Below are positions 1-64,000 of a stretch of 64,000 nucleotides of DNA, piece by piece. Positions within the stretch are counted from its first letter, which is position 1; each line of letters starts with the position of its first letter. Origin of the DNA: Peptococcaceae bacterium UBA6096 (GTDB taxonomy: Bacteria; Bacillota; Peptococcia; DRI-13; UBA5745); assembly GCA_002435905.1 (NCBI GenBank), contig DIWW01000016.1, forward strand, positions 72,389 through 136,388, in the 5' to 3' direction. The notes under the pieces are model-generated. The model was given only the letters and a program-made list of their open reading frames with translations, did not search any database and was not told the DNA's origin. The translations under genes and the position numbers were made by a program.

Positions 1-370
1 AATAAGCTGCCGCAATGTCCAGGCCATAAATAAAACCTGTGCAGGCACAGTTGATGTCAAAAGCGGGACAACCGGCGCCGATCCTGCTTTGAACCATGCA
101 GGCCTGGGATGGTGTGATCAGGTCCCCCTGCATGGTGGGGCAAATGATCAGGTCCAAGGTGCCAGCGTCGATCTGGGCATCTTCCAGGGCTTTCATGGCT
201 GCCTGTGCAGCCAGGTCGGTCAGTGACTCTTCGGTAAGGATCCGTCTCTCCCGGATACCGGTGCGACTGGCGATCCAGGCATCATCGGTTTCCAGGAAAC
301 GGGTGAGTTCTTCGTTGGCAAACGCCCGGACCGGCATTGAACGGCCGGTACCTATGATTTTCAAGTCCAT
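1..370 (-). CDS. fabH: 3-oxoacyl-ACP synthase III (FabH), N-terminal part; the 3' end is outside the window
   Basis: Reverse-strand frame from ATG at 368-370 reads MDLKIIGTGRSMPVRAFANEELTRFLETDDAWIASRTGIRERRIL..., the typical FabH N-terminus. It is missing from the ORF track because it runs off the edge. Confidence 0.85.
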   Translation of the reverse strand, partial: MDLKIIGTGRSMPVRAFANEELTRFLETDDAWIASRTGIRERRILTEESLTDLAAQAAMKALEDAQIDAGTLDLIICPTMQGDLITPSQACMVQSRIGAGCPAFDINCACTGFIYGLDIAAAY

Positions 371-425
371 GGGTGTTCCTTTCCGGGGACCGCTGCGGCA
401 ATCTTCTGCCCATTCCCCGCTGTGA

Positions 426-908
426 TTATCGTATGGATTGTCGTCTTCCCATGATTTCGATTTTTCGGTTGAAAAAATGATTGAGGTTGCGCATGCCATT
501 CAGAAGAACCTTTTTTTCATCATCATCGATCATTTCGGCCACGGAGCGGACCATCTGCTCATGAAAATAGCGATGGGCCATATTGATACGCTTCCCTTGC
601 CTTGTGAGGACTACATGGATGACCCGGCCGTCCTTTTGGCTCCGCAGTTTTTGCACGTAGCCCTTCTTCACCATTTTGTTGATGGCTACGGTCACGGAGG
701 GCAGGGTGATTTCCAGCTTCTGGGCAATGTCGCTGATGGTCAGGCCCAGGTCGCCGCCTTTGCTGATGGCGTCCAGCATATGCAATTCGCTGATGCTCAG
801 ATCGATCTGGTCCTCCACGCTTCGGAGGATCAGCTCTTCTAATTTCATCACTGACCGGTAAACGCCGACCAGCAGAACGTCCAGCTCGGAAGAAAATTCA
901 TCCATCAT
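426..908 (-). CDS. MarR-family transcriptional regulator directly upstream of fabH (FabT-like position)
   Basis: Winged-helix pattern: ISELHMLDAISKGGDLGLTISDIAQKLEITLPSVTVAINKMVKKGYVQK...DGRV. I moved the start to MMDEF (903-908); the longer track ORF (to 992) adds a hydrophobic, non-MarR N-terminus. Confidence 0.8.
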   Translation of the reverse strand: MMDEFSSELDVLLVGVYRSVMKLEELILRSVEDQIDLSISELHMLDAISKGGDLGLTISDIAQKLEITLPSVTVAINKMVKKGYVQKLRSQKDGRVIHVVLTRQGKRINMAHRYFHEQMVRSVAEMIDDDEKKVLLNGMRNLNHFFNRKIEIMGRRQSIR

Positions 909-961
909 TTTTGTCACCCTGCATTCGTTTAAAATACTTAGATAAACTAACGAACTAAATA

Positions 962-1003
962 TACAAAGAAAACAGCCCGTTGTCAAGTCCATTCAACGGG
1001 CTG
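962..1003 (-). terminator. Rho-independent terminator ending the cbiA-cobD-cobQ operon
   Basis: Stem CAGCCCGTTG (973-982) pairs with CAACGGGCTG (994-1003). On the minus strand it is followed by TTTTCTTTGT, 29 nt after the cobQ stop. Confidence 0.6.
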
Positions 1004-1031
1004 CCCGGTCTTGCAGAATTCATTGGCTATA

Positions 1032-2576
1032 TTATGGAAGGTCGCTTCCCTCCAGGATCTGATAGATCCGCTTCATATCCAGACTGTCGCGAAGGGCCGA
1101 GGCCAGCAGATCATATTGTGATTCCTTGTGATCTTCCCAGTTTGTGGCCTCAGTGCAAGGCTCCAGTCCCTTCGCCTTCAACAGCGCATTGACTAAGCCG
1201 GCAGCGCTTGCCTCATGGTCAAAAATCCCGTGGATATACGTGCCGCAGAGGTTGCCGCAGGCCAGGCCTTCATGGATCGCTTGGCCTGCCTGGTCTTTGC
1301 CGCAGGTCAGGCAAGCAGGCATTTCCTGGGGCCGGCCTTTCTCCGTTTCGAATCGGGTTTGTCCCATGTGGATCTCATATCCTTTAAAGGGTACGCCCTG
1401 CAGCGAAGCAAAAATGCCTTGGGGATTTTCAAACCGGCCTTCCACCTGGGTACGGGTTTTCTCCTTTGAAAAAACCGTCCGGGTCTTCAGCAGTCCCAGG
1501 CCGGCCATGCTCCCCCCTTGCTCGACCCCCTCCGGATCCTCTAAAAGCTGTCCCAACATCTGGAAGCCACCGCAGATTCCCATAACGGCGCCTCCGGCGG
1601 CAGCGTGGCGGAGAATCGCTGTTTCCAAACCGTTTTGCCGGAGCCAACCCAGGTCCGCCATGGTGTTTTTGGTTCCGGGAAGGATGACCAGATCCGGCCG
1701 GCCCAATTCTGCTGCAGCTTCCACGTAGCGCAGGTTCACCTCCGACATCCGGCTCAAGGCATTGAAGTCGGTAAAATTTGCGATGCGCGGCAGGCGGATC
1801 ACCGCAATGTCCGCCAGACCATCCTGTGCGGATCCTTCAAAGCGGTCGGACAAACTGTCCTCATCATCCAGATCCAGCTTCAAATACGGCACAACACCCA
1901 GCACCGGTTTGTCCAGCAGCTTCTCCAGCATCTCAAGCCCGGGCCTGAGGATTTCCGGATCGCCTCGGAATTTGTTGATGACGGTCCCTTTGATTCGGGC
2001 TTGTTCCTCAGGCTCCAGCAACGTCACGGTTCCGTAAAGGGAGGCAAAGACCCCGCCCCGGTCGATATCCCCCACCAGGATCACGGGTGCATCGGCGATT
2101 TCAGCCATGCCCATGTTGGCGATGTCATCCTGCCTTAAATTGATTTCCGCCGGACTGCCGGCGCCTTCGATCACAATGATGTCGTACTCCGACGCCAGCG
2201 CTTGGTAAGAGGCCGCAACCAGGGGGATCAGTTCTTTTTTATGCTGCCCGTATTCATAAGCCGTCATATTGCCCATGACCTGGCCATTCACAATAACCTG
2301 TGAACCGGTTTCATTGACCGGCTTCAGAAGGACTGGGTTCATCCTCACCGACGGCAGGATCCCCGCCGCCTCCGCCTGGATCACCTGGCCCCGGGCCATT
2401 TCCAGGCCTTCTGCGGTGATAAAGGAATTCAGGGACATATTCTGGGCTTTGAAGGGCGCCACCTTGTAGCCATCCTGCCGGAAAACCCGGCACAAACCGG
2501 CGGTCAGCAAGGTTTTGCCGGCGTTGGAGGTGGTTCCCATGACCATGATGACGTTTGCTTTTTTTTCTTGCTTCAT
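1032..2576 (-). CDS. cobQ: Cobyric acid synthase (CobQ/CbiP)
   Basis: MKQEKKANVIMVMGTTSNAGKTLLTAGLCRVFRQDGYKVAPFKAQNMSLNS..., plus a C-terminal glutamine amidotransferase part (GICGGFQMLG). The start ATG at 2574-2576 forms an ATGA overlap with the cobD stop, and GGAGG lies upstream. Confidence 0.92.
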   Translation of the reverse strand: MKQEKKANVIMVMGTTSNAGKTLLTAGLCRVFRQDGYKVAPFKAQNMSLNSFITAEGLEMARGQVIQAEAAGILPSVRMNPVLLKPVNETGSQVIVNGQVMGNMTAYEYGQHKKELIPLVAASYQALASEYDIIVIEGAGSPAEINLRQDDIANMGMAEIADAPVILVGDIDRGGVFASLYGTVTLLEPEEQARIKGTVINKFRGDPEILRPGLEMLEKLLDKPVLGVVPYLKLDLDDEDSLSDRFEGSAQDGLADIAVIRLPRIANFTDFNALSRMSEVNLRYVEAAAELGRPDLVILPGTKNTMADLGWLRQNGLETAILRHAAAGGAVMGICGGFQMLGQLLEDPEGVEQGGSMAGLGLLKTRTVFSKEKTRTQVEGRFENPQGIFASLQGVPFKGYEIHMGQTRFETEKGRPQEMPACLTCGKDQAGQAIHEGLACGNLCGTYIHGIFDHEASAAGLVNALLKAKGLEPCTEATNWEDHKESQYDLLASALRDSLDMKRIYQILEGSDLP

Positions 2577-3637
2577 TGCCCCGCCTCCACGCATCGGCTC
2601 AATGCTTCGATCAGCCGTTCATTGTCTTCATGCCGCCGGACCGCCACCCGAAAAAAGCTTTGGTCCAGCCCTTCATAATTGCCGCAGCCGCGGATCAAGA
2701 TTCCCTGAGACCTCAGCGCATCCCGCAGATCCTGTCCTTGGCTTGTGCGCAGCAAAAGATAATTGGCCGCGCCTTCACAAACCCATAAGCCCAGCCGACC
2801 CAAGGCGGCCAAGAGCCAATCCCGTTCCTCCGCGATGTAGGCCCGGGATTTTTCCAGAAAGCCATCTTCCTCCAAAGCGGCCAGACCAGCCGCCATGGCC
2901 GGCACGGAAACTGCCCAGGGGGGACCGCACAAAGCCATTCGGTCCAACAGCGCAGGATCGCCGCATAATCCATAACCCAGGCGCAGACCGGGTATGGCAA
3001 AGCCTTTGGTAAACGCCCGCAGCAAAAAAAGATTGGGCATTTCCAAGATCCGTTGGGTCAGGGGCTTTCCATCCCGGCACAGCTCCAGAAAACACTCGTC
3101 CACTGCGACAAAAATGTTGTTTTCACTGCATCGGTCCAGAATCTTGTCCATCAATGCCCCGTCGATCAGCCGGCCGCTGGGATTGTTAGGATTGCATAGC
3201 CAAAGCAGATCCAGATCTTCCGTAAGATGACCCAGGATTTCTTCGGTCAGGTCAAAGTCATTGGCCGCAGAAAGCCTGTGATGGACCACCTGGCAGCCGG
3301 TCATCTTCAGGGCTTCTTCATATTCTGAAAAGGTCGGCGCCAGAACCATCCCACGCTTTGGCTGCAGTGCCAGGGCCAAACGATAGATCAGGTCTGCAGC
3401 GCCGTTGCCGCAAAGAACGTGCCCGGGCAACAGGCCTTCCTTTCGGGCGATGGCCAGTCGCAGCTTCCGGCATAGGGGATCCGGATACTGTTCAGCGTCA
3501 AGGATGGCGTCCTGAGCCGCCCGGATGACTGCCGATGGCATCCCCAGGGGATTGATGTTGGCCGAAAAATCCAGAAGCTCTCCGGAATAATAGGCCTTTT
3601 CTGTTTCGATATCACCGCCGTGGCGATACTGGGTCAT
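2573..3637 (-). CDS. cobD: Threonine-phosphate decarboxylase (CobD; class I/II aminotransferase fold)
   Basis: The N-terminus YRHGGDI...LLDFSANINPLGMP and its position between cbiA and cobQ fit CobD. ATGA overlap with the cbiA stop. Confidence 0.82.
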   Translation of the reverse strand: MTQYRHGGDIETEKAYYSGELLDFSANINPLGMPSAVIRAAQDAILDAEQYPDPLCRKLRLAIARKEGLLPGHVLCGNGAADLIYRLALALQPKRGMVLAPTFSEYEEALKMTGCQVVHHRLSAANDFDLTEEILGHLTEDLDLLWLCNPNNPSGRLIDGALMDKILDRCSENNIFVAVDECFLELCRDGKPLTQRILEMPNLFLLRAFTKGFAIPGLRLGYGLCGDPALLDRMALCGPPWAVSVPAMAAGLAALEEDGFLEKSRAYIAEERDWLLAALGRLGLWVCEGAANYLLLRTSQGQDLRDALRSQGILIRGCGNYEGLDQSFFRVAVRRHEDNERLIEALSRCVEAGQ

Positions 3638-5025
3638 GATAGGACCTCCCTTTTTTCAAACCTTTGACCGAAGCGGGCACAGGCTCTGACGAAATTGGCC
3701 GCAGCCTCCGGCGCGCCGCACAAATAGAGATGGGGAAAACCGGCATACAAGGTTTGGCTGCTGTGGACGCACCCCCATGCGCCGGGTCGCTCCGGCTTTT
3801 CCGCCATGAAACCTTGGCCGTTGTTTTCGCTCTCCCAATAGTGGAATTCATGAACATTCATTTGACTGCCCTGCGGGCAGAGCATATCATCCCTTTGCGC
3901 TGTCAGCGTCATATAGCCGAAGCGCTGCAAACGATCTGTCCGGTGGGCATCGGCGGGGATCACACCGGCCATGGGATACATTTTGCCATCGCTTCCTTCT
4001 AGTTTTTCGTGAAGATAGAGAAAGCCGCCGCATTCGGCGATGCAGGGCATGCCTTTTTGAATAGCCTGGCGTATCGACTGACGCATGGCCGCGTTTTCTG
4101 AAAGCCCCTGGGTATAGATCTCCGGATAGCCGCCGCCCAGCAAGATCCCTGTGCAATTGTCCGGAAGCCCGGCATCCTTCAGCGGCGAGAACATCGCCAG
4201 CCTGGCGCCCAGCTTTTCAAGCAAGGTCAAGGTATCCGCATAATAAAAGCTAAAAGCCAAGTCCTTCGCCACGGCGATGACCGGCTTCCCCGGAACCGGA
4301 TCCGGCAGATTTATGGGCTCATAACGCAAGGGTGGCGCCTGACAGGCTATGTCCATCATACGATCGACATCCAGGGTCTTTTCCGCCTGTCCGGCCAGAT
4401 GCACCATTTTATCCTTCAGATCGCTGATTTCTGCAGCCGTAACCAGTCCTAAATGCCGGCTCTCCACAGCGCATTGGGGCATGGGCGGCATATAGCCCAG
4501 AACCGGAAGCCCCGTTTCTTTTTCAATTCCCTCTTTCAACAGGCTGTAATAGCTTGCCGTGGTCTGGTTCAGGATCACACCCTTGAGGTTGCTGTCATTC
4601 CGCAAAACCTGGATACCCCGTATCTCTGCGGCCAATGAAAGTTCCTGCATATTTCCCTGAACGACCAGGATCACCGGTGAATCGGTGCAGCGTGCTAAGG
4701 CATAACTGCTGGCTTCTCCGCTCATGGCAATGCCGTCATAGTAGCCCATGGCGCCTTCGATCACCGCCAGGCTTGAGGCTGCGGCATTTTCCCAGAGCAG
4801 ATTCCGGGCCAGCCTTTCGGACCCTAAGAAAAGATCCAGGTTCCGTGACTTGACGCCCATCAACGCACTATGAAACATGGGGTCGATATAGTCAGGCCCG
4901 CTTTTGAAAGCAGCAGGCTCCAAACCCCGCTGAATCAGCGCTTGCAATAAGGCACAGGTCACCGTGGTCTTCCCATGGCTGCTGGCGGGGGCAGTGATGA
5001 GCAATCGAGGTAAATTTTTGTACAT
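3634..5025 (-). CDS. cbiA: Cobyrinic acid a,c-diamide synthase (CbiA/CobB)
   Basis: LLITAPASSHGKTTVTCALLQALIQRGLEPAAFKSGPDYIDPMFH... with a C-terminal GATase (AECGGFLYL). First gene after the B12 riboswitch. Confidence 0.9.
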   Translation of the reverse strand: MYKNLPRLLITAPASSHGKTTVTCALLQALIQRGLEPAAFKSGPDYIDPMFHSALMGVKSRNLDLFLGSERLARNLLWENAAASSLAVIEGAMGYYDGIAMSGEASSYALARCTDSPVILVVQGNMQELSLAAEIRGIQVLRNDSNLKGVILNQTTASYYSLLKEGIEKETGLPVLGYMPPMPQCAVESRHLGLVTAAEISDLKDKMVHLAGQAEKTLDVDRMMDIACQAPPLRYEPINLPDPVPGKPVIAVAKDLAFSFYYADTLTLLEKLGARLAMFSPLKDAGLPDNCTGILLGGGYPEIYTQGLSENAAMRQSIRQAIQKGMPCIAECGGFLYLHEKLEGSDGKMYPMAGVIPADAHRTDRLQRFGYMTLTAQRDDMLCPQGSQMNVHEFHYWESENNGQGFMAEKPERPGAWGCVHSSQTLYAGFPHLYLCGAPEAAANFVRACARFGQRFEKREVLS

Positions 5026-5094
5026 AAGGACCCTCCCAAATTAAGATAAAGGTTCAAAATCCAGGCTCAAAGCGCATCGGCAGGGTTTTACCCA

Positions 5095-5412
5095 ATGAAA
5101 AAAAGCACCTGTCCGCAGGACAGGCGCTTTAACTTGCATCGATTGCATTTGTGCAGCCACAGGGGCAACACCCCTGGGGCCAATACCGGATACCCTCCTG
5201 CCCAGGGCTCGCGGGAATACACCAAACGGCAGGTCTCCTGACTTAAGAATCATCCTCAAAATCGCCTTCCCGGAATCATCCAGTGGCTGCACTAATCGCA
5301 GGGTTTTCGTTGGGTTTGGTATGAACGAAAACGCCGCGCCTCACGCCTGATTTCTTGTCCTCTAATACAGTAAAGGTCGCTGTGCAGGATTCTCACCTGC
5401 TTTCCTTTTCAT
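5095..5412 (-). promoter_or_regulatory. Cobalamin (B12) riboswitch with a terminator expression platform
   Basis: The minus strand carries AAGGAAAGCAGGTGAGAATCCTGCACAGCGACC (5' conserved core, 5375-5410), GCCACTG (complement of 5281-5287) and the B12 box AGTCAGGAGACCTGCC (complement of 5228-5244). A hairpin GCGCCTGTCC/GGACAGGTGC plus a T7 run (5098-5130) follows, just upstream of cbiA. Confidence 0.87.
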
Positions 5413-5470
5413 GGACAAAACGCTGCAATGCGACTTGTCCAACCGTTGGCTTATCAAGTTGTAGGATTAC

Positions 5471-5497
5471 ACTATACCAATTTGGGGGTGTTGTCAA
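5471..5497 (-). promoter_or_regulatory. Candidate sigma-A promoter for the riboswitch-cob operon
   Basis: Minus strand has TTGACA (5492-5497), a 15-nt spacer, then TGgTATAGT (extended -10; -10 at 5471-5476). The spacer is short, so this is tentative. Confidence 0.4.
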
Positions 5498-5505
5498 GGA
5501 GGGGG

Positions 5506-5639
5506 GGGGACGGTTCCTTTTTTGCGGCTGACGCACAGGAAGGGACAGAGCAATTCGATGCAATTCTCCCTTTTCCTCGGTATATCGCAGGATATTGCTC
5601 TGTCCCTTCGGTTACTGGCCGCAAAAAAGAACCGTCCCC
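5506..5639. repeat. Nested palindromic (double-stem) GC-rich element, 134 nt
   Basis: Outer arms: GGGGACGGTTCCTTTTTTGCGGC (5506-5528) and GCCGCAAAAAAGAACCGTCCCC (5618-5639), with one indel. Inner arms: GGGACAGAGCAAT (5542-5554) and ATTGCTCTGTCCC (5594-5606). A G9 run (5501-5509) precedes it. Confidence 0.75.
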
Positions 5640-5716
5640 AAAAAGAAAGGACAGAGCTTCAGCTCTGTCCGCCCGCGAAGCGTAAATTAAGGGGACAGAG
5701 CTTCAGCTCTGTCCCC
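5637..5716 (-). terminator. Two tandem hairpins after the TPM gene; the distal one has a T-run
   Basis: Hairpin GGGGACAGAGC-TTCA-GCTCTGTCCCC lies at 5691-5716, 5 nt after the stop. Hairpin GGACAGAGC-TTCA-GCTCTGTCC lies at 5649-5670 and is followed on the minus strand by TTTCTTTTT. Confidence 0.6.
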
Positions 5717-5721
5717 TTTCC

Positions 5722-6846
5722 TTAATGCCGTCCGGCGCCGCCGCCGCGGGTTCCGCCGCCACCGCCAAAGCCGCCTCGACCGCCGCCGCCTTTAAACCCT
5801 CCGCCAAAGCCACTGAAGCCTCCAAAGCCGCCGGAGGATCTGCGACCGGTGCCGCCGCCCCGTGTCTTACCGCCGCCGCCAGAACCGCCGCCACTGCGTG
5901 AACTGCCTCCGAAAATGCTGCCGCCGGTGCCGCTTCGAGGACTGCGGCTGCTTCGGGAGCCTCCGCTGCTCAGCCTGCCCAGGAGGAAAGGCCAAAACCA
6001 CCCGCCAAGCCCCCCTCCGGACGAACCGAAAGGCTTGGAATCATCATCATCATCCTCATCCTCTTTGGACCGGGCGGTCTCATCCCCGATTTTTCGATCC
6101 GACGCTGATTCCCGGGTTCTGCCCCAGATGGTGTCTGCCTTTCTCTGGTTTTTCTGCCGCTTCTTCGTCTGCCGGTTGAGGTAACTGAAGATAAAGATGA
6201 TCACCAAGGCGATCAGTAAAGCATTATCAAACTTCAAACCGCCGCTTTTCGGACTCTGCGGCTCCGGGGTGATATATTCTTCGGTGGATTGGCTGCCTGT
6301 TGAGCCGGTCTGCACCCCGTAGATGCCTTCCAGCTGATCGACCAAGGCCAGAAACGTCTTGCGTACGCCGTCATCATAATCGGCTTCTGCAAAATCGGGT
6401 TCCAAATACGTCTGGAGGATTCCGTCCAGGGTGCCGCTGCTCAAGGTTTTTTCCAATCCCTTGCCCTGGACTGCCCAGTAATTCTCTTCGCCGATCACCA
6501 GAAGCAGCAGGACCCCGTTGTTTTTCTCATCGTCTCCGATTTGCCATTCATTGAACATCCGAAAGGCATAGTCTTCGATTTCCGCGCCGTCCAGAAAATC
6601 CACGGTGGCTACCACGATCTGAGCACCCGTTGACTGATACAGCGCATCATTCCGGTCAATGATCAGGTCTTCGGTGTCCTGGCTCAACACATTGGCAAAA
6701 TCGGCCACATAATAAAGCTCCGACGATGCGGGAATATCGATGGCTCCGTAAGCCGGCAAAGCGGCAGCCAGAATAAGAAGCAGCACGCCAAGCCATGCAG
6801 CGGTTTTTTTAAGCAATGTTTTTTTGAAATGACGCTTTGTATCCAT
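5722..6846 (-). CDS. TPM-domain (YgcG-like) membrane protein with a Gly/Arg/Ser-rich C-terminal tail
   Basis: Signal/TM N-terminus, then YVADFANVLSQDTEDLI...GAQIVVATVDFL...NNGVLLLLVIGEENYWAVQ (TPM phosphatase-fold pattern), a TM helix (ALLIALVIIFIF) and a GGxGG/RGG tail. I moved the start to ATG 6846, with AAGGAGG 4 nt upstream. Confidence 0.8.
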   Translation of the reverse strand: MDTKRHFKKTLLKKTAAWLGVLLLILAAALPAYGAIDIPASSELYYVADFANVLSQDTEDLIIDRNDALYQSTGAQIVVATVDFLDGAEIEDYAFRMFNEWQIGDDEKNNGVLLLLVIGEENYWAVQGKGLEKTLSSGTLDGILQTYLEPDFAEADYDDGVRKTFLALVDQLEGIYGVQTGSTGSQSTEEYITPEPQSPKSGGLKFDNALLIALVIIFIFSYLNRQTKKRQKNQRKADTIWGRTRESASDRKIGDETARSKEDEDDDDDSKPFGSSGGGLGGWFWPFLLGRLSSGGSRSSRSPRSGTGGSIFGGSSRSGGGSGGGGKTRGGGTGRRSSGGFGGFSGFGGGFKGGGGRGGFGGGGGTRGGGAGRH

Positions 6847-6876
6847 GCAGCCTCCTTGCCTCAGTTTCACACAAAA

Positions 6877-7425
6877 TTATTGATAAAGTTCCATCGGGCC
6901 GATAAACACCAGCTTGCTCAGCACGCTGGCAGGAAAAGCCTCCAGCTTCTCATTGAACTCCGACGCGTATTGGTTGTAGGGATCGTGGCTGATGGTATCG
7001 TTTCTTGAATTGAATTCCGCATAAAGCTTATCCGGATAGGGCGCGTCCACCGCAGACAGGCTCCTTCCTTTTAACGCCTTATACAGGTCCGTTACCGCCA
7101 GGGATAAGGCTGCATTGGCCTCATATTTTGCCTTGGGGCTTTGGGCCTGCTCTAATTGTTCCCGAGTCCCTAAGACCTTGGTGAGCATAGGATCCTCGGC
7201 GGAAAGATACTTCCGGCCGATAGTCACCAGGTTATAGGCCAGATCCAGCCGTTCATTCAAATCGCTTTGAATGCCGATCCCATCACCGGCCTCACCCAAT
7301 TGAAACACCGCTTCCGCTTTTCCCTGGAGTTTTGACAATCCGCGGTGGGTGCCGGTCAAGGCCGAAAAAAGCATCAGCAGCACCATCACCAGGATCCCGA
7401 TATTTTTGCGATACAGCAGGTTCAT
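6877..7425 (-). CDS. LemA-like single-pass membrane protein
   Basis: N-terminal TM (IGILVMVLLMLFSALTG) and a helical body with DLNERLDLAYNLVTIGRKY. It sits directly upstream of a TPM gene, the canonical LemA-TPM pairing. Similarity judged by eye is only moderate. Confidence 0.5.
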   Translation of the reverse strand: MNLLYRKNIGILVMVLLMLFSALTGTHRGLSKLQGKAEAVFQLGEAGDGIGIQSDLNERLDLAYNLVTIGRKYLSAEDPMLTKVLGTREQLEQAQSPKAKYEANAALSLAVTDLYKALKGRSLSAVDAPYPDKLYAEFNSRNDTISHDPYNQYASEFNEKLEAFPASVLSKLVFIGPMELYQ

Positions 7426-7454
7426 AGAATCCCCCCTGTTTTATGCCTGTTGGT

Positions 7455-8648
7455 TCAGCCCCGGATATCCAGAAGCTTCTGTTTCAGCTCACCTTCGATA
7501 CGGCCCAGTTCCACTTCGGCCTGCCGCCGTTTTTGCCGGCCCTCTTCCTGGATCTTGACCACCTCGTCCAAGGTGGAGATCAAGTCTTGATTGGTTTGCT
7601 TCAGGGTCTCGATGTCCACAATGCCCCGTTCCGCTTCCTTGGCCGTCTCGATGGTCCCCATCTTGAGTTTCTTCGCATTTTCCTTAAGCAATTCATTGGT
7701 TACTTCGCTGACCTCCCGTTGGGCCTCCATGGCTTGCTGGGAGTGGGCAAGGCCCAATGCCAAAACCATCTGGCTCTTCCATAAGGGGATGGTGTTGACC
7801 AAACTGGATTGGATCTTCTCTGCCATCAAGGTGTCGTTGTTTTGGATCAGGCGGATCTGCGGGGACATCTGGATGGAAACGATCCGCGTCAGTTCCAGGT
7901 CATGGATCTTTTTCTCAAAACGATCGCATCGATTGGCTAGGTCGTTGGCGGCCTGGGCATCCTCCGGCAGCCCGCTGGTTTTCGCCTTGGCGGTCAATTC
8001 CGGCAGGATCGTGGCCCGGACCTCCTCCAATTTCTGCTTGCCGGCGATGATGTACATGGCCAGTTCCTTAAGGTAGATCAGGTTCATATCATACATTTTA
8101 TCCAGCATGGCGATGTCTTTCAGCAGTTGGATCTGATGGTTCTCCAGCACAGTGCTGATTTTTTCCACGTTGACTTCAGCCTCGTCGTATTTCGCTTTTA
8201 GCATGGACAATTTGTTGGTGGCCTTTTTAAAGAAGCTGAAAAAGCCTTTATCTTCTGCGTCCACATCGAAGCCTTTGAGTTCCACCACCAGTTCGGCGAT
8301 GGCGTCCCCCACTTCGCCCAGGTCCTTGGTCCGGACGCTGGTCAGGGCCGCCTCGGAGAAGCTGGCGATTTTCTTCTGTGCGCCCGCACCGTACTGCAGG
8401 ATCTGGTTGGCGTTTTGAACATCGATCTTATTGGCGAACTCCCGCACCATTTGTTGTTCCTGAGGCGACAATAATCTTTCATCCAGGATCACCGGTTCCA
8501 CTTCCGGCTTCATTTGCGGGGGAGCCGACGCCGCGGCGGCAGATCGGATCAAAGCCGTTTCGCTTTCCGGGTCCAGGGTCAGCGCCGGGATCTCGATCAC
8601 TTCATCAGGGTTCAAGGTCAACACATTGTCATCCTGGGAATTGCTCAT
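7455..8648 (-). CDS. Toxic anion resistance protein, TelA/YaaN family
   Basis: QILQYGAGAQKKIASFSEAALTSVRTKDLGEVGDAIAELVVELKGFD... plus a long coiled helical body typical of TelA. Start ATG 8646-8648, preceded by AAAAGGAGGG. Confidence 0.85.
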   Translation of the reverse strand: MSNSQDDNVLTLNPDEVIEIPALTLDPESETALIRSAAAASAPPQMKPEVEPVILDERLLSPQEQQMVREFANKIDVQNANQILQYGAGAQKKIASFSEAALTSVRTKDLGEVGDAIAELVVELKGFDVDAEDKGFFSFFKKATNKLSMLKAKYDEAEVNVEKISTVLENHQIQLLKDIAMLDKMYDMNLIYLKELAMYIIAGKQKLEEVRATILPELTAKAKTSGLPEDAQAANDLANRCDRFEKKIHDLELTRIVSIQMSPQIRLIQNNDTLMAEKIQSSLVNTIPLWKSQMVLALGLAHSQQAMEAQREVSEVTNELLKENAKKLKMGTIETAKEAERGIVDIETLKQTNQDLISTLDEVVKIQEEGRQKRRQAEVELGRIEGELKQKLLDIRG

Positions 8649-8672
8649 AAGGTTCACCCTCCTTTTCACATT

Positions 8673-9455
8673 TTACAGTTTCAGCTCGATTTTATCCGGT
8701 TCCACCGCTTTGAAATCCTCGCCGGCAAGGCCTTCCTGGGCCAACATACCCTCCAGGACCGTAATGTCGGTTGAAATATCCAAGGCTTCATCCTGGAAAA
8801 GGCGGTCCAACTGTTTCTCGAAGGCCGTGACCACCGTGGTCATGATCTCTTCGATGCGTTTTAAGGTCGATACGATGTTCTCTCCCTGGACTGACTGCTT
8901 TGTCAGCTTATCGTAAGAATTTAGAAGCTTTAAGACCGTGGGCAGATAATAGTTCAGGAATTTCCGGACCTCTGGCACTTTGCGGGGATTGGCCGCAATA
9001 AATTCGAAGATTTTGCGGCTGATCTCCTCGAGCCGGCTGATATGCCCGGAAATCACAGGCTCTTCGATCCGGTCGTTTGCCGCCCTGATTTGGGTAAGAT
9101 AAGCCTGGCCTTCTGAAATCATCTTGTCGCTGTCCCCATGGCCGGTGCGGATCACAGGCTCCGAAACTTCAACAATAACTTTCTTGGCGGGAAATATTTT
9201 TTGGCAAAGGACAAAGACAACCGCCGACAGGGCCAGCACCAGGACAAAGTCCATCAGCCGGTACAAAGGAAAGACCATACTGTAAACCAGCCAGGATAAT
9301 CCCGCCGCGTAATAGGGAACCGCGGATTTCTGCAGAACTTCTTTTTGCACAAAAACACCTGCCTTTGTCGATGATTTGACCGCCGATTGAATCACGAAAC
9401 CCTTCGTTGCTCTCTCTACACTATATTCCATTCGACTTGCAGAATCAATACACAT
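8673..9455 (-). CDS. XpaC-like (5-bromo-4-chloroindolyl phosphate hydrolysis family) membrane protein
   Basis: Two TM helices followed by ISRLEEISRKIFEFIAANPRKVPEVRKFLNYYLPTVLKLLNSYDKL. Adjacent to telA, like the Bacillus xpaC-yaaN pair. The start codon is uncertain (alternative ATG at 9431). Confidence 0.68.
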   Translation of the reverse strand: MCIDSASRMEYSVERATKGFVIQSAVKSSTKAGVFVQKEVLQKSAVPYYAAGLSWLVYSMVFPLYRLMDFVLVLALSAVVFVLCQKIFPAKKVIVEVSEPVIRTGHGDSDKMISEGQAYLTQIRAANDRIEEPVISGHISRLEEISRKIFEFIAANPRKVPEVRKFLNYYLPTVLKLLNSYDKLTKQSVQGENIVSTLKRIEEIMTTVVTAFEKQLDRLFQDEALDISTDITVLEGMLAQEGLAGEDFKAVEPDKIELKL

Positions 9456-9481
9456 TCTGTCCCGGGTCCCTCATGAAAGCG

Positions 9482-11341
9482 TCACTCCACAAGGCCTGTC
9501 CGGAACTGGCTATTGTACAAGTCGGCATAAAAACCGTTCCGCTGCAAGAGCGCCTGATGACTGCCCCGCTCAACGATCCGTCCGTCATGGACCACAAGGA
9601 TCTGATCTGCATTGCGTATGGTGGAAAGCCGGTGGGCGATCACAAAGCTGGTCCGGCCTTCCATCAATTTCAGCAGGGCTTCCTGGATCTTCAGCTCAGT
9701 CCGTGTGTCCACAGAGGAGGTGGCTTCGTCCAGCACGAGGATGGCGGGTTTGGCCAGAATGACCCGGGCAATGGACAGAAGCTGCCGCTGCCCTTGGGAA
9801 AGGTTTTCTCCGTTGTCTGAAAGGATGGTGTCATAGCCCTGCTCCAGCCGCTCGATAAACGAATGGGCATTGGCCATCTTGGCTGCTTCGATGATCTCCT
9901 CGTCGGTAGCGTCCAGCCGGCCATACCGAATGTTGTCCTTGACGCTTTCGGAAAACAGGAAGGTGTCCTGCAGAACGATGCCGATGGCTTTACGGATGCT
10001 GTCCCGGGTCAGGCTGGCCACATCCTTGCCGTCAATGGAAATATGGCCCTCATCCAAATCATAGAATTTCGCCAGCAGGCTGATCAGGGTGGTTTTGCCG
10101 GCGCCGGTGGGGCCCACGATGGCCGTCATCGTGCCGGGATGGGCCTCCAGGCTGGCATGGCAAATGATGGGTTTCCCGGGCTCATAGGCAAAGCAGGCGT
10201 CGTCCAGTCGGACATGGCCTTGGACCCCCGTCAATTCCACAGCATCCGGCCTGTCCTGCTCCGCCCTTTCATCCATCACCTCAAACACCCGCTCCGCGCC
10301 GGCCAACGCGCCTTGAATCGTTGTAAAGAGGTTCGACAGTTCGTTGATGGGCCGGGCAAAGTTGCGCATGAACAAGAGAAAGGAGAAAACCACGCCGGCG
10401 GTGGTGCGGCCCTGGACGACGAAGTAGCCGCCCGCCACTGCCACGATCAGGTACGTCAAATTGTTGATCAGGTTCATGAAAGGGCCCAGGGAGCCTGTGC
10501 CGATAAAGGTCCAGACCGCGCTTTTTTTCAGTTGTTCGTTATATACCGCAAAATCTGCCTTGGCAGTTTCTTCCCTGCCGAACAATAAGACGGCCTTCTG
10601 CCCGGAGAGCATTTCCTCCACATAGCCGTTCAGGGCGCCCATCTGTTTTTGCTGCTGCCCGTAGATTTTCCGCGTAAAACGCGACAGGATCATGGTCAGA
10701 ATAAACATGAACGGCAGCGTCACCAGGGAAATCACAGTCAAATAAGGGCTCAGCAGCAGCATGGCGACGAGGATCCCGGCCACATTGATGATTCCGTTGA
10801 AAAACTGGGTCAGATTCTGGGACAAGGCCATGCTGATGTTGTCGATGTCATTGGTCAGCCGGCTCATCAGATCTCCGCTGGCATGGGTGTCGAAATATTT
10901 GATTGGCAGCCGCTGCTGTTTGACAAACAAGTCCTGGCGTAGAAGCGCCGTGGTGTTTTGGGAAACATGGATCATGATGCGGCTCTGTACGAATATGCCC
11001 AAGGCGCTGGCCAGGTACATGCCGGTCAGAAGGATACAGATCATCGCCAGACCGCGGACATCGCCTTGGACCACATAACGATCCACCACCAAGCCATTGA
11101 GCCGCGTTCCGAGAATGGTCATGGCCGTGGAGAAAACAGAAATCAGGATCACAAAGAAGAGAAGCCTTCTTTTATCCTCCAGATAGCCCAGCAGACGTTT
11201 CATGGTTTTGGGAGAGTCCTTCAGCTTCACTTTCGCTGTCAGCATGCCGTGGCCCGGCCCGCCGCCGCCAGGGCCGCCCCGGGGGCCAAATCCCGTGGGA
11301 GGTCCAGTTTTCACTTCAGCCTTGCTTTTATCAGCCCACAT
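9482..11341 (-). CDS. ABC exporter, fused permease/ATPase half-transporter (subunit B of a heterodimer)
   Basis: Six-TM ABC_membrane region, Walker A GPTGAGKTT, signature LSQGQRQLLSIAR and Walker B ILVLDEATS. Carries a Gly/Pro-rich N-terminal extension. Confidence 0.9.
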   Translation of the reverse strand: MWADKSKAEVKTGPPTGFGPRGGPGGGGPGHGMLTAKVKLKDSPKTMKRLLGYLEDKRRLLFFVILISVFSTAMTILGTRLNGLVVDRYVVQGDVRGLAMICILLTGMYLASALGIFVQSRIMIHVSQNTTALLRQDLFVKQQRLPIKYFDTHASGDLMSRLTNDIDNISMALSQNLTQFFNGIINVAGILVAMLLLSPYLTVISLVTLPFMFILTMILSRFTRKIYGQQQKQMGALNGYVEEMLSGQKAVLLFGREETAKADFAVYNEQLKKSAVWTFIGTGSLGPFMNLINNLTYLIVAVAGGYFVVQGRTTAGVVFSFLLFMRNFARPINELSNLFTTIQGALAGAERVFEVMDERAEQDRPDAVELTGVQGHVRLDDACFAYEPGKPIICHASLEAHPGTMTAIVGPTGAGKTTLISLLAKFYDLDEGHISIDGKDVASLTRDSIRKAIGIVLQDTFLFSESVKDNIRYGRLDATDEEIIEAAKMANAHSFIERLEQGYDTILSDNGENLSQGQRQLLSIARVILAKPAILVLDEATSSVDTRTELKIQEALLKLMEGRTSFVIAHRLSTIRNADQILVVHDGRIVERGSHQALLQRNGFYADLYNSQFRTGLVE

Positions 11342-13091
11342 CGGCCAGCACCTCCTCCCCTAATTGGGATACAGCGATGTGCCGGTAGATTTCGTTGGTT
11401 TTCAGCAGCTCCCGATGGGTGCCGAAACCCGTGACACAGCCTTCATCCATGACCAGGATCTTGTCCGCATCCTTGATGGCGGCGATCCTTTGGGCAATCA
11501 GCAGCAGGGTACACTGCCCCATTCGCTGACGGATGGCTTCCCGGATTTTCGCCTCGGTCAGCATGTCCACCGCGCTGGTGGCATCATCCAGGATCAGGAT
11601 TCGGGGTTTGCGCAGCAAGGTACGGGCGATGGACAGCCTCTGTTTCTGGCCCCCGGAGAAATTACGTCCCCGCTGGGCTACCTCTGCATTCAGTCCATCT
11701 GTCTTATCTTCGATGAAATTCCATGCTTCCGCAGCTTCCGCCGCTTCCTTCAATTCCGCCGCAGTAGCCGTCTCTTTGCTGAACCGCAAGTTATCCTCGA
11801 TGGTGCCGCTGAACAGAATGCTTTCCTGCAGCACCATGCCGATGTGGCCGCGCAGGGCTTTCAAAGGGATTTCCCTCACATCCATACCATCCACCAAAAC
11901 TTGTCCCCGGGTGGCTTCATACAGCCGGGGGATCAGGGAAACCAAGGTGCTTTTTCCCGAACCGGTGGTTCCAATGATGCCAATGGTTTGGCCGGGAAGG
12001 ATCTTCAGGTCGATATGCTTCAGCACCCATTCGCCGGAATTATGATGTTTAAACGATACATCTCTAAATTCAATGGCACTGCCCTTGCTCCGGGTGGTTT
12101 CATTATCTTCTGCCCACAAGCTGGGGGCGGTGTCCATATCCCGGATGGAAGTTTCGGTTTCCAGCACCTCGTTGAGCCGCTCCGCCGAAACCTGGCTCCG
12201 GGTCAAGGAAATGCTCATCATCACCACCATCATAAGGGAAGACATGATTTGGATCAGGTAGTTGATAAAAGCCATGATTTTGCCAATTTCCAGGCCTCCG
12301 GAAACCACCATCCTGCCGCCGAACCATAAAACCGCCACCACGCTGAGATTCATCACCAGATTGACCAAGGGAAACAGCACGGTCATGATCTGCATGGCCT
12401 GGACGCTCCGGTCCATCAGCTCTTGGTTTGCTTTTCCAAAGCGCTGCTGCTCCTTCTTTTGGCCCACAAAGGATTTGATGACCTTGATGCCCAGCAGATT
12501 CTCCCGCATCACAGCGTTGACCCGGTCCATTTTGATTTGCATGGCCAAGAAGAGGGGCATGGTCTTCCAAATGAAGTAGGCCGCCATCAACAGCATAAAG
12601 GGCAGTCCGATCATCAGGATCAGACTCAGCCGCGGGCTGAGCCAATAAGCCATGACCACACCGCCAATGCATATGAGGGGGGAACGGACCATGATCCGAA
12701 GCCCCATCAGCACGATGCTCTGGATCTGGGTCACGTCGCCGGTCAGCCGCGTAATGAGGGACGCAGTCTTAAAACGATCTAATTCCACAAAGGAAAAGCC
12801 CTGGATCTGATTGAAAACCGCCTGGCGCAGCCGGCTGCTGAAGCTGACGGCGGCCTGGGCCGAGCAGGCGACGCATCCCAAGCCGCCCACCACGCCGATG
12901 AAGGCCATGAGAAGCATCCTGCCGCCGGTGGCCCAGATGTAGGGCAAATCACCCTGGGCAATGCCCACATCCACGATGTTGGACATCAGGGTGGGCTGCA
13001 TCAAGTCCATAATGACTTCCAAAAGCATAAACAAAGGCGCTGCAATGGCAAATCCATAGCTGCCTTTCATGAAGCGCAGCAACTTGATCAT
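11331..13091 (-). CDS. ABC exporter, fused permease/ATPase half-transporter (subunit A)
   Basis: Walker A GTTGSGKST, signature FSGGQKQRLSIAR and Walker B ILILDDATS. Overlaps the downstream partner by 11 nt and forms an ATGA overlap with the marR stop. Confidence 0.9.
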   Translation of the reverse strand: MIKLLRFMKGSYGFAIAAPLFMLLEVIMDLMQPTLMSNIVDVGIAQGDLPYIWATGGRMLLMAFIGVVGGLGCVACSAQAAVSFSSRLRQAVFNQIQGFSFVELDRFKTASLITRLTGDVTQIQSIVLMGLRIMVRSPLICIGGVVMAYWLSPRLSLILMIGLPFMLLMAAYFIWKTMPLFLAMQIKMDRVNAVMRENLLGIKVIKSFVGQKKEQQRFGKANQELMDRSVQAMQIMTVLFPLVNLVMNLSVVAVLWFGGRMVVSGGLEIGKIMAFINYLIQIMSSLMMVVMMSISLTRSQVSAERLNEVLETETSIRDMDTAPSLWAEDNETTRSKGSAIEFRDVSFKHHNSGEWVLKHIDLKILPGQTIGIIGTTGSGKSTLVSLIPRLYEATRGQVLVDGMDVREIPLKALRGHIGMVLQESILFSGTIEDNLRFSKETATAAELKEAAEAAEAWNFIEDKTDGLNAEVAQRGRNFSGGQKQRLSIARTLLRKPRILILDDATSAVDMLTEAKIREAIRQRMGQCTLLLIAQRIAAIKDADKILVMDEGCVTGFGTHRELLKTNEIYRHIAVSQLGEEVLADVG

Positions 13092-13531
13092 GGCTTAGCC
13101 TCCCCTTTACACTCCAATTGCTTCATGTTGCGGATGATCCTGTCCAGCAGCGCTTCGGCCTGCTTTTTTTCTTCCGCCGAAAAGCCGCTGAAGCAGCCTT
13201 CCTCAAGCGCCTGGAAGACCTCGGCCACCTGGTCAAGAACATCGTATCCTTTAGGCGTCAGCCAAATACAAATGCTGCGGCGATCCAACCGGTCGGCCTC
13301 ACGGCGGATCAACCCTTCTTTCTCCATGGTCAGGAGCGCACTGGTCACCGTGGCCGGTTCCAGATGGCAATTATTGGCCAGATCTTTATGATGGCAGCCC
13401 TCGTGTTCACTGATCCATTTTAGCAGAGGCGGCGCGCCGAAAGGGATCCCCCGCTCCGCCATTTTGGCAAAGGTCAGCCTGTATTGCAGACGGCTGATTT
13501 TTATCATTTGATGACTTAATCGACTGATCAT
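13088..13531 (-). CDS. MarR-family regulator, first gene of the ABC exporter operon
   Basis: LLKWISEHEGCHHKDLANNCHLEPATVTSALLTMEKEGLIRREADRLDRRS matches the wHTH MarR pattern. GGAGGAAG lies upstream of the ATG. Confidence 0.85.
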   Translation of the reverse strand: MISRLSHQMIKISRLQYRLTFAKMAERGIPFGAPPLLKWISEHEGCHHKDLANNCHLEPATVTSALLTMEKEGLIRREADRLDRRSICIWLTPKGYDVLDQVAEVFQALEEGCFSGFSAEEKKQAEALLDRIIRNMKQLECKGEAKP

Positions 13532-13570
13532 GACGTTTGTCTTCCTCCATTTAGTTAGATATCAAACTTT

Positions 13571-13587
13571 TAGACTTCTAAAGTCTA
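13571..13587. promoter_or_regulatory. Perfect 7-3-7 palindrome; candidate MarR operator
   Basis: TAGACTT-CTA-AAGTCTA lies 40 nt upstream of the marR start codon, inside its promoter region. Confidence 0.35.
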
Positions 13588-13757
13588 CCGCCGGCGAAGA
13601 AGACTGTCAACCGACAATCCTGCAAGCCGGGGTTTAAAAATGAGCAAAGCAGTCCAGAAGCCTTAATCGGGCTACGTGAACTGCTTTGGGCTCGAAATCT
13701 GACAGGGGATGGAGATGCGGCCTCGACCCCGGAACAGCGATTCGGTTTTACCAGAAT

Positions 13758-14267
13758 CTAAAGACGCTTGAAGTCTTCGGGATAGGGCCAGAATTTCCGG
13801 ACTGCATAGAGAAGCGGCAATCCCAGGATGTAACAGGAGACCAACTGCCCTGCCCCCACCTGAAGCGCCAAGAGATACCAGGGGATCCCCAGGATCACAT
13901 GGAGCACCGCCCCGATCACCAAGGCATTGATCAATACCGGCGGAAGCGGCACCAGCCAGGGATGGGGCATCCGGCGGCTCAGCCAGGCCGCCGACAAGGT
14001 GGCCAGACTGCCAAAAACAATATCCAGAAGCCCGTTGCCGCCAAAGAGGTTGGCGATCAGACAACCGATAAACAAGCCGGGCACCGCGGCAGGAAAAAAG
14101 TAAGGCAGGACGGTCAAGGCTTCGGATACCCGTACCTGGACCTCGCCATAGCTGATCGGCGCCAGTGCAATGGTCAGTGCCGCGTAAATGGCTGCGATCA
14201 TGGCGATTCGGGTCAGGTTCCTGGCTGAAAAACGGTCTGTTCCCGGTTTCTGCAGGTTTTTCGGCAA
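13758..14267 (-). CDS. queT: Queuosine-precursor transporter QueT (ECF-type S component)
   Basis: LTRIAMIAAIYAALTIALAPISYGEVQVRVSEALTVLPYFFP...LIANLFGGNGLLDIVFGSLATL is the QueT family pattern. TTG start (14265-14267) with AAAGGAG upstream. Confidence 0.8.
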   Translation of the reverse strand: MPKNLQKPGTDRFSARNLTRIAMIAAIYAALTIALAPISYGEVQVRVSEALTVLPYFFPAAVPGLFIGCLIANLFGGNGLLDIVFGSLATLSAAWLSRRMPHPWLVPLPPVLINALVIGAVLHVILGIPWYLLALQVGAGQLVSCYILGLPLLYAVRKFWPYPEDFKRL

Positions 14268-14362
14268 AGCAGTCTCCTTTCGGCCAGGTCATCCGGCATC
14301 CTTGACAGGCCTGTCATTCCATTTGTGATAATATCTGATATAATCAACTTAAACAACAAGCT

Positions 14363-14557
14363 TTAGTGGCCAGCCTTGTCGCAGTATAGCTCGCCCCCCA
14401 CAGCATATTGGGCCTTGTTGATTTCCAGGATGGTGATGTCCACCCCTTCCCGGCGGGCTCCAATGGTCTCAACAATCGCATCGGTCACTTTCGCAACCAT
14501 GGCTCTTTTCTGTTCAAGGGTTCTTCCTTCGAAAATCTGGATCGTAACTTTTGGCAT
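14363..14557 (-). CDS. 4-oxalocrotonate tautomerase family enzyme (64 aa)
   Basis: MPKVTIQIFEGRTLEQKRAMVAKVTDAIVETIG... has the catalytic Pro-1 and the typical length. Confidence 0.85.
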   Translation of the reverse strand: MPKVTIQIFEGRTLEQKRAMVAKVTDAIVETIGARREGVDITILEINKAQYAVGGELYCDKAGH

Positions 14558-14648
14558 GAAAATTCCTCCTTTTGCGATTTATTCCCATTAAATTATAGAC
14601 GGCATCGAACAGCCGGTCAATCCAAATACGTCATAAAGTTGGTGCGTT

Positions 14649-16058
14649 ATGCCTTCCAAGAAAAAGAAAAACCTTGTTTTACCCCCCAAAATCATCGATG
14701 TATTCAATATGTTCGAATCCATCGGCCTGCCCGCCTGGCTGGCCGGCGGCTCTTTGCGCGATCTCCTTCTGGGAACGGAGCCCCATGACTGGGACTTTGC
14801 CTCCCCCTTTCCACCGGAAGAAACTGAAGGTCTGCTGGTCCGGCATGGCGTCGCAGTTTTTCCTACCGGTCTGGCCCATGGTACCCTGACCTTCCGCTTT
14901 GAACGCGCTTCCTATGAAATCACTTCCTTTCGCCTGGACGGGCCCTATGAGGATCACCGCCACCCTACCTGGGTACAGTTCACCTCCAACTTGCAAGAGG
15001 ATCTGTCCCGCCGGGACTTCACGATCAATGCCATGGCTTATTCACCCCAAGGCGGCCTGCAGGATCCTTTCGAGGGGCAACAAGACCTGGACGCAAAGCT
15101 GATCCGCTGCGTAGGAAATGCCGATCAGCGTTTTCGTGAGGATGCCTTACGGATCCTCCGCGGCATCCGTCTGGCCGCTCAGTTAGGATTTGAGCTGGAG
15201 CCCGATACCGCCTGGGGCATGGAAAGCCAGGCTGAGCTCCTCAAGAAGATCAGCCAGGAACGTATCCGGGACGAACTGGATAAAATGCTGCTTTCCGAGC
15301 ATCCGGACATCGCCTTCAAATGGCTCAAGGAACTGGAGCTATGGCCCTATATCCTGCCGGAAATGGCAGCCTGCATCAACTTTGACCAGCATTCGGACCA
15401 TCATTTTCTGGATATTTACGATCATACCATGGTCGCAGTCCAAAACACGCCGCCCAAACTTGAGCTGCGCCTGGGCGCTCTGTTCCATGATATTGCCAAG
15501 CCGGCGACCTTTACCATCGACAGCAAGGGAAAAGGCCATTTCTATGGCCATCAGGATGTGGGCGTCATGATGGCACAGGGTGCCATGGCCCGGCTGCGTT
15601 ACAGCAAAGCCCTCCAAAAGAAAGTGGGCTTCCTGGTGGAAAACCATATGCTCCATTTGCTGGATATGAAGGATATCACCTTGAAACGCTTTATCAGCCA
15701 AGCCCCCAGGCCGGTCCGGGAAAATCTGGAGGAACTCTTCCTTCTACAGGAAGCGGATCTGCGGGCTTCGGCCAACCAGGCAGGGTCTTTGGCCCAGCTG
15801 CAGACCTTTGTCCACCGCTGTTATCAGATCCTGGATAGTGATTGCCCCCTGACTCTGCGTCAGCTGGCCATCAATGGCCGTGACCTGGAGGCTATGGGGA
15901 TCCCTCCCAGGACCCGGGGGGTCCTGCTTAATCAATTGCTGGATCTTGTCCTTGCCCAGCCCAATCTCAATGAGCGGTCCAGACTGCTGAAGCATGCAGA
16001 GAAATTTCATGAGCAGCTGGTGACCGCAAAAATCATCGATTCCAGCCGCAGGCTGTGA
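14649..16058 (+). CDS. cca: CCA-adding tRNA nucleotidyltransferase (PolyA polymerase family with HD domain)
   Basis: AWLAGGSLRDLLLGTEPHDWDFAS...RRDFTINAMAY...EDALRILRGIRLAAQLGF... plus the HD region HDIAKP. Confidence 0.85.
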   Translation: MPSKKKKNLVLPPKIIDVFNMFESIGLPAWLAGGSLRDLLLGTEPHDWDFASPFPPEETEGLLVRHGVAVFPTGLAHGTLTFRFERASYEITSFRLDGPYEDHRHPTWVQFTSNLQEDLSRRDFTINAMAYSPQGGLQDPFEGQQDLDAKLIRCVGNADQRFREDALRILRGIRLAAQLGFELEPDTAWGMESQAELLKKISQERIRDELDKMLLSEHPDIAFKWLKELELWPYILPEMAACINFDQHSDHHFLDIYDHTMVAVQNTPPKLELRLGALFHDIAKPATFTIDSKGKGHFYGHQDVGVMMAQGAMARLRYSKALQKKVGFLVENHMLHLLDMKDITLKRFISQAPRPVRENLEELFLLQEADLRASANQAGSLAQLQTFVHRCYQILDSDCPLTLRQLAINGRDLEAMGIPPRTRGVLLNQLLDLVLAQPNLNERSRLLKHAEKFHEQLVTAKIIDSSRRL

Positions 16059-16081
16059 TCCCGCTGCCATTCACAATCAAT

Positions 16082-16119
16082 AAGGGCCCTGCCGAAAGCA
16101 TGCTTTCAGCGGGGCCCTT
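16082..16119. terminator. Bidirectional hairpin between convergent cca and the ABC permease gene
   Basis: AAGGGCCCTGCCGAAAGCA pairs imperfectly with TGCTTTCAGCGGGGCCCTT in a long palindrome. The flanking T/A runs are weak. Confidence 0.5.
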
Positions 16120-16138
16120 CATGGTTCTTCAATCCATT

Positions 16139-17515
16139 CTACTCGTTGCGTATGGCGGTGATCGGACTAAGCTTGGCCGCCCGCCGTGCCGGATACCATC
16201 CGGCAACGATGCCGATCATAAACGCAAAAATCAGGGCAAAAAGAGCCAGCCAGGGCGGAATCACGGAAATCTCCATGGCGGTCTCGCCAGGGCCTGCCAT
16301 ACCGCCCCCAAGGAGGCCGCCTGAAAAGTGATTGATGATGGTAGACAGACCGTAACTGCAGCCCAGACCCAGGACACCCCCGGTGACGCCGATCAAGCCA
16401 GCTTCCATAAGAAACATCATCCGGACGTCGTACACGCTGGCGCCGATCACTTTCATAACGCCGATCTCCCGGGTACGCTCGTAAATCGACATCACCATGG
16501 TGTTGGCGATGCCAATGGAAGCCACCAGCAGCGTGATGGCACCGATTCCCCCCAGAACGGCCTGGATGATCAGCGATTGCTTCTCGACCCCTTCCATATA
16601 ATCGGCCATGGCATAGATATTGTAGCCCTGATCCCGCAAATCTGTAGCCACGGTCCGGGCCGCCGCCACATCCTGGCAGCGGATCATGATTTGGTCATAG
16701 TCCTCCGGGTCCCTTGAGGTGCTGCCGGCTTCTTTCTGCCATTGGGCTTCCTGGTCAATTTGTTCCTGGGTCATCATGGACGTATCGTTGATATATTTTC
16801 GCCATTTTTTTACAGAAGCCATGGGGGCATAGGCCGAATAGGCATGTTCCTTGAATTCGCCCTCCAAAACACCGACGACGATCACCGGCTGTTTGCGGGG
16901 CGCGGTTTCCGGATTATAGTTGTTCTGCAGCTGCATATAAACCACTTTTTCCAGCATTTCCAGGGAATTGGACTGTTCCTGGGGGCCGCCCATCATCATG
17001 CCTTCGTTCCCTGTTTGGTTGGGATCCCAGAATTGATTGACCACCTGCCAACCCACCAGAATATTGGTGCTGTCAGTTTCGGTCAGCATCCGGCCCTCGG
17101 CGACGGTATAAGTCATTTTGGAAAACTCTGCCGGGTCCACACCCACCAGCTGCAGATAACCTTCTTTTTTGCCATACTTGGCGCTAACGCCAATCTGATA
17201 GCTGGGCATGACGGCGGTGATCCCGGACATGCCCCGGATCATTTCCACCGCTGCGTCATTCAGGCTTTGCGCTTCACCCATGGTTTCGCCGGTTTCCGGA
17301 TCCCAGCTCCGTCCCTGGTTCACCGTCACGATGTTCAGGTCTCCCCAGGATTCCATGCTGGCCCGCATGGACTGGTCCAACCCGATTCCCAGGGACAGCA
17401 TAACCACGATCGCCATGGTTCCAATAAAGACACCGACGATCGTCAGAATTGCCCGGACTTTGCGGCGAAACAAATTGCTGTAGGCCATCCGAACAATGTC
17501 AAGCTTATTCATCAA
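16139..17515 (-). CDS. ABC transporter permease, FtsX/MacB type with a large extracytoplasmic domain
   Basis: N-terminal TM (AILTIVGVFIGTMAIVVML), a ~270-aa external domain, then the FtsX module (REIGVMKVIGAS...). Overlaps the upstream gene by 11 nt. Confidence 0.85.
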   Translation of the reverse strand: MMNKLDIVRMAYSNLFRRKVRAILTIVGVFIGTMAIVVMLSLGIGLDQSMRASMESWGDLNIVTVNQGRSWDPETGETMGEAQSLNDAAVEMIRGMSGITAVMPSYQIGVSAKYGKKEGYLQLVGVDPAEFSKMTYTVAEGRMLTETDSTNILVGWQVVNQFWDPNQTGNEGMMMGGPQEQSNSLEMLEKVVYMQLQNNYNPETAPRKQPVIVVGVLEGEFKEHAYSAYAPMASVKKWRKYINDTSMMTQEQIDQEAQWQKEAGSTSRDPEDYDQIMIRCQDVAAARTVATDLRDQGYNIYAMADYMEGVEKQSLIIQAVLGGIGAITLLVASIGIANTMVMSIYERTREIGVMKVIGASVYDVRMMFLMEAGLIGVTGGVLGLGCSYGLSTIINHFSGGLLGGGMAGPGETAMEISVIPPWLALFALIFAFMIGIVAGWYPARRAAKLSPITAIRNE

Positions 17516-19268
17516 AGAATTCCTCTTTTGCTTTTCGCTTGATTCGCAGGATATAGTAAGCTTCTCCTAAGATTGCCAGGCTTAACACGATGGGCAGCCA
17601 ATGCGCTTTGAAGGCGCCCAGGATCCCGGTGCTGCCGCCATCGATGGGCAATCCGTCCGGCCCCAGGATCTCACCGTCCGGCCCGATCATGCCCCCCTCT
17701 CCCATTTCCGGCTCCGTCATGGCCATCACATTCATCGAAAAAGGATGCTCGTCCGTCACCGACTGGTTGTTGTTGTCTGTATAGGTAAAAATCAGCTTGC
17801 CTTGGATGGTGCCCTCTTCCATGGGAATGATCATGCCTGCATAAGAATTCGTGGCGCCGATGGCCAGCTTGGCAAGATACATGCTGGCATCCTGGGCCTC
17901 GAAGTTCCCCTCAAGGCTCACGGTGAATTCTGTCAGGTCCACTTTGCCTGCATTGGCGAATTCAGCCGTGACCGGTATCGGCTGGCCGGCAAAACCTTCG
18001 GTTGGGATATTCAGTGTCATAATCTGAAGCTTCGCTTGCTGAGTGACCGGAATATTGACATTGTCGGACACTGACAAATCCGTCTTGGTTCCTTTGTCGT
18101 CCTCATATTTTATGACCACCGGCACGATGTAGGTCTTCGCCGCGGCACTGGGATCCACGAAAAAAGTGATGGTTTTGCTGACCGTGGTTTTCCCTTCAAT
18201 CTGATCCAAATGGAAGGTGTTGCTTGAATTGACCGGAGAAAAGACGGTGGTGCTGCTGGTCCCGGTGTCGGTTTGGATATCCTGGACGCCAAACGAAATG
18301 AGAATGTTCCTCACCGGTTTTTGGTTGGTGTTTTCAATGGCCAGCGACAGGTCGATCCTGTCTCCTGCCAGAACCTGGTCCTTGGATAAGGTGTACTTCT
18401 TGATGATGACCCGGGGAATCGCTCCATTGCTTGCCACAGAATCGGTGGGCAAAGGAATGAAAAGCTCTTCAATGTTATCCGCCAAGGCCACCGTGCCGTT
18501 GGCGTAACTGTAGCCGGTGCTCAGCTTGATGCTGTTGCTGGTCCGGCCCTCCAGCTCGCGAAGCCTGAAATCGATCCCCACCGTATCGTTGGTGTAGATC
18601 TTGGCTAATTCCTTTTTGTTGCTGATATCCATGACCTCAAAGTTCTTATTGCCGTCCAGCAAAAATTGAACGTTGCGCAGGTCATAGAGCAAGCTGCTGT
18701 TTTTGACCATGATGCGGATATTGAAGCCGTTCAGGACATCCGGCGCCTGATCCAACAGAATGATGTCTTGGATCGTCAAGGTCGGTTTGACGCTGGTGAA
18801 GGAGGTGCTGACGCTGCTCATGGCCGTATAAGTGCCGCAATTCTGCATCATCGCATTTTGGCAGAGGACCCGGCCGATCAGTCGATAAGTTTTTTCAGTC
18901 GAGGTTTCGGCATCCACCGCGAATTTCACGGAAAGGGTGGCGGTGCCGCCCTCATCCAGCATGGTGATTGTTTCCGGCGGTGTGAAGGTAAAAGGTCCTT
19001 CCGTAAAATCAGAGATCCCTTCAATGGCTGCATCGAAGGAAAGATTGAAGGCGGGTTTGTTGCTGATGTTTTTGATGGTATAGACAACGGTGAATTCTTC
19101 ACCGATCACCGCCGGATCCTGGCGGGTCACTTCCATAGTCAAAATCGGATTGATGGAATCGGTCACGTCCACCTGAGCCCCATAGGCAGGCAGACTCAAA
19201 CTGAGCAACATCATCACCATCATGGCCATTGCAGCCCAAGCGCTGCCTTTTTTACCCAAATTTGTCAT
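17505..19268 (-). CDS. Exported repeat protein (four CARDB/COG1361-like beta-sandwich modules) with a C-terminal membrane anchor
   Basis: Signal peptide ...SLSLPAYGAQV. Four ~110-aa modules each carry G(E/D)xF/IxVxxxIxNxSxxxxxN-type strands. C-terminal TM WLPIVLSLAILGEAYYIL followed by RIKRKAKEE. Start set at ATG 19268 (GAGGAG 7 nt upstream); the track ORF starts at 19307 in an ATGA overlap with the ATPase gene. Confidence 0.7.
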   Translation of the reverse strand: MTNLGKKGSAWAAMAMMVMMLLSLSLPAYGAQVDVTDSINPILTMEVTRQDPAVIGEEFTVVYTIKNISNKPAFNLSFDAAIEGISDFTEGPFTFTPPETITMLDEGGTATLSVKFAVDAETSTEKTYRLIGRVLCQNAMMQNCGTYTAMSSVSTSFTSVKPTLTIQDIILLDQAPDVLNGFNIRIMVKNSSLLYDLRNVQFLLDGNKNFEVMDISNKKELAKIYTNDTVGIDFRLRELEGRTSNSIKLSTGYSYANGTVALADNIEELFIPLPTDSVASNGAIPRVIIKKYTLSKDQVLAGDRIDLSLAIENTNQKPVRNILISFGVQDIQTDTGTSSTTVFSPVNSSNTFHLDQIEGKTTVSKTITFFVDPSAAAKTYIVPVVIKYEDDKGTKTDLSVSDNVNIPVTQQAKLQIMTLNIPTEGFAGQPIPVTAEFANAGKVDLTEFTVSLEGNFEAQDASMYLAKLAIGATNSYAGMIIPMEEGTIQGKLIFTYTDNNNQSVTDEHPFSMNVMAMTEPEMGEGGMIGPDGEILGPDGLPIDGGSTGILGAFKAHWLPIVLSLAILGEAYYILRIKRKAKEEFFDE

Positions 19269-19303
19269 ACTGTGTCTCCTCGTCTTTCGTCTTTCTAACC
19301 GGG

Positions 19304-20050
19304 TCATTCCGCCGAAGCTTCTTGGTCCCCTGAGGTATGGTCGAACTCAACGGCTTGGCCGGTCCTTTGATCGAGGATTCGATTGATTTCGCCGTCCCGC
19401 ATATAGATGATGCGGTCAGCCTGTACCGTCAGTTCCTCGTTATGGGTCACCATCACCAGGGTGACGCCGTTTTCCCGGACCCGCTCGATCAGGATATCCA
19501 TGATTTCTTTGGTGTTCTTGGTATCCAGATTGCCTGTGGGTTCATCCGCATACAATATCTTGGGATCGTTGATCAAAGCTCTGGCGATACTGACCCGCTG
19601 CTGCTGTCCGCCGCTCATTTCCGTCGGTTTGTTTCTCAGCCGTTTGCCCAATCCAATCTGCGTCAGCAGAGCCTTGGCCTGTTTTTCCCTTCGGCCTTTA
19701 GGCATCCCATCAAACATAAGAGGCATCGCTACATTTTCCACGGAGGAAAACGTCGGCACCAGATTATAGGCCTGAAAAATAAAGGCCATATAACGGCGCC
19801 GAAACAGAGCCATGTCTCTCTCTTTGATTTTATTGATACAGATACCCTTGACAAACACGTCGCCCCGGGTTGGTTTTTCCAGTCCGGCGATCAAATGCAG
19901 CAATGTGCTTTTGCCGGAACCGGAAGGGCCTAAAATGCAAATAAACTCCCCGGCGTCGATGGTTAGATCCACGTCTTTGACGGCTGTAATCACTTCATGC
20001 CCCAAACGGTATTTCCGGGTCAATCCCTTGATCTCAATAAGCGGCGTCAA
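19304..20050 (-). CDS. ABC transporter ATP-binding protein (MacB/LolD-like)
   Basis: Walker A GPSGSGKST, signature MSGGQQQRVSIARAL and Walker B ILYADEPTGNLD. Confidence 0.92.
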   Translation of the reverse strand: MTPLIEIKGLTRKYRLGHEVITAVKDVDLTIDAGEFICILGPSGSGKSTLLHLIAGLEKPTRGDVFVKGICINKIKERDMALFRRRYMAFIFQAYNLVPTFSSVENVAMPLMFDGMPKGRREKQAKALLTQIGLGKRLRNKPTEMSGGQQQRVSIARALINDPKILYADEPTGNLDTKNTKEIMDILIERVRENGVTLVMVTHNEELTVQADRIIYMRDGEINRILDQRTGQAVEFDHTSGDQEASAE

Positions 20051-20072
20051 AATCCAGCCTCCTCGCTAATGT

Positions 20073-21605
20073 TTATATATCCATTATCATAGACGAGGGT
20101 TGCTTCGAATAAGTTCCATCTAAAATCGATTTTACTAAATTTTTCATCTCATTTTTTTCAGCCACTTTGGTATGATGAACTTCCCGATGATCCAGTCCTT
20201 CCAAGGCAGGATGCACCGGGATGCCGGCATATCCCGAAAGGGCTTCCAGAATCTGGAGTTCGTCCAATTCCTCCGGTGCCTTTTCATCCCCTAAGGCTTC
20301 CATCACGCTTTTGCAGAATTTGAAGGGGCTGGCCGTTGCATCCAATATGGACAGGGTTTCGTCACCCGTTGCTTGTTTATACTGTTCGTAGACAGCCGCG
20401 CCCACGGCCGTATGGGGATCCAACACATAACCATAGGTTTTGAAGACATTCCGTGTCTGAGCCGCGGCTTCCGCCTCATCGGCGGCGCCAGCCCATAGGA
20501 TCTCCCGCATTTTAGCCAGCAAGGCGGCATCCACCTGGAATTTTCCGGTTTGATTGAGCTCATCCATCCAGGCGTTGATCAGGGTTCCATCATGGCCGGT
20601 CATCTCAAAAAGGAACCGCTCCAGATTGCTGGAAATCAAAATGTCCATGGAAGGGCTTTGGGTCTTATAAAAAGGCCGGTTCCGGTCATAGATCCCGGTC
20701 TCGAAGAAATCCGTCAGAACTTTGTTGGTATTGGACGCGCAAATCAGCTTGCCGATCGGCAAGCCCATGGATTTGGCATACCAGGCTGCCAGAATGTTGC
20801 CAAAATTGCCGGTGGGCACGACGAAATTCAAGGGTTCCCCCATTTCAATGCAGCCGGCTTCTGTCATGGAAAGATAGGAATAAAAATAGTATACGATTTG
20901 AGGCGCAAGACGTCCCCAGTTGATGGAATTGGCAGAGGAAAGCTGCTGTTTGCGGAGGGACAGTTCACGAGCCATTTCCTGATCGCCGAAAATCCTTTTG
21001 ACTCCATCCTGGCAATCGTCGAAATTGCCTTTGATGGCAACCACGTAGGTGTTGTCGCCATCCGTGGTGCTCATCTGCAGTTCCTGGACCTTGCTAACGC
21101 CCTGATGGGGATAGAATACGACGATTTGGATACCGGGAACATTTTTGAAGCCTTCCAGCGCCGCTTTGCCGGTATCCCCGGAGGTAGCCACCAGGATCAG
21201 CACCTGCTTGCCTGAGCCCTCCTTGACCAGGGCCTTGGACAGGAGGTGCGGCATGATCTGCAGCGCCATATCCTTAAAGGCTGCCGTGGGGCCGTGCCAC
21301 AGTTCCAGAATGCCGCCCAGATTCTCCAGGAGGGTCACCGGCGCAATGTCTTCATTGAAGAAATTTTTTCCATAAGCTTTATCTGCGCATTCCTGCAGTT
21401 CCGTCTCGGAATAATCGTCCAAATAGAGCTTCAGGATCTCAGCAGCCAGCTTGGGGTAATTCAGTCCCTCCATGGCCGTGATCTCAGACAGGGTCAGATG
21501 GGGGATCTGTTCAGGTACGAATAGGCCGCCCTCCGGCACCATGCCTAAATAAATCGCCTGGGATGCCGTGACCGGCGCGTGATTTCCTCTGGTACTGATA
21601 TACAT
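20073..21605 (-). CDS. thrC: Threonine synthase (long form)
   Basis: MYISTRGNHAPVTASQAIYLGMVPEGGLFVPE...PTAAFKDMALQ...ATSGDTGKAA, with the PLP lysine motif. Confidence 0.9.
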   Translation of the reverse strand: MYISTRGNHAPVTASQAIYLGMVPEGGLFVPEQIPHLTLSEITAMEGLNYPKLAAEILKLYLDDYSETELQECADKAYGKNFFNEDIAPVTLLENLGGILELWHGPTAAFKDMALQIMPHLLSKALVKEGSGKQVLILVATSGDTGKAALEGFKNVPGIQIVVFYPHQGVSKVQELQMSTTDGDNTYVVAIKGNFDDCQDGVKRIFGDQEMARELSLRKQQLSSANSINWGRLAPQIVYYFYSYLSMTEAGCIEMGEPLNFVVPTGNFGNILAAWYAKSMGLPIGKLICASNTNKVLTDFFETGIYDRNRPFYKTQSPSMDILISSNLERFLFEMTGHDGTLINAWMDELNQTGKFQVDAALLAKMREILWAGAADEAEAAAQTRNVFKTYGYVLDPHTAVGAAVYEQYKQATGDETLSILDATASPFKFCKSVMEALGDEKAPEELDELQILEALSGYAGIPVHPALEGLDHREVHHTKVAEKNEMKNLVKSILDGTYSKQPSSMIMDI

Positions 21606-21619
21606 TCAAAGCACACTCC

Positions 21620-23569
21620 TCAATTTGTTTTCATCATGCTGTCGTAAACAGCGCCTAAGACACTCAGCAGCTGTCCGTAATTCGGAACCGCCGTCAGGTC
21701 ACGGCATTGATTCAGGATCAGCGGGCTTAGGATCCCATTGTCCTTCAGATATTCCCGGGCCTCTTCAGGCAGCATATTTTTGCCGGTCATCCCGAAGGCA
21801 GCCTTCTGGAGTACTTCCCCCACAGTTACATTTTCGGAAACTTCCACCGTCCGTTCCGGGATGGAACCGGTCCGCTCCGCAACCAGCCGCAGCACTTTGT
21901 TCAGTTTATTCTGAAGCGCCCATTTCGTAATCGCCTTTTCCAGATGATAATCGTTGTCATAGCCGCCTTCCGTCAGGCCCAGTTCACGCATGGTCCGCAC
22001 ACCGGGATAAGCCCAATGATCCATCACCTCGATGCGAGGGGGTACGTATTCGATCAGATAAGCGCCTTGGGCAATCAGCTGGCTTTGGATCCAGGGAATG
22101 GCGGTATCTTTCATTTGAGTCATTTGCCGGAAGGTATTTTCATGGTCCACCGCCCAGGCGCAGGCAACGCCGGCAGCTTCGCCTGCCGCCATCCCCACCG
22201 GGATGACACGGGTGCTGCCATGGGGCAAAGAATCATAGGAAGCGCTTCGTCCAACCACCAACAGTTGATCCACGACCTTGGGGACGATGCTGCGGAAAGG
22301 GATGCTATAGATTTCAGGGTCCCCGATCACATTGCCGTAATTGTTGGGTCCCGTAGGCTGGACATCCACCGGATAGCTGCCATGGGCGATCCGGTCCCAT
22401 TGGTCCCGGTTCTCCAAAACATCTGTAATGGTCAAACGATATTCGCCCTGGATATGCCTGGTCTCCCGGACATAGAGCCTCGGCGCGGTGTCCACGAACT
22501 GCGCTTTTTCAAAGCCTGTAAAATTCGCCTGCATAAATTCCACAATATGGGGTATCTCGTGCCGACCGCGGAGGATCCCGGCGGCCCTGGACAAGGGATT
22601 CAGCCCGTCCACGCCGAAAATGACCAAGGCATTGATCAAAACATCACCGTTTTCCTGGCGGGCAATATTGGGTCCCCGTAAACGCATCATGGCATCCACA
22701 GGTTTGTAATTCAGGGCGATTTCGCCATATCCCCAGGCTGCCACCTTCGAAGCGCCGGTGCCTTCATCGCCGTCGTTCTTAAGATATTTGACCACGTTGT
22801 CCCAGTTCACACCGGAAAGCTCAAAAACCAGCGTGACGCCCTGCCGGAGGCCGGCCTCCCCGTAATCTTCGCCGCCCACCGTATAAGGGACGCCGGCGGC
22901 GGCCGCGATATCCGCATCCACGGTGGCATCGATCACGGTCAAGGACCTGTAGGTTTTTGCCTTTCCCGCTTCCTGGACCATCAATCCTGAGATGGTATGG
23001 TCTTTCATCACCGGCTTTATGATCTTTGTATTCAGTAAAACCGTAAGGTTTTGCTCTGCCCGGGCTTTTTCCAAGAACCACCCTTTCGCTGTCTCCACGT
23101 CAAAGGCATTGCCCAGGTCATTATAAAACTCCTGGAAGATCCCCTGGGTCAGCAGGGTACCCTCCGAGTCGTGGTTCATATCCAGGAAATTCAGCATGCC
23201 CAAAGTCATCAGACCACCCAGCGCAGATGATTCCTCTATAAGAAGCGTCTTCATTCCGTTTCGGGCGGCAGACAACGCGGCAGCCACACCTTCCGGTTCA
23301 CCGCCGGCCACGATCACATCATACCCTTCCACGCCCTCGATCATCGGAGCCTCCGCCGGCTCAGTCTCCACCGGTTCCGACGGCTGAGTTTCACCTGGTA
23401 CGGAGGGGGCTGGTTCGGTCACCGACGGTTCCTGTTCAAAAACACGACCTGCAAATTCCAGCAGTCCGCAGCCGGTCATCAGCATCATCGCCGTGAGCGT
23501 CACAGCCAGCAGCCGGACGGCCGGTCCTGTCTTAGATTTTATTGAATTCAAGTTGACCCTTCGTTTCAT
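21620..23569 (-). CDS. FAD-dependent oxidoreductase family protein with an exported/lipoprotein-type N-terminus
   Basis: The dinucleotide-binding stretch YDVIVAGGEPEGVAAALSAARNGMKTLLIEESSALGG follows a signal sequence ending in the lipobox-like LMTGC. Start set at ATG 23569 (AAAGGAG 6 nt upstream); the track ORF extends to 23638. Confidence 0.72.
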   Translation of the reverse strand: MKRRVNLNSIKSKTGPAVRLLAVTLTAMMLMTGCGLLEFAGRVFEQEPSVTEPAPSVPGETQPSEPVETEPAEAPMIEGVEGYDVIVAGGEPEGVAAALSAARNGMKTLLIEESSALGGLMTLGMLNFLDMNHDSEGTLLTQGIFQEFYNDLGNAFDVETAKGWFLEKARAEQNLTVLLNTKIIKPVMKDHTISGLMVQEAGKAKTYRSLTVIDATVDADIAAAAGVPYTVGGEDYGEAGLRQGVTLVFELSGVNWDNVVKYLKNDGDEGTGASKVAAWGYGEIALNYKPVDAMMRLRGPNIARQENGDVLINALVIFGVDGLNPLSRAAGILRGRHEIPHIVEFMQANFTGFEKAQFVDTAPRLYVRETRHIQGEYRLTITDVLENRDQWDRIAHGSYPVDVQPTGPNNYGNVIGDPEIYSIPFRSIVPKVVDQLLVVGRSASYDSLPHGSTRVIPVGMAAGEAAGVACAWAVDHENTFRQMTQMKDTAIPWIQSQLIAQGAYLIEYVPPRIEVMDHWAYPGVRTMRELGLTEGGYDNDYHLEKAITKWALQNKLNKVLRLVAERTGSIPERTVEVSENVTVGEVLQKAAFGMTGKNMLPEEAREYLKDNGILSPLILNQCRDLTAVPNYGQLLSVLGAVYDSMMKTN

Positions 23570-23699
23570 GGGATGCTCCTTTAACCGAGTTTTAACGTCA
23601 TTCGATGGACTTCTATTGTTGTTATCAAAGGAATACACATTGCAGTTTTAAGGCAATGTGTATCAGCGTCTAATTATTGCCCATTGAGAAAGCGGCGGC

Positions 23700-24389
23700 T
23701 TAAGCCTGATAACGGAGCAGGCAGAGCATAACTTCCCGGGACTGTTCGATGTGTTCAAAAGCCGCATTCCGCGCAGCTTTCGGATCCCGGGCTTCGATGG
23801 CGGCCAAAATCTTGCGGTGCTCCTCCAAGGCAAATTTCAGACGTCCCGGGGTCGCCAACGTGGTTGAACGAAGGCGGTAGGTTTGCTCCCGCAGGTCATT
23901 GACGAGATTTTCGATCCGTTTATTCTTGGATGCCCGGTATAACTGGGAATGGAACTGCACATCGATTTCGATGGTTTTTATAAGATCCGAACTTTCCCAC
24001 ATGCTGCTTTCCATTTCCATGCTGTGCTTCATCGCCTGAATGTCTTCTTCCGTGGCCCGAACGGCGGCATTGTAGGCAGCCAGGGCTTCCAGGGCGGCAC
24101 GGATCTCAAAAACATCATTGATATCCTGGATCGATAAAGAAGCAACGTAAGTGCCTTTTCGGGGAATAACGGCCACATAACCTTCGGTTTCCAGTTTGCG
24201 TACCGCTTCCCGCACGGGGGTTCGGCTCACTGCCATTTCGTCGGCAAGCTCGGTTTCCATGAGACGTTCGCCAGGCTTAAATTGGTTTTTAATGATGGCT
24301 TCACGGATTGCTTCATAAACAGCCTCGCCAAGAGGCTTGGCACAATTGAAGTCAATCACTAATTGAGGTCGTTCAGTTTTCTTTGTCAT
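23700..24389 (-). CDS. GntR-family regulator (FadR/FCD subfamily)
   Basis: GERLMETELADEMAVSRTPVREAVRKLETEGYV forms the wHTH, followed by a helical FCD-like C-terminal domain. Start at MTKKTERP (GGAGG upstream). Confidence 0.85.
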   Translation of the reverse strand: MTKKTERPQLVIDFNCAKPLGEAVYEAIREAIIKNQFKPGERLMETELADEMAVSRTPVREAVRKLETEGYVAVIPRKGTYVASLSIQDINDVFEIRAALEALAAYNAAVRATEEDIQAMKHSMEMESSMWESSDLIKTIEIDVQFHSQLYRASKNKRIENLVNDLREQTYRLRSTTLATPGRLKFALEEHRKILAAIEARDPKAARNAAFEHIEQSREVMLCLLRYQA

Positions 24390-24706
24390 CTGGCGAGGCC
24401 TCCTTTTTCTGTTAAAATATATATCAAACGTCAAATACTAATTTGACGCTTCTACTTATCCTATTATTTTAACAGAACATTGATGTTTTGTCTTTAGAAT
24501 TGTTTATTTTGAAGCGGATTTGCGGATGCCGCAGGCCCTGCCCGTTCATTCCCCGGCTATCGGATGGCGGCCGCCGGACACAGTCTGGATTTGCGTCCTT
24601 TTCACTGATTTATTTTATTATTTTTTAGGCTTTTCACTTCCCCTAAAAAAGCATATAATTAATAAGCTTAGGGCCCATCGATTAAAAGCGCAGGGAGGTG
24701 AATTCC

Positions 24707-25639
24707 ATGTTCTCCATTTATCGTTCAAAAGATGGCAGAATGTACGAAACCAGTTTTATTGAGAAGAACGTTTGGATCAATCTTTTTGATCCTTCCGAAG
24801 AAGAGCTGCGGCTGGTCGCAAAAGAAACCGGTATCTTTTATGATTTCCTGCGCTATCCTCTGGATGATGAAGAGCGCCCCCGCGTGGAGATCGAGGATGA
24901 CCAGATCCTGACCATCATCGACATCACCAATTATGACTATGCCCATTCCACGTATGATACGGTACCTATGGGTATTGTGACAACGCCGGATTTCGTGATC
25001 ACCGTATGCCTTAAGGACACAGGACTTCTGGATGATTTCGTCCATAGCCGCATCAAGGGGATCTCCACTGCAAAACGGACCCGCTTCCTCTTGCTGATTC
25101 TTTATAAAAATGCCATGCTGTTTCTGCGTCACCTGCGTGAAATCGACCGGAAAACCACCGATGTGGAATCAGAATTCCATAAATCCATGGGAAATAAAGA
25201 AGTCATCCGTTTGATGAATTACGGAAAGAGCTTAGTTTACCTGTCCACATCCCTTCATTCAAACCAGGTGGTGCTGGAGCGGCTGACCCGGACCCGTGCC
25301 CTGAAAAAGTACGAAGAAGATGAAGACCTGCTGGAAGATGTCATCATCGAGAACAAGCAGGCTTTGGAAATGGCGACCATTTATTCCGACATCCTCAATG
25401 GCACCATGGATGCCTATGCTTCGCTGATCTCAAACAACTTGAACATCGTCATGAAATTTTTGGCAGCCATCACCATTATCATGGCGCTTCCCACCATGGT
25501 CTTCAGTTTTTTTGGCATGAATGTGGATCTTCCCTTGGCTGGATTGCTTTATCCTTATGGCTTTCTGGTGATCCTGGGCATTTCCGTCTTTTTATCGGTG
25601 ATCGCCACATGGCTGCTCTACCGGAAAAACATGTTTTGA
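24707..25639 (+). CDS. corA: CorA-family divalent metal (Mg/Co) transporter
   Basis: The C-terminal two TM helices carry the FFGMNV (GMN) motif. Start at MFSIYRS, preceded by GGGAGGTG. Confidence 0.85.
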   Translation: MFSIYRSKDGRMYETSFIEKNVWINLFDPSEEELRLVAKETGIFYDFLRYPLDDEERPRVEIEDDQILTIIDITNYDYAHSTYDTVPMGIVTTPDFVITVCLKDTGLLDDFVHSRIKGISTAKRTRFLLLILYKNAMLFLRHLREIDRKTTDVESEFHKSMGNKEVIRLMNYGKSLVYLSTSLHSNQVVLERLTRTRALKKYEEDEDLLEDVIIENKQALEMATIYSDILNGTMDAYASLISNNLNIVMKFLAAITIIMALPTMVFSFFGMNVDLPLAGLLYPYGFLVILGISVFLSVIATWLLYRKNMF

Positions 25640-25644
25640 TGCTT

Positions 25645-26349
25645 TCAAGAGGCTCTTGCGTCGGGTCGGCAGACCGAGCATGGCTGATAGATCCTCGCCA
25701 AGGCTTCCAGACGGCAGGGTATCTTGCTTCTCATTAAGTAACGGCAATCTTCCTGATGATAATGGGTCCCCCAGCGTGTGATAAACACCAGGGGGCCCTT
25801 TTTTTGCATGGCGGCTGATTCTTCAAGGCCGCGGAAAGGCAGCAGTTCCCTTCCCACCAGCCAGGCTCTTTGTTGTTTCGTCAGCGTATAGGTAAGATGT
25901 CCCGGTAAAAGCGCCGCTGCTGCGGATTTTACCCGGGAGGGGCAAAATACCAGGGTGAGCTGGACATCTTCGGTGCCCCATGGGGCAAAATTCGAAGGGC
26001 ATATGGCTGTTTTCCAGATGAGTGCCGGCTTCAGCCTGTCGTACGCCTCCAAATGAGCCTGCAAGCAGCGGTCCGCCCAAAGGGCTGTGGCCGCAGCCGG
26101 AAGGATCCCTTCCCCCGCATCATGGTCCACGATCCTACCGATCCCTTGCTGAAGGGTATAGGATGCCGCTGTCATTTCCTGGACTGACGCCGTCAGAGCC
26201 CGGTCCAGATCAAGAAGCTGTCCTGCCGTCTGAACGAAAGCGATCATCAGCAATGCAAAAAACCATGTCACAGATAGGGCCAACAGTGCTTCAACGGTCA
26301 TACTTCCGGCTTCCGGCGCTTCGCTGAAGGCTTCATTGCCTCTTCTCAT
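25645..26349 (-). CDS. TadE-like pseudopilin N-terminus fused to a C-terminal His/Cys-rich module
   Basis: N-terminus EAGS-MTVEALLALSVTWFFALLMIAF is a TadE/F-type prepilin-like leader. The last 47 aa read VFITRWGTHYHQEDCRYLMRSKIPCRLEALARIYQPCSVCRP (H-x-H-x3-C-x9-C-x11-C-x2-C). Last gene of the Tad-like operon. Confidence 0.55.
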   Translation of the reverse strand: MRRGNEAFSEAPEAGSMTVEALLALSVTWFFALLMIAFVQTAGQLLDLDRALTASVQEMTAASYTLQQGIGRIVDHDAGEGILPAAATALWADRCLQAHLEAYDRLKPALIWKTAICPSNFAPWGTEDVQLTLVFCPSRVKSAAAALLPGHLTYTLTKQQRAWLVGRELLPFRGLEESAAMQKKGPLVFITRWGTHYHQEDCRYLMRSKIPCRLEALARIYQPCSVCRPDARAS

Positions 26350-26406
26350 CGATACCTCCCGGAGGCTTCCAGCCCCCTCTCTATAGACCGAAAACCCTCT
26401 GCGACT

Positions 26407-27723
26407 TCATCGAACCAGGGAGAAGGGAACGTCAAAACCCATTTCCCCCTGTTTTGTCAGCGTAAAACTGCCCAAGGGCCATAAGGAGATACGAACTGCG
26501 GCGCTGGCACTAATTTTTGTGTAATAGTCCGAAAGAACCAGGCTTTCAGGGGATGCGTTATGCCCCCAATAGCGGATGTTTGCCTCCAGAAGATCCTGCA
26601 GCCTATCCAGCTGTTCCCCTTCGGACTGCATCAGCAAAAACAGCCTGAGATGATCCCGATAGGACATTTTTAACTTTGTCTGCCCCGGAAACGCAGGGAT
26701 CTTTTCACCGCGGAACAAGGCTTCAACATCCGCCCGGCCGCGAGAGAAGCCTTCGACCATCGCAGCGCCCAGACGCAGAGACGGGTCGGCCGCCGCATTT
26801 TGGCTGAACTGATACGCACTGTGCAGGATCATCCGAAATAACAACATTCGGAAAGCTGACTGGCGAACGTTGTTCCAGTCATAAGCGTCGCCCCACAGGA
26901 TATATTCCGTTTCGCAGCGTGAAAAATAGCGCTGCCTTACTGTTTTGGCCGTCATATAATCCAATTGGTCCAAAATATAGGAGCCCCGAAGGATCCGCTC
27001 CCCGCCCTCAAGAAGCCCCGCTCTGAGACGTGTCTTTATGTCCACCGCCAATTGATTGAGAACCTGGCCCTCCCCTAATGCGCCGACCAACCAGGAAGCT
27101 GCTTCACCCAGGCTATGATCTTCAGCCGGTCTGACTTGATTTTCCTGCATTCCGGCGCCGGGGCTATTCCTCAGCCGATGGCTTGTCCAGCCTTGGATCG
27201 GCCACGGTGCCAGCAGCTGCCATAAAGACAAACCGGCGGCATCCTGAGCATTGGCCGTTTCAATGGAAAATGCTGCGTTGCCAAGGCCGTGAGGGAACGG
27301 ATTGATTTCCAGGAAATCCAGGATTTCGCTGCCAAAGCTTAACCAGCCTTCACAGGATTCCAGGTTCAGGATCTGTTGGTTAAGGATCGGCTTTCGGCTT
27401 AAACTGCCTGCTGGGTCATAGGTCAGCCGATAATCTTCCACCGTCATCTGCAGCGGGGCGCAAAGACTGTTCAGATTGTACTGCAAATAGTCCTTCCCCA
27501 GACCGGTTTGCTCCGGGCTTTGATGCAAAGCGAACAATCCCAGCTCCCGCATGATATCCGGATCATAACCTGCCAAGACAGAGGACAGTGAAGCCTGCAA
27601 ACCGCTTTCGATCTGCTGCGTGGCCAATGAATAGATCCCATAGTCATAGATCATCAGGAACGTCATGATCAGAAGCCCCGCCGTCAACAAGCATAAGATC
27701 GTCACGCTCCCTTTGTGTTTCAT
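26407..27723 (-). CDS. TadG-like large pilus-associated membrane protein
   Basis: MKHKGSVTILCLLTAGLLIMTFLMIY has a TadE/G-like N-terminal helix. Start ATG 27721-27723 forms a TGATG overlap with the upstream gene's stop; the track ORF extends to 27795. The rest has no motif I recognise. Confidence 0.5.
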   Translation of the reverse strand: MKHKGSVTILCLLTAGLLIMTFLMIYDYGIYSLATQQIESGLQASLSSVLAGYDPDIMRELGLFALHQSPEQTGLGKDYLQYNLNSLCAPLQMTVEDYRLTYDPAGSLSRKPILNQQILNLESCEGWLSFGSEILDFLEINPFPHGLGNAAFSIETANAQDAAGLSLWQLLAPWPIQGWTSHRLRNSPGAGMQENQVRPAEDHSLGEAASWLVGALGEGQVLNQLAVDIKTRLRAGLLEGGERILRGSYILDQLDYMTAKTVRQRYFSRCETEYILWGDAYDWNNVRQSAFRMLLFRMILHSAYQFSQNAAADPSLRLGAAMVEGFSRGRADVEALFRGEKIPAFPGQTKLKMSYRDHLRLFLLMQSEGEQLDRLQDLLEANIRYWGHNASPESLVLSDYYTKISASAAVRISLWPLGSFTLTKQGEMGFDVPFSLVR

Positions 27724-27974
27724 CAGAACCACCCTGGCAGCAATGAGGTCAAGCCGCGTCCCCAATCCAACAGCAGGTCCGTCTTCCGGATCCATGTGGC
27801 AGGCTGCGAAGGCATGGTCTGGCCTGACGGATCCTCCGGCAGGCTTTGGCGCTGCAAAGCATCATAAAGAGCATGACCGATCTGAATAAAAAGCACCAGG
27901 CACAAAATAATCAGCGGCATGATCAGCAAGGCTTCCACGGACAGGCTTCCCTTTTCTCTGCCAACGCCGGTCAT
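27723..27974 (-). CDS. TadE-like minor pilin (83 aa)
   Basis: REKGS-LSVEALLIMPLIILCLVLF has the same G-S/x-[ST]-V-E plus hydrophobic helix signature as the 234-aa protein. Overlaps the pilin gene by 4 nt. Confidence 0.55.
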   Translation of the reverse strand: MTGVGREKGSLSVEALLIMPLIILCLVLFIQIGHALYDALQRQSLPEDPSGQTMPSQPATWIRKTDLLLDWGRGLTSLLPGWF

Positions 27975-28210
27975 CCCTGGACTAAGGGGTTGTTACGGAT
28001 TTCGCTGAGGGAATCACCCAGGATATTTGCCATAATATCATTGACGAAGCTGAACAAATATGTGCGGAATATCAAAGCGATCCCAACCAGAACTGCCAGG
28101 ATCAGCACCACCTCCACCGTTCCCATGGCCTCCTCCCCCTGGCAGTTTCTCAATTGCCTACGGATTTTAAGCTTTGAAAAAACCATTCTGTTTGCGATAC
28201 GATCGATCAT
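27971..28210 (-). CDS. Flp-type (type IVc) prepilin candidate (79 aa)
   Basis: ...QGEEAMG-TVEVVLILAVLVGIALIF shows a basic leader, a Gly, then TVE and a hydrophobic helix. It sits between the tadBC-like and tadE-like genes. The exact start is uncertain. Confidence 0.5.
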   Translation of the reverse strand: MIDRIANRMVFSKLKIRRQLRNCQGEEAMGTVEVVLILAVLVGIALIFRTYLFSFVNDIMANILGDSLSEIRNNPLVQG

Positions 28211-28235
28211 TTTTCTCCCCCTTTTTTACATTGGT

Positions 28236-29507
28236 CTACAGGCTTAGAAGGGCAGGCGCCGCAGCCAGAAGCAGCGATGAGACCAGCATCATCATCAAAG
28301 GAAATATAAGCCATATCTCTCTTCGGCCGCCTTGCCGCTGCAAGAAAAGCAACCGCTGCTGGCGGAGACAGGCTGCTTCTTTTTTTAACAGGGTCCCCAG
28401 GTCTGAGCCGCCTCGCTTGTGATTCTGCAAAATCATCCCAGCGAGCCTTGAGGCTGCGGCTGCAGGACTTTGGGCCGCGATCCGGGATAGGGCTTCTGTC
28501 AAAGAGCCGTTAAAAGCCAGGGCTCCGCCGACTTGGCAAATCATCCGGTCAACCTCATGATCTTTGCCAACCCTTCGCTTGGCTTGCTGCCGCAACCGCC
28601 GCAGGGTTTGCTGCAAGGATGCAGCATACCGCCAGGCAGCTGGCAGGGTCAATCCTGCATGGATAAGTTGAGCCAGGCAATCCATGAAAACTGCCATGAC
28701 CAAATCACTGTTTCCGGAATGGTCTTCCACGATCAGTACGTAAAAGCAACCGCTGCCGATTAACTGCATCAACAAAACAGCCATCATCACCCAAGGGCCT
28801 TTGCCTTGATACATCGGCTGCAGATAGTCTGACATGGTCATCGAAAGTAAAAAAGTCAAAACAAAAGGCGCCGCTGCCATGATCAGCGCCTCCAGGCGTC
28901 TGGTCGCAAGCTGTGCCCACCGCTGCGCTTCGAATTCAAGATGGGCCTGCAGCTGTTCTTCGGTTTCCAGCACCATGGCGACAAGATTTGCCCCGGATTT
29001 GGTACCGATATTCAGCATCCCAGCCAGCCAAAGGGCTTGTTCCAGTCCTAATTGCTGGGCCAATTCCTCATACACCCGACCGATGGGCTGGTTCAGATCC
29101 AGCTTTCGGGCAGCATGCTGCCATGGGTTCGCAAAATCTTCATTCCGGCCGGCTTGGCGCTGCATTTCATGCCCCACTGCCTTGGTCGCTTCCGAAATGC
29201 TAAAACCCGCCCGCAGATAAAGAGCCAACAAATTCAGGCTGTCCTTGAGCCTTTGTCGCTCAAGCTGCTGATTCTTTTCCCTGCGGAAGCCCTCGAGCAT
29301 TTCATGGATCAACAGGCACATCACCGTTGCTGTGATCAGAATCCAAAACGTTTCACGAAAATAGAGACAGCCTGCAAAGATTCCGGCCGCCATCCCGCCG
29401 CACCAATCCAGCAAATCATCCCGACCGCTTTGATCCATTGGTCTTTTTCTGCTTTTCAGGGCTGTGTTGAGTGTCAAGGCGGTCAGTGGATTGCTGAAGG
29501 ATGCCAT
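28236..29507 (-). CDS. Type II secretion system F-family platform protein (fused TadB/TadC-like, two T2SSF repeats)
   Basis: Two repeats, LNLLALYLRAGFSISEATKAV and LAQLIHAGLTLPAAWRYA, each followed by TM helices. Overlaps cpaF by 25 nt (alternative start at 29438). Confidence 0.72.
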   Translation of the reverse strand: MASFSNPLTALTLNTALKSRKRPMDQSGRDDLLDWCGGMAAGIFAGCLYFRETFWILITATVMCLLIHEMLEGFRREKNQQLERQRLKDSLNLLALYLRAGFSISEATKAVGHEMQRQAGRNEDFANPWQHAARKLDLNQPIGRVYEELAQQLGLEQALWLAGMLNIGTKSGANLVAMVLETEEQLQAHLEFEAQRWAQLATRRLEALIMAAAPFVLTFLLSMTMSDYLQPMYQGKGPWVMMAVLLMQLIGSGCFYVLIVEDHSGNSDLVMAVFMDCLAQLIHAGLTLPAAWRYAASLQQTLRRLRQQAKRRVGKDHEVDRMICQVGGALAFNGSLTEALSRIAAQSPAAAASRLAGMILQNHKRGGSDLGTLLKKEAACLRQQRLLFLQRQGGRREIWLIFPLMMMLVSSLLLAAAPALLSL

Positions 29508-30694
29508 TGTTCTCCGCTCCTTTTCTTGGGCATCGGTTCCGCGGAACGCAGAAGCTGCCTGCCATCATAATAAAAGAGCAGCCGGCTTTCCACCCTCTCG
29601 CCTTGATGTCCAAGAATTTGGCGAATCTCGACCACCTTCCGGTTCCCGCTCTGATCCCTGGCCAAATGCACGATCAAATCCAGAGCGGATCCGATTTGTC
29701 GCCGGATCGCAGCAGCCGGCAATCCCACATTGGCCATCAAGGCCATGGTCTCGATCCGGGCGAGCATATCAAGGCTGGAATTGCTGTGACCGGTGGACAT
29801 CGCACCTTCATGGCCCGTGTTCATCGCTTGGAGCATATCAAAGGCTTCCGCTCCCCTCACTTCACCGACGATGATACGGTCCGGACGCAGCCTCAATGCC
29901 ATCCGGATCAGCTGCCGCAGGGTGATTTCTCCCTTTCCCTCTGTGTTGGGAGGCCTTGCTTCCATACGAACAAGATTGGCCTGGGCTCGGATTTGCAGCT
30001 CGGCGGCGTCCTCGATGGTCACCAAGCGCTCATTGTCAGGGACCATGTTGGCTAAGGTATTCAAGAGCGTGGTTTTTCCAGAGCCCGTGCCGCCGCTGAT
30101 GAATAGATTCCAGCGCTGCAGGACCGCCTGCCGTATGGTTTCTGCCGCTTCCGACGTCAAGGTGCCCCGGTGGACCAGGGTATCCAAGGGAATGTTTTGC
30201 GGGGAAAACTTCCGGATGGCCAGGATAGGGCCGTTAAGCGCAACGGGAGGCAGCACTGCCCCCATCCGTGAGCCGTCGGGCAGCCGGGCATCCACCAGAG
30301 GACTTGCTTCGGAAACCTGCCGGTTGACCTGGGCGCAGATCCTTTGGATCAAATCTTCCAAAGCTTCCGCATTAGGGAACGTCAGGCTTGTGCTGCAAAG
30401 TTCTCCCTCCCGTTCAACAAAGATCTGCTGAGGACCGTTGACCAGGACATCGGTCACCGCCTCATCATCCAGCAGCGGCTGAATGAGATCCATGCGACGC
30501 ATCTGGTTAAACAAGCTTTCAACCAAATCCTGTTTCTGCTCCAAGGTCAGATCATAAGGACGGCTTTGCGCCAGCACCAAAGCGGACAACATCTGATGGA
30601 TCTCCTGGTCTTGCCAGGTTTTATCGAAATGAAGACGGCTGCGCAATGCCGCCTCCACATCCTGAAGGCAGGCTCGATAATCGGCAGAAGGCAT
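29483..30694 (-). CDS. CpaF/TadA-family secretion ATPase
   Basis: VNGPQQIFVEREGEL...VDARLPDGSRMGAVLPPVALNGPILAIRKF, Walker A GGTGSGKTTLLN, IVGEVRGAEAFDMLQAMNTGHEG. Confidence 0.9.
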   Translation of the reverse strand: MPSADYRACLQDVEAALRSRLHFDKTWQDQEIHQMLSALVLAQSRPYDLTLEQKQDLVESLFNQMRRMDLIQPLLDDEAVTDVLVNGPQQIFVEREGELCSTSLTFPNAEALEDLIQRICAQVNRQVSEASPLVDARLPDGSRMGAVLPPVALNGPILAIRKFSPQNIPLDTLVHRGTLTSEAAETIRQAVLQRWNLFISGGTGSGKTTLLNTLANMVPDNERLVTIEDAAELQIRAQANLVRMEARPPNTEGKGEITLRQLIRMALRLRPDRIIVGEVRGAEAFDMLQAMNTGHEGAMSTGHSNSSLDMLARIETMALMANVGLPAAAIRRQIGSALDLIVHLARDQSGNRKVVEIRQILGHQGERVESRLLFYYDGRQLLRSAEPMPKKRSGEQWHPSAIH

Positions 30695-30716
30695 AATTTC
30701 TTCTCCTTTTTTACAT

Positions 30717-30745
30717 ATTTTACCATTTTCCTATGCTTGTGTAAA
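30717..30745 (-). promoter_or_regulatory. Candidate promoter of the Tad-like operon
   Basis: Minus strand has TTTACA/TTACAC (30739-30745), a 16-17 nt spacer, then TGgTAAAAT (extended -10; -10 at 30717-30722), about 20 nt upstream of the cpaF RBS AAAAGGAG. Confidence 0.4.
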
Positions 30746-30803
30746 GCGTTGCTGTAAATAATTGGAATTTTTTTATTTTTCGAATCTGCCTCACGCTCTG
30801 CAT

Positions 30804-30849
30804 AAAAAACCCGCAAACAAACCATCCTGCCGAAGGGCTTGCTTGCGGG
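30804..30849 (-). terminator. Rho-independent terminator after dtd
   Basis: The minus strand reads CCCGCAAGC...GTTTGCGGG followed by TTTTTTAT, 29 nt after the dtd stop. Confidence 0.6.
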
Positions 30850-30877
30850 CGCTTTTAATACGATGAAGCTACAGAAG

Positions 30878-31315
30878 CTAAGATTCCAGGATCAAGGTGA
30901 CAGGACCCTCATTGGTCAGGCTTACCTTCATATCTGCTTGAAATTCCCCTGTCTCTACCCTAGGGAATTTACTGCTTAGGATTTTGCAGAAGGTTTCAAA
31001 TTGGCTGCGGGCCGTTTCCGCAGGAGAGGATGCACTGAAGCTGGGCCGGCGGCCTTGGCGGCAATCGGCATATAATGTAAAGTTGGGCACCAGAAGAAGG
31101 CTTCCGCCGATGTCCAGGACCGACCGGTTGAGCTTTCCTGCCTCATCTTCAAAGATTCGCAGGTTGATCAATTTTTCGGCGATATATTCGAAAGCTTTCA
31201 CATTGTCTTCAGGAAGAAAGCCCACCAAGACCAGGATCCCTTCCTGGATTTCACCGATGATTTTGCCTTCGACCTTCACATCAGCAGACGATACGCGCTG
31301 AATCACTGCTCTCAT
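30878..31315 (-). CDS. dtd: D-aminoacyl-tRNA deacylase
   Basis: MRAVIQRVSSADVKVEGKIIGEIQEGILVLVGF...LLVPNFTLYADCRQGRRPSF is the canonical Dtd pattern. I moved the start to this ATG; the track ORF extends to 31402. Confidence 0.9.
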   Translation of the reverse strand: MRAVIQRVSSADVKVEGKIIGEIQEGILVLVGFLPEDNVKAFEYIAEKLINLRIFEDEAGKLNRSVLDIGGSLLLVPNFTLYADCRQGRRPSFSASSPAETARSQFETFCKILSSKFPRVETGEFQADMKVSLTNEGPVTLILES

Positions 31316-31336
31316 TTCCACACCTCTTTTCCACAT

Positions 31337-31416
31337 GCTCTGTCCCCCCCTTGTGCGGCGGCCGCACAAGGAGGGGACGGTGACTTTGTGCGGTGGCCGC
31401 ACAAAGTCACCGTCCC
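31337..31416. repeat. Two abutting GC-rich perfect or near-perfect hairpins (REP-like)
   Basis: GTCCCCCCCTTGTGCGGC pairs with GCCGCACAAGGAGGGGAC (31341-31377, one mismatch). GGGGACGGTGACTTTGTGCGG pairs with CCGCACAAAGTCACCGTCCCC (31373-31416, 21-bp perfect stem). The two share GGGGAC. No T-run follows on either strand. A GCTCTGTCCCC half-site lies at 31337-31347. Confidence 0.75.
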
Positions 31417-31423
31417 CTAAAAC

Positions 31424-32320
31424 TCAATCAAAGGCGATCCCCAAATACCCCAGATCCTCCGCCCTGATCTCTCTTTCCTTTTCATTATGGACCCGCAGCA
31501 TCCCGAAAGTTTCCACGGATCCCCCGAGTGGCTCTCCCTCAAAGGCCGGCAGCCGCAGCCGATAGACATCCGCTTTCAGCTGCTGCGCGATGATCTGAAG
31601 CCCGCCGTTTAGCTGGGCCGCAGGCAGCAGAAGCTCCTTGATCACGATGTCCCGGTCCCCGATTCGCTCAACCACCGCACAGCCCTGGACGGTTCCATGC
31701 TCCACGCCGTAAAGATCCGCACCGCTCATGTTGGAGAGCGCTTTTTGGTAAGCCAGGTCTTCATCCGAATAGGCGATGTGCAGGCGGCCTTCCAGCTGTC
31801 GGTTCCGCCGCCGGTTATATTCCTCCGCCGTGATGGGGTACAGCTTGAAGTCTTCCGTTCCCGACCCCGGCAGTTCAGCGATTTCTTTTGAATCCAGGCG
31901 AATCCTGCGCATAAAGAACATTTCGTGATAGGCGTAGCGTTCATAAAAGCCGAACAGGGATTTTTCCGCCGGAACCAGAACGGAGAACCCAATATCATTT
32001 TCATTCAGGTACTGATCGCAAAATCCCATCAGTTCCGAGGCAAAACCTTGTCCCCGGTATTGGGGATCGGTGGCCACCGCGAAAACCATCACCGCTTTGG
32101 CCTTATGTCCATCCGCGGTCACCAGGCTGACCGGCAGCAAGGTGGTCATGGCGGCAATCTCATCACGGTGAAGCAGCAACAGGGTCTGCTGTGCTTTATA
32201 ACGCTGCGTGTAATAGATTTCCATATCCTGTCCGCTGTCGCCGAAGCAGAGCCGCCAAATTTCTTTCTGGCGTTCCAAATCGTTTTTCTCCGCAAATCGG
32301 ATCGTGCTCACAACCAACAC
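31424..32320 (-). CDS. GNAT-family N-acetyltransferase (two-domain, Eis-like architecture)
   Basis: IRFAEKNDLERQKEIWRLCF...VFAVATDPQYRGQGFASELM matches the acetyl-CoA-binding pattern Q/RxxGxG/A. The start is a GTG/TTG cluster at 32311-32320; the exact codon is uncertain. Confidence 0.72.
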   Translation of the reverse strand: MLVVSTIRFAEKNDLERQKEIWRLCFGDSGQDMEIYYTQRYKAQQTLLLLHRDEIAAMTTLLPVSLVTADGHKAKAVMVFAVATDPQYRGQGFASELMGFCDQYLNENDIGFSVLVPAEKSLFGFYERYAYHEMFFMRRIRLDSKEIAELPGSGTEDFKLYPITAEEYNRRRNRQLEGRLHIAYSDEDLAYQKALSNMSGADLYGVEHGTVQGCAVVERIGDRDIVIKELLLPAAQLNGGLQIIAQQLKADVYRLRLPAFEGEPLGGSVETFGMLRVHNEKEREIRAEDLGYLGIAFD

Positions 32321-32366
32321 CCCCGCTCATTTCCTGATCAGGTCTTCCTGCCTGCGTGACCTGCCG

Positions 32367-33278
32367 TTAATTGTCGATCTGAATGTATTTCGCCAGATAT
32401 TTCTCTTCCATCCGTTCCGGATAGTAGGAAAGCTTTGCTTTTCTCAAGCCTTCCAGTCCCATATCCTCTTCCCGGTTGACGTACACCAGGTCAGGATATT
32501 TCTCTTGGAGATGGGACGCAAATTCATGATTGATCATCTGATACGACCCGTGGATCTCCGGGAAAGCCTTCTCAATATGGATATCATAGGTATCGGCGTT
32601 CAATCGTTCCCCCATGGTATAGGCGATCACCTTTCCATCCACCCGAAGCAGCCCGCCCTCCAGCCCAAGTTCCCAATAATAATCAAAGCATCTGCGAACG
32701 GCGCATTTTTCATTGGCAAGCTCCGGGTCTTTCCCGCATCCATGCTCTTTGCACCATTGCACGTTCATTTCCCAGCACGCATCCTTGTTTTCAGCGGTGA
32801 TCAGTTCAAAGGTCCATGGGTTGGTTGCCTTAAACCGGTTGATATGATTGCGTTTGGACTGTAATTTCTTTCCGGAAAGAGATACCAGTTTATCCAGGCG
32901 ATAGACATAGTCAAAAATATCCGGCAGCGCCTGATATTCAAAGCGGTCGGGATAAATCTGCCGGAGGGCTTCCACATTTTCCACCGATAAGCCGATCAGG
33001 GAAAAGGGGTGCTGCCGTTCCTCCGCATCCGCCTTCATGGTTTCGATCACGGATTTCAAGTCGCCGGTGCCTGCGGGAAAATAAAAGTGGGGGGCCAGGC
33101 TTTCACTGTTTTCCTTGACTACAAGGAAACCTTCCACCTGGGCCACTTCATACTTATAGACCTCGGTCCAGGCAAACATATTGGTGAAATTCTGGTGGCA
33201 TCCCCGAAAATTAGCTGCGGCAATAAGCGGGTCGATCCACTTTTTGTCATTGATTTCGATGTCCTTGAGTTTGATCAT
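32367..33278 (-). CDS. DUF2156 (lysyl-phosphatidylglycerol synthase C-terminal-like) domain protein
   Basis: DKKWIDPLIAAANFRGCHQNFTNMFAWTEVYKYEVAQVEGFLVV... and its ~300 aa length fit stand-alone DUF2156 proteins as I remember them. Start either ATG 33278 or 33290. Confidence 0.65.
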   Translation of the reverse strand: MIKLKDIEINDKKWIDPLIAAANFRGCHQNFTNMFAWTEVYKYEVAQVEGFLVVKENSESLAPHFYFPAGTGDLKSVIETMKADAEERQHPFSLIGLSVENVEALRQIYPDRFEYQALPDIFDYVYRLDKLVSLSGKKLQSKRNHINRFKATNPWTFELITAENKDACWEMNVQWCKEHGCGKDPELANEKCAVRRCFDYYWELGLEGGLLRVDGKVIAYTMGERLNADTYDIHIEKAFPEIHGSYQMINHEFASHLQEKYPDLVYVNREEDMGLEGLRKAKLSYYPERMEEKYLAKYIQIDN

Positions 33279-33789
33279 TTTGGTCCCCATCCATTCTTAA
33301 ATCGTTTAGGATCACTTTATAGGCCTTGACAAGATCCTGAAAGGTGCAGCCTGCGCAGTGGGCAGGGCTGGTTGACGGCAGATAAACCGACGGCATGCCT
33401 GTATCCGCGGCACAGTATTTTCTGTAGAGGGCTGTGGACCTTCTACCGGTTGTGTAGATCTGGCCGATCCTGGCACAGGACAGGATCTTTTTCAGGTCAT
33501 TGACCTGAGGGTTTCGGATGCTGCTGTCCTGGGCGCCGGTGATATCGCAGGACTTCAGCACATCCCATAAGGCGATGTGCCGCTCTTTCAGAAATGATTT
33601 TTTCTCTTCGTTGCTTATGGGTACCTTCTCACCAAACACTTCAGCCAAAACCCGCCAGAAACGGTTTTGGGGATGTCCGTAGTAAAAACCGGTTTCCCTG
33701 GATTTCGGTGAGGGCATTGTACCTAAAATCAGGATTTTCGAGGCGCTGTCATAAAACGGTTCCAGAGGATGCATAATGTTTTCTCTCAT
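33247..33789 (-). CDS. Uracil-DNA glycosylase superfamily protein (DNA-deoxyinosine glycosylase-like)
   Basis: HPLEPFYDSASKILILGTMPSPKSRETGFYYGHPQNRFWRVLAEVFG. Start at MRENIM (AAGGAG 5 nt upstream). The 3' end overlaps the DUF2156 gene by about 32 nt. Confidence 0.8.
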   Translation of the reverse strand: MRENIMHPLEPFYDSASKILILGTMPSPKSRETGFYYGHPQNRFWRVLAEVFGEKVPISNEEKKSFLKERHIALWDVLKSCDITGAQDSSIRNPQVNDLKKILSCARIGQIYTTGRRSTALYRKYCAADTGMPSVYLPSTSPAHCAGCTFQDLVKAYKVILNDLRMDGDQNDQTQGHRNQ

Positions 33790-33937
33790 GACGGCTCCTT
33801 CTTCGCATAAAAACCCTCTCAATCGAAAATCTGTTTCACTTTTATTATAGAATCTTTCACATCGCTTTGTCTATCTTCAAATCATCAGGAGATTTCGCCG
33901 CATCAGGCCTTGGACGATCCGGTGCATCGAGGGATCG

Positions 33938-33977
33938 AAAAAAAGTGTGCTGCAGACTCCCCAATCTGCAGCACACT
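33938..33977 (-). terminator. Rho-independent terminator after the SSS transporter gene
   Basis: Minus strand has GTGTGCTGCAG-ATTGGGGAGT-CTGCAGCACAC followed by TTTTTTT. Confidence 0.68.
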
Positions 33978-34051
33978 TATGTTCAATCTTCCGTCCCAGG
34001 AGGATTCACTCAATTTTAGGAGGACCTAAACCGGCGGCCGTCGATCAGTTC

Positions 34052-35584
34052 CTATTCCTGAATTTCATAAAAACGTTGATTGCCTTTATCCAGGAGCTGA
34101 TAGAAACCCTCAGAGTCCTTGGCATCTTGCTTGGTAAGCAGGCTGATCACGACCATACAGATGGCGGAGCCAAGCATACCGATGGCGCCATACCAGGTGC
34201 CGCCGATTTCCCAGACAGAGTAGGTCATCAAAACCAGGATGGTACCCACGATCGAAGATACTAAAGCCGCTTGCTTCGTGGCCCTCTTCCAGTAGATGCC
34301 GAAGACCAGCACAGGGAACAAAGGCATCACGATGGCGATGGCGAACATGATCAGCGTGAAAATCAGGTCCGGTGGATTGAGGGCTATCAACATAGAACCC
34401 AGTCCTAAAACAGCAATGATGATCCGGTTGACCAGGGTCTCTTTTTCTTTGGGAACATTGATTTTGAAGGTATTTTTGATCAAATCGGTGGAGACGATGG
34501 CCGAGGACACCGATAAAAAGGCATTGGCGGTGGAAAGTCCGACGGCGCAAGCGCCTACGAAAAAGCCAACCATCAGAACAACAGCCAAGGTCGGACTGTA
34601 CCCAGTCACGAAGTTATGGATCATATAAGGGATGATCAGCTCGCTGTCAGATTTAGCAAGGTCGTTGACCAGTGCAAGGCCGACCAGGCCGATAAACATG
34701 GTGCCGGTCCAAACGATACCTTGAAGAATGGGTGTGAAGTAGGACAGCCGTCTTTGTGCCCTGAGATTGTCGCCAAAATAGCCGGCCCGTACAAAGACAT
34801 GGGGCAGCATAATAGTCCAGCCGATAGCACAGGAGAAAGGATAGCCGAAACGGCCGCTGTAAGGCACCCATCCGCTGGGTCCGGGATAAGAGAAGAAAGC
34901 CGGCGTATTGGTTTTAAGGGCTGTCAGCGCCGCACCTAATGAACCGCCGAAGCCGACGATCAGGCAGGCGATCACAATGAGCCAAAGCAGCGCGATAAAA
35001 ATCAGACCCTGGAAGGTGTCGGCTAATGCTGCGGATTTTACACCGCCGACGCAGACGAAGACTGTCATGATTAGACCTACCACGATGACGGCCATTTGAT
35101 AGTTGATGGCACCGCCGGTGGCATACTTGGCAGCCGAAGCAATGGCGACCAAAACCGAGGCGATATAAGGGAAGGAGGCGCTAAGGAAAATCAGGCTCAG
35201 CACAGTGGTCAGCGGTGTGCTTTTGAAACGCTCATAATAGAAGTCCGCCGGTGTTGCCCAATTGCCGCCCTTGACTTGGTTTACGATCCAGACTTTGTTC
35301 ATGGTAAAATGAGCAATCACAGGAAACAGTGCAATATAGCTCATCTCTGAAAGCCAGTATCCTAAACCTCCCCGGTAATAGGCGCCGGGTCCGGCAAAAA
35401 ACACCCAAGTGCTCATCAAAGAGGCAATATACGTCATGACTAAAATCGGCCAGGCTACAGAGGCTGTCAGAAGGCTGCCGGTCTGGCTTTGCTTCTTCTC
35501 CTGCTGCGTTACATAAAAGGCCACGCCCATGAGGAAACACATGTATAAACCGAAGGCGATCCATATGACTTGTGGACTAAGCAT
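34052..35584 (-). CDS. Sodium:solute symporter (SSS) family transporter, 510 aa
   Basis: About 13 predicted TM helices with SSS-like composition (…GGLGYWLSEMSYIALFP…, …IIAVLGLGSMLIAL…). Translationally coupled (8-nt overlap) to a small upstream membrane protein. Confidence 0.82.
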   Translation of the reverse strand: MLSPQVIWIAFGLYMCFLMGVAFYVTQQEKKQSQTGSLLTASVAWPILVMTYIASLMSTWVFFAGPGAYYRGGLGYWLSEMSYIALFPVIAHFTMNKVWIVNQVKGGNWATPADFYYERFKSTPLTTVLSLIFLSASFPYIASVLVAIASAAKYATGGAINYQMAVIVVGLIMTVFVCVGGVKSAALADTFQGLIFIALLWLIVIACLIVGFGGSLGAALTALKTNTPAFFSYPGPSGWVPYSGRFGYPFSCAIGWTIMLPHVFVRAGYFGDNLRAQRRLSYFTPILQGIVWTGTMFIGLVGLALVNDLAKSDSELIIPYMIHNFVTGYSPTLAVVLMVGFFVGACAVGLSTANAFLSVSSAIVSTDLIKNTFKINVPKEKETLVNRIIIAVLGLGSMLIALNPPDLIFTLIMFAIAIVMPLFPVLVFGIYWKRATKQAALVSSIVGTILVLMTYSVWEIGGTWYGAIGMLGSAICMVVISLLTKQDAKDSEGFYQLLDKGNQRFYEIQE

Positions 35585-35807
35585 GCGTGTTTGCCCCCTT
35601 ATCCTTATTCTGTTCTTTCAATTTATACACTTTGTAGACCCGGTTCATCCCTGCATAGGCCAAAATCCAAAGAGGCACCACGGTCAGCACACCATGAACA
35701 AGCATGCCCTGAGCGTCTCCCATGGCTGGTACACCGGGTATATTATAAAGAATATAAAAGATTGCCGTTGCGATGAGCCAAAGCCGTTCTGATTTGGTCG
35801 TTTTCAT
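35577..35807 (-). CDS. Small 2-TM membrane protein coupled to the SSS transporter (YhdT/DUF997-like position)
   Basis: The 76-aa protein has two hydrophobic helices (LWLIATAIFYILYNI, VLTVVPLWILAYAGM). A strong RBS (GAGGAGGAGAG) lies upstream. Overlaps the transporter start. Confidence 0.55.
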   Translation of the reverse strand: MKTTKSERLWLIATAIFYILYNIPGVPAMGDAQGMLVHGVLTVVPLWILAYAGMNRVYKVYKLKEQNKDKGANTHA

Positions 35808-36024
35808 GTTCTCTCCTCCTCGTTATTGGAATATTTCGATAACATTGATTCGGTAAGATGTTCCCTTTTTGCCGCCGGGGGGAAAACGATGGCCGGTATT
35901 CTCGTTGACAGAGGCCGGAGGCGGGTGGACGTCACAAGGTTTCGATCCGCTTGTGTTCCACCCGGAGGGGCTGCGCCCTCTCCCCGATCCTGTCAAACCA
36001 GTCCGTAAAATCAATCAGTTGAAA

Positions 36025-37464
36025 CTATTTTACCAACGCCTTATGGGCTTTCTCCAAAGCGGCGTCAATGGCCTGGATCCGTTCGGCGGAAAGATCAACC
36101 TTGACAGGTGATTTCACCAGCTCTTCATAACGTTCTGTGGCCAGATCCAGAAGGGTCTTCTTGCCGTTTTGTTCCCACTTGGCCATACCATCCCGGTTGA
36201 ATAACCGAGGACGATGGGGCTCGGTGAAATGGCGCATGGTATGATCGCTCACGATGAAGCCGGCTTTGTCAACCTCATCAATGAGTTCCTGATAAGCAAG
36301 GGTCTCATCATCCACCACCAGGCCTTGACGCAGACGGTGGGCAGTCCCAAAGATTTCATTGTCGATGATCAGCTGCAGGGGGCTGATGGTTTTCGCCGTT
36401 TCCAATTGGCCGGCGCCGCCCAGCACGCTGGCATCGGACATGGCCATCATGTGGATCAGGGAGGTACGCTCGATGAAATTCTGTTCGTCCAGGATCAGGC
36501 TGTCGGTTCCGGTGCCGTAGGAATGGGCCCGGATATTGTAGCCCTGCTCAAACAGCTGCATGCACATCAGACGGGCCATGGTGATCTCCGTATTGGACTG
36601 CAGCGTATAGGTGGTCATCATATCCATGGAGAACAGCAAGGTGGTGGCAATGACTGGCGTGCCGGGCCCGATCAGCTGGATCATGATGATCATCGCCATA
36701 ACCTCGGCACAGGCAACCAAAGCAGTGCCCTGGGCAGTGACCGGCGTATTGGCGCCTGCCGTAGGCAGAGAACAGGGCTGCACAGGAACGCCAGCCTTGG
36801 CGCAGCGATACAGGACCTCAGCGTCCATCCGCTTCCAAATCAGAACAGGTACGCCGCAGGAGATGAAGCTGACGATGGGATTCTTACGCAGTTCATCCAG
36901 GCCGCCCACGGCAGCTGCAGCAATTTCGATCAGCTGCTGCACATTGTCGGTTTCATAAGGCTGGATCCAGATATGTTTTTTGCTGTGCTTCAGCACCTGA
37001 GCCAGTGTATAGACGTCGATGGCGTCCACCGGCACTTCTTCGCCGGAGGTGGAGGGCAGTGTGCAGTAATCAATATTCTCCATGGAATTGATCAGCTGGG
37101 TCCACTCTGCAACTTCATCCAACGTAATATAGTGAGAATCATTCTTCGTATCCAGATAATTCATGGCGCCGGTATTGGTACGGACATAGAAATCACCTGT
37201 GGGATTCGGGAATTTCAGATCACGTTCGCCGGAAGGGGATTTCAAGGTAAATTCTGCGGGCACTGAAGCCAATGCCTTCTTGATCAGCGCTTTGCTGAAT
37301 TTTACGTTGTGGCCGTTCACTTCGGCGCCGGCTGCCGCCAGCTCGGCCACCAGCTCAGGATGGTCCACCTCAATACCCCGGATCGACAACAGGTCCTCGA
37401 TCCGATTCTTCATGAGTTCCAATTCCTGGGCATTCATCACATCATATTTGATTCTGCCTCGCAT
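36025..37464 (-). CDS. MttB-superfamily (trimethylamine methyltransferase family) substrate:corrinoid methyltransferase, non-pyrrolysine type
   Basis: The 479-aa uninterrupted frame includes GVPVQPCSLPTAGANTPVTAQGTALVACAEVMAMIIMIQLIGPGTPVI...SYGTGTDSLILDEQNFIERT...LQLIIDNEIFG, the characteristic MttB-family core. There is no in-frame TAG. Confidence 0.88.
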   Translation of the reverse strand: MRGRIKYDVMNAQELELMKNRIEDLLSIRGIEVDHPELVAELAAAGAEVNGHNVKFSKALIKKALASVPAEFTLKSPSGERDLKFPNPTGDFYVRTNTGAMNYLDTKNDSHYITLDEVAEWTQLINSMENIDYCTLPSTSGEEVPVDAIDVYTLAQVLKHSKKHIWIQPYETDNVQQLIEIAAAAVGGLDELRKNPIVSFISCGVPVLIWKRMDAEVLYRCAKAGVPVQPCSLPTAGANTPVTAQGTALVACAEVMAMIIMIQLIGPGTPVIATTLLFSMDMMTTYTLQSNTEITMARLMCMQLFEQGYNIRAHSYGTGTDSLILDEQNFIERTSLIHMMAMSDASVLGGAGQLETAKTISPLQLIIDNEIFGTAHRLRQGLVVDDETLAYQELIDEVDKAGFIVSDHTMRHFTEPHRPRLFNRDGMAKWEQNGKKTLLDLATERYEELVKSPVKVDLSAERIQAIDAALEKAHKALVK

Positions 37465-37540
37465 GTTGTGCTCCTTTCGAATGGGCTTTCTTCATCGCCC
37501 TGTACGCATGTTTTTCTATTCTATTCCGGTCCCTTTGGGA

Positions 37541-38173
37541 CTATGCCACATAGCCCTTGGCCAGTCTTGCGGCTTCCGCTGCATCCGCAGCAAAACAATC
37601 AGCGCCAATTTTATCCGCCCAGGCCTGATTGATAGGGGCACCGCCAACCATGACTTTGACCTGATCTCTAAGTCCCTCTTTGACCAGGGCTTCGATCACA
37701 TATTTCTGCTCATACATCGTCGTTGTCAGAAGCGCCGCCATGCCGATAACATCCGGTTTATGTTCTTTCACGGCTGCAACAAATTTATCGGAGGAAACGT
37801 CGGAGCCCAGGTCGATGACCTCAAGTCCGGCGCTGCGCATCATTAAAGCCACCAGATTTTTACCGATGTCATGAAGATCGCCCTTGACCGTACCCACGAC
37901 CACCGTGCCGATGGTGGTGACGCTGCCGTCCAGCATCAGGGGTTTGATGACCTCCACGCCCTCGTTCATGGCTTTCGCAGCCATCAGAACATTGGGAACA
38001 AAGACCTCGTTTCTTGCAAAACGCTCGCCGATCAGATTGATGCCGGGCATCAGACCCCCATCCAGGATCTCTTTGGCGGTCAGGCCCTGATCGACAGCCT
38101 CCTGAGTCTTTGCCTTGATATTCAAATAATTTCCCGCGATGACCAAATCTGAAAGTTCCTGTAATATACTCAT
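37541..38173 (-). CDS. Corrinoid (B12-binding) protein 1, MtbC/MtgC-like
   Basis: N-terminal helical cap, then VVGTVKGDLHDIGKNLVALMMRSAGLEVIDLG (DxHxxG ... SxL ... GG motif set) and VMVGGAPI. Confidence 0.88.
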   Translation of the reverse strand: MSILQELSDLVIAGNYLNIKAKTQEAVDQGLTAKEILDGGLMPGINLIGERFARNEVFVPNVLMAAKAMNEGVEVIKPLMLDGSVTTIGTVVVGTVKGDLHDIGKNLVALMMRSAGLEVIDLGSDVSSDKFVAAVKEHKPDVIGMAALLTTTMYEQKYVIEALVKEGLRDQVKVMVGGAPINQAWADKIGADCFAADAAEAARLAKGYVA

Positions 38174-38210
38174 GTTTTTTCCTCCCTTTATTGTTTGCTG
38201 AGATGCGGTA

Positions 38211-38849
38211 CTAAGGGATCTCCCGTATGATCTTCAAGACCTTTTCTTTGGCTTCAATAGCGTTGTCGGAAAACAATGCGTGGATTTCCCGGGCAAATTC
38301 GCTGGTCACAGGATTGCCGCCTACCAGGATGATGACAGGTTGATCAAAGGTTTCCCTCTGTATCGCCTCCACGACATCCTTCATATTGGGCATCATCGTG
38401 GTCAGCATCGCCGAAATCAGCACCACTGAAGCTTGGGTCCTTCGGATTTCCTGGATAAATTCCTCTTTGGTGACGTTGGTGCCCAGGTCAACGACCTCAA
38501 GGCCGGCACTTTCCAGAAGCATCTTGACCAGTTGTTTTCCGATGTCGTGGATATCACCTTTTACCGTACCGATGATCACCTTGTCCAGTTTGGGCAGTTG
38601 AGAGTCTCCCAGATAGCGTGCGACCTGATCCATCCCTTTGGCAATCACCCGGGCTGACATTAGGATCTCCGGGATAAATTTTATCCCGCTGCGATACTCT
38701 GCCTCTACAACATCCATTCCCGGAACCAGGCCTTGACTAATGATCCCCATAGGTTCAAAGCCTTGCTCCAGCATGGTTTGGCAAAGTTCTGCTGCTTTTT
38801 CCTCATCTCCGGCAACGACTGCTTTTGTGATTTCCTCAAATAGGTCCAC
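38211..38849 (-). CDS. Corrinoid (B12-binding) protein 2, a paralogue of protein 1
   Basis: IIGTVKGDIHDIGKQLVKMLLESAGLEVVDLG and ILVGGNPV. The best start is GTG 38847-38849 (GGGAGG 5 nt upstream). Alternatives are ATG 38870 or the track start 38975, which would add a hydrophobic, unrelated N-terminus. Confidence 0.8.
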   Translation of the reverse strand: MDLFEEITKAVVAGDEEKAAELCQTMLEQGFEPMGIISQGLVPGMDVVEAEYRSGIKFIPEILMSARVIAKGMDQVARYLGDSQLPKLDKVIIGTVKGDIHDIGKQLVKMLLESAGLEVVDLGTNVTKEEFIQEIRRTQASVVLISAMLTTMMPNMKDVVEAIQRETFDQPVIILVGGNPVTSEFAREIHALFSDNAIEAKEKVLKIIREIP

Positions 38850-39113
38850 TTCTACCTCCCGTTGACGCATCCACCGCCAAAATGGTTCAGGGGTCTTTCT
38901 AACTGCATTATCCGATAACAGGGAGAAAAAAACTAAAATAATAACCGTGTATTTTTGTAAATATTTGCACAACATGCCGGCAGTGTAATATTTCCCTCTT
39001 GCCGGACTGAATTTTGGTCAAATTTTTGACTTCCGATCCACTTTACCTTTATTTTATTACAGTGCTATAATAAAACAAGCTTAAAAATTTTATCGATAAA
39101 AGCAGGTGAAGAT

Positions 39114-40397
39114 ATGCCGGAAAACCTCTTTGATATCATTAAATTAACGGAGATCGCCCAGTGTTTTTACGAATGCACCTCCGTTCCCGTGACGGTTTTC
39201 AATGAAAAAATGGAGATTCTGGCGGAAGCCGGACGGGATCAAAAAATTTGTAAATTCTTTGACATCTATAACTCCAGAGGACCCTGCACGAAAGTCCTAA
39301 AATTTTCCGGGGAGATGGCCTTAAGCCTTGGGGAACCCTATATTTACTCTTGTCCCGCCGGTTTTCTGAATCTATGTGTGGCGCTGATCTCCGAAAAAAA
39401 GTTCCGGGGCTGCTTTATCGCCGGGCCGATCTCCATGAACACCATCAGTGAAAAAAACATTAATGCCATCATGGATCTGAACAAAAACTCCAGCGGCACT
39501 GCCGGCATGTTCAGCAAACTCAGCCTCTTTATCCGGGATATGCCTGTTTATTCACCGGCCAGGATCTCCAGTCTTGCCCGTCTTTTATTCAATAATGTAT
39601 TGAGTCTTTACAGTGATCGGGCAGATTACCTGTACCTCAGCAACAAATATGATACCTACACGCATATCTCCGAAACCATCAAAAAGCACAAAGAAGAACA
39701 GCGCCTGACGCCGGAAGCGATTCGCCAAAGCAACAGCGATGACCGGATCCGGGAACTGCTCAAGCGGATCCAGGCCGGTGACCATTCCGGCTCCCGTGAT
39801 CTGATCCGCCTGATTCTGGAGGATATCCTGATTACAGAAGCCGGCAACTTTGAAATCATGAAAATCCGCCTTTTTGAGCTCTATATGAGCCTTTCCAGGG
39901 CTGGCGTCGAAAGCGGCGCCTCGATTCAGAAGGTCTTTGGAATCCAATTTGAATTGGTCTCTTCCTTGACAAAAATCTATACCCTTCCGGAGCTGCATCT
40001 ATGGTCCCAGCAAGTGGTCGATCATTTCATCGACAACGTCTTTTCGACCATTTATGCCGGCCATTCTCTGATCATTATCAATGCCATCCAGCATATCAAT
40101 ACAAATTATATGACCAAGATCAACCTAAGAAACCTGGCAAACCTCCTGCATGTCAACGAATCCTATCTTTCCAAGCTTTTTAAACAGGAAATGGGAAAAC
40201 ACTTCACCGATTATATCAATGAAATCCGGATCAATAAAAGCCTTTCCCTGATCCGGGATACAGACAACAACCTGTTGGACATCGCCGTTGCCGTCGGCTT
40301 CGAAGATCAAAGCTACTATACGAAAATTTTTCGCAAGGTGATGGGTGTGACGCCCAAGCAGTATCGCAACGGAAACAGCCAGACCGCCCCATCCTAA
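39114..40397 (+). CDS. PocR-sensor / AraC-type HTH transcriptional regulator
   Basis: The N-terminal PocR-like region (FYECTSVPVTVFNEKMEILAE...YIYSCPAGFLNLCVALI) is followed by the C-terminal AraC HTH (LANLLHVNESYLSKLFKQEMG...IAVAVGFEDQSYYTKIFRKVMGVTPKQYR). Divergent from the corrinoid/mttB operon. Confidence 0.85.
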   Translation: MPENLFDIIKLTEIAQCFYECTSVPVTVFNEKMEILAEAGRDQKICKFFDIYNSRGPCTKVLKFSGEMALSLGEPYIYSCPAGFLNLCVALISEKKFRGCFIAGPISMNTISEKNINAIMDLNKNSSGTAGMFSKLSLFIRDMPVYSPARISSLARLLFNNVLSLYSDRADYLYLSNKYDTYTHISETIKKHKEEQRLTPEAIRQSNSDDRIRELLKRIQAGDHSGSRDLIRLILEDILITEAGNFEIMKIRLFELYMSLSRAGVESGASIQKVFGIQFELVSSLTKIYTLPELHLWSQQVVDHFIDNVFSTIYAGHSLIIINAIQHINTNYMTKINLRNLANLLHVNESYLSKLFKQEMGKHFTDYINEIRINKSLSLIRDTDNNLLDIAVAVGFEDQSYYTKIFRKVMGVTPKQYRNGNSQTAPS

Positions 40398-40503
40398 GAC
40401 GGATTTTTGTCACTTCCCCTCAAGATAAAAATATTACTAAAAAAAGTGGATATTTTCTGAAACCGATCCGGGATTGCAGGATTAAAATAGAAGATAACAT
40501 ATT

Positions 40504-41175
40504 ATGGACAGGGGGCTTTGCATCGTGCTTGAATCTGTGAATACCGTTTGCACCGCTGCACAGGACACTGTGTACCAACGCCTGCAAATTACCGGCGATT
40601 CCCTGGCCGCTTTGCATTCCAGGGAACTCTATCCTCAATTGTTTGCCCTTGCAGAAAAGTTAAGCCAATTGACCTGCTTGTACAGTCTGCTGCCCCGCAC
40701 CGGCGTCTTAGGTATCCCGGAGCTTGATCGCTGCTCCCATTTGGTCTACTGCTTTGTTTCGACCGGTCCCCACCTGGGGCAAGCCATTGGGGATTTTTTC
40801 CTAAAAAAAGATTATTTAGAGGGTTTCCTTCTGGACCATCTGGGAAACGAAATTTTATTTAACGCCTCCGAACAAATGAATCATACCATCGCCGAGCGGC
40901 TGCAAGCCCAAGGTCTGAATCTTACCGCCCGGTTTTCCCCGGGAGAAGGAGCCCTGGACCTGGAATACCAAGCTGTCATCCTGGAAGCGCTGCAGCGCCA
41001 AGGGGAAATCCCAGCCCAGCTGAACGACCATTTCATGCTCTCGCCGGAAAAAACGATTTTGTACGTATTTGGCGCAGACAAAGACATCTGCGCTGGCAGC
41101 ATCCGACATGATTGCCGGCTCTGTGATCGGCAAAGCTGTTACTTCCGTATCGAATCGACCGCAAAGGAAGTGTGA
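40504..41175 (+). CDS. MetH activation-domain-like protein (vitamin B12-dependent methionine synthase activation domain family); tentative
   Basis: ~220 aa. ARFSPGEGALDLEYQAVILEAL resembles the SPGYG-type core of that domain. It sits immediately upstream of, and overlaps, the reductive activase gene, a recurrent pairing. The start is uncertain (weak RBS; alternative GTG near 40525). Confidence 0.45.
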   Translation: MDRGLCIVLESVNTVCTAAQDTVYQRLQITGDSLAALHSRELYPQLFALAEKLSQLTCLYSLLPRTGVLGIPELDRCSHLVYCFVSTGPHLGQAIGDFFLKKDYLEGFLLDHLGNEILFNASEQMNHTIAERLQAQGLNLTARFSPGEGALDLEYQAVILEALQRQGEIPAQLNDHFMLSPEKTILYVFGADKDICAGSIRHDCRLCDRQSCYFRIESTAKEV

Positions 41176-41177
41176 TC

Positions 41178-42974
41178 ATGTCGAATCTGGAAGTCCTTTT
41201 CCCCAACCAGGGCCTATGCCTTCTGCTGCCTCAGGGGATCACCCTGGCAGAGGCCTGCGATGCCGCCGGTCTTGCTTTGGATTTGGTATGCAGCGGCCGA
41301 GGCACTTGCGGCAAGTGCCGGATCCGGATCCAGGAATCTGACGGATGTCAGCATGAGGTTCTTGCCTGCAAGACAAAACTGGACCGGCCACTGCAAATTC
41401 TTTTGAAAGAATCGGACTATGTCCACTGGGCACAGCTTCTGACGGCCGGTTATAGCGGTCGGTCTTTTGATTTTTCCCCGGCCCTGACCAAGCGTTTTCT
41501 CTCACCGGAGCAGCTTACCCCCGCTTATTGTGGCCAATATGCGGATCTGGACGCTCCCTTGCTTCTTGCAGAACTGGGCCGTCAGATGCAGCAATGCCAG
41601 GCTGCCGGGCAACCTCAGCCCACAGACCAGGGCCTTACGCTGGTCTATAACGAAGAAGCCTTGTTGGCCATCCAAAACGGAGACACCACGCCCCGGCTCT
41701 ATGGGGCTGCCTGTGATATCGGAACCACCAGCGTCGCGCTCTATATTTATGATCTTACTTCCGGAAAACTGCTATGCACCGGCTCGGCCCTGAATGGCCA
41801 AATCATTCATGGAGCCGATGTCATCAGCCGGATCAGCTATTGCCAGTTCCAGCCGGAAGGTACCCAGACCCTTCAACGCCTCATTTTGGATACCCTGGAT
41901 CAGCTTCTGACCGAAACCGCCGCACAGCTGCCGGGACTGCTTCAGGATCTTTATTCTCTGGTGGTCTGCGGCAACACCACGATGCAGCATCTGTTTTTTG
42001 GCATCTTTCCCGGCGCCTTGGGCCACAGTCCTTTCGCCTCCATTTCCCACCATACACAGACCTGCAGGGCCAAAGGATTAGGCCTGGCACTGCCTGCCGA
42101 TTGCATGGTGACCTTCTTGCCCCTGATCGGCGGCTTCGTGGGGGCCGACACCACCGCCGTGCTTTTAACGCTTCCGGAGGATGACAAACTGCGTCTGGTG
42201 ATCGACCTGGGCACCAACGGCGAAATCGTTTTAGGCAAGAACGGCAAACGCCTGGCTGCTTCCACCGCCTGCGGTCCTGCCCTGGAAGGCGGATGCCTGG
42301 CCTGCGGCATGCGCGGCAGCAACGGGGCCATTGACACCGTCGAAATCATCGATGACGAAGTGCACTTCCATTGTATCGGCGATGCGCCGGCTAAGGGCCT
42401 CTGTGGTTCTGGCATCGTCGATCTGGCTGCCGTTCTGCTCGTTGCCGAAATCATGGATCCCAGCGGACGGCTGCTCTCCCGGGAGGAATACCAAAGCATT
42501 CATCCAGGCTCCGCTTTGGCCCGGCATTTGGCAGTCCACGAAGGAAGCAATGCTTTTTTTCTAACAGAAACCGTCTTTCTTACCCAAAAAGATATCCGGC
42601 AGATCCAGTTGGCTAAAAGTGCAATTTGCGCCGGCTGCCTGGCTTTGATGGCAGATTACGGCTGCACCCCGGAGGAAATCCATGAGCTGGTCTTAGCCGG
42701 AGCCTTCGGCAATCACATCCAAATCGATTCTGCCCTGACCATCGGCATGCTGCCGCCAGTCTCCAGGGAGCGTATCCTCTCCATTGGCAACGGCGCCGGT
42801 CAAGGTGTCTGCCAATACCTTCTGGACCGTCAAGCCCAGAATCGGGTGCAGCGCATAAGGGGTGAGACAGTCCACCGGGAGCTGGCCTGTGATCCGTTCT
42901 TCATGGAAGAATACATTATGCAAATGAACTTCCCCCTTCGGATGACCTCCCAGGAAAGGAGTTGCTCTGCATGA
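41178..42974 (+). CDS. Reductive activator of corrinoid enzymes (RamA/RACo-like): N-terminal 2Fe-2S ferredoxin plus ASKHA ATPase domain
   Basis: CSGRGTCGKCRIRI (plant-type 2Fe-2S Cys cluster). ASKHA phosphate motifs AACDIGTTSVALYIYD and VIDLGTNGEIVLG. Start ATG 41178 (AAAGGAAG 7 nt upstream); the track uses GTG 41172. Confidence 0.85.
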   Translation: MSNLEVLFPNQGLCLLLPQGITLAEACDAAGLALDLVCSGRGTCGKCRIRIQESDGCQHEVLACKTKLDRPLQILLKESDYVHWAQLLTAGYSGRSFDFSPALTKRFLSPEQLTPAYCGQYADLDAPLLLAELGRQMQQCQAAGQPQPTDQGLTLVYNEEALLAIQNGDTTPRLYGAACDIGTTSVALYIYDLTSGKLLCTGSALNGQIIHGADVISRISYCQFQPEGTQTLQRLILDTLDQLLTETAAQLPGLLQDLYSLVVCGNTTMQHLFFGIFPGALGHSPFASISHHTQTCRAKGLGLALPADCMVTFLPLIGGFVGADTTAVLLTLPEDDKLRLVIDLGTNGEIVLGKNGKRLAASTACGPALEGGCLACGMRGSNGAIDTVEIIDDEVHFHCIGDAPAKGLCGSGIVDLAAVLLVAEIMDPSGRLLSREEYQSIHPGSALARHLAVHEGSNAFFLTETVFLTQKDIRQIQLAKSAICAGCLALMADYGCTPEEIHELVLAGAFGNHIQIDSALTIGMLPPVSRERILSIGNGAGQGVCQYLLDRQAQNRVQRIRGETVHRELACDPFFMEEYIMQMNFPLRMTSQERSCSA

Positions 42975-43906
42975 CCGAGCTGCTGCTGCTTACCGGTTTT
43001 TTAGGCGCCGGCAAAACCACCCTGCTCAACCGTCTCTTAGAAGAGCAAACAGTAAAAACCGGTGTGATCGTCAATGAATTCAGCCAAACCGGCGTGGATG
43101 GCCAGTTGCTCAAGGCTCCAAGGGGCATCGATCTGGTCGAGTTGAACAATGGCTCCATCTTTTGCGCCTGCATCAAGGACAACTTCGTCGATGCCTTGAT
43201 CCAGCTTTCCGATGCGGGTCTGGACCGCCTCTTCATCGAAGCATCGGGACTGGCGGATCCTGCCAGTTTTGCCACCATTCTCGAAGGAATCCGCCCCCAC
43301 ATCCAACAGCCCTATCATTATCTTGGCTCTGTCTGTCTGGTGGACGCCCTCTATTTCCCCCGTTATTTCAAGCTGCTGCCGGCTCTGCGCCGCCAGCTGG
43401 AATACAGCCAGGCTGTCTTGATCAACAAAACGGATCTGGCCGACGAGCCCCAACTGGAGCTCTGCCGAGGGTTGATCCGGGAAACCGCACCGGAGGCTTA
43501 TCTTTGTGAAACCCGCTATGCCCAGGTCCCCTATGATCAATTGGTCCGGGAAATGGCGCGCCGCAGCAGCACCTCCCGTGATGCCCAAACCAGCAGCAAT
43601 ACCGAGGGCACCCGTCCTAAAACCGTGACGCTCTCGACTATGGAAGCCATTACGCCTGAACAGCTAGCTCAATTTTTACAGGAGATCGCTCCCCACACCT
43701 ACCGGATCAAAGGCTTTGTCCTAACCACCGACGGTCTTTATCTGGTCAGCGGCACCGGCCTTGTCTTGACCAACAGTCCGGCGCGCCAGTGGGAAGGTCA
43801 AAGCACCACCTCCCTGGTGATCATCTCCAGCGTCGGTCTGTCCATCGTCTCGCGGGTGCTGGAGGCCGCCCAAAAGGTCTATGCTACACCGGTGAATCTC
43901 CGGTAA
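42971..43906 (+). CDS. COG0523/CobW-family P-loop GTPase (metallochaperone family)
   Basis: LLLLTGFLGAGKTTLLNRLL (P-loop), EASGLADP (switch) and INKTDL (NKxD-like). ATG 42971 forms an ATGA overlap with the activase stop. The usual GCxCC metal motif reads GSIFCAC here. Confidence 0.85.
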   Translation: MTELLLLTGFLGAGKTTLLNRLLEEQTVKTGVIVNEFSQTGVDGQLLKAPRGIDLVELNNGSIFCACIKDNFVDALIQLSDAGLDRLFIEASGLADPASFATILEGIRPHIQQPYHYLGSVCLVDALYFPRYFKLLPALRRQLEYSQAVLINKTDLADEPQLELCRGLIRETAPEAYLCETRYAQVPYDQLVREMARRSSTSRDAQTSSNTEGTRPKTVTLSTMEAITPEQLAQFLQEIAPHTYRIKGFVLTTDGLYLVSGTGLVLTNSPARQWEGQSTTSLVIISSVGLSIVSRVLEAAQKVYATPVNLR

Positions 43907-43927
43907 AAGCAGAATTTTACAAAAGGA

Positions 43928-43965
43928 AGCGGTCTTTATCCTAGAATAAAGCCGCTTTTTTTTTT
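43928..43965 (+). terminator. Rho-independent terminator after the COG0523 gene
   Basis: AGCGGTCTTTAT-CCTAGA-ATAAAGCCGCT followed by T10. Confidence 0.68.
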
Positions 43966-44062
43966 ATGATTAAACCACGCTAAAGGCTTATCTGATCCCC
44001 GTAAGACTTTAGCCCTATCTTTAAAAAATACATTGCTCTGTTATTGAAAGGAGTTTCATCCT

Positions 44063-45418
44063 ATGGGTAAAGAATTAGTGTTCCAGACGCTGAGACACGA
44101 ACAAACCCCCTCGGTTGCCTGGGTGCCGTTTGCAGGCGTTCATGCGGGAAAATTGAAAGGTTATTCCGCCCAGGAAGTCCTGGAAGATGCGGACAAGCTT
44201 TATGAGTCCCTCCTGGAGGTCCACAAGCTTTATTCTCCCGACGGCATGCCCATCGTGTTTGACCTGCAGCTGGAAGCGGAGATCCTTGGCTGTGAGCTTT
44301 TATGGGCCAAGTCCAATCCCCCTTCCGTCAAAACCCATCCCCTGGCCGGCAGTGAGTACAACCTCCCCTGCAAATGCAAAATCCCCACCAAGGAATCCGG
44401 CCGGATTCCCATGATCCTGGATGTCATGAACCGGATAAAAACGGCCGTTGGCGCCGATACCGCCTTATATGGTTTGATCTGCGGCCCCTTCACACTGGCT
44501 TCCCATCTCAGAGGCAGCGATATCTTCATGGATATGATCATGAATGAGCAATATGTCCGAGATTTGGTGGAATTCTGCGGCGAAGTCTGCATGCGGATGA
44601 CCGATTTCTATGCAGAAGCAGGGATGGACGTGATTGGCATCGTGGATCCCCTGGTCAGCCAGATTGCCCCGGAGCACTTTGTTTCCATGCTAAGCCCCAC
44701 CTTCACCGCCTGCTTTGATTACGTCCGAAGCAAAGGTCTCTATTCTTCCTTCTTTGTCTGCGGCAATGCCACCCTGCAGCTTGAGGTCATGTGCCACACC
44801 AAGCCTGACTGCATCTCGGTGGATGAGAACGTGGATATCATCAAAGCCAAAGATACCACGGATAAATACAACATCACCATTGCCGGCAACATTCCTCTGA
44901 CCACCGTCATGCTTCACGGCAACCAACAGGACAACATCAAATGTGTGGTGGATCTGCTGGATGGCATCGAGCACCATAATTTCATCCTGAGCCCCGGCTG
45001 CGATATGCCTTATGATGTACCCATCGAAAATACGGTGGCTGCCATGCAGGCCGTTAAGAACACGGATATCGCCAGAGCCATGGTCGCTGACTATGAAACC
45101 AACTGGGATGACATCGCCGTTGAACTCCCTGATTACGCCAAACTGAAGAAGCCCTTGCTGGAGGTCTTCACCCTGGATTCCGAAAGCTGCGCTGCCTGCA
45201 CCTACATGTGGAACAGCGTGAAGGATGTCCAAGAAAAAGTTTTTGGCGACAAGATCGATATCATCGAGTACAAATATACGATCAAAGAAAACATTGCCCG
45301 CACACGCAAAATGGGTCTGACCAATCTGCCGACTTTGGTGATCAACGGCCAGATCAAATGGGTCTCCATCATTCCCAGCCGGGATAAGCTGGTCGCGGAG
45401 ATCGAGGAACTTCTGTAA
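44063..45418 (+). CDS. URO-D-family (MtaA/CmuA-like) methyltransferase fused to a C-terminal thioredoxin-fold domain
   Basis: The first ~345 aa resemble uroporphyrinogen decarboxylase-family corrinoid methyltransferases (VPFAGVHAGK..., GLICGPFTLASHL, FILSPGCDMPYD). The last ~100 aa read LLEVFTLDSESCAACTYMW...LPTLVINGQIKWVSIIPSRDKLVAEIEELL, a small thioredoxin/glutaredoxin-like fold with CAAC encoded at 45188-45199. Confidence 0.8.
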   Translation: MGKELVFQTLRHEQTPSVAWVPFAGVHAGKLKGYSAQEVLEDADKLYESLLEVHKLYSPDGMPIVFDLQLEAEILGCELLWAKSNPPSVKTHPLAGSEYNLPCKCKIPTKESGRIPMILDVMNRIKTAVGADTALYGLICGPFTLASHLRGSDIFMDMIMNEQYVRDLVEFCGEVCMRMTDFYAEAGMDVIGIVDPLVSQIAPEHFVSMLSPTFTACFDYVRSKGLYSSFFVCGNATLQLEVMCHTKPDCISVDENVDIIKAKDTTDKYNITIAGNIPLTTVMLHGNQQDNIKCVVDLLDGIEHHNFILSPGCDMPYDVPIENTVAAMQAVKNTDIARAMVADYETNWDDIAVELPDYAKLKKPLLEVFTLDSESCAACTYMWNSVKDVQEKVFGDKIDIIEYKYTIKENIARTRKMGLTNLPTLVINGQIKWVSIIPSRDKLVAEIEELL

Positions 45419-45442
45419 ATTTATACTGCTTACCCCTCCGAA

Positions 45443-45494
45443 GGATAGTACCATTCGGGTGTTGGCCCACCCAAATGGTATCTATCCTTTTTTT
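45443..45494 (+). terminator. Rho-independent terminator after the URO-D gene
   Basis: GGATAGTACCATTCGGGTG...CACCCAAATGGTATCTATCC followed by T7. Confidence 0.7.
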
Positions 45495-45629
45495 CCATGG
45501 GCCCATGCCGTTTTAGGGTCTGGTTGGCTTTTTGAACGAAAATTGCCGTCGAAACAGCTCGGCGGCAATTGAAAGGCTTTCTTGATTCTCTTATCCCAGC
45601 TTCAAAAAAAGAGGGCACCTGGCAGGGGG

Positions 45630-47078
45630 TCATGATTTTTCCGGCTCCCCCCGACCCAGGCGCAGGGCGGTCAGGACGACCCCTAAAAGGCATACTCCCG
45701 CCGCCGACAAATAGACCACCTTCATCCCATAGAGGAAGGCCAGATCCTGTCCTTCCGCGAAACTGGTCACCCGGTAGCCAAGGTAATGGCTCATGCGGTT
45801 GTAGAGGAGCACCACAGACAAGGATATCCCTGTCACCATGCCCACATTGCGCACCAAGCCGTTGATGCTGCCGGCGATGCCCATTTTTTCTCTGTCCACC
45901 GCAGCCATAATGATCACATTGTTGGGAGACTGAAAAAGACCGTTGCCGATACCCAGCAAACCGGTTCGCAGAATGATATCCAGATTGGCGGAACTCTGGT
46001 CCAGAAACGCCATGGAGACCAGGCCCGCCGATATCATCATCAAGCCAAGAAGGGTCAGGCGTTGGGCACCCACCTTATCGGCAAGATAACCGCTCACCGG
46101 GGCGGTCAGCATGATGCACAAAGGAGATATCATCATCAGAAGCCCCGACTGTCCCGGCCTTAATCTGAGAACAAATTGCAGATAAAACGGCAGGATGATG
46201 TTCAGGCAGAATATGGATACAAAGGAAAGGAAACCACAAAACAAGCTGCTGCTAAACAGGCTGTTGCGGAACATGGAAAGGTCCAGCATCGGGCGGGGCG
46301 CTTTATGCTCCACCGCAAAAAATATCAGGGCGCAGACAAGGCACAGTGCCAAAGCCCCCAGAATCAAGGGATTGGACCAGCCGAAATCTTCACCGCTTAA
46401 AAACGCCCAGAAGAGCGATACGATCATCATGATAAAGAGAAGCGCGCCGGCGATATCCATGGTTTCGCTGACATGAGGGTGCGCTTTTTTGGGCATCAGC
46501 CGCATCCCGTAATACAAGCCTGCCAGGGCAACCGGCACATTGATATAGAAGATCAACTGCCAATTGTACCATTGAACGATGAATCCGCCCAGGCTGGGCC
46601 CCACCAGCGTTCCAACGGCCACCGCTGTGCCCAGCAATCCCAAGGCCCTGCCCCGCTCGTTGGCAGGAAAGGTTTCTGCCGTCAGACCTTGGTTTGAGGC
46701 CATGAACATGGCTGCGCCCACCGCTTGCACCACCCGGGAAAACACAAGGAACTCCAAGGTTGTGGAAAGGCCGCACAGCAGGGAACCAACGCCGAAAACC
46801 AGATAGCCCAGCAGGAAGATCCGTGATTTACCCACACGGTCCCCGATTTTTCCAAAAATCACGATCACAGCGGAGATGGCGATCAAATAACTGGTCACCA
46901 CCCATTGGATGCTGTTCAGGCCAACCTGCAGCTTTTCGGCCATGATCGGCAACGCCACATTTACAATGCTGCTGTCCAGGGTGGCCATAAATCCGCTTAA
47001 AATCACCACCGGCAGGATCTGCCAACGCTTGGCATAAGGGTCGGATATCTTATCTTGGGGTATCGCTTGATTTGTCAT
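45630..47078 (-). CDS. MFS transporter, DHA2 (EmrB/QacA, 14-TM) type
   Basis: RWQILPVVILSGFMATLDSSIVNVALP...GKIGDRVGKSRIFLLG (MFS motif A-like) and about 14 hydrophobic segments. Start at MTNQAIP. Confidence 0.85.
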   Translation of the reverse strand: MTNQAIPQDKISDPYAKRWQILPVVILSGFMATLDSSIVNVALPIMAEKLQVGLNSIQWVVTSYLIAISAVIVIFGKIGDRVGKSRIFLLGYLVFGVGSLLCGLSTTLEFLVFSRVVQAVGAAMFMASNQGLTAETFPANERGRALGLLGTAVAVGTLVGPSLGGFIVQWYNWQLIFYINVPVALAGLYYGMRLMPKKAHPHVSETMDIAGALLFIMMIVSLFWAFLSGEDFGWSNPLILGALALCLVCALIFFAVEHKAPRPMLDLSMFRNSLFSSSLFCGFLSFVSIFCLNIILPFYLQFVLRLRPGQSGLLMMISPLCIMLTAPVSGYLADKVGAQRLTLLGLMMISAGLVSMAFLDQSSANLDIILRTGLLGIGNGLFQSPNNVIIMAAVDREKMGIAGSINGLVRNVGMVTGISLSVVLLYNRMSHYLGYRVTSFAEGQDLAFLYGMKVVYLSAAGVCLLGVVLTALRLGRGEPEKS

Positions 47079-47107
47079 GTCCGGTCTGAACCCCCGATCC
47101 ATCTGGT

Positions 47108-47902
47108 TTAGGCTAATATCATCCGGTCGTTGGCAGCCGCTTCGCCGCTGGCACTTTCGAATTTTTTCAACAGATCTTCCACTCTGAGGGATCTTTTTTC
47201 CTCTCCGGCCACATCATAGATGATCCGGCCCTCGTTCATCATGATCAAGCGGTTGCCGTAACGGATCGCGTCTTTCATATTATGGGTGACCATCAGTGTG
47301 GTCAACTTGTTTTCAGTCACGATTTCCTCCGTGATTTGCAGGACCCTGCGGGCCGTTTTGGGATCCAGGGCTGCCGTATGCTCATCCAGCAAAAGCAGCT
47401 TGGGCTTCTGTAATGTGGCCATCAACAGCGTTAAGGCCTGGCGCTGCCCCCCGGAAAGCAGGCCGACCTTAGATTTCAGCCGGTTCTCCAGTCCCAGGTC
47501 CAGAATTTTCAATTTCTCATGGTACAATACCCGTTCTTCGTGGCTTATTCCCCAGCTTAAGCCACGTTTCTTGTTGCGGCGGTAGGCCATGGCCAGGTTT
47601 TCTTCGATGCCCATGTCCGCGGCCGTCCCCATCATAGGATCCTGAAAGACCCTTCCCAGATTCTTGGCCCGCACATATTCGGGATCTTTGGTAATGTCTT
47701 GTCCGTCCAGGATCACCTGGCCGGAATCGCTGATATGCACGCCGGCAATGATGTTCAGCATGGTCGACTTGCCTGCGCCATTGCCGCCGATCACGGTGAC
47801 GAAATCCTCTGGATGCAGATGCAGATCAAAGTTGACCAGAACCTTCTTCTCGTTGATGGTCCCGGCATTGAATGTTTTATTAATATTGAATAATTTCAGC
47901 AT
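47108..47902 (-). CDS. ABC transporter ATP-binding protein (TrpZ-like family)
   Basis: Walker A GGNGAGKST, signature LSGGQRQALTLLMA and Walker B LLLLDEHTAALD. Confidence 0.9.
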   Translation of the reverse strand: MLKLFNINKTFNAGTINEKKVLVNFDLHLHPEDFVTVIGGNGAGKSTMLNIIAGVHISDSGQVILDGQDITKDPEYVRAKNLGRVFQDPMMGTAADMGIEENLAMAYRRNKKRGLSWGISHEERVLYHEKLKILDLGLENRLKSKVGLLSGGQRQALTLLMATLQKPKLLLLDEHTAALDPKTARRVLQITEEIVTENKLTTLMVTHNMKDAIRYGNRLIMMNEGRIIYDVAGEEKRSLRVEDLLKKFESASGEAAANDRMILA

Positions 47903-47934
47903 GTTCGTTCCTCCTTCAATCAGAACTCATTCCG

Positions 47935-48828
47935 TTACCTGACCGCAATCTTCTTCTTGACCACCGGGATCGACAGCGCCATGGCCACGATGACGGCTGT
48001 AAGGAGTTTCAGGTCGGAGGATTTCAAGCCCATTTGAAGCACGATGGCAATGATCATTCGGTATATCGCAGAACCCAGCACCACCGACAAGAGCTTGTAG
48101 GCAAAGTTGAACCGTTTGCCGAAAATCACTTCGCCGATAATGATCGAAGCCAAGCCGATCACCAGGGTCCCGGTGCCCATGCCCACGTCGGCATAGCCCT
48201 GGCTTTGAGCCACCAAGGCGCCGGATAACGCCACCAGCCCATTGCTGATCAGCAGGCCCAGGATCTTCATCTGGTCGGTGCTGGCTCCCAAAGCCCTTAC
48301 CATATATTCATTATTTCCTGTGGCCCGGATGGCGCAGCCGATTTCCGTGCCGAAATACCAATACATAATACCTGTGATGACTGCGGCGAAGAGGATACCC
48401 AGCAAAAGGGAAATCACACTGTTGGACAAACCGGTCAGGTTCATGATTTGGGTGACCACCGTGGCCTCCCCTAGCAAAGCCACGTTGGGCTTGCCCATGA
48501 TCCGGATGTTGATGGAATACAAGGCGATCATGGATAGGATACCGGCCAGGATCGCGGGGATCTTCAATTTGGTGTTCAGAAAGCCGGTGACCACACCAGC
48601 CATCATGCCAGCCACGATGGAAAAAATCAGCGTCAAATAGGGATTCATCCCTTTGACGATCAGGATGGCGCTGACCGCGCCCCCTAACGCGAAACTGCCG
48701 TCCACCGTTAAATCCGCATAATCCAGTACTTTATAGGTAATATAAAGGCCCAGGGTCATGATCCCCCAAAGGACGCCCTGGGATACTGCGCCTTGCAGCG
48801 CCATGATGATACCGGATAGGTTGTCCAT
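47935..48828 (-). CDS. ABC transporter permease (TrpY-like family)
   Basis: 297-aa polytopic membrane protein (…TVDGSFALGGAVSAILI…). Lies between the SBP and ATPase genes. Confidence 0.82.
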   Translation of the reverse strand: MDNLSGIIMALQGAVSQGVLWGIMTLGLYITYKVLDYADLTVDGSFALGGAVSAILIVKGMNPYLTLIFSIVAGMMAGVVTGFLNTKLKIPAILAGILSMIALYSINIRIMGKPNVALLGEATVVTQIMNLTGLSNSVISLLLGILFAAVITGIMYWYFGTEIGCAIRATGNNEYMVRALGASTDQMKILGLLISNGLVALSGALVAQSQGYADVGMGTGTLVIGLASIIIGEVIFGKRFNFAYKLLSVVLGSAIYRMIIAIVLQMGLKSSDLKLLTAVIVAMALSIPVVKKKIAVR

Positions 48829-48920
48829 ATCTTTCCCCCCGCATTACGTCAAAATGGGCGATGAGGTCCCCCTCATCGCCGCCCTTGTTTTTGTTCGGTT
48901 CTGATTCCTCAGACCTTCGG

Positions 48921-49934
48921 TTATTGTTTGGCTTTGGCTGCCAGTTCTGCCGGCACCTGAATGCCAATTTCATCCACCACGGCTTGATTCAAAGTGAAAT
49001 TCAAGTCGCTCAGGTATTCGATGGGCATGTCCTTGGTGCTTTTGCCATCCCGAAGGACCGCCACAGCCTGGACTGCCGTCAGCTTGCCTAAATTATAGTA
49101 GTTGATGCCGTAGGTTGCCAGCCCGCCGTTGGCCACCATGCCTTCTTCGCCCACAATCACGGGAATCTTGGCAGGATTGGTCACTGTGGCAACGGTTGCC
49201 ATGCCGGCAGCCAGCATATTGTCTGTGGGAATGTAGAAAGCCTGCACCTTGCCAACCAAAGATTGGGCAACCTGCTGGATTTCATTGGAGCTGGATACAG
49301 AGCCTTCGATGACTTCGATACCCAGAGCCGCTGCCGCTTCCTTCGCCAGGTTCACCTGGAAAACGGAGTTGGCTTCGCTGGAACTGTAAAGAATGCCGAT
49401 GGTTTTCACATCCGGCACAAATTGCTTGATCAAATCGATTTGTTCCTTGACGGGTGTCAGGTCAGAGGTTCCGCTGACGTTGCCGCCGGGCGCCTTGTTG
49501 TCCGCAACCAGCTTGGCATCCGCAGGATCGGTAACGGCTGTGACAAGGATCGGAATATCTTTGGTCACGTTGGCTACCGCTTGGGCCGCAGGTGTTGCGA
49601 TGGCTAGGATCAGGTCATTTTTGTCATTGACCAGCTTGGTGGCAATGGTCTGGCAGTTAGCCTGCTCGCCTTGGGCGTTATTGAAATCGATGGTGATGTT
49701 TTTGCCTTCTTCAAAACCTGCTTCTTTCAGGCCATCAATAAAGCCCTGGTATGAAGCATCCAAAGCGGCATGTTCCACCAGCTGGATCACGCCGATTTTG
49801 TAGATTTTTTCCGCCGCTGCCGTGGTCTCTTTGGTTGCAGTCCCTTGGCTGGCACTGCTTCCGCAACCTGCCAGGCTTCCCGCTACCATCAAACCTGCCA
49901 GCAAGGTCGCGGCCAATTTGCTTAGTCTTTTCAT
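48921..49934 (-). CDS. ABC transporter substrate-binding lipoprotein (ABC_sub_bind/TrpX-like family); substrate unknown
   Basis: Lipobox LAGCGS, then YKIGVIQLVEHAALDASYQGFIDGLKEAGF...LILAIATPAAQA, typical of that family. Confidence 0.85.
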   Translation of the reverse strand: MKRLSKLAATLLAGLMVAGSLAGCGSSASQGTATKETTAAAEKIYKIGVIQLVEHAALDASYQGFIDGLKEAGFEEGKNITIDFNNAQGEQANCQTIATKLVNDKNDLILAIATPAAQAVANVTKDIPILVTAVTDPADAKLVADNKAPGGNVSGTSDLTPVKEQIDLIKQFVPDVKTIGILYSSSEANSVFQVNLAKEAAAALGIEVIEGSVSSSNEIQQVAQSLVGKVQAFYIPTDNMLAAGMATVATVTNPAKIPVIVGEEGMVANGGLATYGINYYNLGKLTAVQAVAVLRDGKSTKDMPIEYLSDLNFTLNQAVVDEIGIQVPAELAAKAKQ

Positions 49935-50035
49935 CTCTGTTCTACCATCCTTCCGTTCTATTCAATGATTGGTTTAATTGATACGTCTTCTGAAAGCCTT
50001 TGAATCCCCTGCTTTCGGAATGCGAATACCGTAAA

Positions 50036-50064
50036 ATTATACAATACGCGGCTGACAGCGTCAA
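50036..50064 (-). promoter_or_regulatory. Candidate sigma-A promoter for the ABC importer operon, overlapping the metA stop
   Basis: Minus strand has TTGACG (50059-50064), a 17-nt spacer, then TATAAT (50036-50041). Confidence 0.55.
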
Positions 50065-50993
50065 TCTTTGTCTTCTGAGTCCAGGGTCCGCAGGTCATAG
50101 GGGGTCTCCTGATAGACATAGTAATTCAGCCAGTTGGCGAACAAAAGATTGGCATGGCTCCGCCAGCGCACCCGGGGTATTTGCCGGGGATCATCATTAG
50201 GGTAATAATTTCTGGGGATTTTGATGGGCAGCCCCCGGGACACATCCCGGTCATACTCTGCTTTAAGGGTCAGCGCATCGTATTCGAAATGGCCGAAAAT
50301 GTAGATCTGCCGTCCATTCAGCGCCCGGACGATGTTGACGCCGGCTTCCTCGGACTCCGCCACCATGTCCAGCTCGGCGCAGGCCATAATGTCATCCCGG
50401 TGCACTTCCGTATGCCGGGAATGGGGGCAATAGAATACATCATCAAATCCTCTCAGAAGCCGTACATAATTACGGGTGGCCTGATGAGGGAAAACCCCGA
50501 AACACTTTTCGGGCAGATGATATTTCGGGATGCCATAATGATAGAACAAGCCGGCCTGGGCCCCCCAGCAGATGTGCATGGTGGAATAGACGTGGCGCGT
50601 GGACCAATCCATGATCTGACACATTTCATCCCAATAATCCACATCTTCAAAGTCCAGGTCCTCCACAGGGGCTCCGGTGATGATCATGCCGTCGAAACGC
50701 TCTTTTTTGATTTCCTCCCAGGTTTTGTAGAAGGTGGTCAAATGGGCTTCCGGCGTATTTTTGCTCACATGGGATATCGACTGAAGCAAAGTGATGTCCA
50801 CCTGCAAAGGCGTATTGCCCAGTAAACGCAGCAATTGAGTCTCTGTGGCAATTTTTGTGGGCATCAGATTCAGGATCGCAACTTTCAGGGGACGGATGTC
50901 CTGGGCATAAGCCCGGTGCTCCGACATGACAAAAATATTTTCGTTGCTTAAGGTCGACGCCGCCGGCAAATTGTCTGGTATTCGTATGGGCAA
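50061..50993 (-). CDS. metA: Homoserine O-acyltransferase (MetA family)
   Basis: [46 protein letters not shown]...[10 protein letters not shown]. The likely start is TTG 50991-50993, giving the canonical MPIRIP; the track uses GTG 51002. Confidence 0.9.
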
Positions 50994-51053
50994 TCGAATC
51001 ACTTCCCTTCCGTAAGATTTAGCTCAAGAAATCTATGCCCGGACCGCAGCCGG

Positions 51054-52343
51054 TCATTCCACCGTCATCCCCATGGCTTGGGCCATATCGGCAATAATAT
51101 CTTTGGCATCTTCCAATCCCAGGGAGACACGGATCAGCTCCGGATTCACGCCTGCGGCAATTTGGTCCTCCTCGGACATCTGCTGATGGGTTGTACTTCC
51201 GGGATGGGTCACAATGGAACGGGTATCCCCTACATTGGTTACATGGGACAGCAGCTGAACCGATTCGATGAACTTTTTGCCGGCTGCCAGTCCGCCTTTC
51301 AGACCGAAGGAGAAGATGGCGCCGATTCCCTTGGGCATGTATTTCTGGACCAGGGGGTAGTCCGGATGATCGGGATCCGCCGGATAGTTCAGCCAGGAAA
51401 CGTTGGGATTGGTTTTAAGCCAGGCCGCCACGGCATTGGCATTTTCAACATGCTTCCGCATCCGAAGGGACAAGGTTTCGATTCCCTGCAGGATCAGCCA
51501 GGAATTCATGGGACTGATGGCCGGGCCCATGTCCCGCATCATTTGGACACGGGCTTTGACGATAAAAGCCGCCGCCCCGAAGTCCTGGACGTAACGGATG
51601 CCGTGATAGCTTTCATCCGGCTCCGTCAATCCCGGATAGAGGCCGGAAGCGTTCCAATCAAATTGACCGGAATCCACAATGATGCCGCCCAAAGAATTGC
51701 CGTGGCCGCCCAAATATTTGGTGGCGGAGTGGATCACAATGTCTGCTCCGAACTCAAAGGGCCGGCTCAGATAAGGTGTGGTGAAGGTGGCATCCACCAG
51801 GAGCGGCAGCCCGTGCTCATGGGCAATGGCCGCAACGGCTTCCATGTCCACCATGGCCATGCTGGGATTGCTGATGTTCTCCACATAGACCGCCCGGGTC
51901 TTTTCATTGATGGCCTTTCGGAAGCCTTCTAAATCTTTAGGATCTACAAAATGGACTTTGATGCCTAGCTTTTTGAAGGTCACTGCAAAGAGGTTGAAGG
52001 TGCCGCCGTACAATGCGCTGGAAGCGACGATCTCCTGACCCGTTTCGACAATGTTCAAGCAGGCCAGCATGATTGCGGACATGCCCGAGCCGGTGGCCAG
52101 GGCGCCAATCCCGCCTTCCAAAGCCGCCACCCGTTTTTCCAGCACATCCGTGGTCGGATTCTGAAGCCGTGTATAGATGTTGCCCTCCTCTTTGAGAGAG
52201 AATAGGTCGGCGGCATGCTGGGCATCCCGGAAAACATAGGCTGTGGTCTGATAGATGGGAAGGGCCCGGGCTCCGGTTACAGGATCCGGCACTTGGCCGG
52301 CATGGACTTGCAGGGTGTCAAATCCCCAATCTTTATTCGTCAT
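51054..52343 (-). CDS. metY: O-acetylhomoserine aminocarboxypropyltransferase/sulfhydrylase (Cys/Met-metabolism PLP enzyme)
   Basis: GFDTLQVHAGQVPDPVTGARALPIYQTTAYVF...HSATKYLGGHGNSLGG (PLP lysine). Start ATG 52343 (GGAGG upstream), only 18 nt after the purD stop. Confidence 0.9.
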   Translation of the reverse strand: MTNKDWGFDTLQVHAGQVPDPVTGARALPIYQTTAYVFRDAQHAADLFSLKEEGNIYTRLQNPTTDVLEKRVAALEGGIGALATGSGMSAIMLACLNIVETGQEIVASSALYGGTFNLFAVTFKKLGIKVHFVDPKDLEGFRKAINEKTRAVYVENISNPSMAMVDMEAVAAIAHEHGLPLLVDATFTTPYLSRPFEFGADIVIHSATKYLGGHGNSLGGIIVDSGQFDWNASGLYPGLTEPDESYHGIRYVQDFGAAAFIVKARVQMMRDMGPAISPMNSWLILQGIETLSLRMRKHVENANAVAAWLKTNPNVSWLNYPADPDHPDYPLVQKYMPKGIGAIFSFGLKGGLAAGKKFIESVQLLSHVTNVGDTRSIVTHPGSTTHQQMSEEDQIAAGVNPELIRVSLGLEDAKDIIADMAQAMGMTVE

Positions 52344-52361
52344 ACATTTCGCCTCCATGAT

Positions 52362-53642
52362 TCATGAACGGTTGAGCGCACGATGGGCAATATCCCGGCG
52401 ATACTGCATTCCATCAAAGGTAATCGTCTGAACGCCGGCATAGGCTTTTTGCAAGGCCAGGGGCAGCGTTTCCCCGGTGGCTGTCACAGAAAGCACCCTG
52501 CCGCCGCTGGTCAGCCAAGCGGTTCCGGCCTTCGTTGACTGCAGGGACGTGCCGCAATGGAAGACCATCACGTCCGGCCGTACTTGTTCCAAACCATGGA
52601 TCTTATCTCCTTTGCGGACCATACCCGGATAGCCATGGGCCGCCATAACGATCGTGACGCAATGGCCAGTCTGCCATTCCAACGGCAGCTGGTCCAAGGT
52701 TCCGCGGATACAGGCCAGCAGGGTGGAAACCAGGTCGGTCTTCAACATGGGCAGCACCACTTCCGTTTCCGGATCACCGAAACGCGCGTTGAATTCCAGA
52801 ACCATGGGACCCTTGGCAGTGATCATCAATCCGGCATAAAGGACGCCCTTGAATTCCCGCCCTTCGGCGGCCATGGCGTTCACCACAGGCTGCAGGACGG
52901 TTTTTTCGACTTCGGCCACCAACGCGGCAGTTCCTACAGGCGCCGGCGCATAAGCGCCCATGCCGCCGGTGTTGGGTCCCTTGTCGCCGTCAAAAATGCG
53001 TTTGTGGTCCTGGGCCGTCATCATAGGGATCACCGTTTTGCCATCGCTGAAAGCCATCAGGCTCAGTTCTTCGCCTTCCAGGAATTCTTCGATGACCAGG
53101 GAGGCGCCGGCTGCTCCAAAAGCGTTTTCGGCTAAAATATAGTCGATGGCCGTATCGGCCTCGGCCTCTGTTTCACAAATCAAAACACCTTTGCCGGCGG
53201 CCAGGCCGTCTGCCTTGACCACGCAAGGACCGCCGAAGCTGCGCACAAAGGCTTTGGCCGGCGCAACCTCCTGAAAAATACCGTATTTTGCGGTAGGGAT
53301 CCCATGGCGTGCCATGAAATCCTTGGAAAAAGCTTTGCTGCCTTCCAGCTGGGCCGCCGCCTTGGAGGGTCCGAAGGCCGGGATCCCGGCAGCCGTCAAG
53401 GCATCGACCAAGCCCAGAGTCAAAGGCAATTCCGGTCCAACCACCGCCAATCCGATGTGTTGCTCTTTCGCAAAGGCAACCAAAGCCGGGATATCGTCGG
53501 CCGGGATCGGCACATTCACCGCAAGGCTGGCGGTGCCGCCATTGCCAGGGGCGCAATAGATCGTATCCGTCTGCGGACTTTGCCGCAGTTTCCAGGCCAA
53601 GGCATGCTCTCTGCCGCCGCTGCCTACAATCAGGATCTTCAA
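52362..53642 (-). CDS. purD: Phosphoribosylamine-glycine ligase
   Basis: MKILIVGSGGREHALAWKLRQSP...YCAPGNGG...VVKADGLAAGKGV. Confidence 0.93.
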   Translation of the reverse strand: MKILIVGSGGREHALAWKLRQSPQTDTIYCAPGNGGTASLAVNVPIPADDIPALVAFAKEQHIGLAVVGPELPLTLGLVDALTAAGIPAFGPSKAAAQLEGSKAFSKDFMARHGIPTAKYGIFQEVAPAKAFVRSFGGPCVVKADGLAAGKGVLICETEAEADTAIDYILAENAFGAAGASLVIEEFLEGEELSLMAFSDGKTVIPMMTAQDHKRIFDGDKGPNTGGMGAYAPAPVGTAALVAEVEKTVLQPVVNAMAAEGREFKGVLYAGLMITAKGPMVLEFNARFGDPETEVVLPMLKTDLVSTLLACIRGTLDQLPLEWQTGHCVTIVMAAHGYPGMVRKGDKIHGLEQVRPDVMVFHCGTSLQSTKAGTAWLTSGGRVLSVTATGETLPLALQKAYAGVQTITFDGMQYRRDIAHRALNRS

Positions 53643-53668
53643 GGGCTTCCCTCCTATATCATGCTCTG

Positions 53669-54250
53669 CTATTTGTTTTCTTCAAGATATGCCGCAATGC
53701 AGGTATCATAAGCCGCCGTATGGGCAAAAGCCTCCGCGGCCAGCTGCCGGCGCATGACCAGGGATACTTCCCCTTTTTCCCGGAGCTCCGCCAGCAATTG
53801 GGCATACCGTTCCGGTTTCACCACGATGGCAACCCGTTCATGGTTTTTGGCCGCTGCCCGGACCATGGCCGGTCCGCCGATGTCGATCTGTTCCACGGCT
53901 TCTTCACGGGTGATGCCCGGCTTGGCAATGGTTTCACGGAAAGGATAAAGATTGACCACCACGATGTCGATCATGTCGATGCCTGCCGCGGCGGCCTCGC
54001 TCTGGTGCTCTGGGGTGGGCCGTGCCAGGATCCCGCCGTGGATCTTGGGATGCAGGGTTTTGACCCGGCCATCCATGATCTCCGGGAATCCAGTCACAGA
54101 GGACACAGTGCGGACAGGAATGCCTGCAGCCTGCAGGGCTTTGTAGGTCCCGCCGGTAGAAATGATTTCATAGCCTAATTCGGTCAGTGCCTTGCCAAGC
54201 TCCGTGATTCCGGATTTGTCGGATACACTGACCAATGCTCTCTTACTCAT
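53669..54250 (-). CDS. purH: Stand-alone IMP cyclohydrolase (MGS-like N-terminal domain of PurH), 193 aa
   Basis: [46 protein letters not shown]...[15 protein letters not shown]...VVVNLYPF...[16 protein letters not shown]. The frame stops where bifunctional PurH would continue into the AICARFT domain. Confidence 0.85.
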
Positions 54251-54301
54251 GCTGATCGGATCTCCTTTAATTTGTATTTTCTAAGCCGAAAAACGGTTCG
54301 C

Positions 54302-54907
54302 TTATCGGTCGATGGTGACGCGGCGGCCTTCACGACGGATGCGTCCCTGGCTGTATAAGGCCAACACCTGGGAATACAGCTTATGTTCTTCCGAGAGGAT
54401 ACGGGCTGCCAGCGTGTCTTCTGTATCCTCGGGCAATACCGGAACCACCGCCTGGTCGATGATGGGCCCTGTGTCCACGCCTTCATCCACAAAATGGACT
54501 GTACAGCCGCTGAAGCGGACGCCGTAGCGGATCGCCTGGGCCTGGGCATGCAGTCCCGGAAAAGAAGGCAGCAGCGCCGGATGGATATTGAAGATCGGCT
54601 TGCCTGCCTGATGGACAAAATCGCTGCCGAGGATCCGCATATAGCCTGCCAGTACGATGCAGTCCGGCTCATAAGCCATGACAGCGTCCAGAAGGCGCCG
54701 TTCATAGCCGGCTTTACCATCGTCCAGCTTGGGATTGACCCATAGGGCAGGAATCTGTCGTTCCCTGGCATGGTCCAGCGCCTTTGCGTCTTCTTTATCA
54801 CTGATCACCGCGGCCACCTGTCCCGCCAAATGGTTTGCATCGATGGCCGTGAAAATAGCCTGTAAGTTTGATCCCCTGCCGGAGGCCAAAACCACCATGC
54901 GAAGCAT
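54302..54907 (-). CDS. purN: Phosphoribosylglycinamide formyltransferase
   Basis: MLRMVVLASGRGSNLQAI...NIHPALLPSFPG...GCTVHFVDEGVDTGPII. Start ATG 54907 abuts the purM stop; the track ORF is over-extended to 55042. Confidence 0.9.
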   Translation of the reverse strand: MLRMVVLASGRGSNLQAIFTAIDANHLAGQVAAVISDKEDAKALDHARERQIPALWVNPKLDDGKAGYERRLLDAVMAYEPDCIVLAGYMRILGSDFVHQAGKPIFNIHPALLPSFPGLHAQAQAIRYGVRFSGCTVHFVDEGVDTGPIIDQAVVPVLPEDTEDTLAARILSEEHKLYSQVLALYSQGRIRREGRRVTIDR

Positions 54908-54909
54908 GC

Positions 54910-55980
54910 TTATCCCTCCAAGCCTTTCACGATCACGTCCCGGTTGCCGGGCACGACCTTGCCGACGGCCCAAGCCGATTCTCCTTTGGAAGCCAGGTAA
55001 TCCAACAGCGCAGCTGCCTGATCCTCCGCCACAAAGAAGCAATAGCCTATGCCCATATTATAAGTCCGCAGCATTTCCATGGTGTCCACATTGCCTGCAG
55101 CCTGCAGCCACTTGAAGACCGGCAGCACCGGCCAGCTGCCCCAGCTGAGTTCAATGGCCATGCCTTTAGGCAAGACGCGGTTTGGATTTTCCAGGAGACC
55201 GCCACCGGTGATATGGCTCATTGCTTTGATCTCAACACCCAATGACCGCAGCTCCGCTAAAGCTTGCAGGACCAATTTGACGTAGATACGGGTCGGTTTA
55301 AGCAACTCATCCGCCACAGTGCATCCCCATTCCGGGATCACTTCGTCCAGCTTTTTGCCTGCATGGTCAAAAACGATCTTGCGGGTCATGGAAAAGCCGT
55401 TGGAGTGCAGGCCTGAGGACGCAATGCCGATCATCACATCACCCGGCAGGATCTTGCTGCCGTCGATCATTTGATCTTTGTCCACCACGCCCACCGCAAA
55501 ACCGGCGATGTCATATTCGCCCGGCTTATAGAAGCCCGGCATTTCGGCGGTTTCGCCGCCGGCCAGGGCGCAGCCTGCCTGGCAGCAGCCCTCCGCCACA
55601 CCGGAAACGATGGCTTCCGCCTGGGCTGGGTCCAAATGCCCTACAGCAAGGTAATCCAAAAAGAAAAGGGGTTCAGCGCCGGAAACCAGGATGTCATTGA
55701 CGCACATAGCCACACCGTCGATCCCCACCGTATTGTGCCGGCCGGCAGCCTGTGCCACCGCCAGTTTGGTGCCGACACCGTCTGTGCCTGAAACCAGGAT
55801 CGGCTGTTTATATTTCTTCAGATCCAATTGGAAAAGGGCGCCGAAGCCGCCGATGCCGCCCAGCAATCCCGGCCGGCGTGTCTTTTCCACCCAGGGTTTG
55901 ATCCGTTCCACGGTCTCATTGCCCCGGTCAATATCCACCCCGGCAGCGCGGTAGGTGATTTTTTCTTGGCTGTTGCTCAT
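54910..55980 (-). CDS. purM: Phosphoribosylformylglycinamidine cyclo-ligase (AIR synthetase)
   Basis: ITYRAAGVDIDRGNE...GGIGGFGALF...LVSGTDGVGTKL. Start at MSNSQE (AAGGAGG upstream). Confidence 0.93.
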   Translation of the reverse strand: MSNSQEKITYRAAGVDIDRGNETVERIKPWVEKTRRPGLLGGIGGFGALFQLDLKKYKQPILVSGTDGVGTKLAVAQAAGRHNTVGIDGVAMCVNDILVSGAEPLFFLDYLAVGHLDPAQAEAIVSGVAEGCCQAGCALAGGETAEMPGFYKPGEYDIAGFAVGVVDKDQMIDGSKILPGDVMIGIASSGLHSNGFSMTRKIVFDHAGKKLDEVIPEWGCTVADELLKPTRIYVKLVLQALAELRSLGVEIKAMSHITGGGLLENPNRVLPKGMAIELSWGSWPVLPVFKWLQAAGNVDTMEMLRTYNMGIGYCFFVAEDQAAALLDYLASKGESAWAVGKVVPGNRDVIVKGLEG

Positions 55981-56021
55981 TTCGTCCTCCTTCAGCAAGG
56001 TCGCTGTCATGATGTTATTAT

Positions 56022-56528
56022 TTATTTGCTTATATCCTTCAGCTGCGTCTGCAGCTTTTCATCCTTGGCTTCCACTTCCTTGGCCATTTTGGCCTTGTGC
56101 TCCAGGAATTTTTGGCGCAGTGCCGCATCCTTGATGCCCAGCATCTGGATCGCAAGCAGCGCAGCGTTTTTTGCGCCATCGATGGCCACCGTAGCCACCG
56201 GCACGCCGGAAGGCATCTGAACCGTCGCGTACAATGCGTCCAAGCCCTGCAGAGAGGTCCCATTGATCGGGACGCCGATCACAGGCAGCGGGGTTTCCGA
56301 AGCTAAAACACCGGCTAAATGGGCTGCCGCGCCGGCACCCGCAATAATCACATCGATGCCGCGGCCATGGGCTTCCCGTGACAAGGTCAGGGCTTTGGCT
56401 GGTGTCCGATGCGCAGACGCCACATGGACCTCATAGTCAACCTGAAATTCTGCCAATGTCTGAACAGCTTTCTCCATGATCTTCCAATCGGAATCGCTGC
56501 CCATGACGATCAATACTTTTGCACTCAT
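56022..56528 (-). CDS. purE: 5-(carboxyamino)imidazole ribonucleotide mutase / AIR carboxylase catalytic subunit
   Basis: VLIVMGSDSDWKIMEKA...VASAHRTP...IIAGAGAAAHLAGVLAS.TPLPVIGVP. Confidence 0.93.
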   Translation of the reverse strand: MSAKVLIVMGSDSDWKIMEKAVQTLAEFQVDYEVHVASAHRTPAKALTLSREAHGRGIDVIIAGAGAAAHLAGVLASETPLPVIGVPINGTSLQGLDALYATVQMPSGVPVATVAIDGAKNAALLAIQMLGIKDAALRQKFLEHKAKMAKEVEAKDEKLQTQLKDISK

Positions 56529-56672
56529 CTAATACGCATCCTTTCCTTTAAATCCATTGATTGGCAAGGCTGTCCCTGTGCCGTTTCAACAAGTATTTTT
56601 TTGTAATAGTTTATTATAACATGAGTTTTAAAATTAAAAAACGATGGTTTCTGTATACACAGCCCCGATTTT

Positions 56673-57104
56673 TCATTTCGCCAGGAGGTTTTTCAGCTTC
56701 GCTTCAAACGCTTTGTCCTGCGCCGCCCTGCGTTTGGCCGGGCCTTTGATGCGGCCGCCGGCGCTTCGGATCTTTTTTGCCGTATAACGGGCAAGCAACA
56801 GGGCATCAATGTTTTCCCCTGTGTATTCCCTGCCGTCCTGGTTGATCGGTATGGCCCCTTTGGCCAGGCACATAGCAGCCAGGCCATAGTCCTGGGTCAC
56901 CACAATATCGCCTTTTTGAACCCGGTTCACCAGGGCGAAGTCCACGCTGTCCGCGCCTTTGGACAGGATCAGCGTCACCGCGCCGGTCTTTTCGATGATA
57001 TGGGCAGTATCGCACAATATCAGGCACGGGATGCTGTTCTGACGGGCCAGCCTGACAGCGATATCCACCACGGGGCAGCCATCGGCATCGAGCAGGATCT
57101 GCAT
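56673..57104 (-). CDS. YaiI/YqxD (UPF0178, DUF188) family protein
   Basis: MQILLDADGCPV...ILCDTAHI...ADSVDFALVNRVQKGDIVVTQDYGLAAMCLAKGA. Confidence 0.8.
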   Translation of the reverse strand: MQILLDADGCPVVDIAVRLARQNSIPCLILCDTAHIIEKTGAVTLILSKGADSVDFALVNRVQKGDIVVTQDYGLAAMCLAKGAIPINQDGREYTGENIDALLLARYTAKKIRSAGGRIKGPAKRRAAQDKAFEAKLKNLLAK

Positions 57105-57106
57105 GG

Positions 57107-57322
57107 TCAGCCTCCCATCGGTTCAAAACGCAGCATGGTCTTTCCGTCCTTAAAGACGGTTTGGTTCCACATGGATGCCGGCCGGACCCAGATCGCCCCT
57201 TCGTCATAGAGGGCCCGATAAACCACCATTTCCTCCAGGGTCTCTGAATGTCTTGCAGTATAAAGGACTTCATATTCGTTGCCTTTGTAATGGCGGTAAC
57301 GTCCGGGGCGTATCGTTTCCAT
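57107..57322 (-). CDS. DUF1653-family small protein (71 aa)
   Basis: GRYRHYKGNEYEVLYTARHSETLEEMVVYRALY is the signature of that family. Start ATG 57322 (AAGGAGG upstream); the track ORF is over-extended to 57496. Confidence 0.7.
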   Translation of the reverse strand: METIRPGRYRHYKGNEYEVLYTARHSETLEEMVVYRALYDEGAIWVRPASMWNQTVFKDGKTMLRFEPMGG

Positions 57323-57408
57323 CAGATCCTCCTTGCAGACTTTAGATTTCTTTGGGTTTAAGTTTAGCATTGTTTGTGCAAAATGACCACTGCCCCAGCC
57401 GCGATCAT

Positions 57409-57462
57409 AAAAAAACAGCCTGCACCACCGCCCTTTGATTTGCGGCTGTGCGGGCTGTTTTT
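57409..57462. terminator. Bidirectional-looking terminator after the nucleobase permease gene
   Basis: A7 - CAGCCTGCACCACCGCC...GCGGCTGTGCGGGCTG - T5. The long stem is imperfect and flanked by A/T runs on both sides. Confidence 0.55.
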
Positions 57463-57543
57463 CTGTTGTTCGATGGATGGATGGGCCCTGATGCAAAAAA
57501 TCTGTCCTCTGTTCAGACCCGATCCTGCCTGTTTTTGGTTTTG

Positions 57544-58845
57544 TCAGTCGTTGGTCATGCCAAGCTTGTCAAACATATAAAATAAAAGGCTCAGGACCAT
57601 ACCGACCACGGTGGCCAAGACCATGCCCCGCAATTCAATGTTGCCGAATTTCAGCGCAACGCCGGAAAGCCCCACCACAAAGACCACGGAGGTCAAGGCA
57701 AGATTTTTGGACCGGCCCATATCCACCTGGGCATCGATCAGGATCCGGATGCCGGAGGCGCCGATCATACCATAAAGGAGGAAGGAAATACCGCCGATCA
57801 CCGCGCCGGGAATCGTGCTGATGAGAGCCGTCAATTTACCGACAAAGGAGACAATAATGGAAAGAACCGCAGCGCCGCCGATGACCTGGACGCTGTAAAC
57901 CTTGGTCATGGCCATGACGCCGATGTTTTCTCCATAAGTCGTTGTAGGGACCGCGCCCACCAAACCGGAAAGCATGGTGGAGAAATTGTCCGCAAACAAG
58001 GAACGGTGCAAACCGGGATCCACCAGCAAATCCCTTCCGATGATCTTGCTGGTGACCAATTGATGGCCGATATGCTCCGAGGCAATCACCAGGAGCACCG
58101 GCATCATGATGATGATGGCCTGGAGATTAAATTTCGGTGCGGAGAAATTGGGCAAAGAAAACCAGGGCGCCGTGATCACGGCGTCAAAATTTACAATGCC
58201 AAAGATCAAGGCGGCAACATAGCCTGTGATGATGGCCACCAGAATGGGGATCACCGCGAAGAATTTCTTGAAAAGCACAGAGCCGAAAACCGCCACCGCC
58301 AAGGTGATGCCAAAGACGATCACATTCTTTGGATCCACGGCGACGATGGTTTGGGTGAACAATCCAGTGGCTTGGTCCACCGTATAGCTGGTGTTCTGCA
58401 GCAAGCCTGCCGTGCTGGCTGCAGTGCCTGCCAATTCCAGACCGATCAGGGCAACCACAGGCCCCATGGCCGCAGGCGGAAGGACCACATTGATCCATTT
58501 GACCCCGAATTTATAAATGATGAAGGCCAGAATACAACCGCAAAAGCCAACGGCCGCGAAGCCGCCTAAGGCATAGGGGAAGCCCCATTTCCCGATAATG
58601 TAAAGCGCCGGTCCGATAAAGGCAAAGCTGGAGCCAAGATACGCAGGGGCTTTGCCTTTGGTGACAACAATAAATAAAAGCGTGCCAAAGCCATTCATGA
58701 AAAGAACTACGGCAGAATTGATTCCAAAAAGAAAAGGCACCAGCACCGAGGCCCCGAACATCGCAAACATATGCTGGATGCTGAGGGGAACCATCAGTGA
58801 CAAAGGCACCTTTTCTTCCACCTGGATGATTTTTCTACTTACCAA
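57544..58845 (-). CDS. NCS2-family nucleobase (uracil/xanthine) permease
   Basis: VPLSIQHMFAMFGASVLVPFLFG plus about 13 TM helices. The probable start is TTG 58843-58845 (GGAGGG 6 nt upstream); the track ORF starts at 58908. Confidence 0.83.
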   Translation of the reverse strand: MVSRKIIQVEEKVPLSLMVPLSIQHMFAMFGASVLVPFLFGINSAVVLFMNGFGTLLFIVVTKGKAPAYLGSSFAFIGPALYIIGKWGFPYALGGFAAVGFCGCILAFIIYKFGVKWINVVLPPAAMGPVVALIGLELAGTAASTAGLLQNTSYTVDQATGLFTQTIVAVDPKNVIVFGITLAVAVFGSVLFKKFFAVIPILVAIITGYVAALIFGIVNFDAVITAPWFSLPNFSAPKFNLQAIIIMMPVLLVIASEHIGHQLVTSKIIGRDLLVDPGLHRSLFADNFSTMLSGLVGAVPTTTYGENIGVMAMTKVYSVQVIGGAAVLSIIVSFVGKLTALISTIPGAVIGGISFLLYGMIGASGIRILIDAQVDMGRSKNLALTSVVFVVGLSGVALKFGNIELRGMVLATVVGMVLSLLFYMFDKLGMTND

Positions 58846-58966
58846 CCCAATCCCTCCATTTCTAAAATTGTCCAAGGAATTATAACATATTTTGGTATTA
58901 TACGTCACGTTTTTTTAATAAATTGTCAATATTCCTAAAATCCTATTCGGTGATGGTTTTTGGGCA

Positions 58967-59046
58967 AAAAAATGGCTTTGTGCCGGCCCCGCTCAAAAGG
59001 TCCAAAGCATGCTGCCCTGTTCCTCTGTGCGGGCGCCGCACAAAGC
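58967..59046 (-). terminator. Hairpin(s) and T-run after the AICAR transformylase gene
   Basis: The minus strand has a local hairpin CTTTGTGCGG-CGC-CCGCACAGAG. A longer-range stem pairs GGCTTTGTGC (complement of 59037-59046) with GCACAAAGCC (complement of 58974-58983), followed by ATTTTTTT. Confidence 0.5.
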
Positions 59047-59057
59047 CCCGTCTTGCT

Positions 59058-60239
59058 TTAGTGGTGGAATAAACGGATCCCGGTAAAGGCCATCGCGATG
59101 TGGTATTTATTGCATGTTGCGATCACATGGTCATCCCGGATGGAACCGCCGGGCTGCGCAATGTATTGAACACCGCTGCGGCTTGCCCGCTCGATGTTGT
59201 CCCCAAAGGGGAAGAAGGCGTCAGAACCGAGAGAAACCCCCGTCAGCGTATCCAGCCAGGCACGCTTTTCTTCCCGGGTCAAGGCTTCGGGCTTTTCAGT
59301 GAAGTAATTCGACCAGACATCGTCGCCCAAAACATCCATGAAATCATCGGAAATATAAACATCGATGGTGTTGTCCCGATCCGGCCGCCGGATATCCGGC
59401 CGGAAAGGCAGATTCAACACTTTGGGATTTTGGCGCAGATACCAGATATCGGCTTTGCTGCCAGCCAGACGGGTACAATGGATGCGGGATTGCTGGCCGG
59501 CTCCGACCCCGATCACCTGGCCTCCCTTGGCATAACATACGGAATTGGATTGGGTGTATTTCAGTGTGATCAAGGCGATCAGCAGGTCCCGCTTAGCTTC
59601 CTCCGGAATCGTCTGGTTGACCGTGGGCATCTCCTGGAGCATGCCCCCATGGATCACCAGCTCGTTCCGTCCCTGCTCGAAGGTGATGCCATAAACGTCT
59701 TTTTGTTCGATGGGCGCCGGCACATAACGCTCAGACATCTGAACCACGGTGTAGGTGCCTTTGCGCTTTTCCTTCAGGATCGTCAGCGCCTCATGGGAAT
59801 AACCGGGCGCAATCACCCCGTCGGAAACCTCTCTGGCAATCAAGCGGGCTGTCTGGACATCGCATTCGTCTGAAAGCGCAATAAAATCGCCATAGGAGGA
59901 CATCCGGTCCGCGCCTCTCGCCCGGGCGTAAGCACAAGCCAATGGAGACAATTCAAGGTCCTCCACAAAATAGATCTTCTTCAGGGTTTCATCCATCGGC
60001 AAGCCCACCGCGGCCCCTGCCGGGCTGACGTGTTTGAATGAGGCTGCCGCCGGCAGGCCAGTTGCCGCCTTCAGTTCTTTGACCAGCTGCCAGCTGTTGA
60101 AGGCATCCAGAAAGTTGATATATCCAGGCCGGCCATTCAGCACCTGAATCGGCAATTCGCCCTCCTTCATAAAAATTCTGGACGGCTTCTGATTCGGATT
60201 GCAGCCATATTTTAATTCGAGTTCCCGGGCCACCAGCAT
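59058..60239 (-). CDS. purH: Stand-alone AICAR transformylase (C-terminal domain of PurH), 393 aa
   Basis: ELKYGCNPNQKPSRIF...FKHVSPAGAA...AKGGQVIGVGAGQQSRIHCTRLA...LGSDAFFPFGDNIERA...AQPGGSIRD is the AICARFT pattern. No MGS/IMPCH domain is present. Confidence 0.88.
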   Translation of the reverse strand: MLVARELELKYGCNPNQKPSRIFMKEGELPIQVLNGRPGYINFLDAFNSWQLVKELKAATGLPAAASFKHVSPAGAAVGLPMDETLKKIYFVEDLELSPLACAYARARGADRMSSYGDFIALSDECDVQTARLIAREVSDGVIAPGYSHEALTILKEKRKGTYTVVQMSERYVPAPIEQKDVYGITFEQGRNELVIHGGMLQEMPTVNQTIPEEAKRDLLIALITLKYTQSNSVCYAKGGQVIGVGAGQQSRIHCTRLAGSKADIWYLRQNPKVLNLPFRPDIRRPDRDNTIDVYISDDFMDVLGDDVWSNYFTEKPEALTREEKRAWLDTLTGVSLGSDAFFPFGDNIERASRSGVQYIAQPGGSIRDDHVIATCNKYHIAMAFTGIRLFHH

Positions 60240-60395
60240 TCACTCCCTTCACAATGATGGTTCGTTTACAATACCCTATATTATACACTCTGCCTCTTGG
60301 ATAAATCCAGCACTGCTTTTAGTTTCAGCAGCATTCTCCCAATAATAATGGCAGCGGCCCTGTCGATCCGAGGCCGCTGCCATATTGAGCATTCT

Positions 60396-61898
60396 TTAGT
60401 TTGCCAATTCGGTTTCTTCAGCGGAAACCGTTCCGAAGATGACGCCTAGATGGCTTTCTGTAAATCCTTGAGTTACCAGGCTTACGGCCGGTACGACGAT
60501 CAGGGAAACCAGCATGGCTGCCGCACCGCCAATGGGCACCAGGGCTGCGTTAAAACCGCTGAACAGCGCCACCCCCAGACTGGTGGCCAGACCGCCCAAG
60601 GCGCCTGCCCAGGCGCCCAAACGGGTCGTCTTAGGCCAGAACAGCCCCCATAGGTAAGGTCCCAGGAAAACACCGGCCACCGTGCCCCAGGAAAGGGCCA
60701 TCAGATTGAGAATGACCGCCGGCCTTTTCAAAGCGATCAGCAGAGACAGGAAGATAAAGACAAGACATAGACTCCGTAAAAGCAGGATCTCATTGGCTTT
60801 GCTGATCTTGGGCGCCAGCTTCGGTTTGATCAGGTCCATGACAAGGGTTGAACTGGACACCAGCACCAGGGAAGACAGGGTGCTGATGGAGGCTGACAAA
60901 ATCAGCAATAAGATCAGCATGCCCAGAAACTCCGGTACGGCGGTGGCAATCACTTTCGGCATCAGCAGGTCCACAGTGGCTTTGCCTGTGGCGGGATCCA
61001 CCGGCAATTCGCTGAAGAAAAGCCGCACCACTGAACCGGAACCGTAGGCGCCGCAGCCGATGACCAGGGCGAACAAGGTAGAGATCCATGTGGCTGCCTT
61101 GATCTTCTCAACGTCTTTAATGGCAAAGAATTTTTGGACCATCTGCGGAAGACCCCAGGGACCGATGCTGGTCAGGAGGATCAAAGATACCAAGGAGATG
61201 ATGCGGGTCTTTTCAGTAGGAAAGACCATGGCCAGCTGAGGATCGATCTGACCCAGCCGGGTCAAAGCCTGTGAAAAACCGCCGACGGCCGGATTGCCGA
61301 ATAAGCGCACGATGAACAAGACGATACCGCCGATCATGATCAAGCCTAGAACAAAGTCCGTCAGCGCCACGGCCTTGTAGCCGCCCATGATCAAAAAGGC
61401 TGCGGTCACCAGCGCCATGATCGCCAAAACAATACTGTAATCGATCTGAAGAACCTCGTTGATCACATAGGATAAACCCATATAGACCGATGCGGAATAG
61501 GGCACTAAAAAGATAAAGATGATGACGGCGGCAAAGGTCTTCAATCCAGGGCTGTCAAAACGCCGGTTGAGCAGTTCCGGCATCGTCACGGCGTGGAGCC
61601 GTTCCGACATCTCCCGAGTCCGCTTGGCCATGACCTTCCATGCCAGGAAACTCCCCAGAATTGCGTTGCCTACACCGATCCAAAGGGTGGATACCCCGAA
61701 GCCCCAGCCCAATTTTCCTGCGTAACCCACAAAAATCACCGCAGAAAAATAAGTGGTACCATAGGCGAATGCTGACATCCAGGGGCCGATGGACCGTCCG
61801 CCCACCACAAAGTCCCCCACAGTGCGGGTTTGTTTCATGGAAACATAACCGCCAAACAGCAATAAAGCCAAAAAGGTACCAAACATCATTAATTTCAT
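60396..61898 (-). CDS. Sodium:solute symporter (SSS) family transporter, second copy
   Basis: 500-aa polytopic protein with GGRSIGPWMSAFAYGTTYFSAVIFVGYAG (SSS N-terminal motif). Start at MKLMMFG. Confidence 0.83.
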   Translation of the reverse strand: MKLMMFGTFLALLLFGGYVSMKQTRTVGDFVVGGRSIGPWMSAFAYGTTYFSAVIFVGYAGKLGWGFGVSTLWIGVGNAILGSFLAWKVMAKRTREMSERLHAVTMPELLNRRFDSPGLKTFAAVIIFIFLVPYSASVYMGLSYVINEVLQIDYSIVLAIMALVTAAFLIMGGYKAVALTDFVLGLIMIGGIVLFIVRLFGNPAVGGFSQALTRLGQIDPQLAMVFPTEKTRIISLVSLILLTSIGPWGLPQMVQKFFAIKDVEKIKAATWISTLFALVIGCGAYGSGSVVRLFFSELPVDPATGKATVDLLMPKVIATAVPEFLGMLILLLILSASISTLSSLVLVSSSTLVMDLIKPKLAPKISKANEILLLRSLCLVFIFLSLLIALKRPAVILNLMALSWGTVAGVFLGPYLWGLFWPKTTRLGAWAGALGGLATSLGVALFSGFNAALVPIGGAAAMLVSLIVVPAVSLVTQGFTESHLGVIFGTVSAEETELAN

Positions 61899-62165
61899 AT
61901 AGACCATCCTTCCATTCTACGTGTTCTCAAGTCCAACCGGATCCGCATGATCAAACGCTGCCTGCAAACCTGCAGACCCTATCCATGGCTCATAAGAGCC
62001 CTACTATAAAAAATAGTATATTACCCGCTGATAAAGAAATCAACCTTTTTCCATGGAATTTCAAGCAAATCAAAGGTTTCAATCCAGCCATTTATGGATA
62101 TAATGATCATAATAAGCCAGGGCGTTGTCCAATTCGGATGAACCCCCTCGCAAGGAGGCCGGAAT

Positions 62166-62573
62166 ATGAAATTCAATGGATTGATTCCCGAATTGTCTGT
62201 CTCTGATATCAATGTGTCCAAAAGCTTTTATCTCGATGTCTTAGGGTTCCACTTGGAATATGAACGGACAGCTGACAAGTTTGCTTTTCTTTCCCTAAAT
62301 GACGCCCAAATCATGATCGAAGAGGTCAACGGTCATTGGGAAACGGGGGAATTGACCCATCCCTTCGGCAGGGGGATCAATCTTCAAATCACAACAGACC
62401 ATGTTGAAAAAATAAAAAAGCGACTTGAAAACCACCAATCCCCTTTATATAAGGACGTTTTCGAGAGCCGGTACCAGTGCGGCCATGAAACCATTTGTGA
62501 AAAAGAGATCCTGGTGCAAGATCCCGATGGATATTTATTAAGATTTTCTCAAACATTGGGTGAATTGAAATAG
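62166..62573 (+). CDS. VOC/glyoxalase-bleomycin-resistance family protein
   Basis: IPELSVSDINVSKSFYLDVLGFHLEYE...ILVQDPDGYLLRF. AAGGAGG lies upstream of the ATG. Confidence 0.85.
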   Translation: MKFNGLIPELSVSDINVSKSFYLDVLGFHLEYERTADKFAFLSLNDAQIMIEEVNGHWETGELTHPFGRGINLQITTDHVEKIKKRLENHQSPLYKDVFESRYQCGHETICEKEILVQDPDGYLLRFSQTLGELK

Positions 62574-62641
62574 TAAATTCCTGTTTGAAAAAGTAACTTC
62601 CACCTTGTGGTGCTTGAGGGGTGGAATTTACTATTTCAATT
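62561..62641. repeat. 20-bp perfect inverted repeat spanning the VOC gene stop codon
   Basis: GAATTGAAATAGTAAATTCC (62561-62580) and GGAATTTACTATTTCAATTC (62622-62641) are separated by 41 nt. The spacer holds an inner hairpin, TTCCACC...GGTGGAA, that competes for the right arm. Confidence 0.8.
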
Positions 62642-62679
62642 CAGCTATCAAACATTGACGAGATAATATTATAACAGTT

Positions 62680-62710
62680 GTTGACATTATTGTTATTTCG
62701 CGCTATAATT
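62680..62710 (+). promoter_or_regulatory. Candidate promoter for the trp T-box leader
   Basis: TTGACA (62680-62685) and TATAAT (62705-62710) are both consensus hexamers, but the spacer is 19 nt. Confidence 0.45.
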
Positions 62711-62716
62711 CATAAA

Positions 62717-62991
62717 AATACAAACCGTTGAGCAAGAGAAGTACGAAAAGTCGGGTGTATCCAGAGAGCCGCCGATGGTGGGAGTGCGGCAGCACAGATT
62801 TTTCCGAATGGACTTGCGAGGGCAGCTTGAAACTGTAGGGCAGGAGTAGACGCTGACGGGAACCTCGTCCGTTATCAGTGAGGTGCATATGATGGTATGC
62901 AAAATGAGTGGATGATTTCGGTCATCAATTTGGGTGGTATCGCAGAAGTTTAAAAGCTTTTGTCCCTTAAGGGGGGCAGAAGCTTTTTTTA
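62717..62991 (+). promoter_or_regulatory. T-box riboswitch leader, tryptophan-specific (specifier UGG)
   Basis: Stem I elements are present (GCAAGAGAAGTAC, CCAGAGAG). A specifier-loop-like GAA-TGG-A places TGG at 62809-62811. The T-box sequence AATTTGGGTGGTATCGCAG lies at about 62927-62945. The terminator AAGCTTTTGTCCC-TTAA-GGGGGGCAGAAGCTT plus a T-run (62954-62990) sits directly upstream of trpE. Confidence 0.88.
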
Positions 62992-63065
62992 TTTCCCATC
63001 CGACACTCGCAAAATAATCAGAAAGGAGTTTTCATCCCATCGCTTGATGAAAATATGTGGCGAAC

Positions 63066-64000
63066 ATGATTCAACCATCTTGTGAAAAAATCGAGGAACT
63101 GGCCAAGGACTACAACACGATCCCTGTTTGCAGGGAAATCTACGCCGACGTGGTCACCCCCATCACCTTGCTGCGGAAACTCAAGCAAATCAGCCAAAAG
63201 TATTATCTTCTGGAAAGTATCGAGGGCGGGGAAAAATGGGCCCGATACTCCTTTCTCGGTTTTGACCCCATCCTTCGCGTCACCTGCAAAGACCATACGG
63301 TCACCATTGAAGGTACGGAAACCCAACGGATCCGGACGGACAAGCCCCTGGATATCTTAAGGTCTTTGCTATCAAAATACCGGGCGCCAAAGCTCAAGGA
63401 CCTTCCGCCCTTTACGGGAGGCTTTGTAGGATACTTTGCATACTCCATGATCGGTTATGCCGAGCCCACCCTTAAAATCAAACAGAGCAGCTTCAATGAT
63501 TATGATTTGATGCTCTTTGACAAAGTCATCGCTTATGACCATCTAAAGCAGAAAATCTGTATCGTTGTCAACGTGGATACAGCGCATCTTATGGAAAACT
63601 ACGGCAAGGCCGTCTCAGAGATCGAACGCATCCGCGGTCTCATCATGGATCATCGGCCGCTCCCGTCTTTGCATTCCTTGGAAAAAGCTGATTTTAATTG
63701 CAATGTCTCCAAAGACGCTTACTGCGCCATGGTAGAAAAAACCAAAGAACACATCCGGAACGGGGATATTTTCCAGGCAGTGATCTCCCGACGCTTTGAA
63801 AGCAGCTATCACGGCAGCCTGGTCAATGCCTATCGTGTTCTGCGCACCACCAACCCTTCGCCTTACATGGTTTACATGCAAATCGACGATCTGGAAATCA
63901 TGAGCGCTTCTCCCGAGACCCTGGTTCGGCTGCAGGACGGCCGTCTCTCCACCTTCCCGGTTGCAGGCTCAAGGCCAAGAGGCGCCACCCTCCAGGAGGA
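63066..64000 (+). CDS. trpE: Anthranilate synthase component I, N-terminal ~311 aa; continues beyond the window
   Basis: The frame from ATG 63066 reads MIQPSCEKIEELAKDYNTIPVCREIYADVVTPITLLRKLK...YLLESIEGGEKWARYSFLGFDP...IFQAVISRRF...NPSPYMVYMQ...SASPETLVR. An in-frame GTG at 63057 is an alternative start. It is missing from the ORF track because it is open at the edge. Confidence 0.9.
   Translation, partial: MIQPSCEKIEELAKDYNTIPVCREIYADVVTPITLLRKLKQISQKYYLLESIEGGEKWARYSFLGFDPILRVTCKDHTVTIEGTETQRIRTDKPLDILRSLLSKYRAPKLKDLPPFTGGFVGYFAYSMIGYAEPTLKIKQSSFNDYDLMLFDKVIAYDHLKQKICIVVNVDTAHLMENYGKAVSEIERIRGLIMDHRPLPSLHSLEKADFNCNVSKDAYCAMVEKTKEHIRNGDIFQAVISRRFESSYHGSLVNAYRVLRTTNPSPYMVYMQIDDLEIMSASPETLVRLQDGRLSTFPVAGSRPRGATLQE

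Follow-up and report, generated by a model that had tools for sequence, protein, structure and literature searches.

A predicted ten-gene vitamin B12-dependent demethylation system common to many anaerobic gut and sediment bacteria

We found in Peptococcaceae bacterium UBA6096 a predicted ten-gene, vitamin B12-dependent demethylation system which is common to many anaerobic gut and sediment bacteria. It occupies positions 34052-45418 of the window, i.e. the whole 64-kb stretch of DNA analysed. We lean towards reading this island as an inducible pathway that takes up a small methylated compound and demethylates it with the help of corrinoid proteins, and in which a URO-D-fold protein with a thioredoxin-like domain (URO-D::Trx) acts as an MT2 of the MtaA/MtbA kind. 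The preliminary description could not map the component set onto a described pathway, and among the papers that our literature search covered there was likewise none with an account of this set.

Gene content and divergent control region

All ten ORFs were present, with matching Pfam and NCBIfam domains, at the coordinates and strands listed here, which upholds the earlier view of a corrinoid-dependent methyltransferase system with a non-pyrrolysine MttB homologue at its core. The island had also been called complete, which would depend on the MT2 role proposed for URO-D::Trx.

33943..33978 (-): hairpin resembling a terminator at the end of the minus-strand unit (by consensus match only)
34052..35584 (-): SSS-family (sodium:solute symporter) importer, 510 aa; PF00474 at 112 bits
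35577..35807 (-): small hydrophobic protein, 76 aa, conserved beside SSS; putative accessory subunit
36025..37464 (-): MttB-superfamily methyltransferase, non-pyrrolysine, 479 aa, proposed MT1; PF06253 at 221 bits
37541..38173 (-): corrinoid protein CP-B, 210 aa, general carrier type; B12-binding_2 and B12-binding domains
38211..38849 (-): corrinoid protein CP-A, about 212 aa; B12-binding_2 and B12-binding domains, DxHxxG motif
38850..39113 (no strand): divergent control region; conserved core at about 38905-38973 and promoter-like site
39114..40397 (+): PocR-sensor/AraC-HTH transcription regulator, 427 aa; PF10114 and PF12833/PF00165
40504..41175 (+): MetH-activation-domain-like protein, 223 aa, RACE partner; PDB 1j6r (TM0269)
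41172..42974 (+): RACE/RACo-type ATP-dependent reductive activase of corrinoid proteins, 600 aa; PF17651 (Raco_middle) and PF14574 (RACo_C_ter)
42962..43906 (+): COG0523 (CobW/ZigA-like) GTPase, 314 aa, proposed metallochaperone; PF02492 and PF07683
44063..45418 (+): URO-D-fold methyltransferase with CxxC thioredoxin-like domain, 451 aa, proposed MT2; PF01208 at 170.7 bits

The genes flanking the island are housekeeping genes unrelated to the ten-gene set.

The importer is of SSS type with a small partner, as first described. Its top NCBIfam equivalogs, PanF and PutP, both scored far under cut-off, and a sequence search of PDB gave no relative. The 76-aa protein, for which the preliminary description predicted a 2-TM topology, had no Pfam or NCBIfam match even at E<=1; the end of its frame shares 8 nt with the start of SSS, and all 17 members of its cluster (c8), from 17 related loci, lie between an MttB homologue and an SSS gene. 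The hairpin, located 74 nt downstream of the SSS stop, has a 16-bp stem, 7 of whose pairs are G-C, with a T run after it.

Both corrinoid proteins carry the motifs quoted before (GDLHDIGKNLV and GDIHDIGKQLV). CP-B reaches 219 bits with TIGR02370 (cut-off 215.3), contains DxHxxG, matches 1y80 and MttC (7xcn_M) in PDB, and is 50-58% identical to corrinoid proteins adjoining URO-D::Trx in loci that lack the clade of the island's MttB homologue. CP-A stays under this cut-off at 158 bits, and its type is confined to MttB-SSS islands. The mechanical ORF of CP-A (38211-38975, minus strand) encodes 254 aa. Considering that the homologues have 211-214 aa and that a GGAGG site (38855-38859, minus strand) stands 5 nt before GTG 38849, the gene probably starts at this GTG and covers 38211-38849. 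CCTCC, the complement of GGAGG, is the sole invariant block there across relatives, and the apparent N-terminal extension is a translated conserved intergenic DNA element.

With this start the control region grows to about 264 bp (38850-39113), so the 138 bp (38976-39113) given earlier was too short. Its core, GCATTATC ... CTAAAATAA ... TTTGTAAATATTTGC.CAA at about 38905-38973, is conserved in the window and in related loci L001-L005 and L035, where the flanking intergenic DNA diverges; the motif was not found in distant loci. A promoter-like site (TTTACC-18-TATAAT with TG upstream) was found at 39042-39071 (+), and no Rfam element was found in the control region. Of 30 well-flanked related loci, 14 have the PocR-AraC gene in divergent orientation to corrinoid-protein genes or to URO-D::Trx.

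The 223-aa protein had no Pfam match; its residues 66-189 matched 1j6r, the stand-alone MetH-activation-like protein TM0269, at E=2.3e-5. At its stop the gene runs 4 nt into RACE, and the two also adjoin each other in L002-L005, L024-L028, L035 and L038. RACE scored 333 bits with AcsV in NCBIfam and matched RACo (3zyy) in PDB at E=7e-75; its N-terminus reads as ferredoxin-like, CSGRGTCGKC...C, i.e. C-x5-C-x2-C...C. The COG0523 GTPase has the Walker A motif GFLGAGKTT, with a conserved CxC[I/L/R] replacing the canonical CxCC.

The two proposed methyltransferases

The reading frame of the MttB homologue is uninterrupted over 479 aa, as had been noted. It aligns with Methanosarcina barkeri MttB (7xcl) and a bacterial Pyl-MttB on both sides of the pyrrolysine position, which is occupied by Gly319. 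Against TIGR02369 it scored 269 bits, with the cut-off at 525. The protein belongs to its own clade, of which 119 homologues share 58-94% identity and T98, H314, Y316, G319, D321, G349 and A357 are invariant; identity to MttB, MtgB, MtcB and MtyB is 22-30% (22-25% for MtcB and MtyB; 106 bits for MtgB). All four glycine-betaine-binding residues of MtgB (Y97, R312, H348, F356) are missing, among them the Arg which, according to the Krzycki group, is kept in all five characterised non-Pyl enzymes of the family. The homologue therefore stands outside every characterised clade. It falls in the category "MtxB" of MAGICdb, which comprises human-gut non-Pyl MttB-superfamily genes with unassigned substrate in 17 clusters (bioRxiv 10.1101/2022.06.20.496735); its gut relatives in Pseudoflavonifractor phocaeensis, Lachnospiraceae, Eubacterium and Butyricicoccus are 58-69% identical. 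MAGICdb catalogues the genes only, without the SSS cassette or the URO-D::Trx module.

The AF2 model of URO-D::Trx (pLDDT 84.7) is closest in PDB to MtaA (4ay7). Scores with the MtaA/MtbA models of NCBIfam (122-137 bits) are under the cut-offs and that with TIGR01463 is also well under; Thioredoxin_3, at 19.9 bits, is under cut-off too, and the PDB thioredoxins 1nho and 1fo5 match. FFVCGN, SPGCDMPYD, PCxC and CAAC are invariant motifs. Both Cys ligands of the MtaA zinc site are invariant in the family, and the zinc-binding His is Phe throughout, so that the site is Phe-Cys-Cys and not the canonical His-Cys-Cys. In the UroD superfamily, S/Se-methyltransferases keep both Cys, while O-methyltransferases, including O-demethylases, lose one or both (PMC10418091). 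URO-D::Trx is far more conserved than the accompanying MT1 genes, its best 120 matches being 63-94% identical, and its thioredoxin part and the COG0523 GTPase show weak NCBIfam similarity to selenium-associated families.

Recurrence and two-module structure

Peptococcaceae MAGs, P. phocaeensis and Acetobacterium bakii carry the complete set again in rearranged form. Gene order is identical in Peptococcaceae/Clostridia MAGs and L035; URO-D::Trx has moved to directly after SSS in P. phocaeensis (L024-26), A. bakii (L027) and L037/L038. Since the arrangement is conserved across families of Bacillota, it is not due to chance.

The gene set splits into two modules. In the substrate module, the genes for the MttB homologue, the 76-aa membrane protein and SSS are adjacent in 18 of 23 genomes, the SSS orthologues (56-84% identity) coming after the MttB homologue, and in Lachnospiraceae this cassette stands alone amid housekeeping genes. 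The generic module consists of PocR-AraC, the MetH-activation-like protein, RACE, the COG0523 GTPase and URO-D::Trx, with the GTPase gene after URO-D::Trx in 27 of the 30 well-flanked loci. The two modules occur on separate contigs in D. aminovorans: RACE, p212, PocR, URO-D::Trx and CobW on one; PocR, two corrinoid proteins, MttB, the small protein and SSS on the other.

URO-D::Trx neighbours at least three kinds of MT1: the MtxB clade, other non-Pyl MttB-family enzymes (six clades at 22-29% identity), and amber-split Pyl-MttB and Pyl-MtbB genes accompanied by pylS, pylD, pylB and pylC. A shared component that does not depend on the substrate would be expected to show such a pattern, as does MtbA, which serves several MT1 in methanogens (PMC8318568). 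No MT1 was seen near URO-D::Trx in 19 of the 30 well-flanked loci, which fits a shared component and also a self-sufficient system.

Proposed methyl flow and alternative explanations

From these data we infer which way the methyl group travels. The substrate would enter through the SSS symporter, working with its 76-aa partner, and MtxB would move one methyl group from this compound to Co(I) of a corrinoid protein, with CP-B as general carrier and CP-A as an island-specific second carrier. URO-D::Trx would then strip the methyl group from the methyl-Co(III) protein and pass it to a cellular acceptor, as MtaA and MtbA do; this acceptor is probably a metal-activated thiol, and tetrahydrofolate is less probable. 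The COG0523 GTPase would be the metallochaperone of URO-D::Trx, while RACE and the MetH-activation-like protein would reduce Co(II) formed by accidental oxidation back to Co(I), using ATP and a low-potential electron donor. PocR-AraC, on sensing its effector, would turn on both divergent units.

The MT2 role is favoured by the two invariant Cys ligands, by the frequent COG0523 neighbour and by the lack of a pterin-binding methyltransferase. The earlier statement that the island lacks such an MT2 can be extended to the whole window, where profile searches found no Pterin_bind or MtrH protein, and none recurs among the neighbours of more than 100 related loci. Against this role stand the His to Phe change, the scores under the MtaA, MtbA and TIGR01463 cut-offs, and the two corrinoid proteins, which a simple three-component scheme leaves unexplained. 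Acetogens such as A. bakii need methyl-THF, a need which a thiol acceptor leaves unexplained.

As the main alternative it is possible, though rather unlikely, that two parallel methyl-donor systems are present. URO-D::Trx would be a second MT1 (e.g. for a methylthio, methoxy or methylseleno compound) loading one corrinoid protein, and the MttB homologue would load the other; a pterin-binding methylcorrinoid:THF methyltransferase (MtqA/MtgA-like), with its gene beyond the window, would unload both. The characterised bacterial corrinoid methyltransferases of the URO-D family, which share the TIM barrel and the corrinoid-protein partner (MtvB, the O-demethylases OdmB/VdmB, CmuA and the chloromethane dehalogenase CdmB; PMC13222342), are so far all MT1, by their descriptions substrate-specific and working with pterin-type MT2 (CdmA, OdmD, MtvA). 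The two corrinoid proteins are of distinct types, and many loci show only CP-URO-D::Trx-CobW-RACE with no other methyltransferase in view. A folate MT2 may also sit far from its MT1: E. limosum encodes mtqA, mtqC and ramQ away from mtcB, mtyB and mtpB, so the lack of an adjacent one is not unusual in itself. Yet an MT1 should diversify with its substrate, and the URO-D::Trx family remains 60-94% identical across Peptococcaceae-like MAGs, Oscillospiraceae, Eubacteriaceae, Anaerovoracaceae and Tissierellia. Its constant pairing with varied methylamine-type MT1 and pyl genes is hard to explain in this way, the CP-B type that neighbours URO-D::Trx elsewhere adjoins the MttB gene here, and the folate-using MttB-family clusters of the Peptococcaceae relative strain DCMF have their own 265-aa MtgA.

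We regard as improbable that URO-D::Trx and a corrinoid protein form a self-contained system like MtsA/MtsB, one enzyme catalysing both half-reactions between methylated and free thiols or selenols and sharing with the MttB homologue only maintenance genes (RACE, COG0523), not one pathway. The minimal CP-URO-D::Trx-CobW(-RACE) unit is indeed the commonest arrangement, both Cys ligands are kept, and the selenium-associated similarities would agree; a connection with methyl-sulfur or methyl-selenium metabolism has been drawn for corrinoid clusters that have URO-D proteins only and lack a folate methyltransferase (PMC10418091). Such type 1 mlp clusters (Kountz and Balskus, PMC10418091) resemble the island in their URO-D homologues of soluble CoM methyltransferases, corrinoid protein, RACE, absence of a THF methyltransferase and occurrence in anaerobic Firmicutes. 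But they have two or three URO-D paralogues (Mlp2 and Mlp3 being needed), His-Cys-Cys sites and no MttB-family gene, whereas the island has a single Phe-Cys-Cys URO-D::Trx linked to MttB/MtbB-type MT1 genes. Moreover, at least three rearrangements have left the ten genes together, Pyl methylamine genes repeatedly occur in linkage, and no genes of sulfur or selenium metabolism recur near related loci.

We consider it very improbable that URO-D::Trx is no pathway methyltransferase and instead serves corrinoid proteins as a maintenance factor, for redox state or metal, in the company of RACE, the MetH-activation-like protein and COG0523. It co-localises more tightly with COG0523 and RACE than with any MT1, its CxxC thioredoxin domain is invariant and the zinc-binding His is lost, but it retains the complete TIM barrel of MtaA type, with both Cys ligands and many invariant residues of the pocket; the system would then be without any MT2, and we know of no precedent for a protein of this type in such a role.

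Among known systems, the bacterial quaternary-amine:THF pathways (D. hafniense MtgB/MtgC/MtgA; E. limosum MtpB, MtcB and MtyB with MtqC/MtqA/RamQ, and MthB/MthC/MthA/MthK) share with the island a non-Pyl MttB-superfamily MT1, a corrinoid protein, a RACE-type activase and parts splittable between loci. Unlike them, the island has no linked pterin-binding MT2, its regulator is PocR-AraC and not RocR-like, and its importer is SSS with a small subunit instead of BCCT or MFS. Their uptake had been described as usually BCCT-linked, which is only partly right, as the mtcB and mtyB genes adjoin MFS transporters.

The island also resembles methanogen systems, both those for methylamine:CoM transfer (MttB/MtbB/MtmB, MttC/MtbC/MtmC, MtbA and RamA) and the one for glycine betaine:CoM transfer in Methanolobus vulcani (MtgB, MtgC; PMC6855144), in its MttB-superfamily MT1, TIGR02370-type corrinoid protein, ATP-dependent reductive activase and, as proposed here, a URO-D-fold MT2 common to several MT1. 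It differs in its bacterial host (Bacillota), in which coenzyme M would be unexpected, in Gly for pyrrolysine, in the C-terminal CxxC thioredoxin domain and Phe-Cys-Cys site of the proposed MT2, in a RACo-type instead of RamA-type activase, and in the added COG0523 GTPase, MetH-activation-like protein and SSS importer. The island is no oddity of the UBA6096 genome; it exemplifies a widespread modular system, whose URO-D::Trx may be the missing bacterial counterpart of methanogen MtbA.

Gene content of the island and its control region

A mechanical ORF list contained all ten genes of the island at the coordinates claimed in the preliminary description, and the domains assigned to them were recovered by Pfam and NCBIfam models.

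Genes of the island (coordinates, strand, product, source of the assignment)
34052-35584, minus, SSS symporter, Pfam/NCBIfam
35577-35807, minus, 76-aa ORF without family, ORF list
36025-37464, minus, MttB-superfamily protein of 479 aa, Pfam/NCBIfam
37541-38173, minus, corrinoid protein CP-B (B12-binding_2/B12-binding), Pfam/NCBIfam
38211-38975, minus, corrinoid protein CP-A (B12-binding_2/B12-binding), mechanical ORF, Pfam/NCBIfam
39114-40397, plus, PocR-AraC regulator, Pfam/NCBIfam
40504-41175, plus, 223-aa protein without Pfam family, 1j6r match
41172-42974, plus, RACo-type activase (RACE), Pfam/NCBIfam
42962-43906, plus, cobW/COG0523 GTPase, Pfam/NCBIfam
44063-45418, plus, URO-D protein of 451 aa with C-terminal thioredoxin-like domain (URO-D::Trx), Pfam/NCBIfam

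A strong terminator-like hairpin lies 3' of the SSS gene. The nearest curated NCBIfam models of this symporter are PanF and PutP, both far below cut-off, and the 76-aa membrane protein had no Pfam match. Through Rfam search (E<=1), no riboswitch or RNA element was found in the island.

The remaining 64-kb window, which was fully annotated, contains housekeeping genes, a cobalamin-biosynthesis operon and transporters. Pterin_bind and MtrH were absent across it, in agreement with the earlier claim that the island has no pterin-type second methyltransferase (MT2). By tblastn with the ten proteins as queries, no paralogues were detected in the window save the mutual match of CP-A and CP-B and one weak SSS match. 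A second SSS-family transporter (60396-61907, minus, 503 aa, PF00474 168 bits) has no small partner gene and shares only about 28% identity over 118 residues with the symporter of the island. The 600-aa ORF at 17505-19307 is not a RACE. The cobalamin-biosynthesis operon (genes at 1032-5025, minus) encodes a CbiA/CobB-like amidase, a CobD-like aminotransferase and CobQ, and is preceded by a cobalamin riboswitch (RF00174, 77.8 bits, 5211-5462, minus), indicating that the organism makes or remodels the cofactor required by the island. A T-box leader (RF00230, 104.5 bits) is located near the window end at 62719-62970 (plus). The purH function is apparently split between two genes about 5 kb apart: 53669-54250 (minus, 193 aa) carries the MGS/IMP-cyclohydrolase part and the first 59 AICARFT profile positions, and 59058-60239 (minus, 393 aa) covers AICARFT profile positions 75-311.

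The 254-aa ORF of CP-A is over-extended. Its homologues are 211-214 aa long, a GGAGG site precedes a candidate start at GTG 38849 by 5 nt, and the complement of this site is invariant in an intergenic DNA alignment of six relatives. What the longer ORF reads as an N-terminal extension falls on a block of non-coding DNA conserved at about 38905-38973 (GCATTATC...CTAAAATAA...TTTGTAAATATTTGC.CAA), which stands between diverged flanks. The divergent control region, previously taken as 138 bp, therefore becomes about 264 bp after the CP-A start moves to GTG 38849. This conserved, lineage-specific element probably serves as promoter and operator for the minus-strand genes, and the regulator gene has a promoter-like site at 39042-39071. 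The element was not found in distant loci, and because the motif is confined to close relatives, a role as general PocR-AraC operator was ruled out.

Corrinoid proteins were recognised by B12-binding_2 and B12-binding domains, the DxHxxG motif and the TIGR02370 subfamily score. CP-B scored 219 bits (cut-off 215.3), and CP-A contains both Pfam domains and the motif with a score of 158 bits, below the cut-off. CP-B, whose gene adjoins the MttB gene, is of the same type as the corrinoid proteins adjacent to URO-D::Trx elsewhere (50-58% identity); the CP-A type was found only in SSS-type islands. The RACE matched PF17651 (153 bits), PF14574 (237 bits) and RACo 3zyy (E=7e-75), and carries the N-terminal Cys motif CSGRGTCGKC...C in its sequence, where Pfam Fer2 did not reach E<=0.01. 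Its gene overlaps by 4 nt with that of the 223-aa protein, which matched the stand-alone MetH-activation-like TM0269 (1j6r, E=2.3e-5) and neither PF02965 nor any other Pfam family at E<=1. The COG0523 GTPase (PF02492, 130 bits) has a Walker A motif, and its CxCC is replaced by FCAC[I/L/R]; the motif GSIFCAC[I/L/R]K, with CxC and not CxCC, is conserved in 62 homologues linked to URO-D::Trx in related loci.

The MttB homologue and its substrate

The 479-aa protein belongs to the MttB superfamily, matching PF06253 with 221.1 bits against a cut-off of 25 (residues 6-472 on profile positions 30-494), and corresponds to 'MtxB' in MAGICdb nomenclature. A pyrrolysine enzyme would be recognised by an in-frame UAG in the G-(S/T)-O-(S/G)-D motif and by the TIGR02369 equivalog score. 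Here the frame is uninterrupted, Gly319 stands opposite the Pyl of 7xcl and of bacterial Pyl-MttB, and TIGR02369 gave 268.9 bits against a cut-off of 525, so the initial assignment as a non-Pyl enzyme stands; Gly319 is invariant across 119 homologues. The protein is nearer to Pyl-MttB (159 bits to the Methanosarcina barkeri structure 7xcl, and 27% identity to bacterial Pyl-MttB) than to MtgB (106 bits, 9yce/2qne).

Glycine betaine is bound in MtgB by Y97, R312, H348 and F356 (PMC13080624). These positions align to T98, H314, G349 and A357, all four invariant in the 119-member clade. All members with an assigned function (MtgB, MtcB, MtyB, MtpB and MthB) reportedly share an Arg equivalent to R312. 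Here it is absent: His314, which is invariant, takes its position, within the motif I-[P/R]-[A/C]-H versus [V/I]-P-x-R. Identity was 22% to MtyB and 25% to MtcB, using comparison sequences machine-read from a supplementary figure. The missing Arg and these low identities set the MttB homologue apart from the characterised quaternary-amine enzymes. The invariance of the active-site-equivalent positions indicates that the clade probably has a single conserved specificity, distinct from those described. Having neither the aromatic pair nor the Arg, the protein is unlikely to bind a classical acidic betaine in the MtgB manner, and the dedicated Na+-solute symporter (nearest models PanF and PutP, far below cut-off) points to a small methylated compound, polar or zwitterionic, as a candidate substrate. 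Neighbouring catabolic genes gave no further hint: the Lachnospiraceae cassette, situated amid murG, murC, PPTase, aminotransferase and NlpC/P60 genes, was uninformative.

A genome scan with the MttB homologue yielded 23 loci, which were then searched by tblastn with the ten proteins and compared with precomputed annotations. Uncultured Peptococcaceae and Clostridia MAGs are the nearest relatives in public data, their MttB homologue being 94% identical, and in close MAGs all ten genes occur together in the same order. The MttB, small protein and SSS genes are adjacent in 18 of the 23 loci, with hosts including Peptococcaceae-like MAGs, Dethiosulfatibacter aminovorans, Lachnospiraceae, Eubacterium, Catenibacillus and Butyricicoccus. 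The ten-gene set is reordered in Pseudoflavonifractor phocaeensis (Oscillospiraceae), Acetobacterium bakii (Eubacteriaceae) and the metagenome loci L037 and L038, where a 452-aa URO-D gene directly follows the SSS gene; in A. bakii the cassette is followed by genes for a Fer4 protein, ApbE and MCP. In Lachnospiraceae the three-gene cassette stands alone among cell-wall genes. In D. aminovorans the cassette is found on one contig with its own PocR-AraC and two corrinoid proteins, and RACE, the MetH-activation-like protein, PocR-AraC, URO-D::Trx and CobW are encoded on another contig. The island is a conserved unit built from two modules.

Four related loci (L008, L012, L017 from Brotonthovivens ammoniilytica, and L018) contain orthologues of the MttB homologue (about 61% identity) with neither the small protein nor the SSS. 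In L008, L012 and L017 the gene lies in the neighbourhood that holds the full cassette in other Lachnospiraceae, so that the transporter pair was lost or never gained. Locus L002, closely related to this island, carries a second MttB-family gene (13976-15379, minus; 467 aa; 31-33% identity to MtyB and MtcB) together with a BCCT transporter gene, placed immediately after the SSS gene. The two form a separate betaine-type cassette docked to the same island.

The URO-D::Trx family and its gene neighbours

The AlphaFold model of URO-D::Trx (pLDDT 84.7, pTM 0.84) has an MtaA-like TIM barrel, with MtaA 4ay7 as the best PDB match (E=1e-16, target-normalised TM 0.85, 24% identity), ranking above HemE and MetE. 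NCBIfam scores for the soluble CoM methyltransferases were below cut-off: 136.9 of 400 bits for MtaA, 135.7 of 235.4 for TIGR01463 and 122.4 of 600 for MtbA. Instead of the His-x-Cys...Cys zinc site, the protein has F231-V-C233...C313, in which both Cys of MtaA are kept and the His ligand is changed to Phe. This Phe is found in all 22 close members and in most distant ones; the canonical H-x-C occurs only in distant SCMT-like representatives (25-30% identity) and in the protein P0244.

The best 120 homologues are all about 450 aa long with 63-94% identity. In an alignment of 22, FFVCGN (Cys233), SPGCDMPYD (Cys313), PCxC (Cys103 and Cys105) and the CAAC of the thioredoxin domain are invariant. 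The family forms a compact group of 105 representatives (E<=1e-30) in a 50%-identity library, and comprises fused forms (38-57% identity, CxxC kept) and unfused forms (40-50%), most of them with Phe at the zinc-His position of MtaA. Automated annotation labels members of the family 'methylcobalamin:coenzyme M methyltransferase' and a genome paper on a Peptococcaceae lists 'mtbA' genes, so the gene family has been seen before without being studied.

The context of URO-D::Trx was sampled in eighty metagenome loci and the loci of four named homologues, with unbiased ORF clustering. Neighbours within eight genes were counted in the 30 loci flanked by 5 kb or more on each side: a COG0523 GTPase was found in 27/30, a corrinoid protein in 21/30, RACE in 17/30, PocR-AraC in 14/30 and a recognisable first methyltransferase (MT1) in 11/30. 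Several kinds of MT1 were seen: members of the MtxB clade, non-Pyl MttB-family enzymes from six or more further clades (22-29% identity to MtxB), and amber-split MttB and MtbB with pylS, pylD, pylB and pylC, for example in Sinanaerobacter chloroacetimidivorans. No pterin-binding methyltransferase formed a recurrent neighbour cluster, and among 107 neighbours of 225-345 aa that fell outside the clusters, a Pfam scan revealed no recurrent family in the 25 families listed.

Some other genes recur in these neighbourhoods. A radical-SAM protein with BATS domain (cluster c10, about 331 aa) is encoded between URO-D::Trx and COG0523 (e.g., L105:11751-12746) in human-gut and other metagenome loci (L074-L081, L089, L091, L093 and L105), and in termite-gut-like loci the gene after CobW belongs to a different radical-SAM family (c38, about 397 aa). 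The URO-D::Trx, CobW and RACE genes repeatedly have Cys-rich DUF2284 ('predicted metal-binding protein') and DUF5714 proteins as neighbours (e.g., L067:15054-15614 and L034:12347-13015). A 667-aa hydantoinase/MutL-like ASKHA protein (Hydantoinase_A, Hydant_A_N; L098:5667-7670 and L058) sits between the corrinoid protein and RACE in some loci, and brings to mind the protein listed as 'unknown 668-aa' for the glycine betaine cluster of strain DCMF.

Proposed pathway, methyl acceptor and significance

The island follows the classical logic of MT1, corrinoid protein, MT2 and activase. Its composition is nearest to the methanogen methylamine:CoM systems, of which it represents a modified form transplanted to Bacillota. 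Type 1 mlp clusters are characterised by at least the Mlp2 and Mlp3 URO-D paralogues, a corrinoid protein and a RACE activase, and only one URO-D gene is present in the island and the window. The island could be placed neither with Pyl-MttB, MtgB or the characterised quaternary-amine enzymes, nor with the MtaA/MtbA equivalogs or the type 1 mlp clusters. A literature search, in which most subscription papers were outside reach, found no published URO-D::Trx module, bacterial MtbA or MttB-SSS cassette.

In the proposed working, the PocR-AraC regulator would induce both divergent units, and the SSS symporter with its 76-aa partner would import the substrate. MtxB would methylate the Co(I) of a corrinoid protein, from whose methyl-Co(III) form URO-D::Trx would move the methyl group to the acceptor. 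RACE and the MetH-activation-like protein would restore oxidised Co(II), and the COG0523 GTPase may provide the metal for URO-D::Trx.

URO-D::Trx is most likely the MT2, considering its pattern as a component shared among different MT1 kinds, the MtaA-like fold and the lack of a linked folate methyltransferase. The main rival is that it is a second MT1 and that a folate MT2 is encoded elsewhere. Characterised bacterial URO-D methyltransferases are indeed MT1 enzymes, and Eubacterium limosum provides a precedent with mtqA beside ramQ, far from the MT1 genes; however, the conservation and gene company of the URO-D::Trx family speak against it, as do the folate-using MttB-family clusters of a Peptococcaceae relative, which have their own MtgA. 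A self-contained thiol system like MtsA/MtsB is less likely, as is a pure maintenance role.

For URO-D::Trx as MT2, a thiol-type acceptor is favoured because both Cys ligands are retained, which in this superfamily distinguishes S/Se-methyltransferases from O-methyltransferases (PMC10418091), and the tight linkage with COG0523 agrees. Tetrahydrofolate keeps some likelihood as acceptor, given the loss of the His, the additional invariant cysteines and the requirements of acetogens. The further reading that URO-D::Trx/COG0523 is the bacterial counterpart of MtbA, universal for the Pyl (TMA, DMA) and non-Pyl MttB-family demethylases of anaerobic Bacillota and using a thiol-type acceptor rather than tetrahydrofolate, is tentative, and we consider it rather unlikely in this full form.

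The architecture itself is ordinary. The value lies in pointing to a widespread candidate, open to testing, for a gap that is acknowledged in the field, and to an as yet uncharacterised substrate clade that occurs in cultured strains. Gut MttB-family demethylases attract study because they remove trimethylamine and its precursors, compounds with a link to cardiovascular disease. Most members of the superfamily lack an assigned substrate, and only two of 17 non-Pyl gut MttB clusters contain characterised enzymes (MAGICdb; bioRxiv 10.1101/2022.06.20.496735). The MtxB clade is tractable, with a dedicated importer, cultured strains (A. bakii, P. phocaeensis and D. aminovorans) and an active site unlike all characterised members. 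URO-D::Trx/COG0523 is a concrete candidate for the acknowledged missing second methyltransferase of bacterial TMA/DMA systems. If the acceptor is folate, the protein would still be a new fold for the methylcorrinoid:folate reaction; if it is not, ideas on where non-acetogenic gut bacteria send their methyl groups would have to be revised. Should the MtbA-counterpart reading be true, gut and sediment bacteria would possess a folate-independent methyl sink (such as methanethiol or another methyl thioether), and through the SSS-linked MtxB clade the superfamily would gain a new substrate unlike the betaines.
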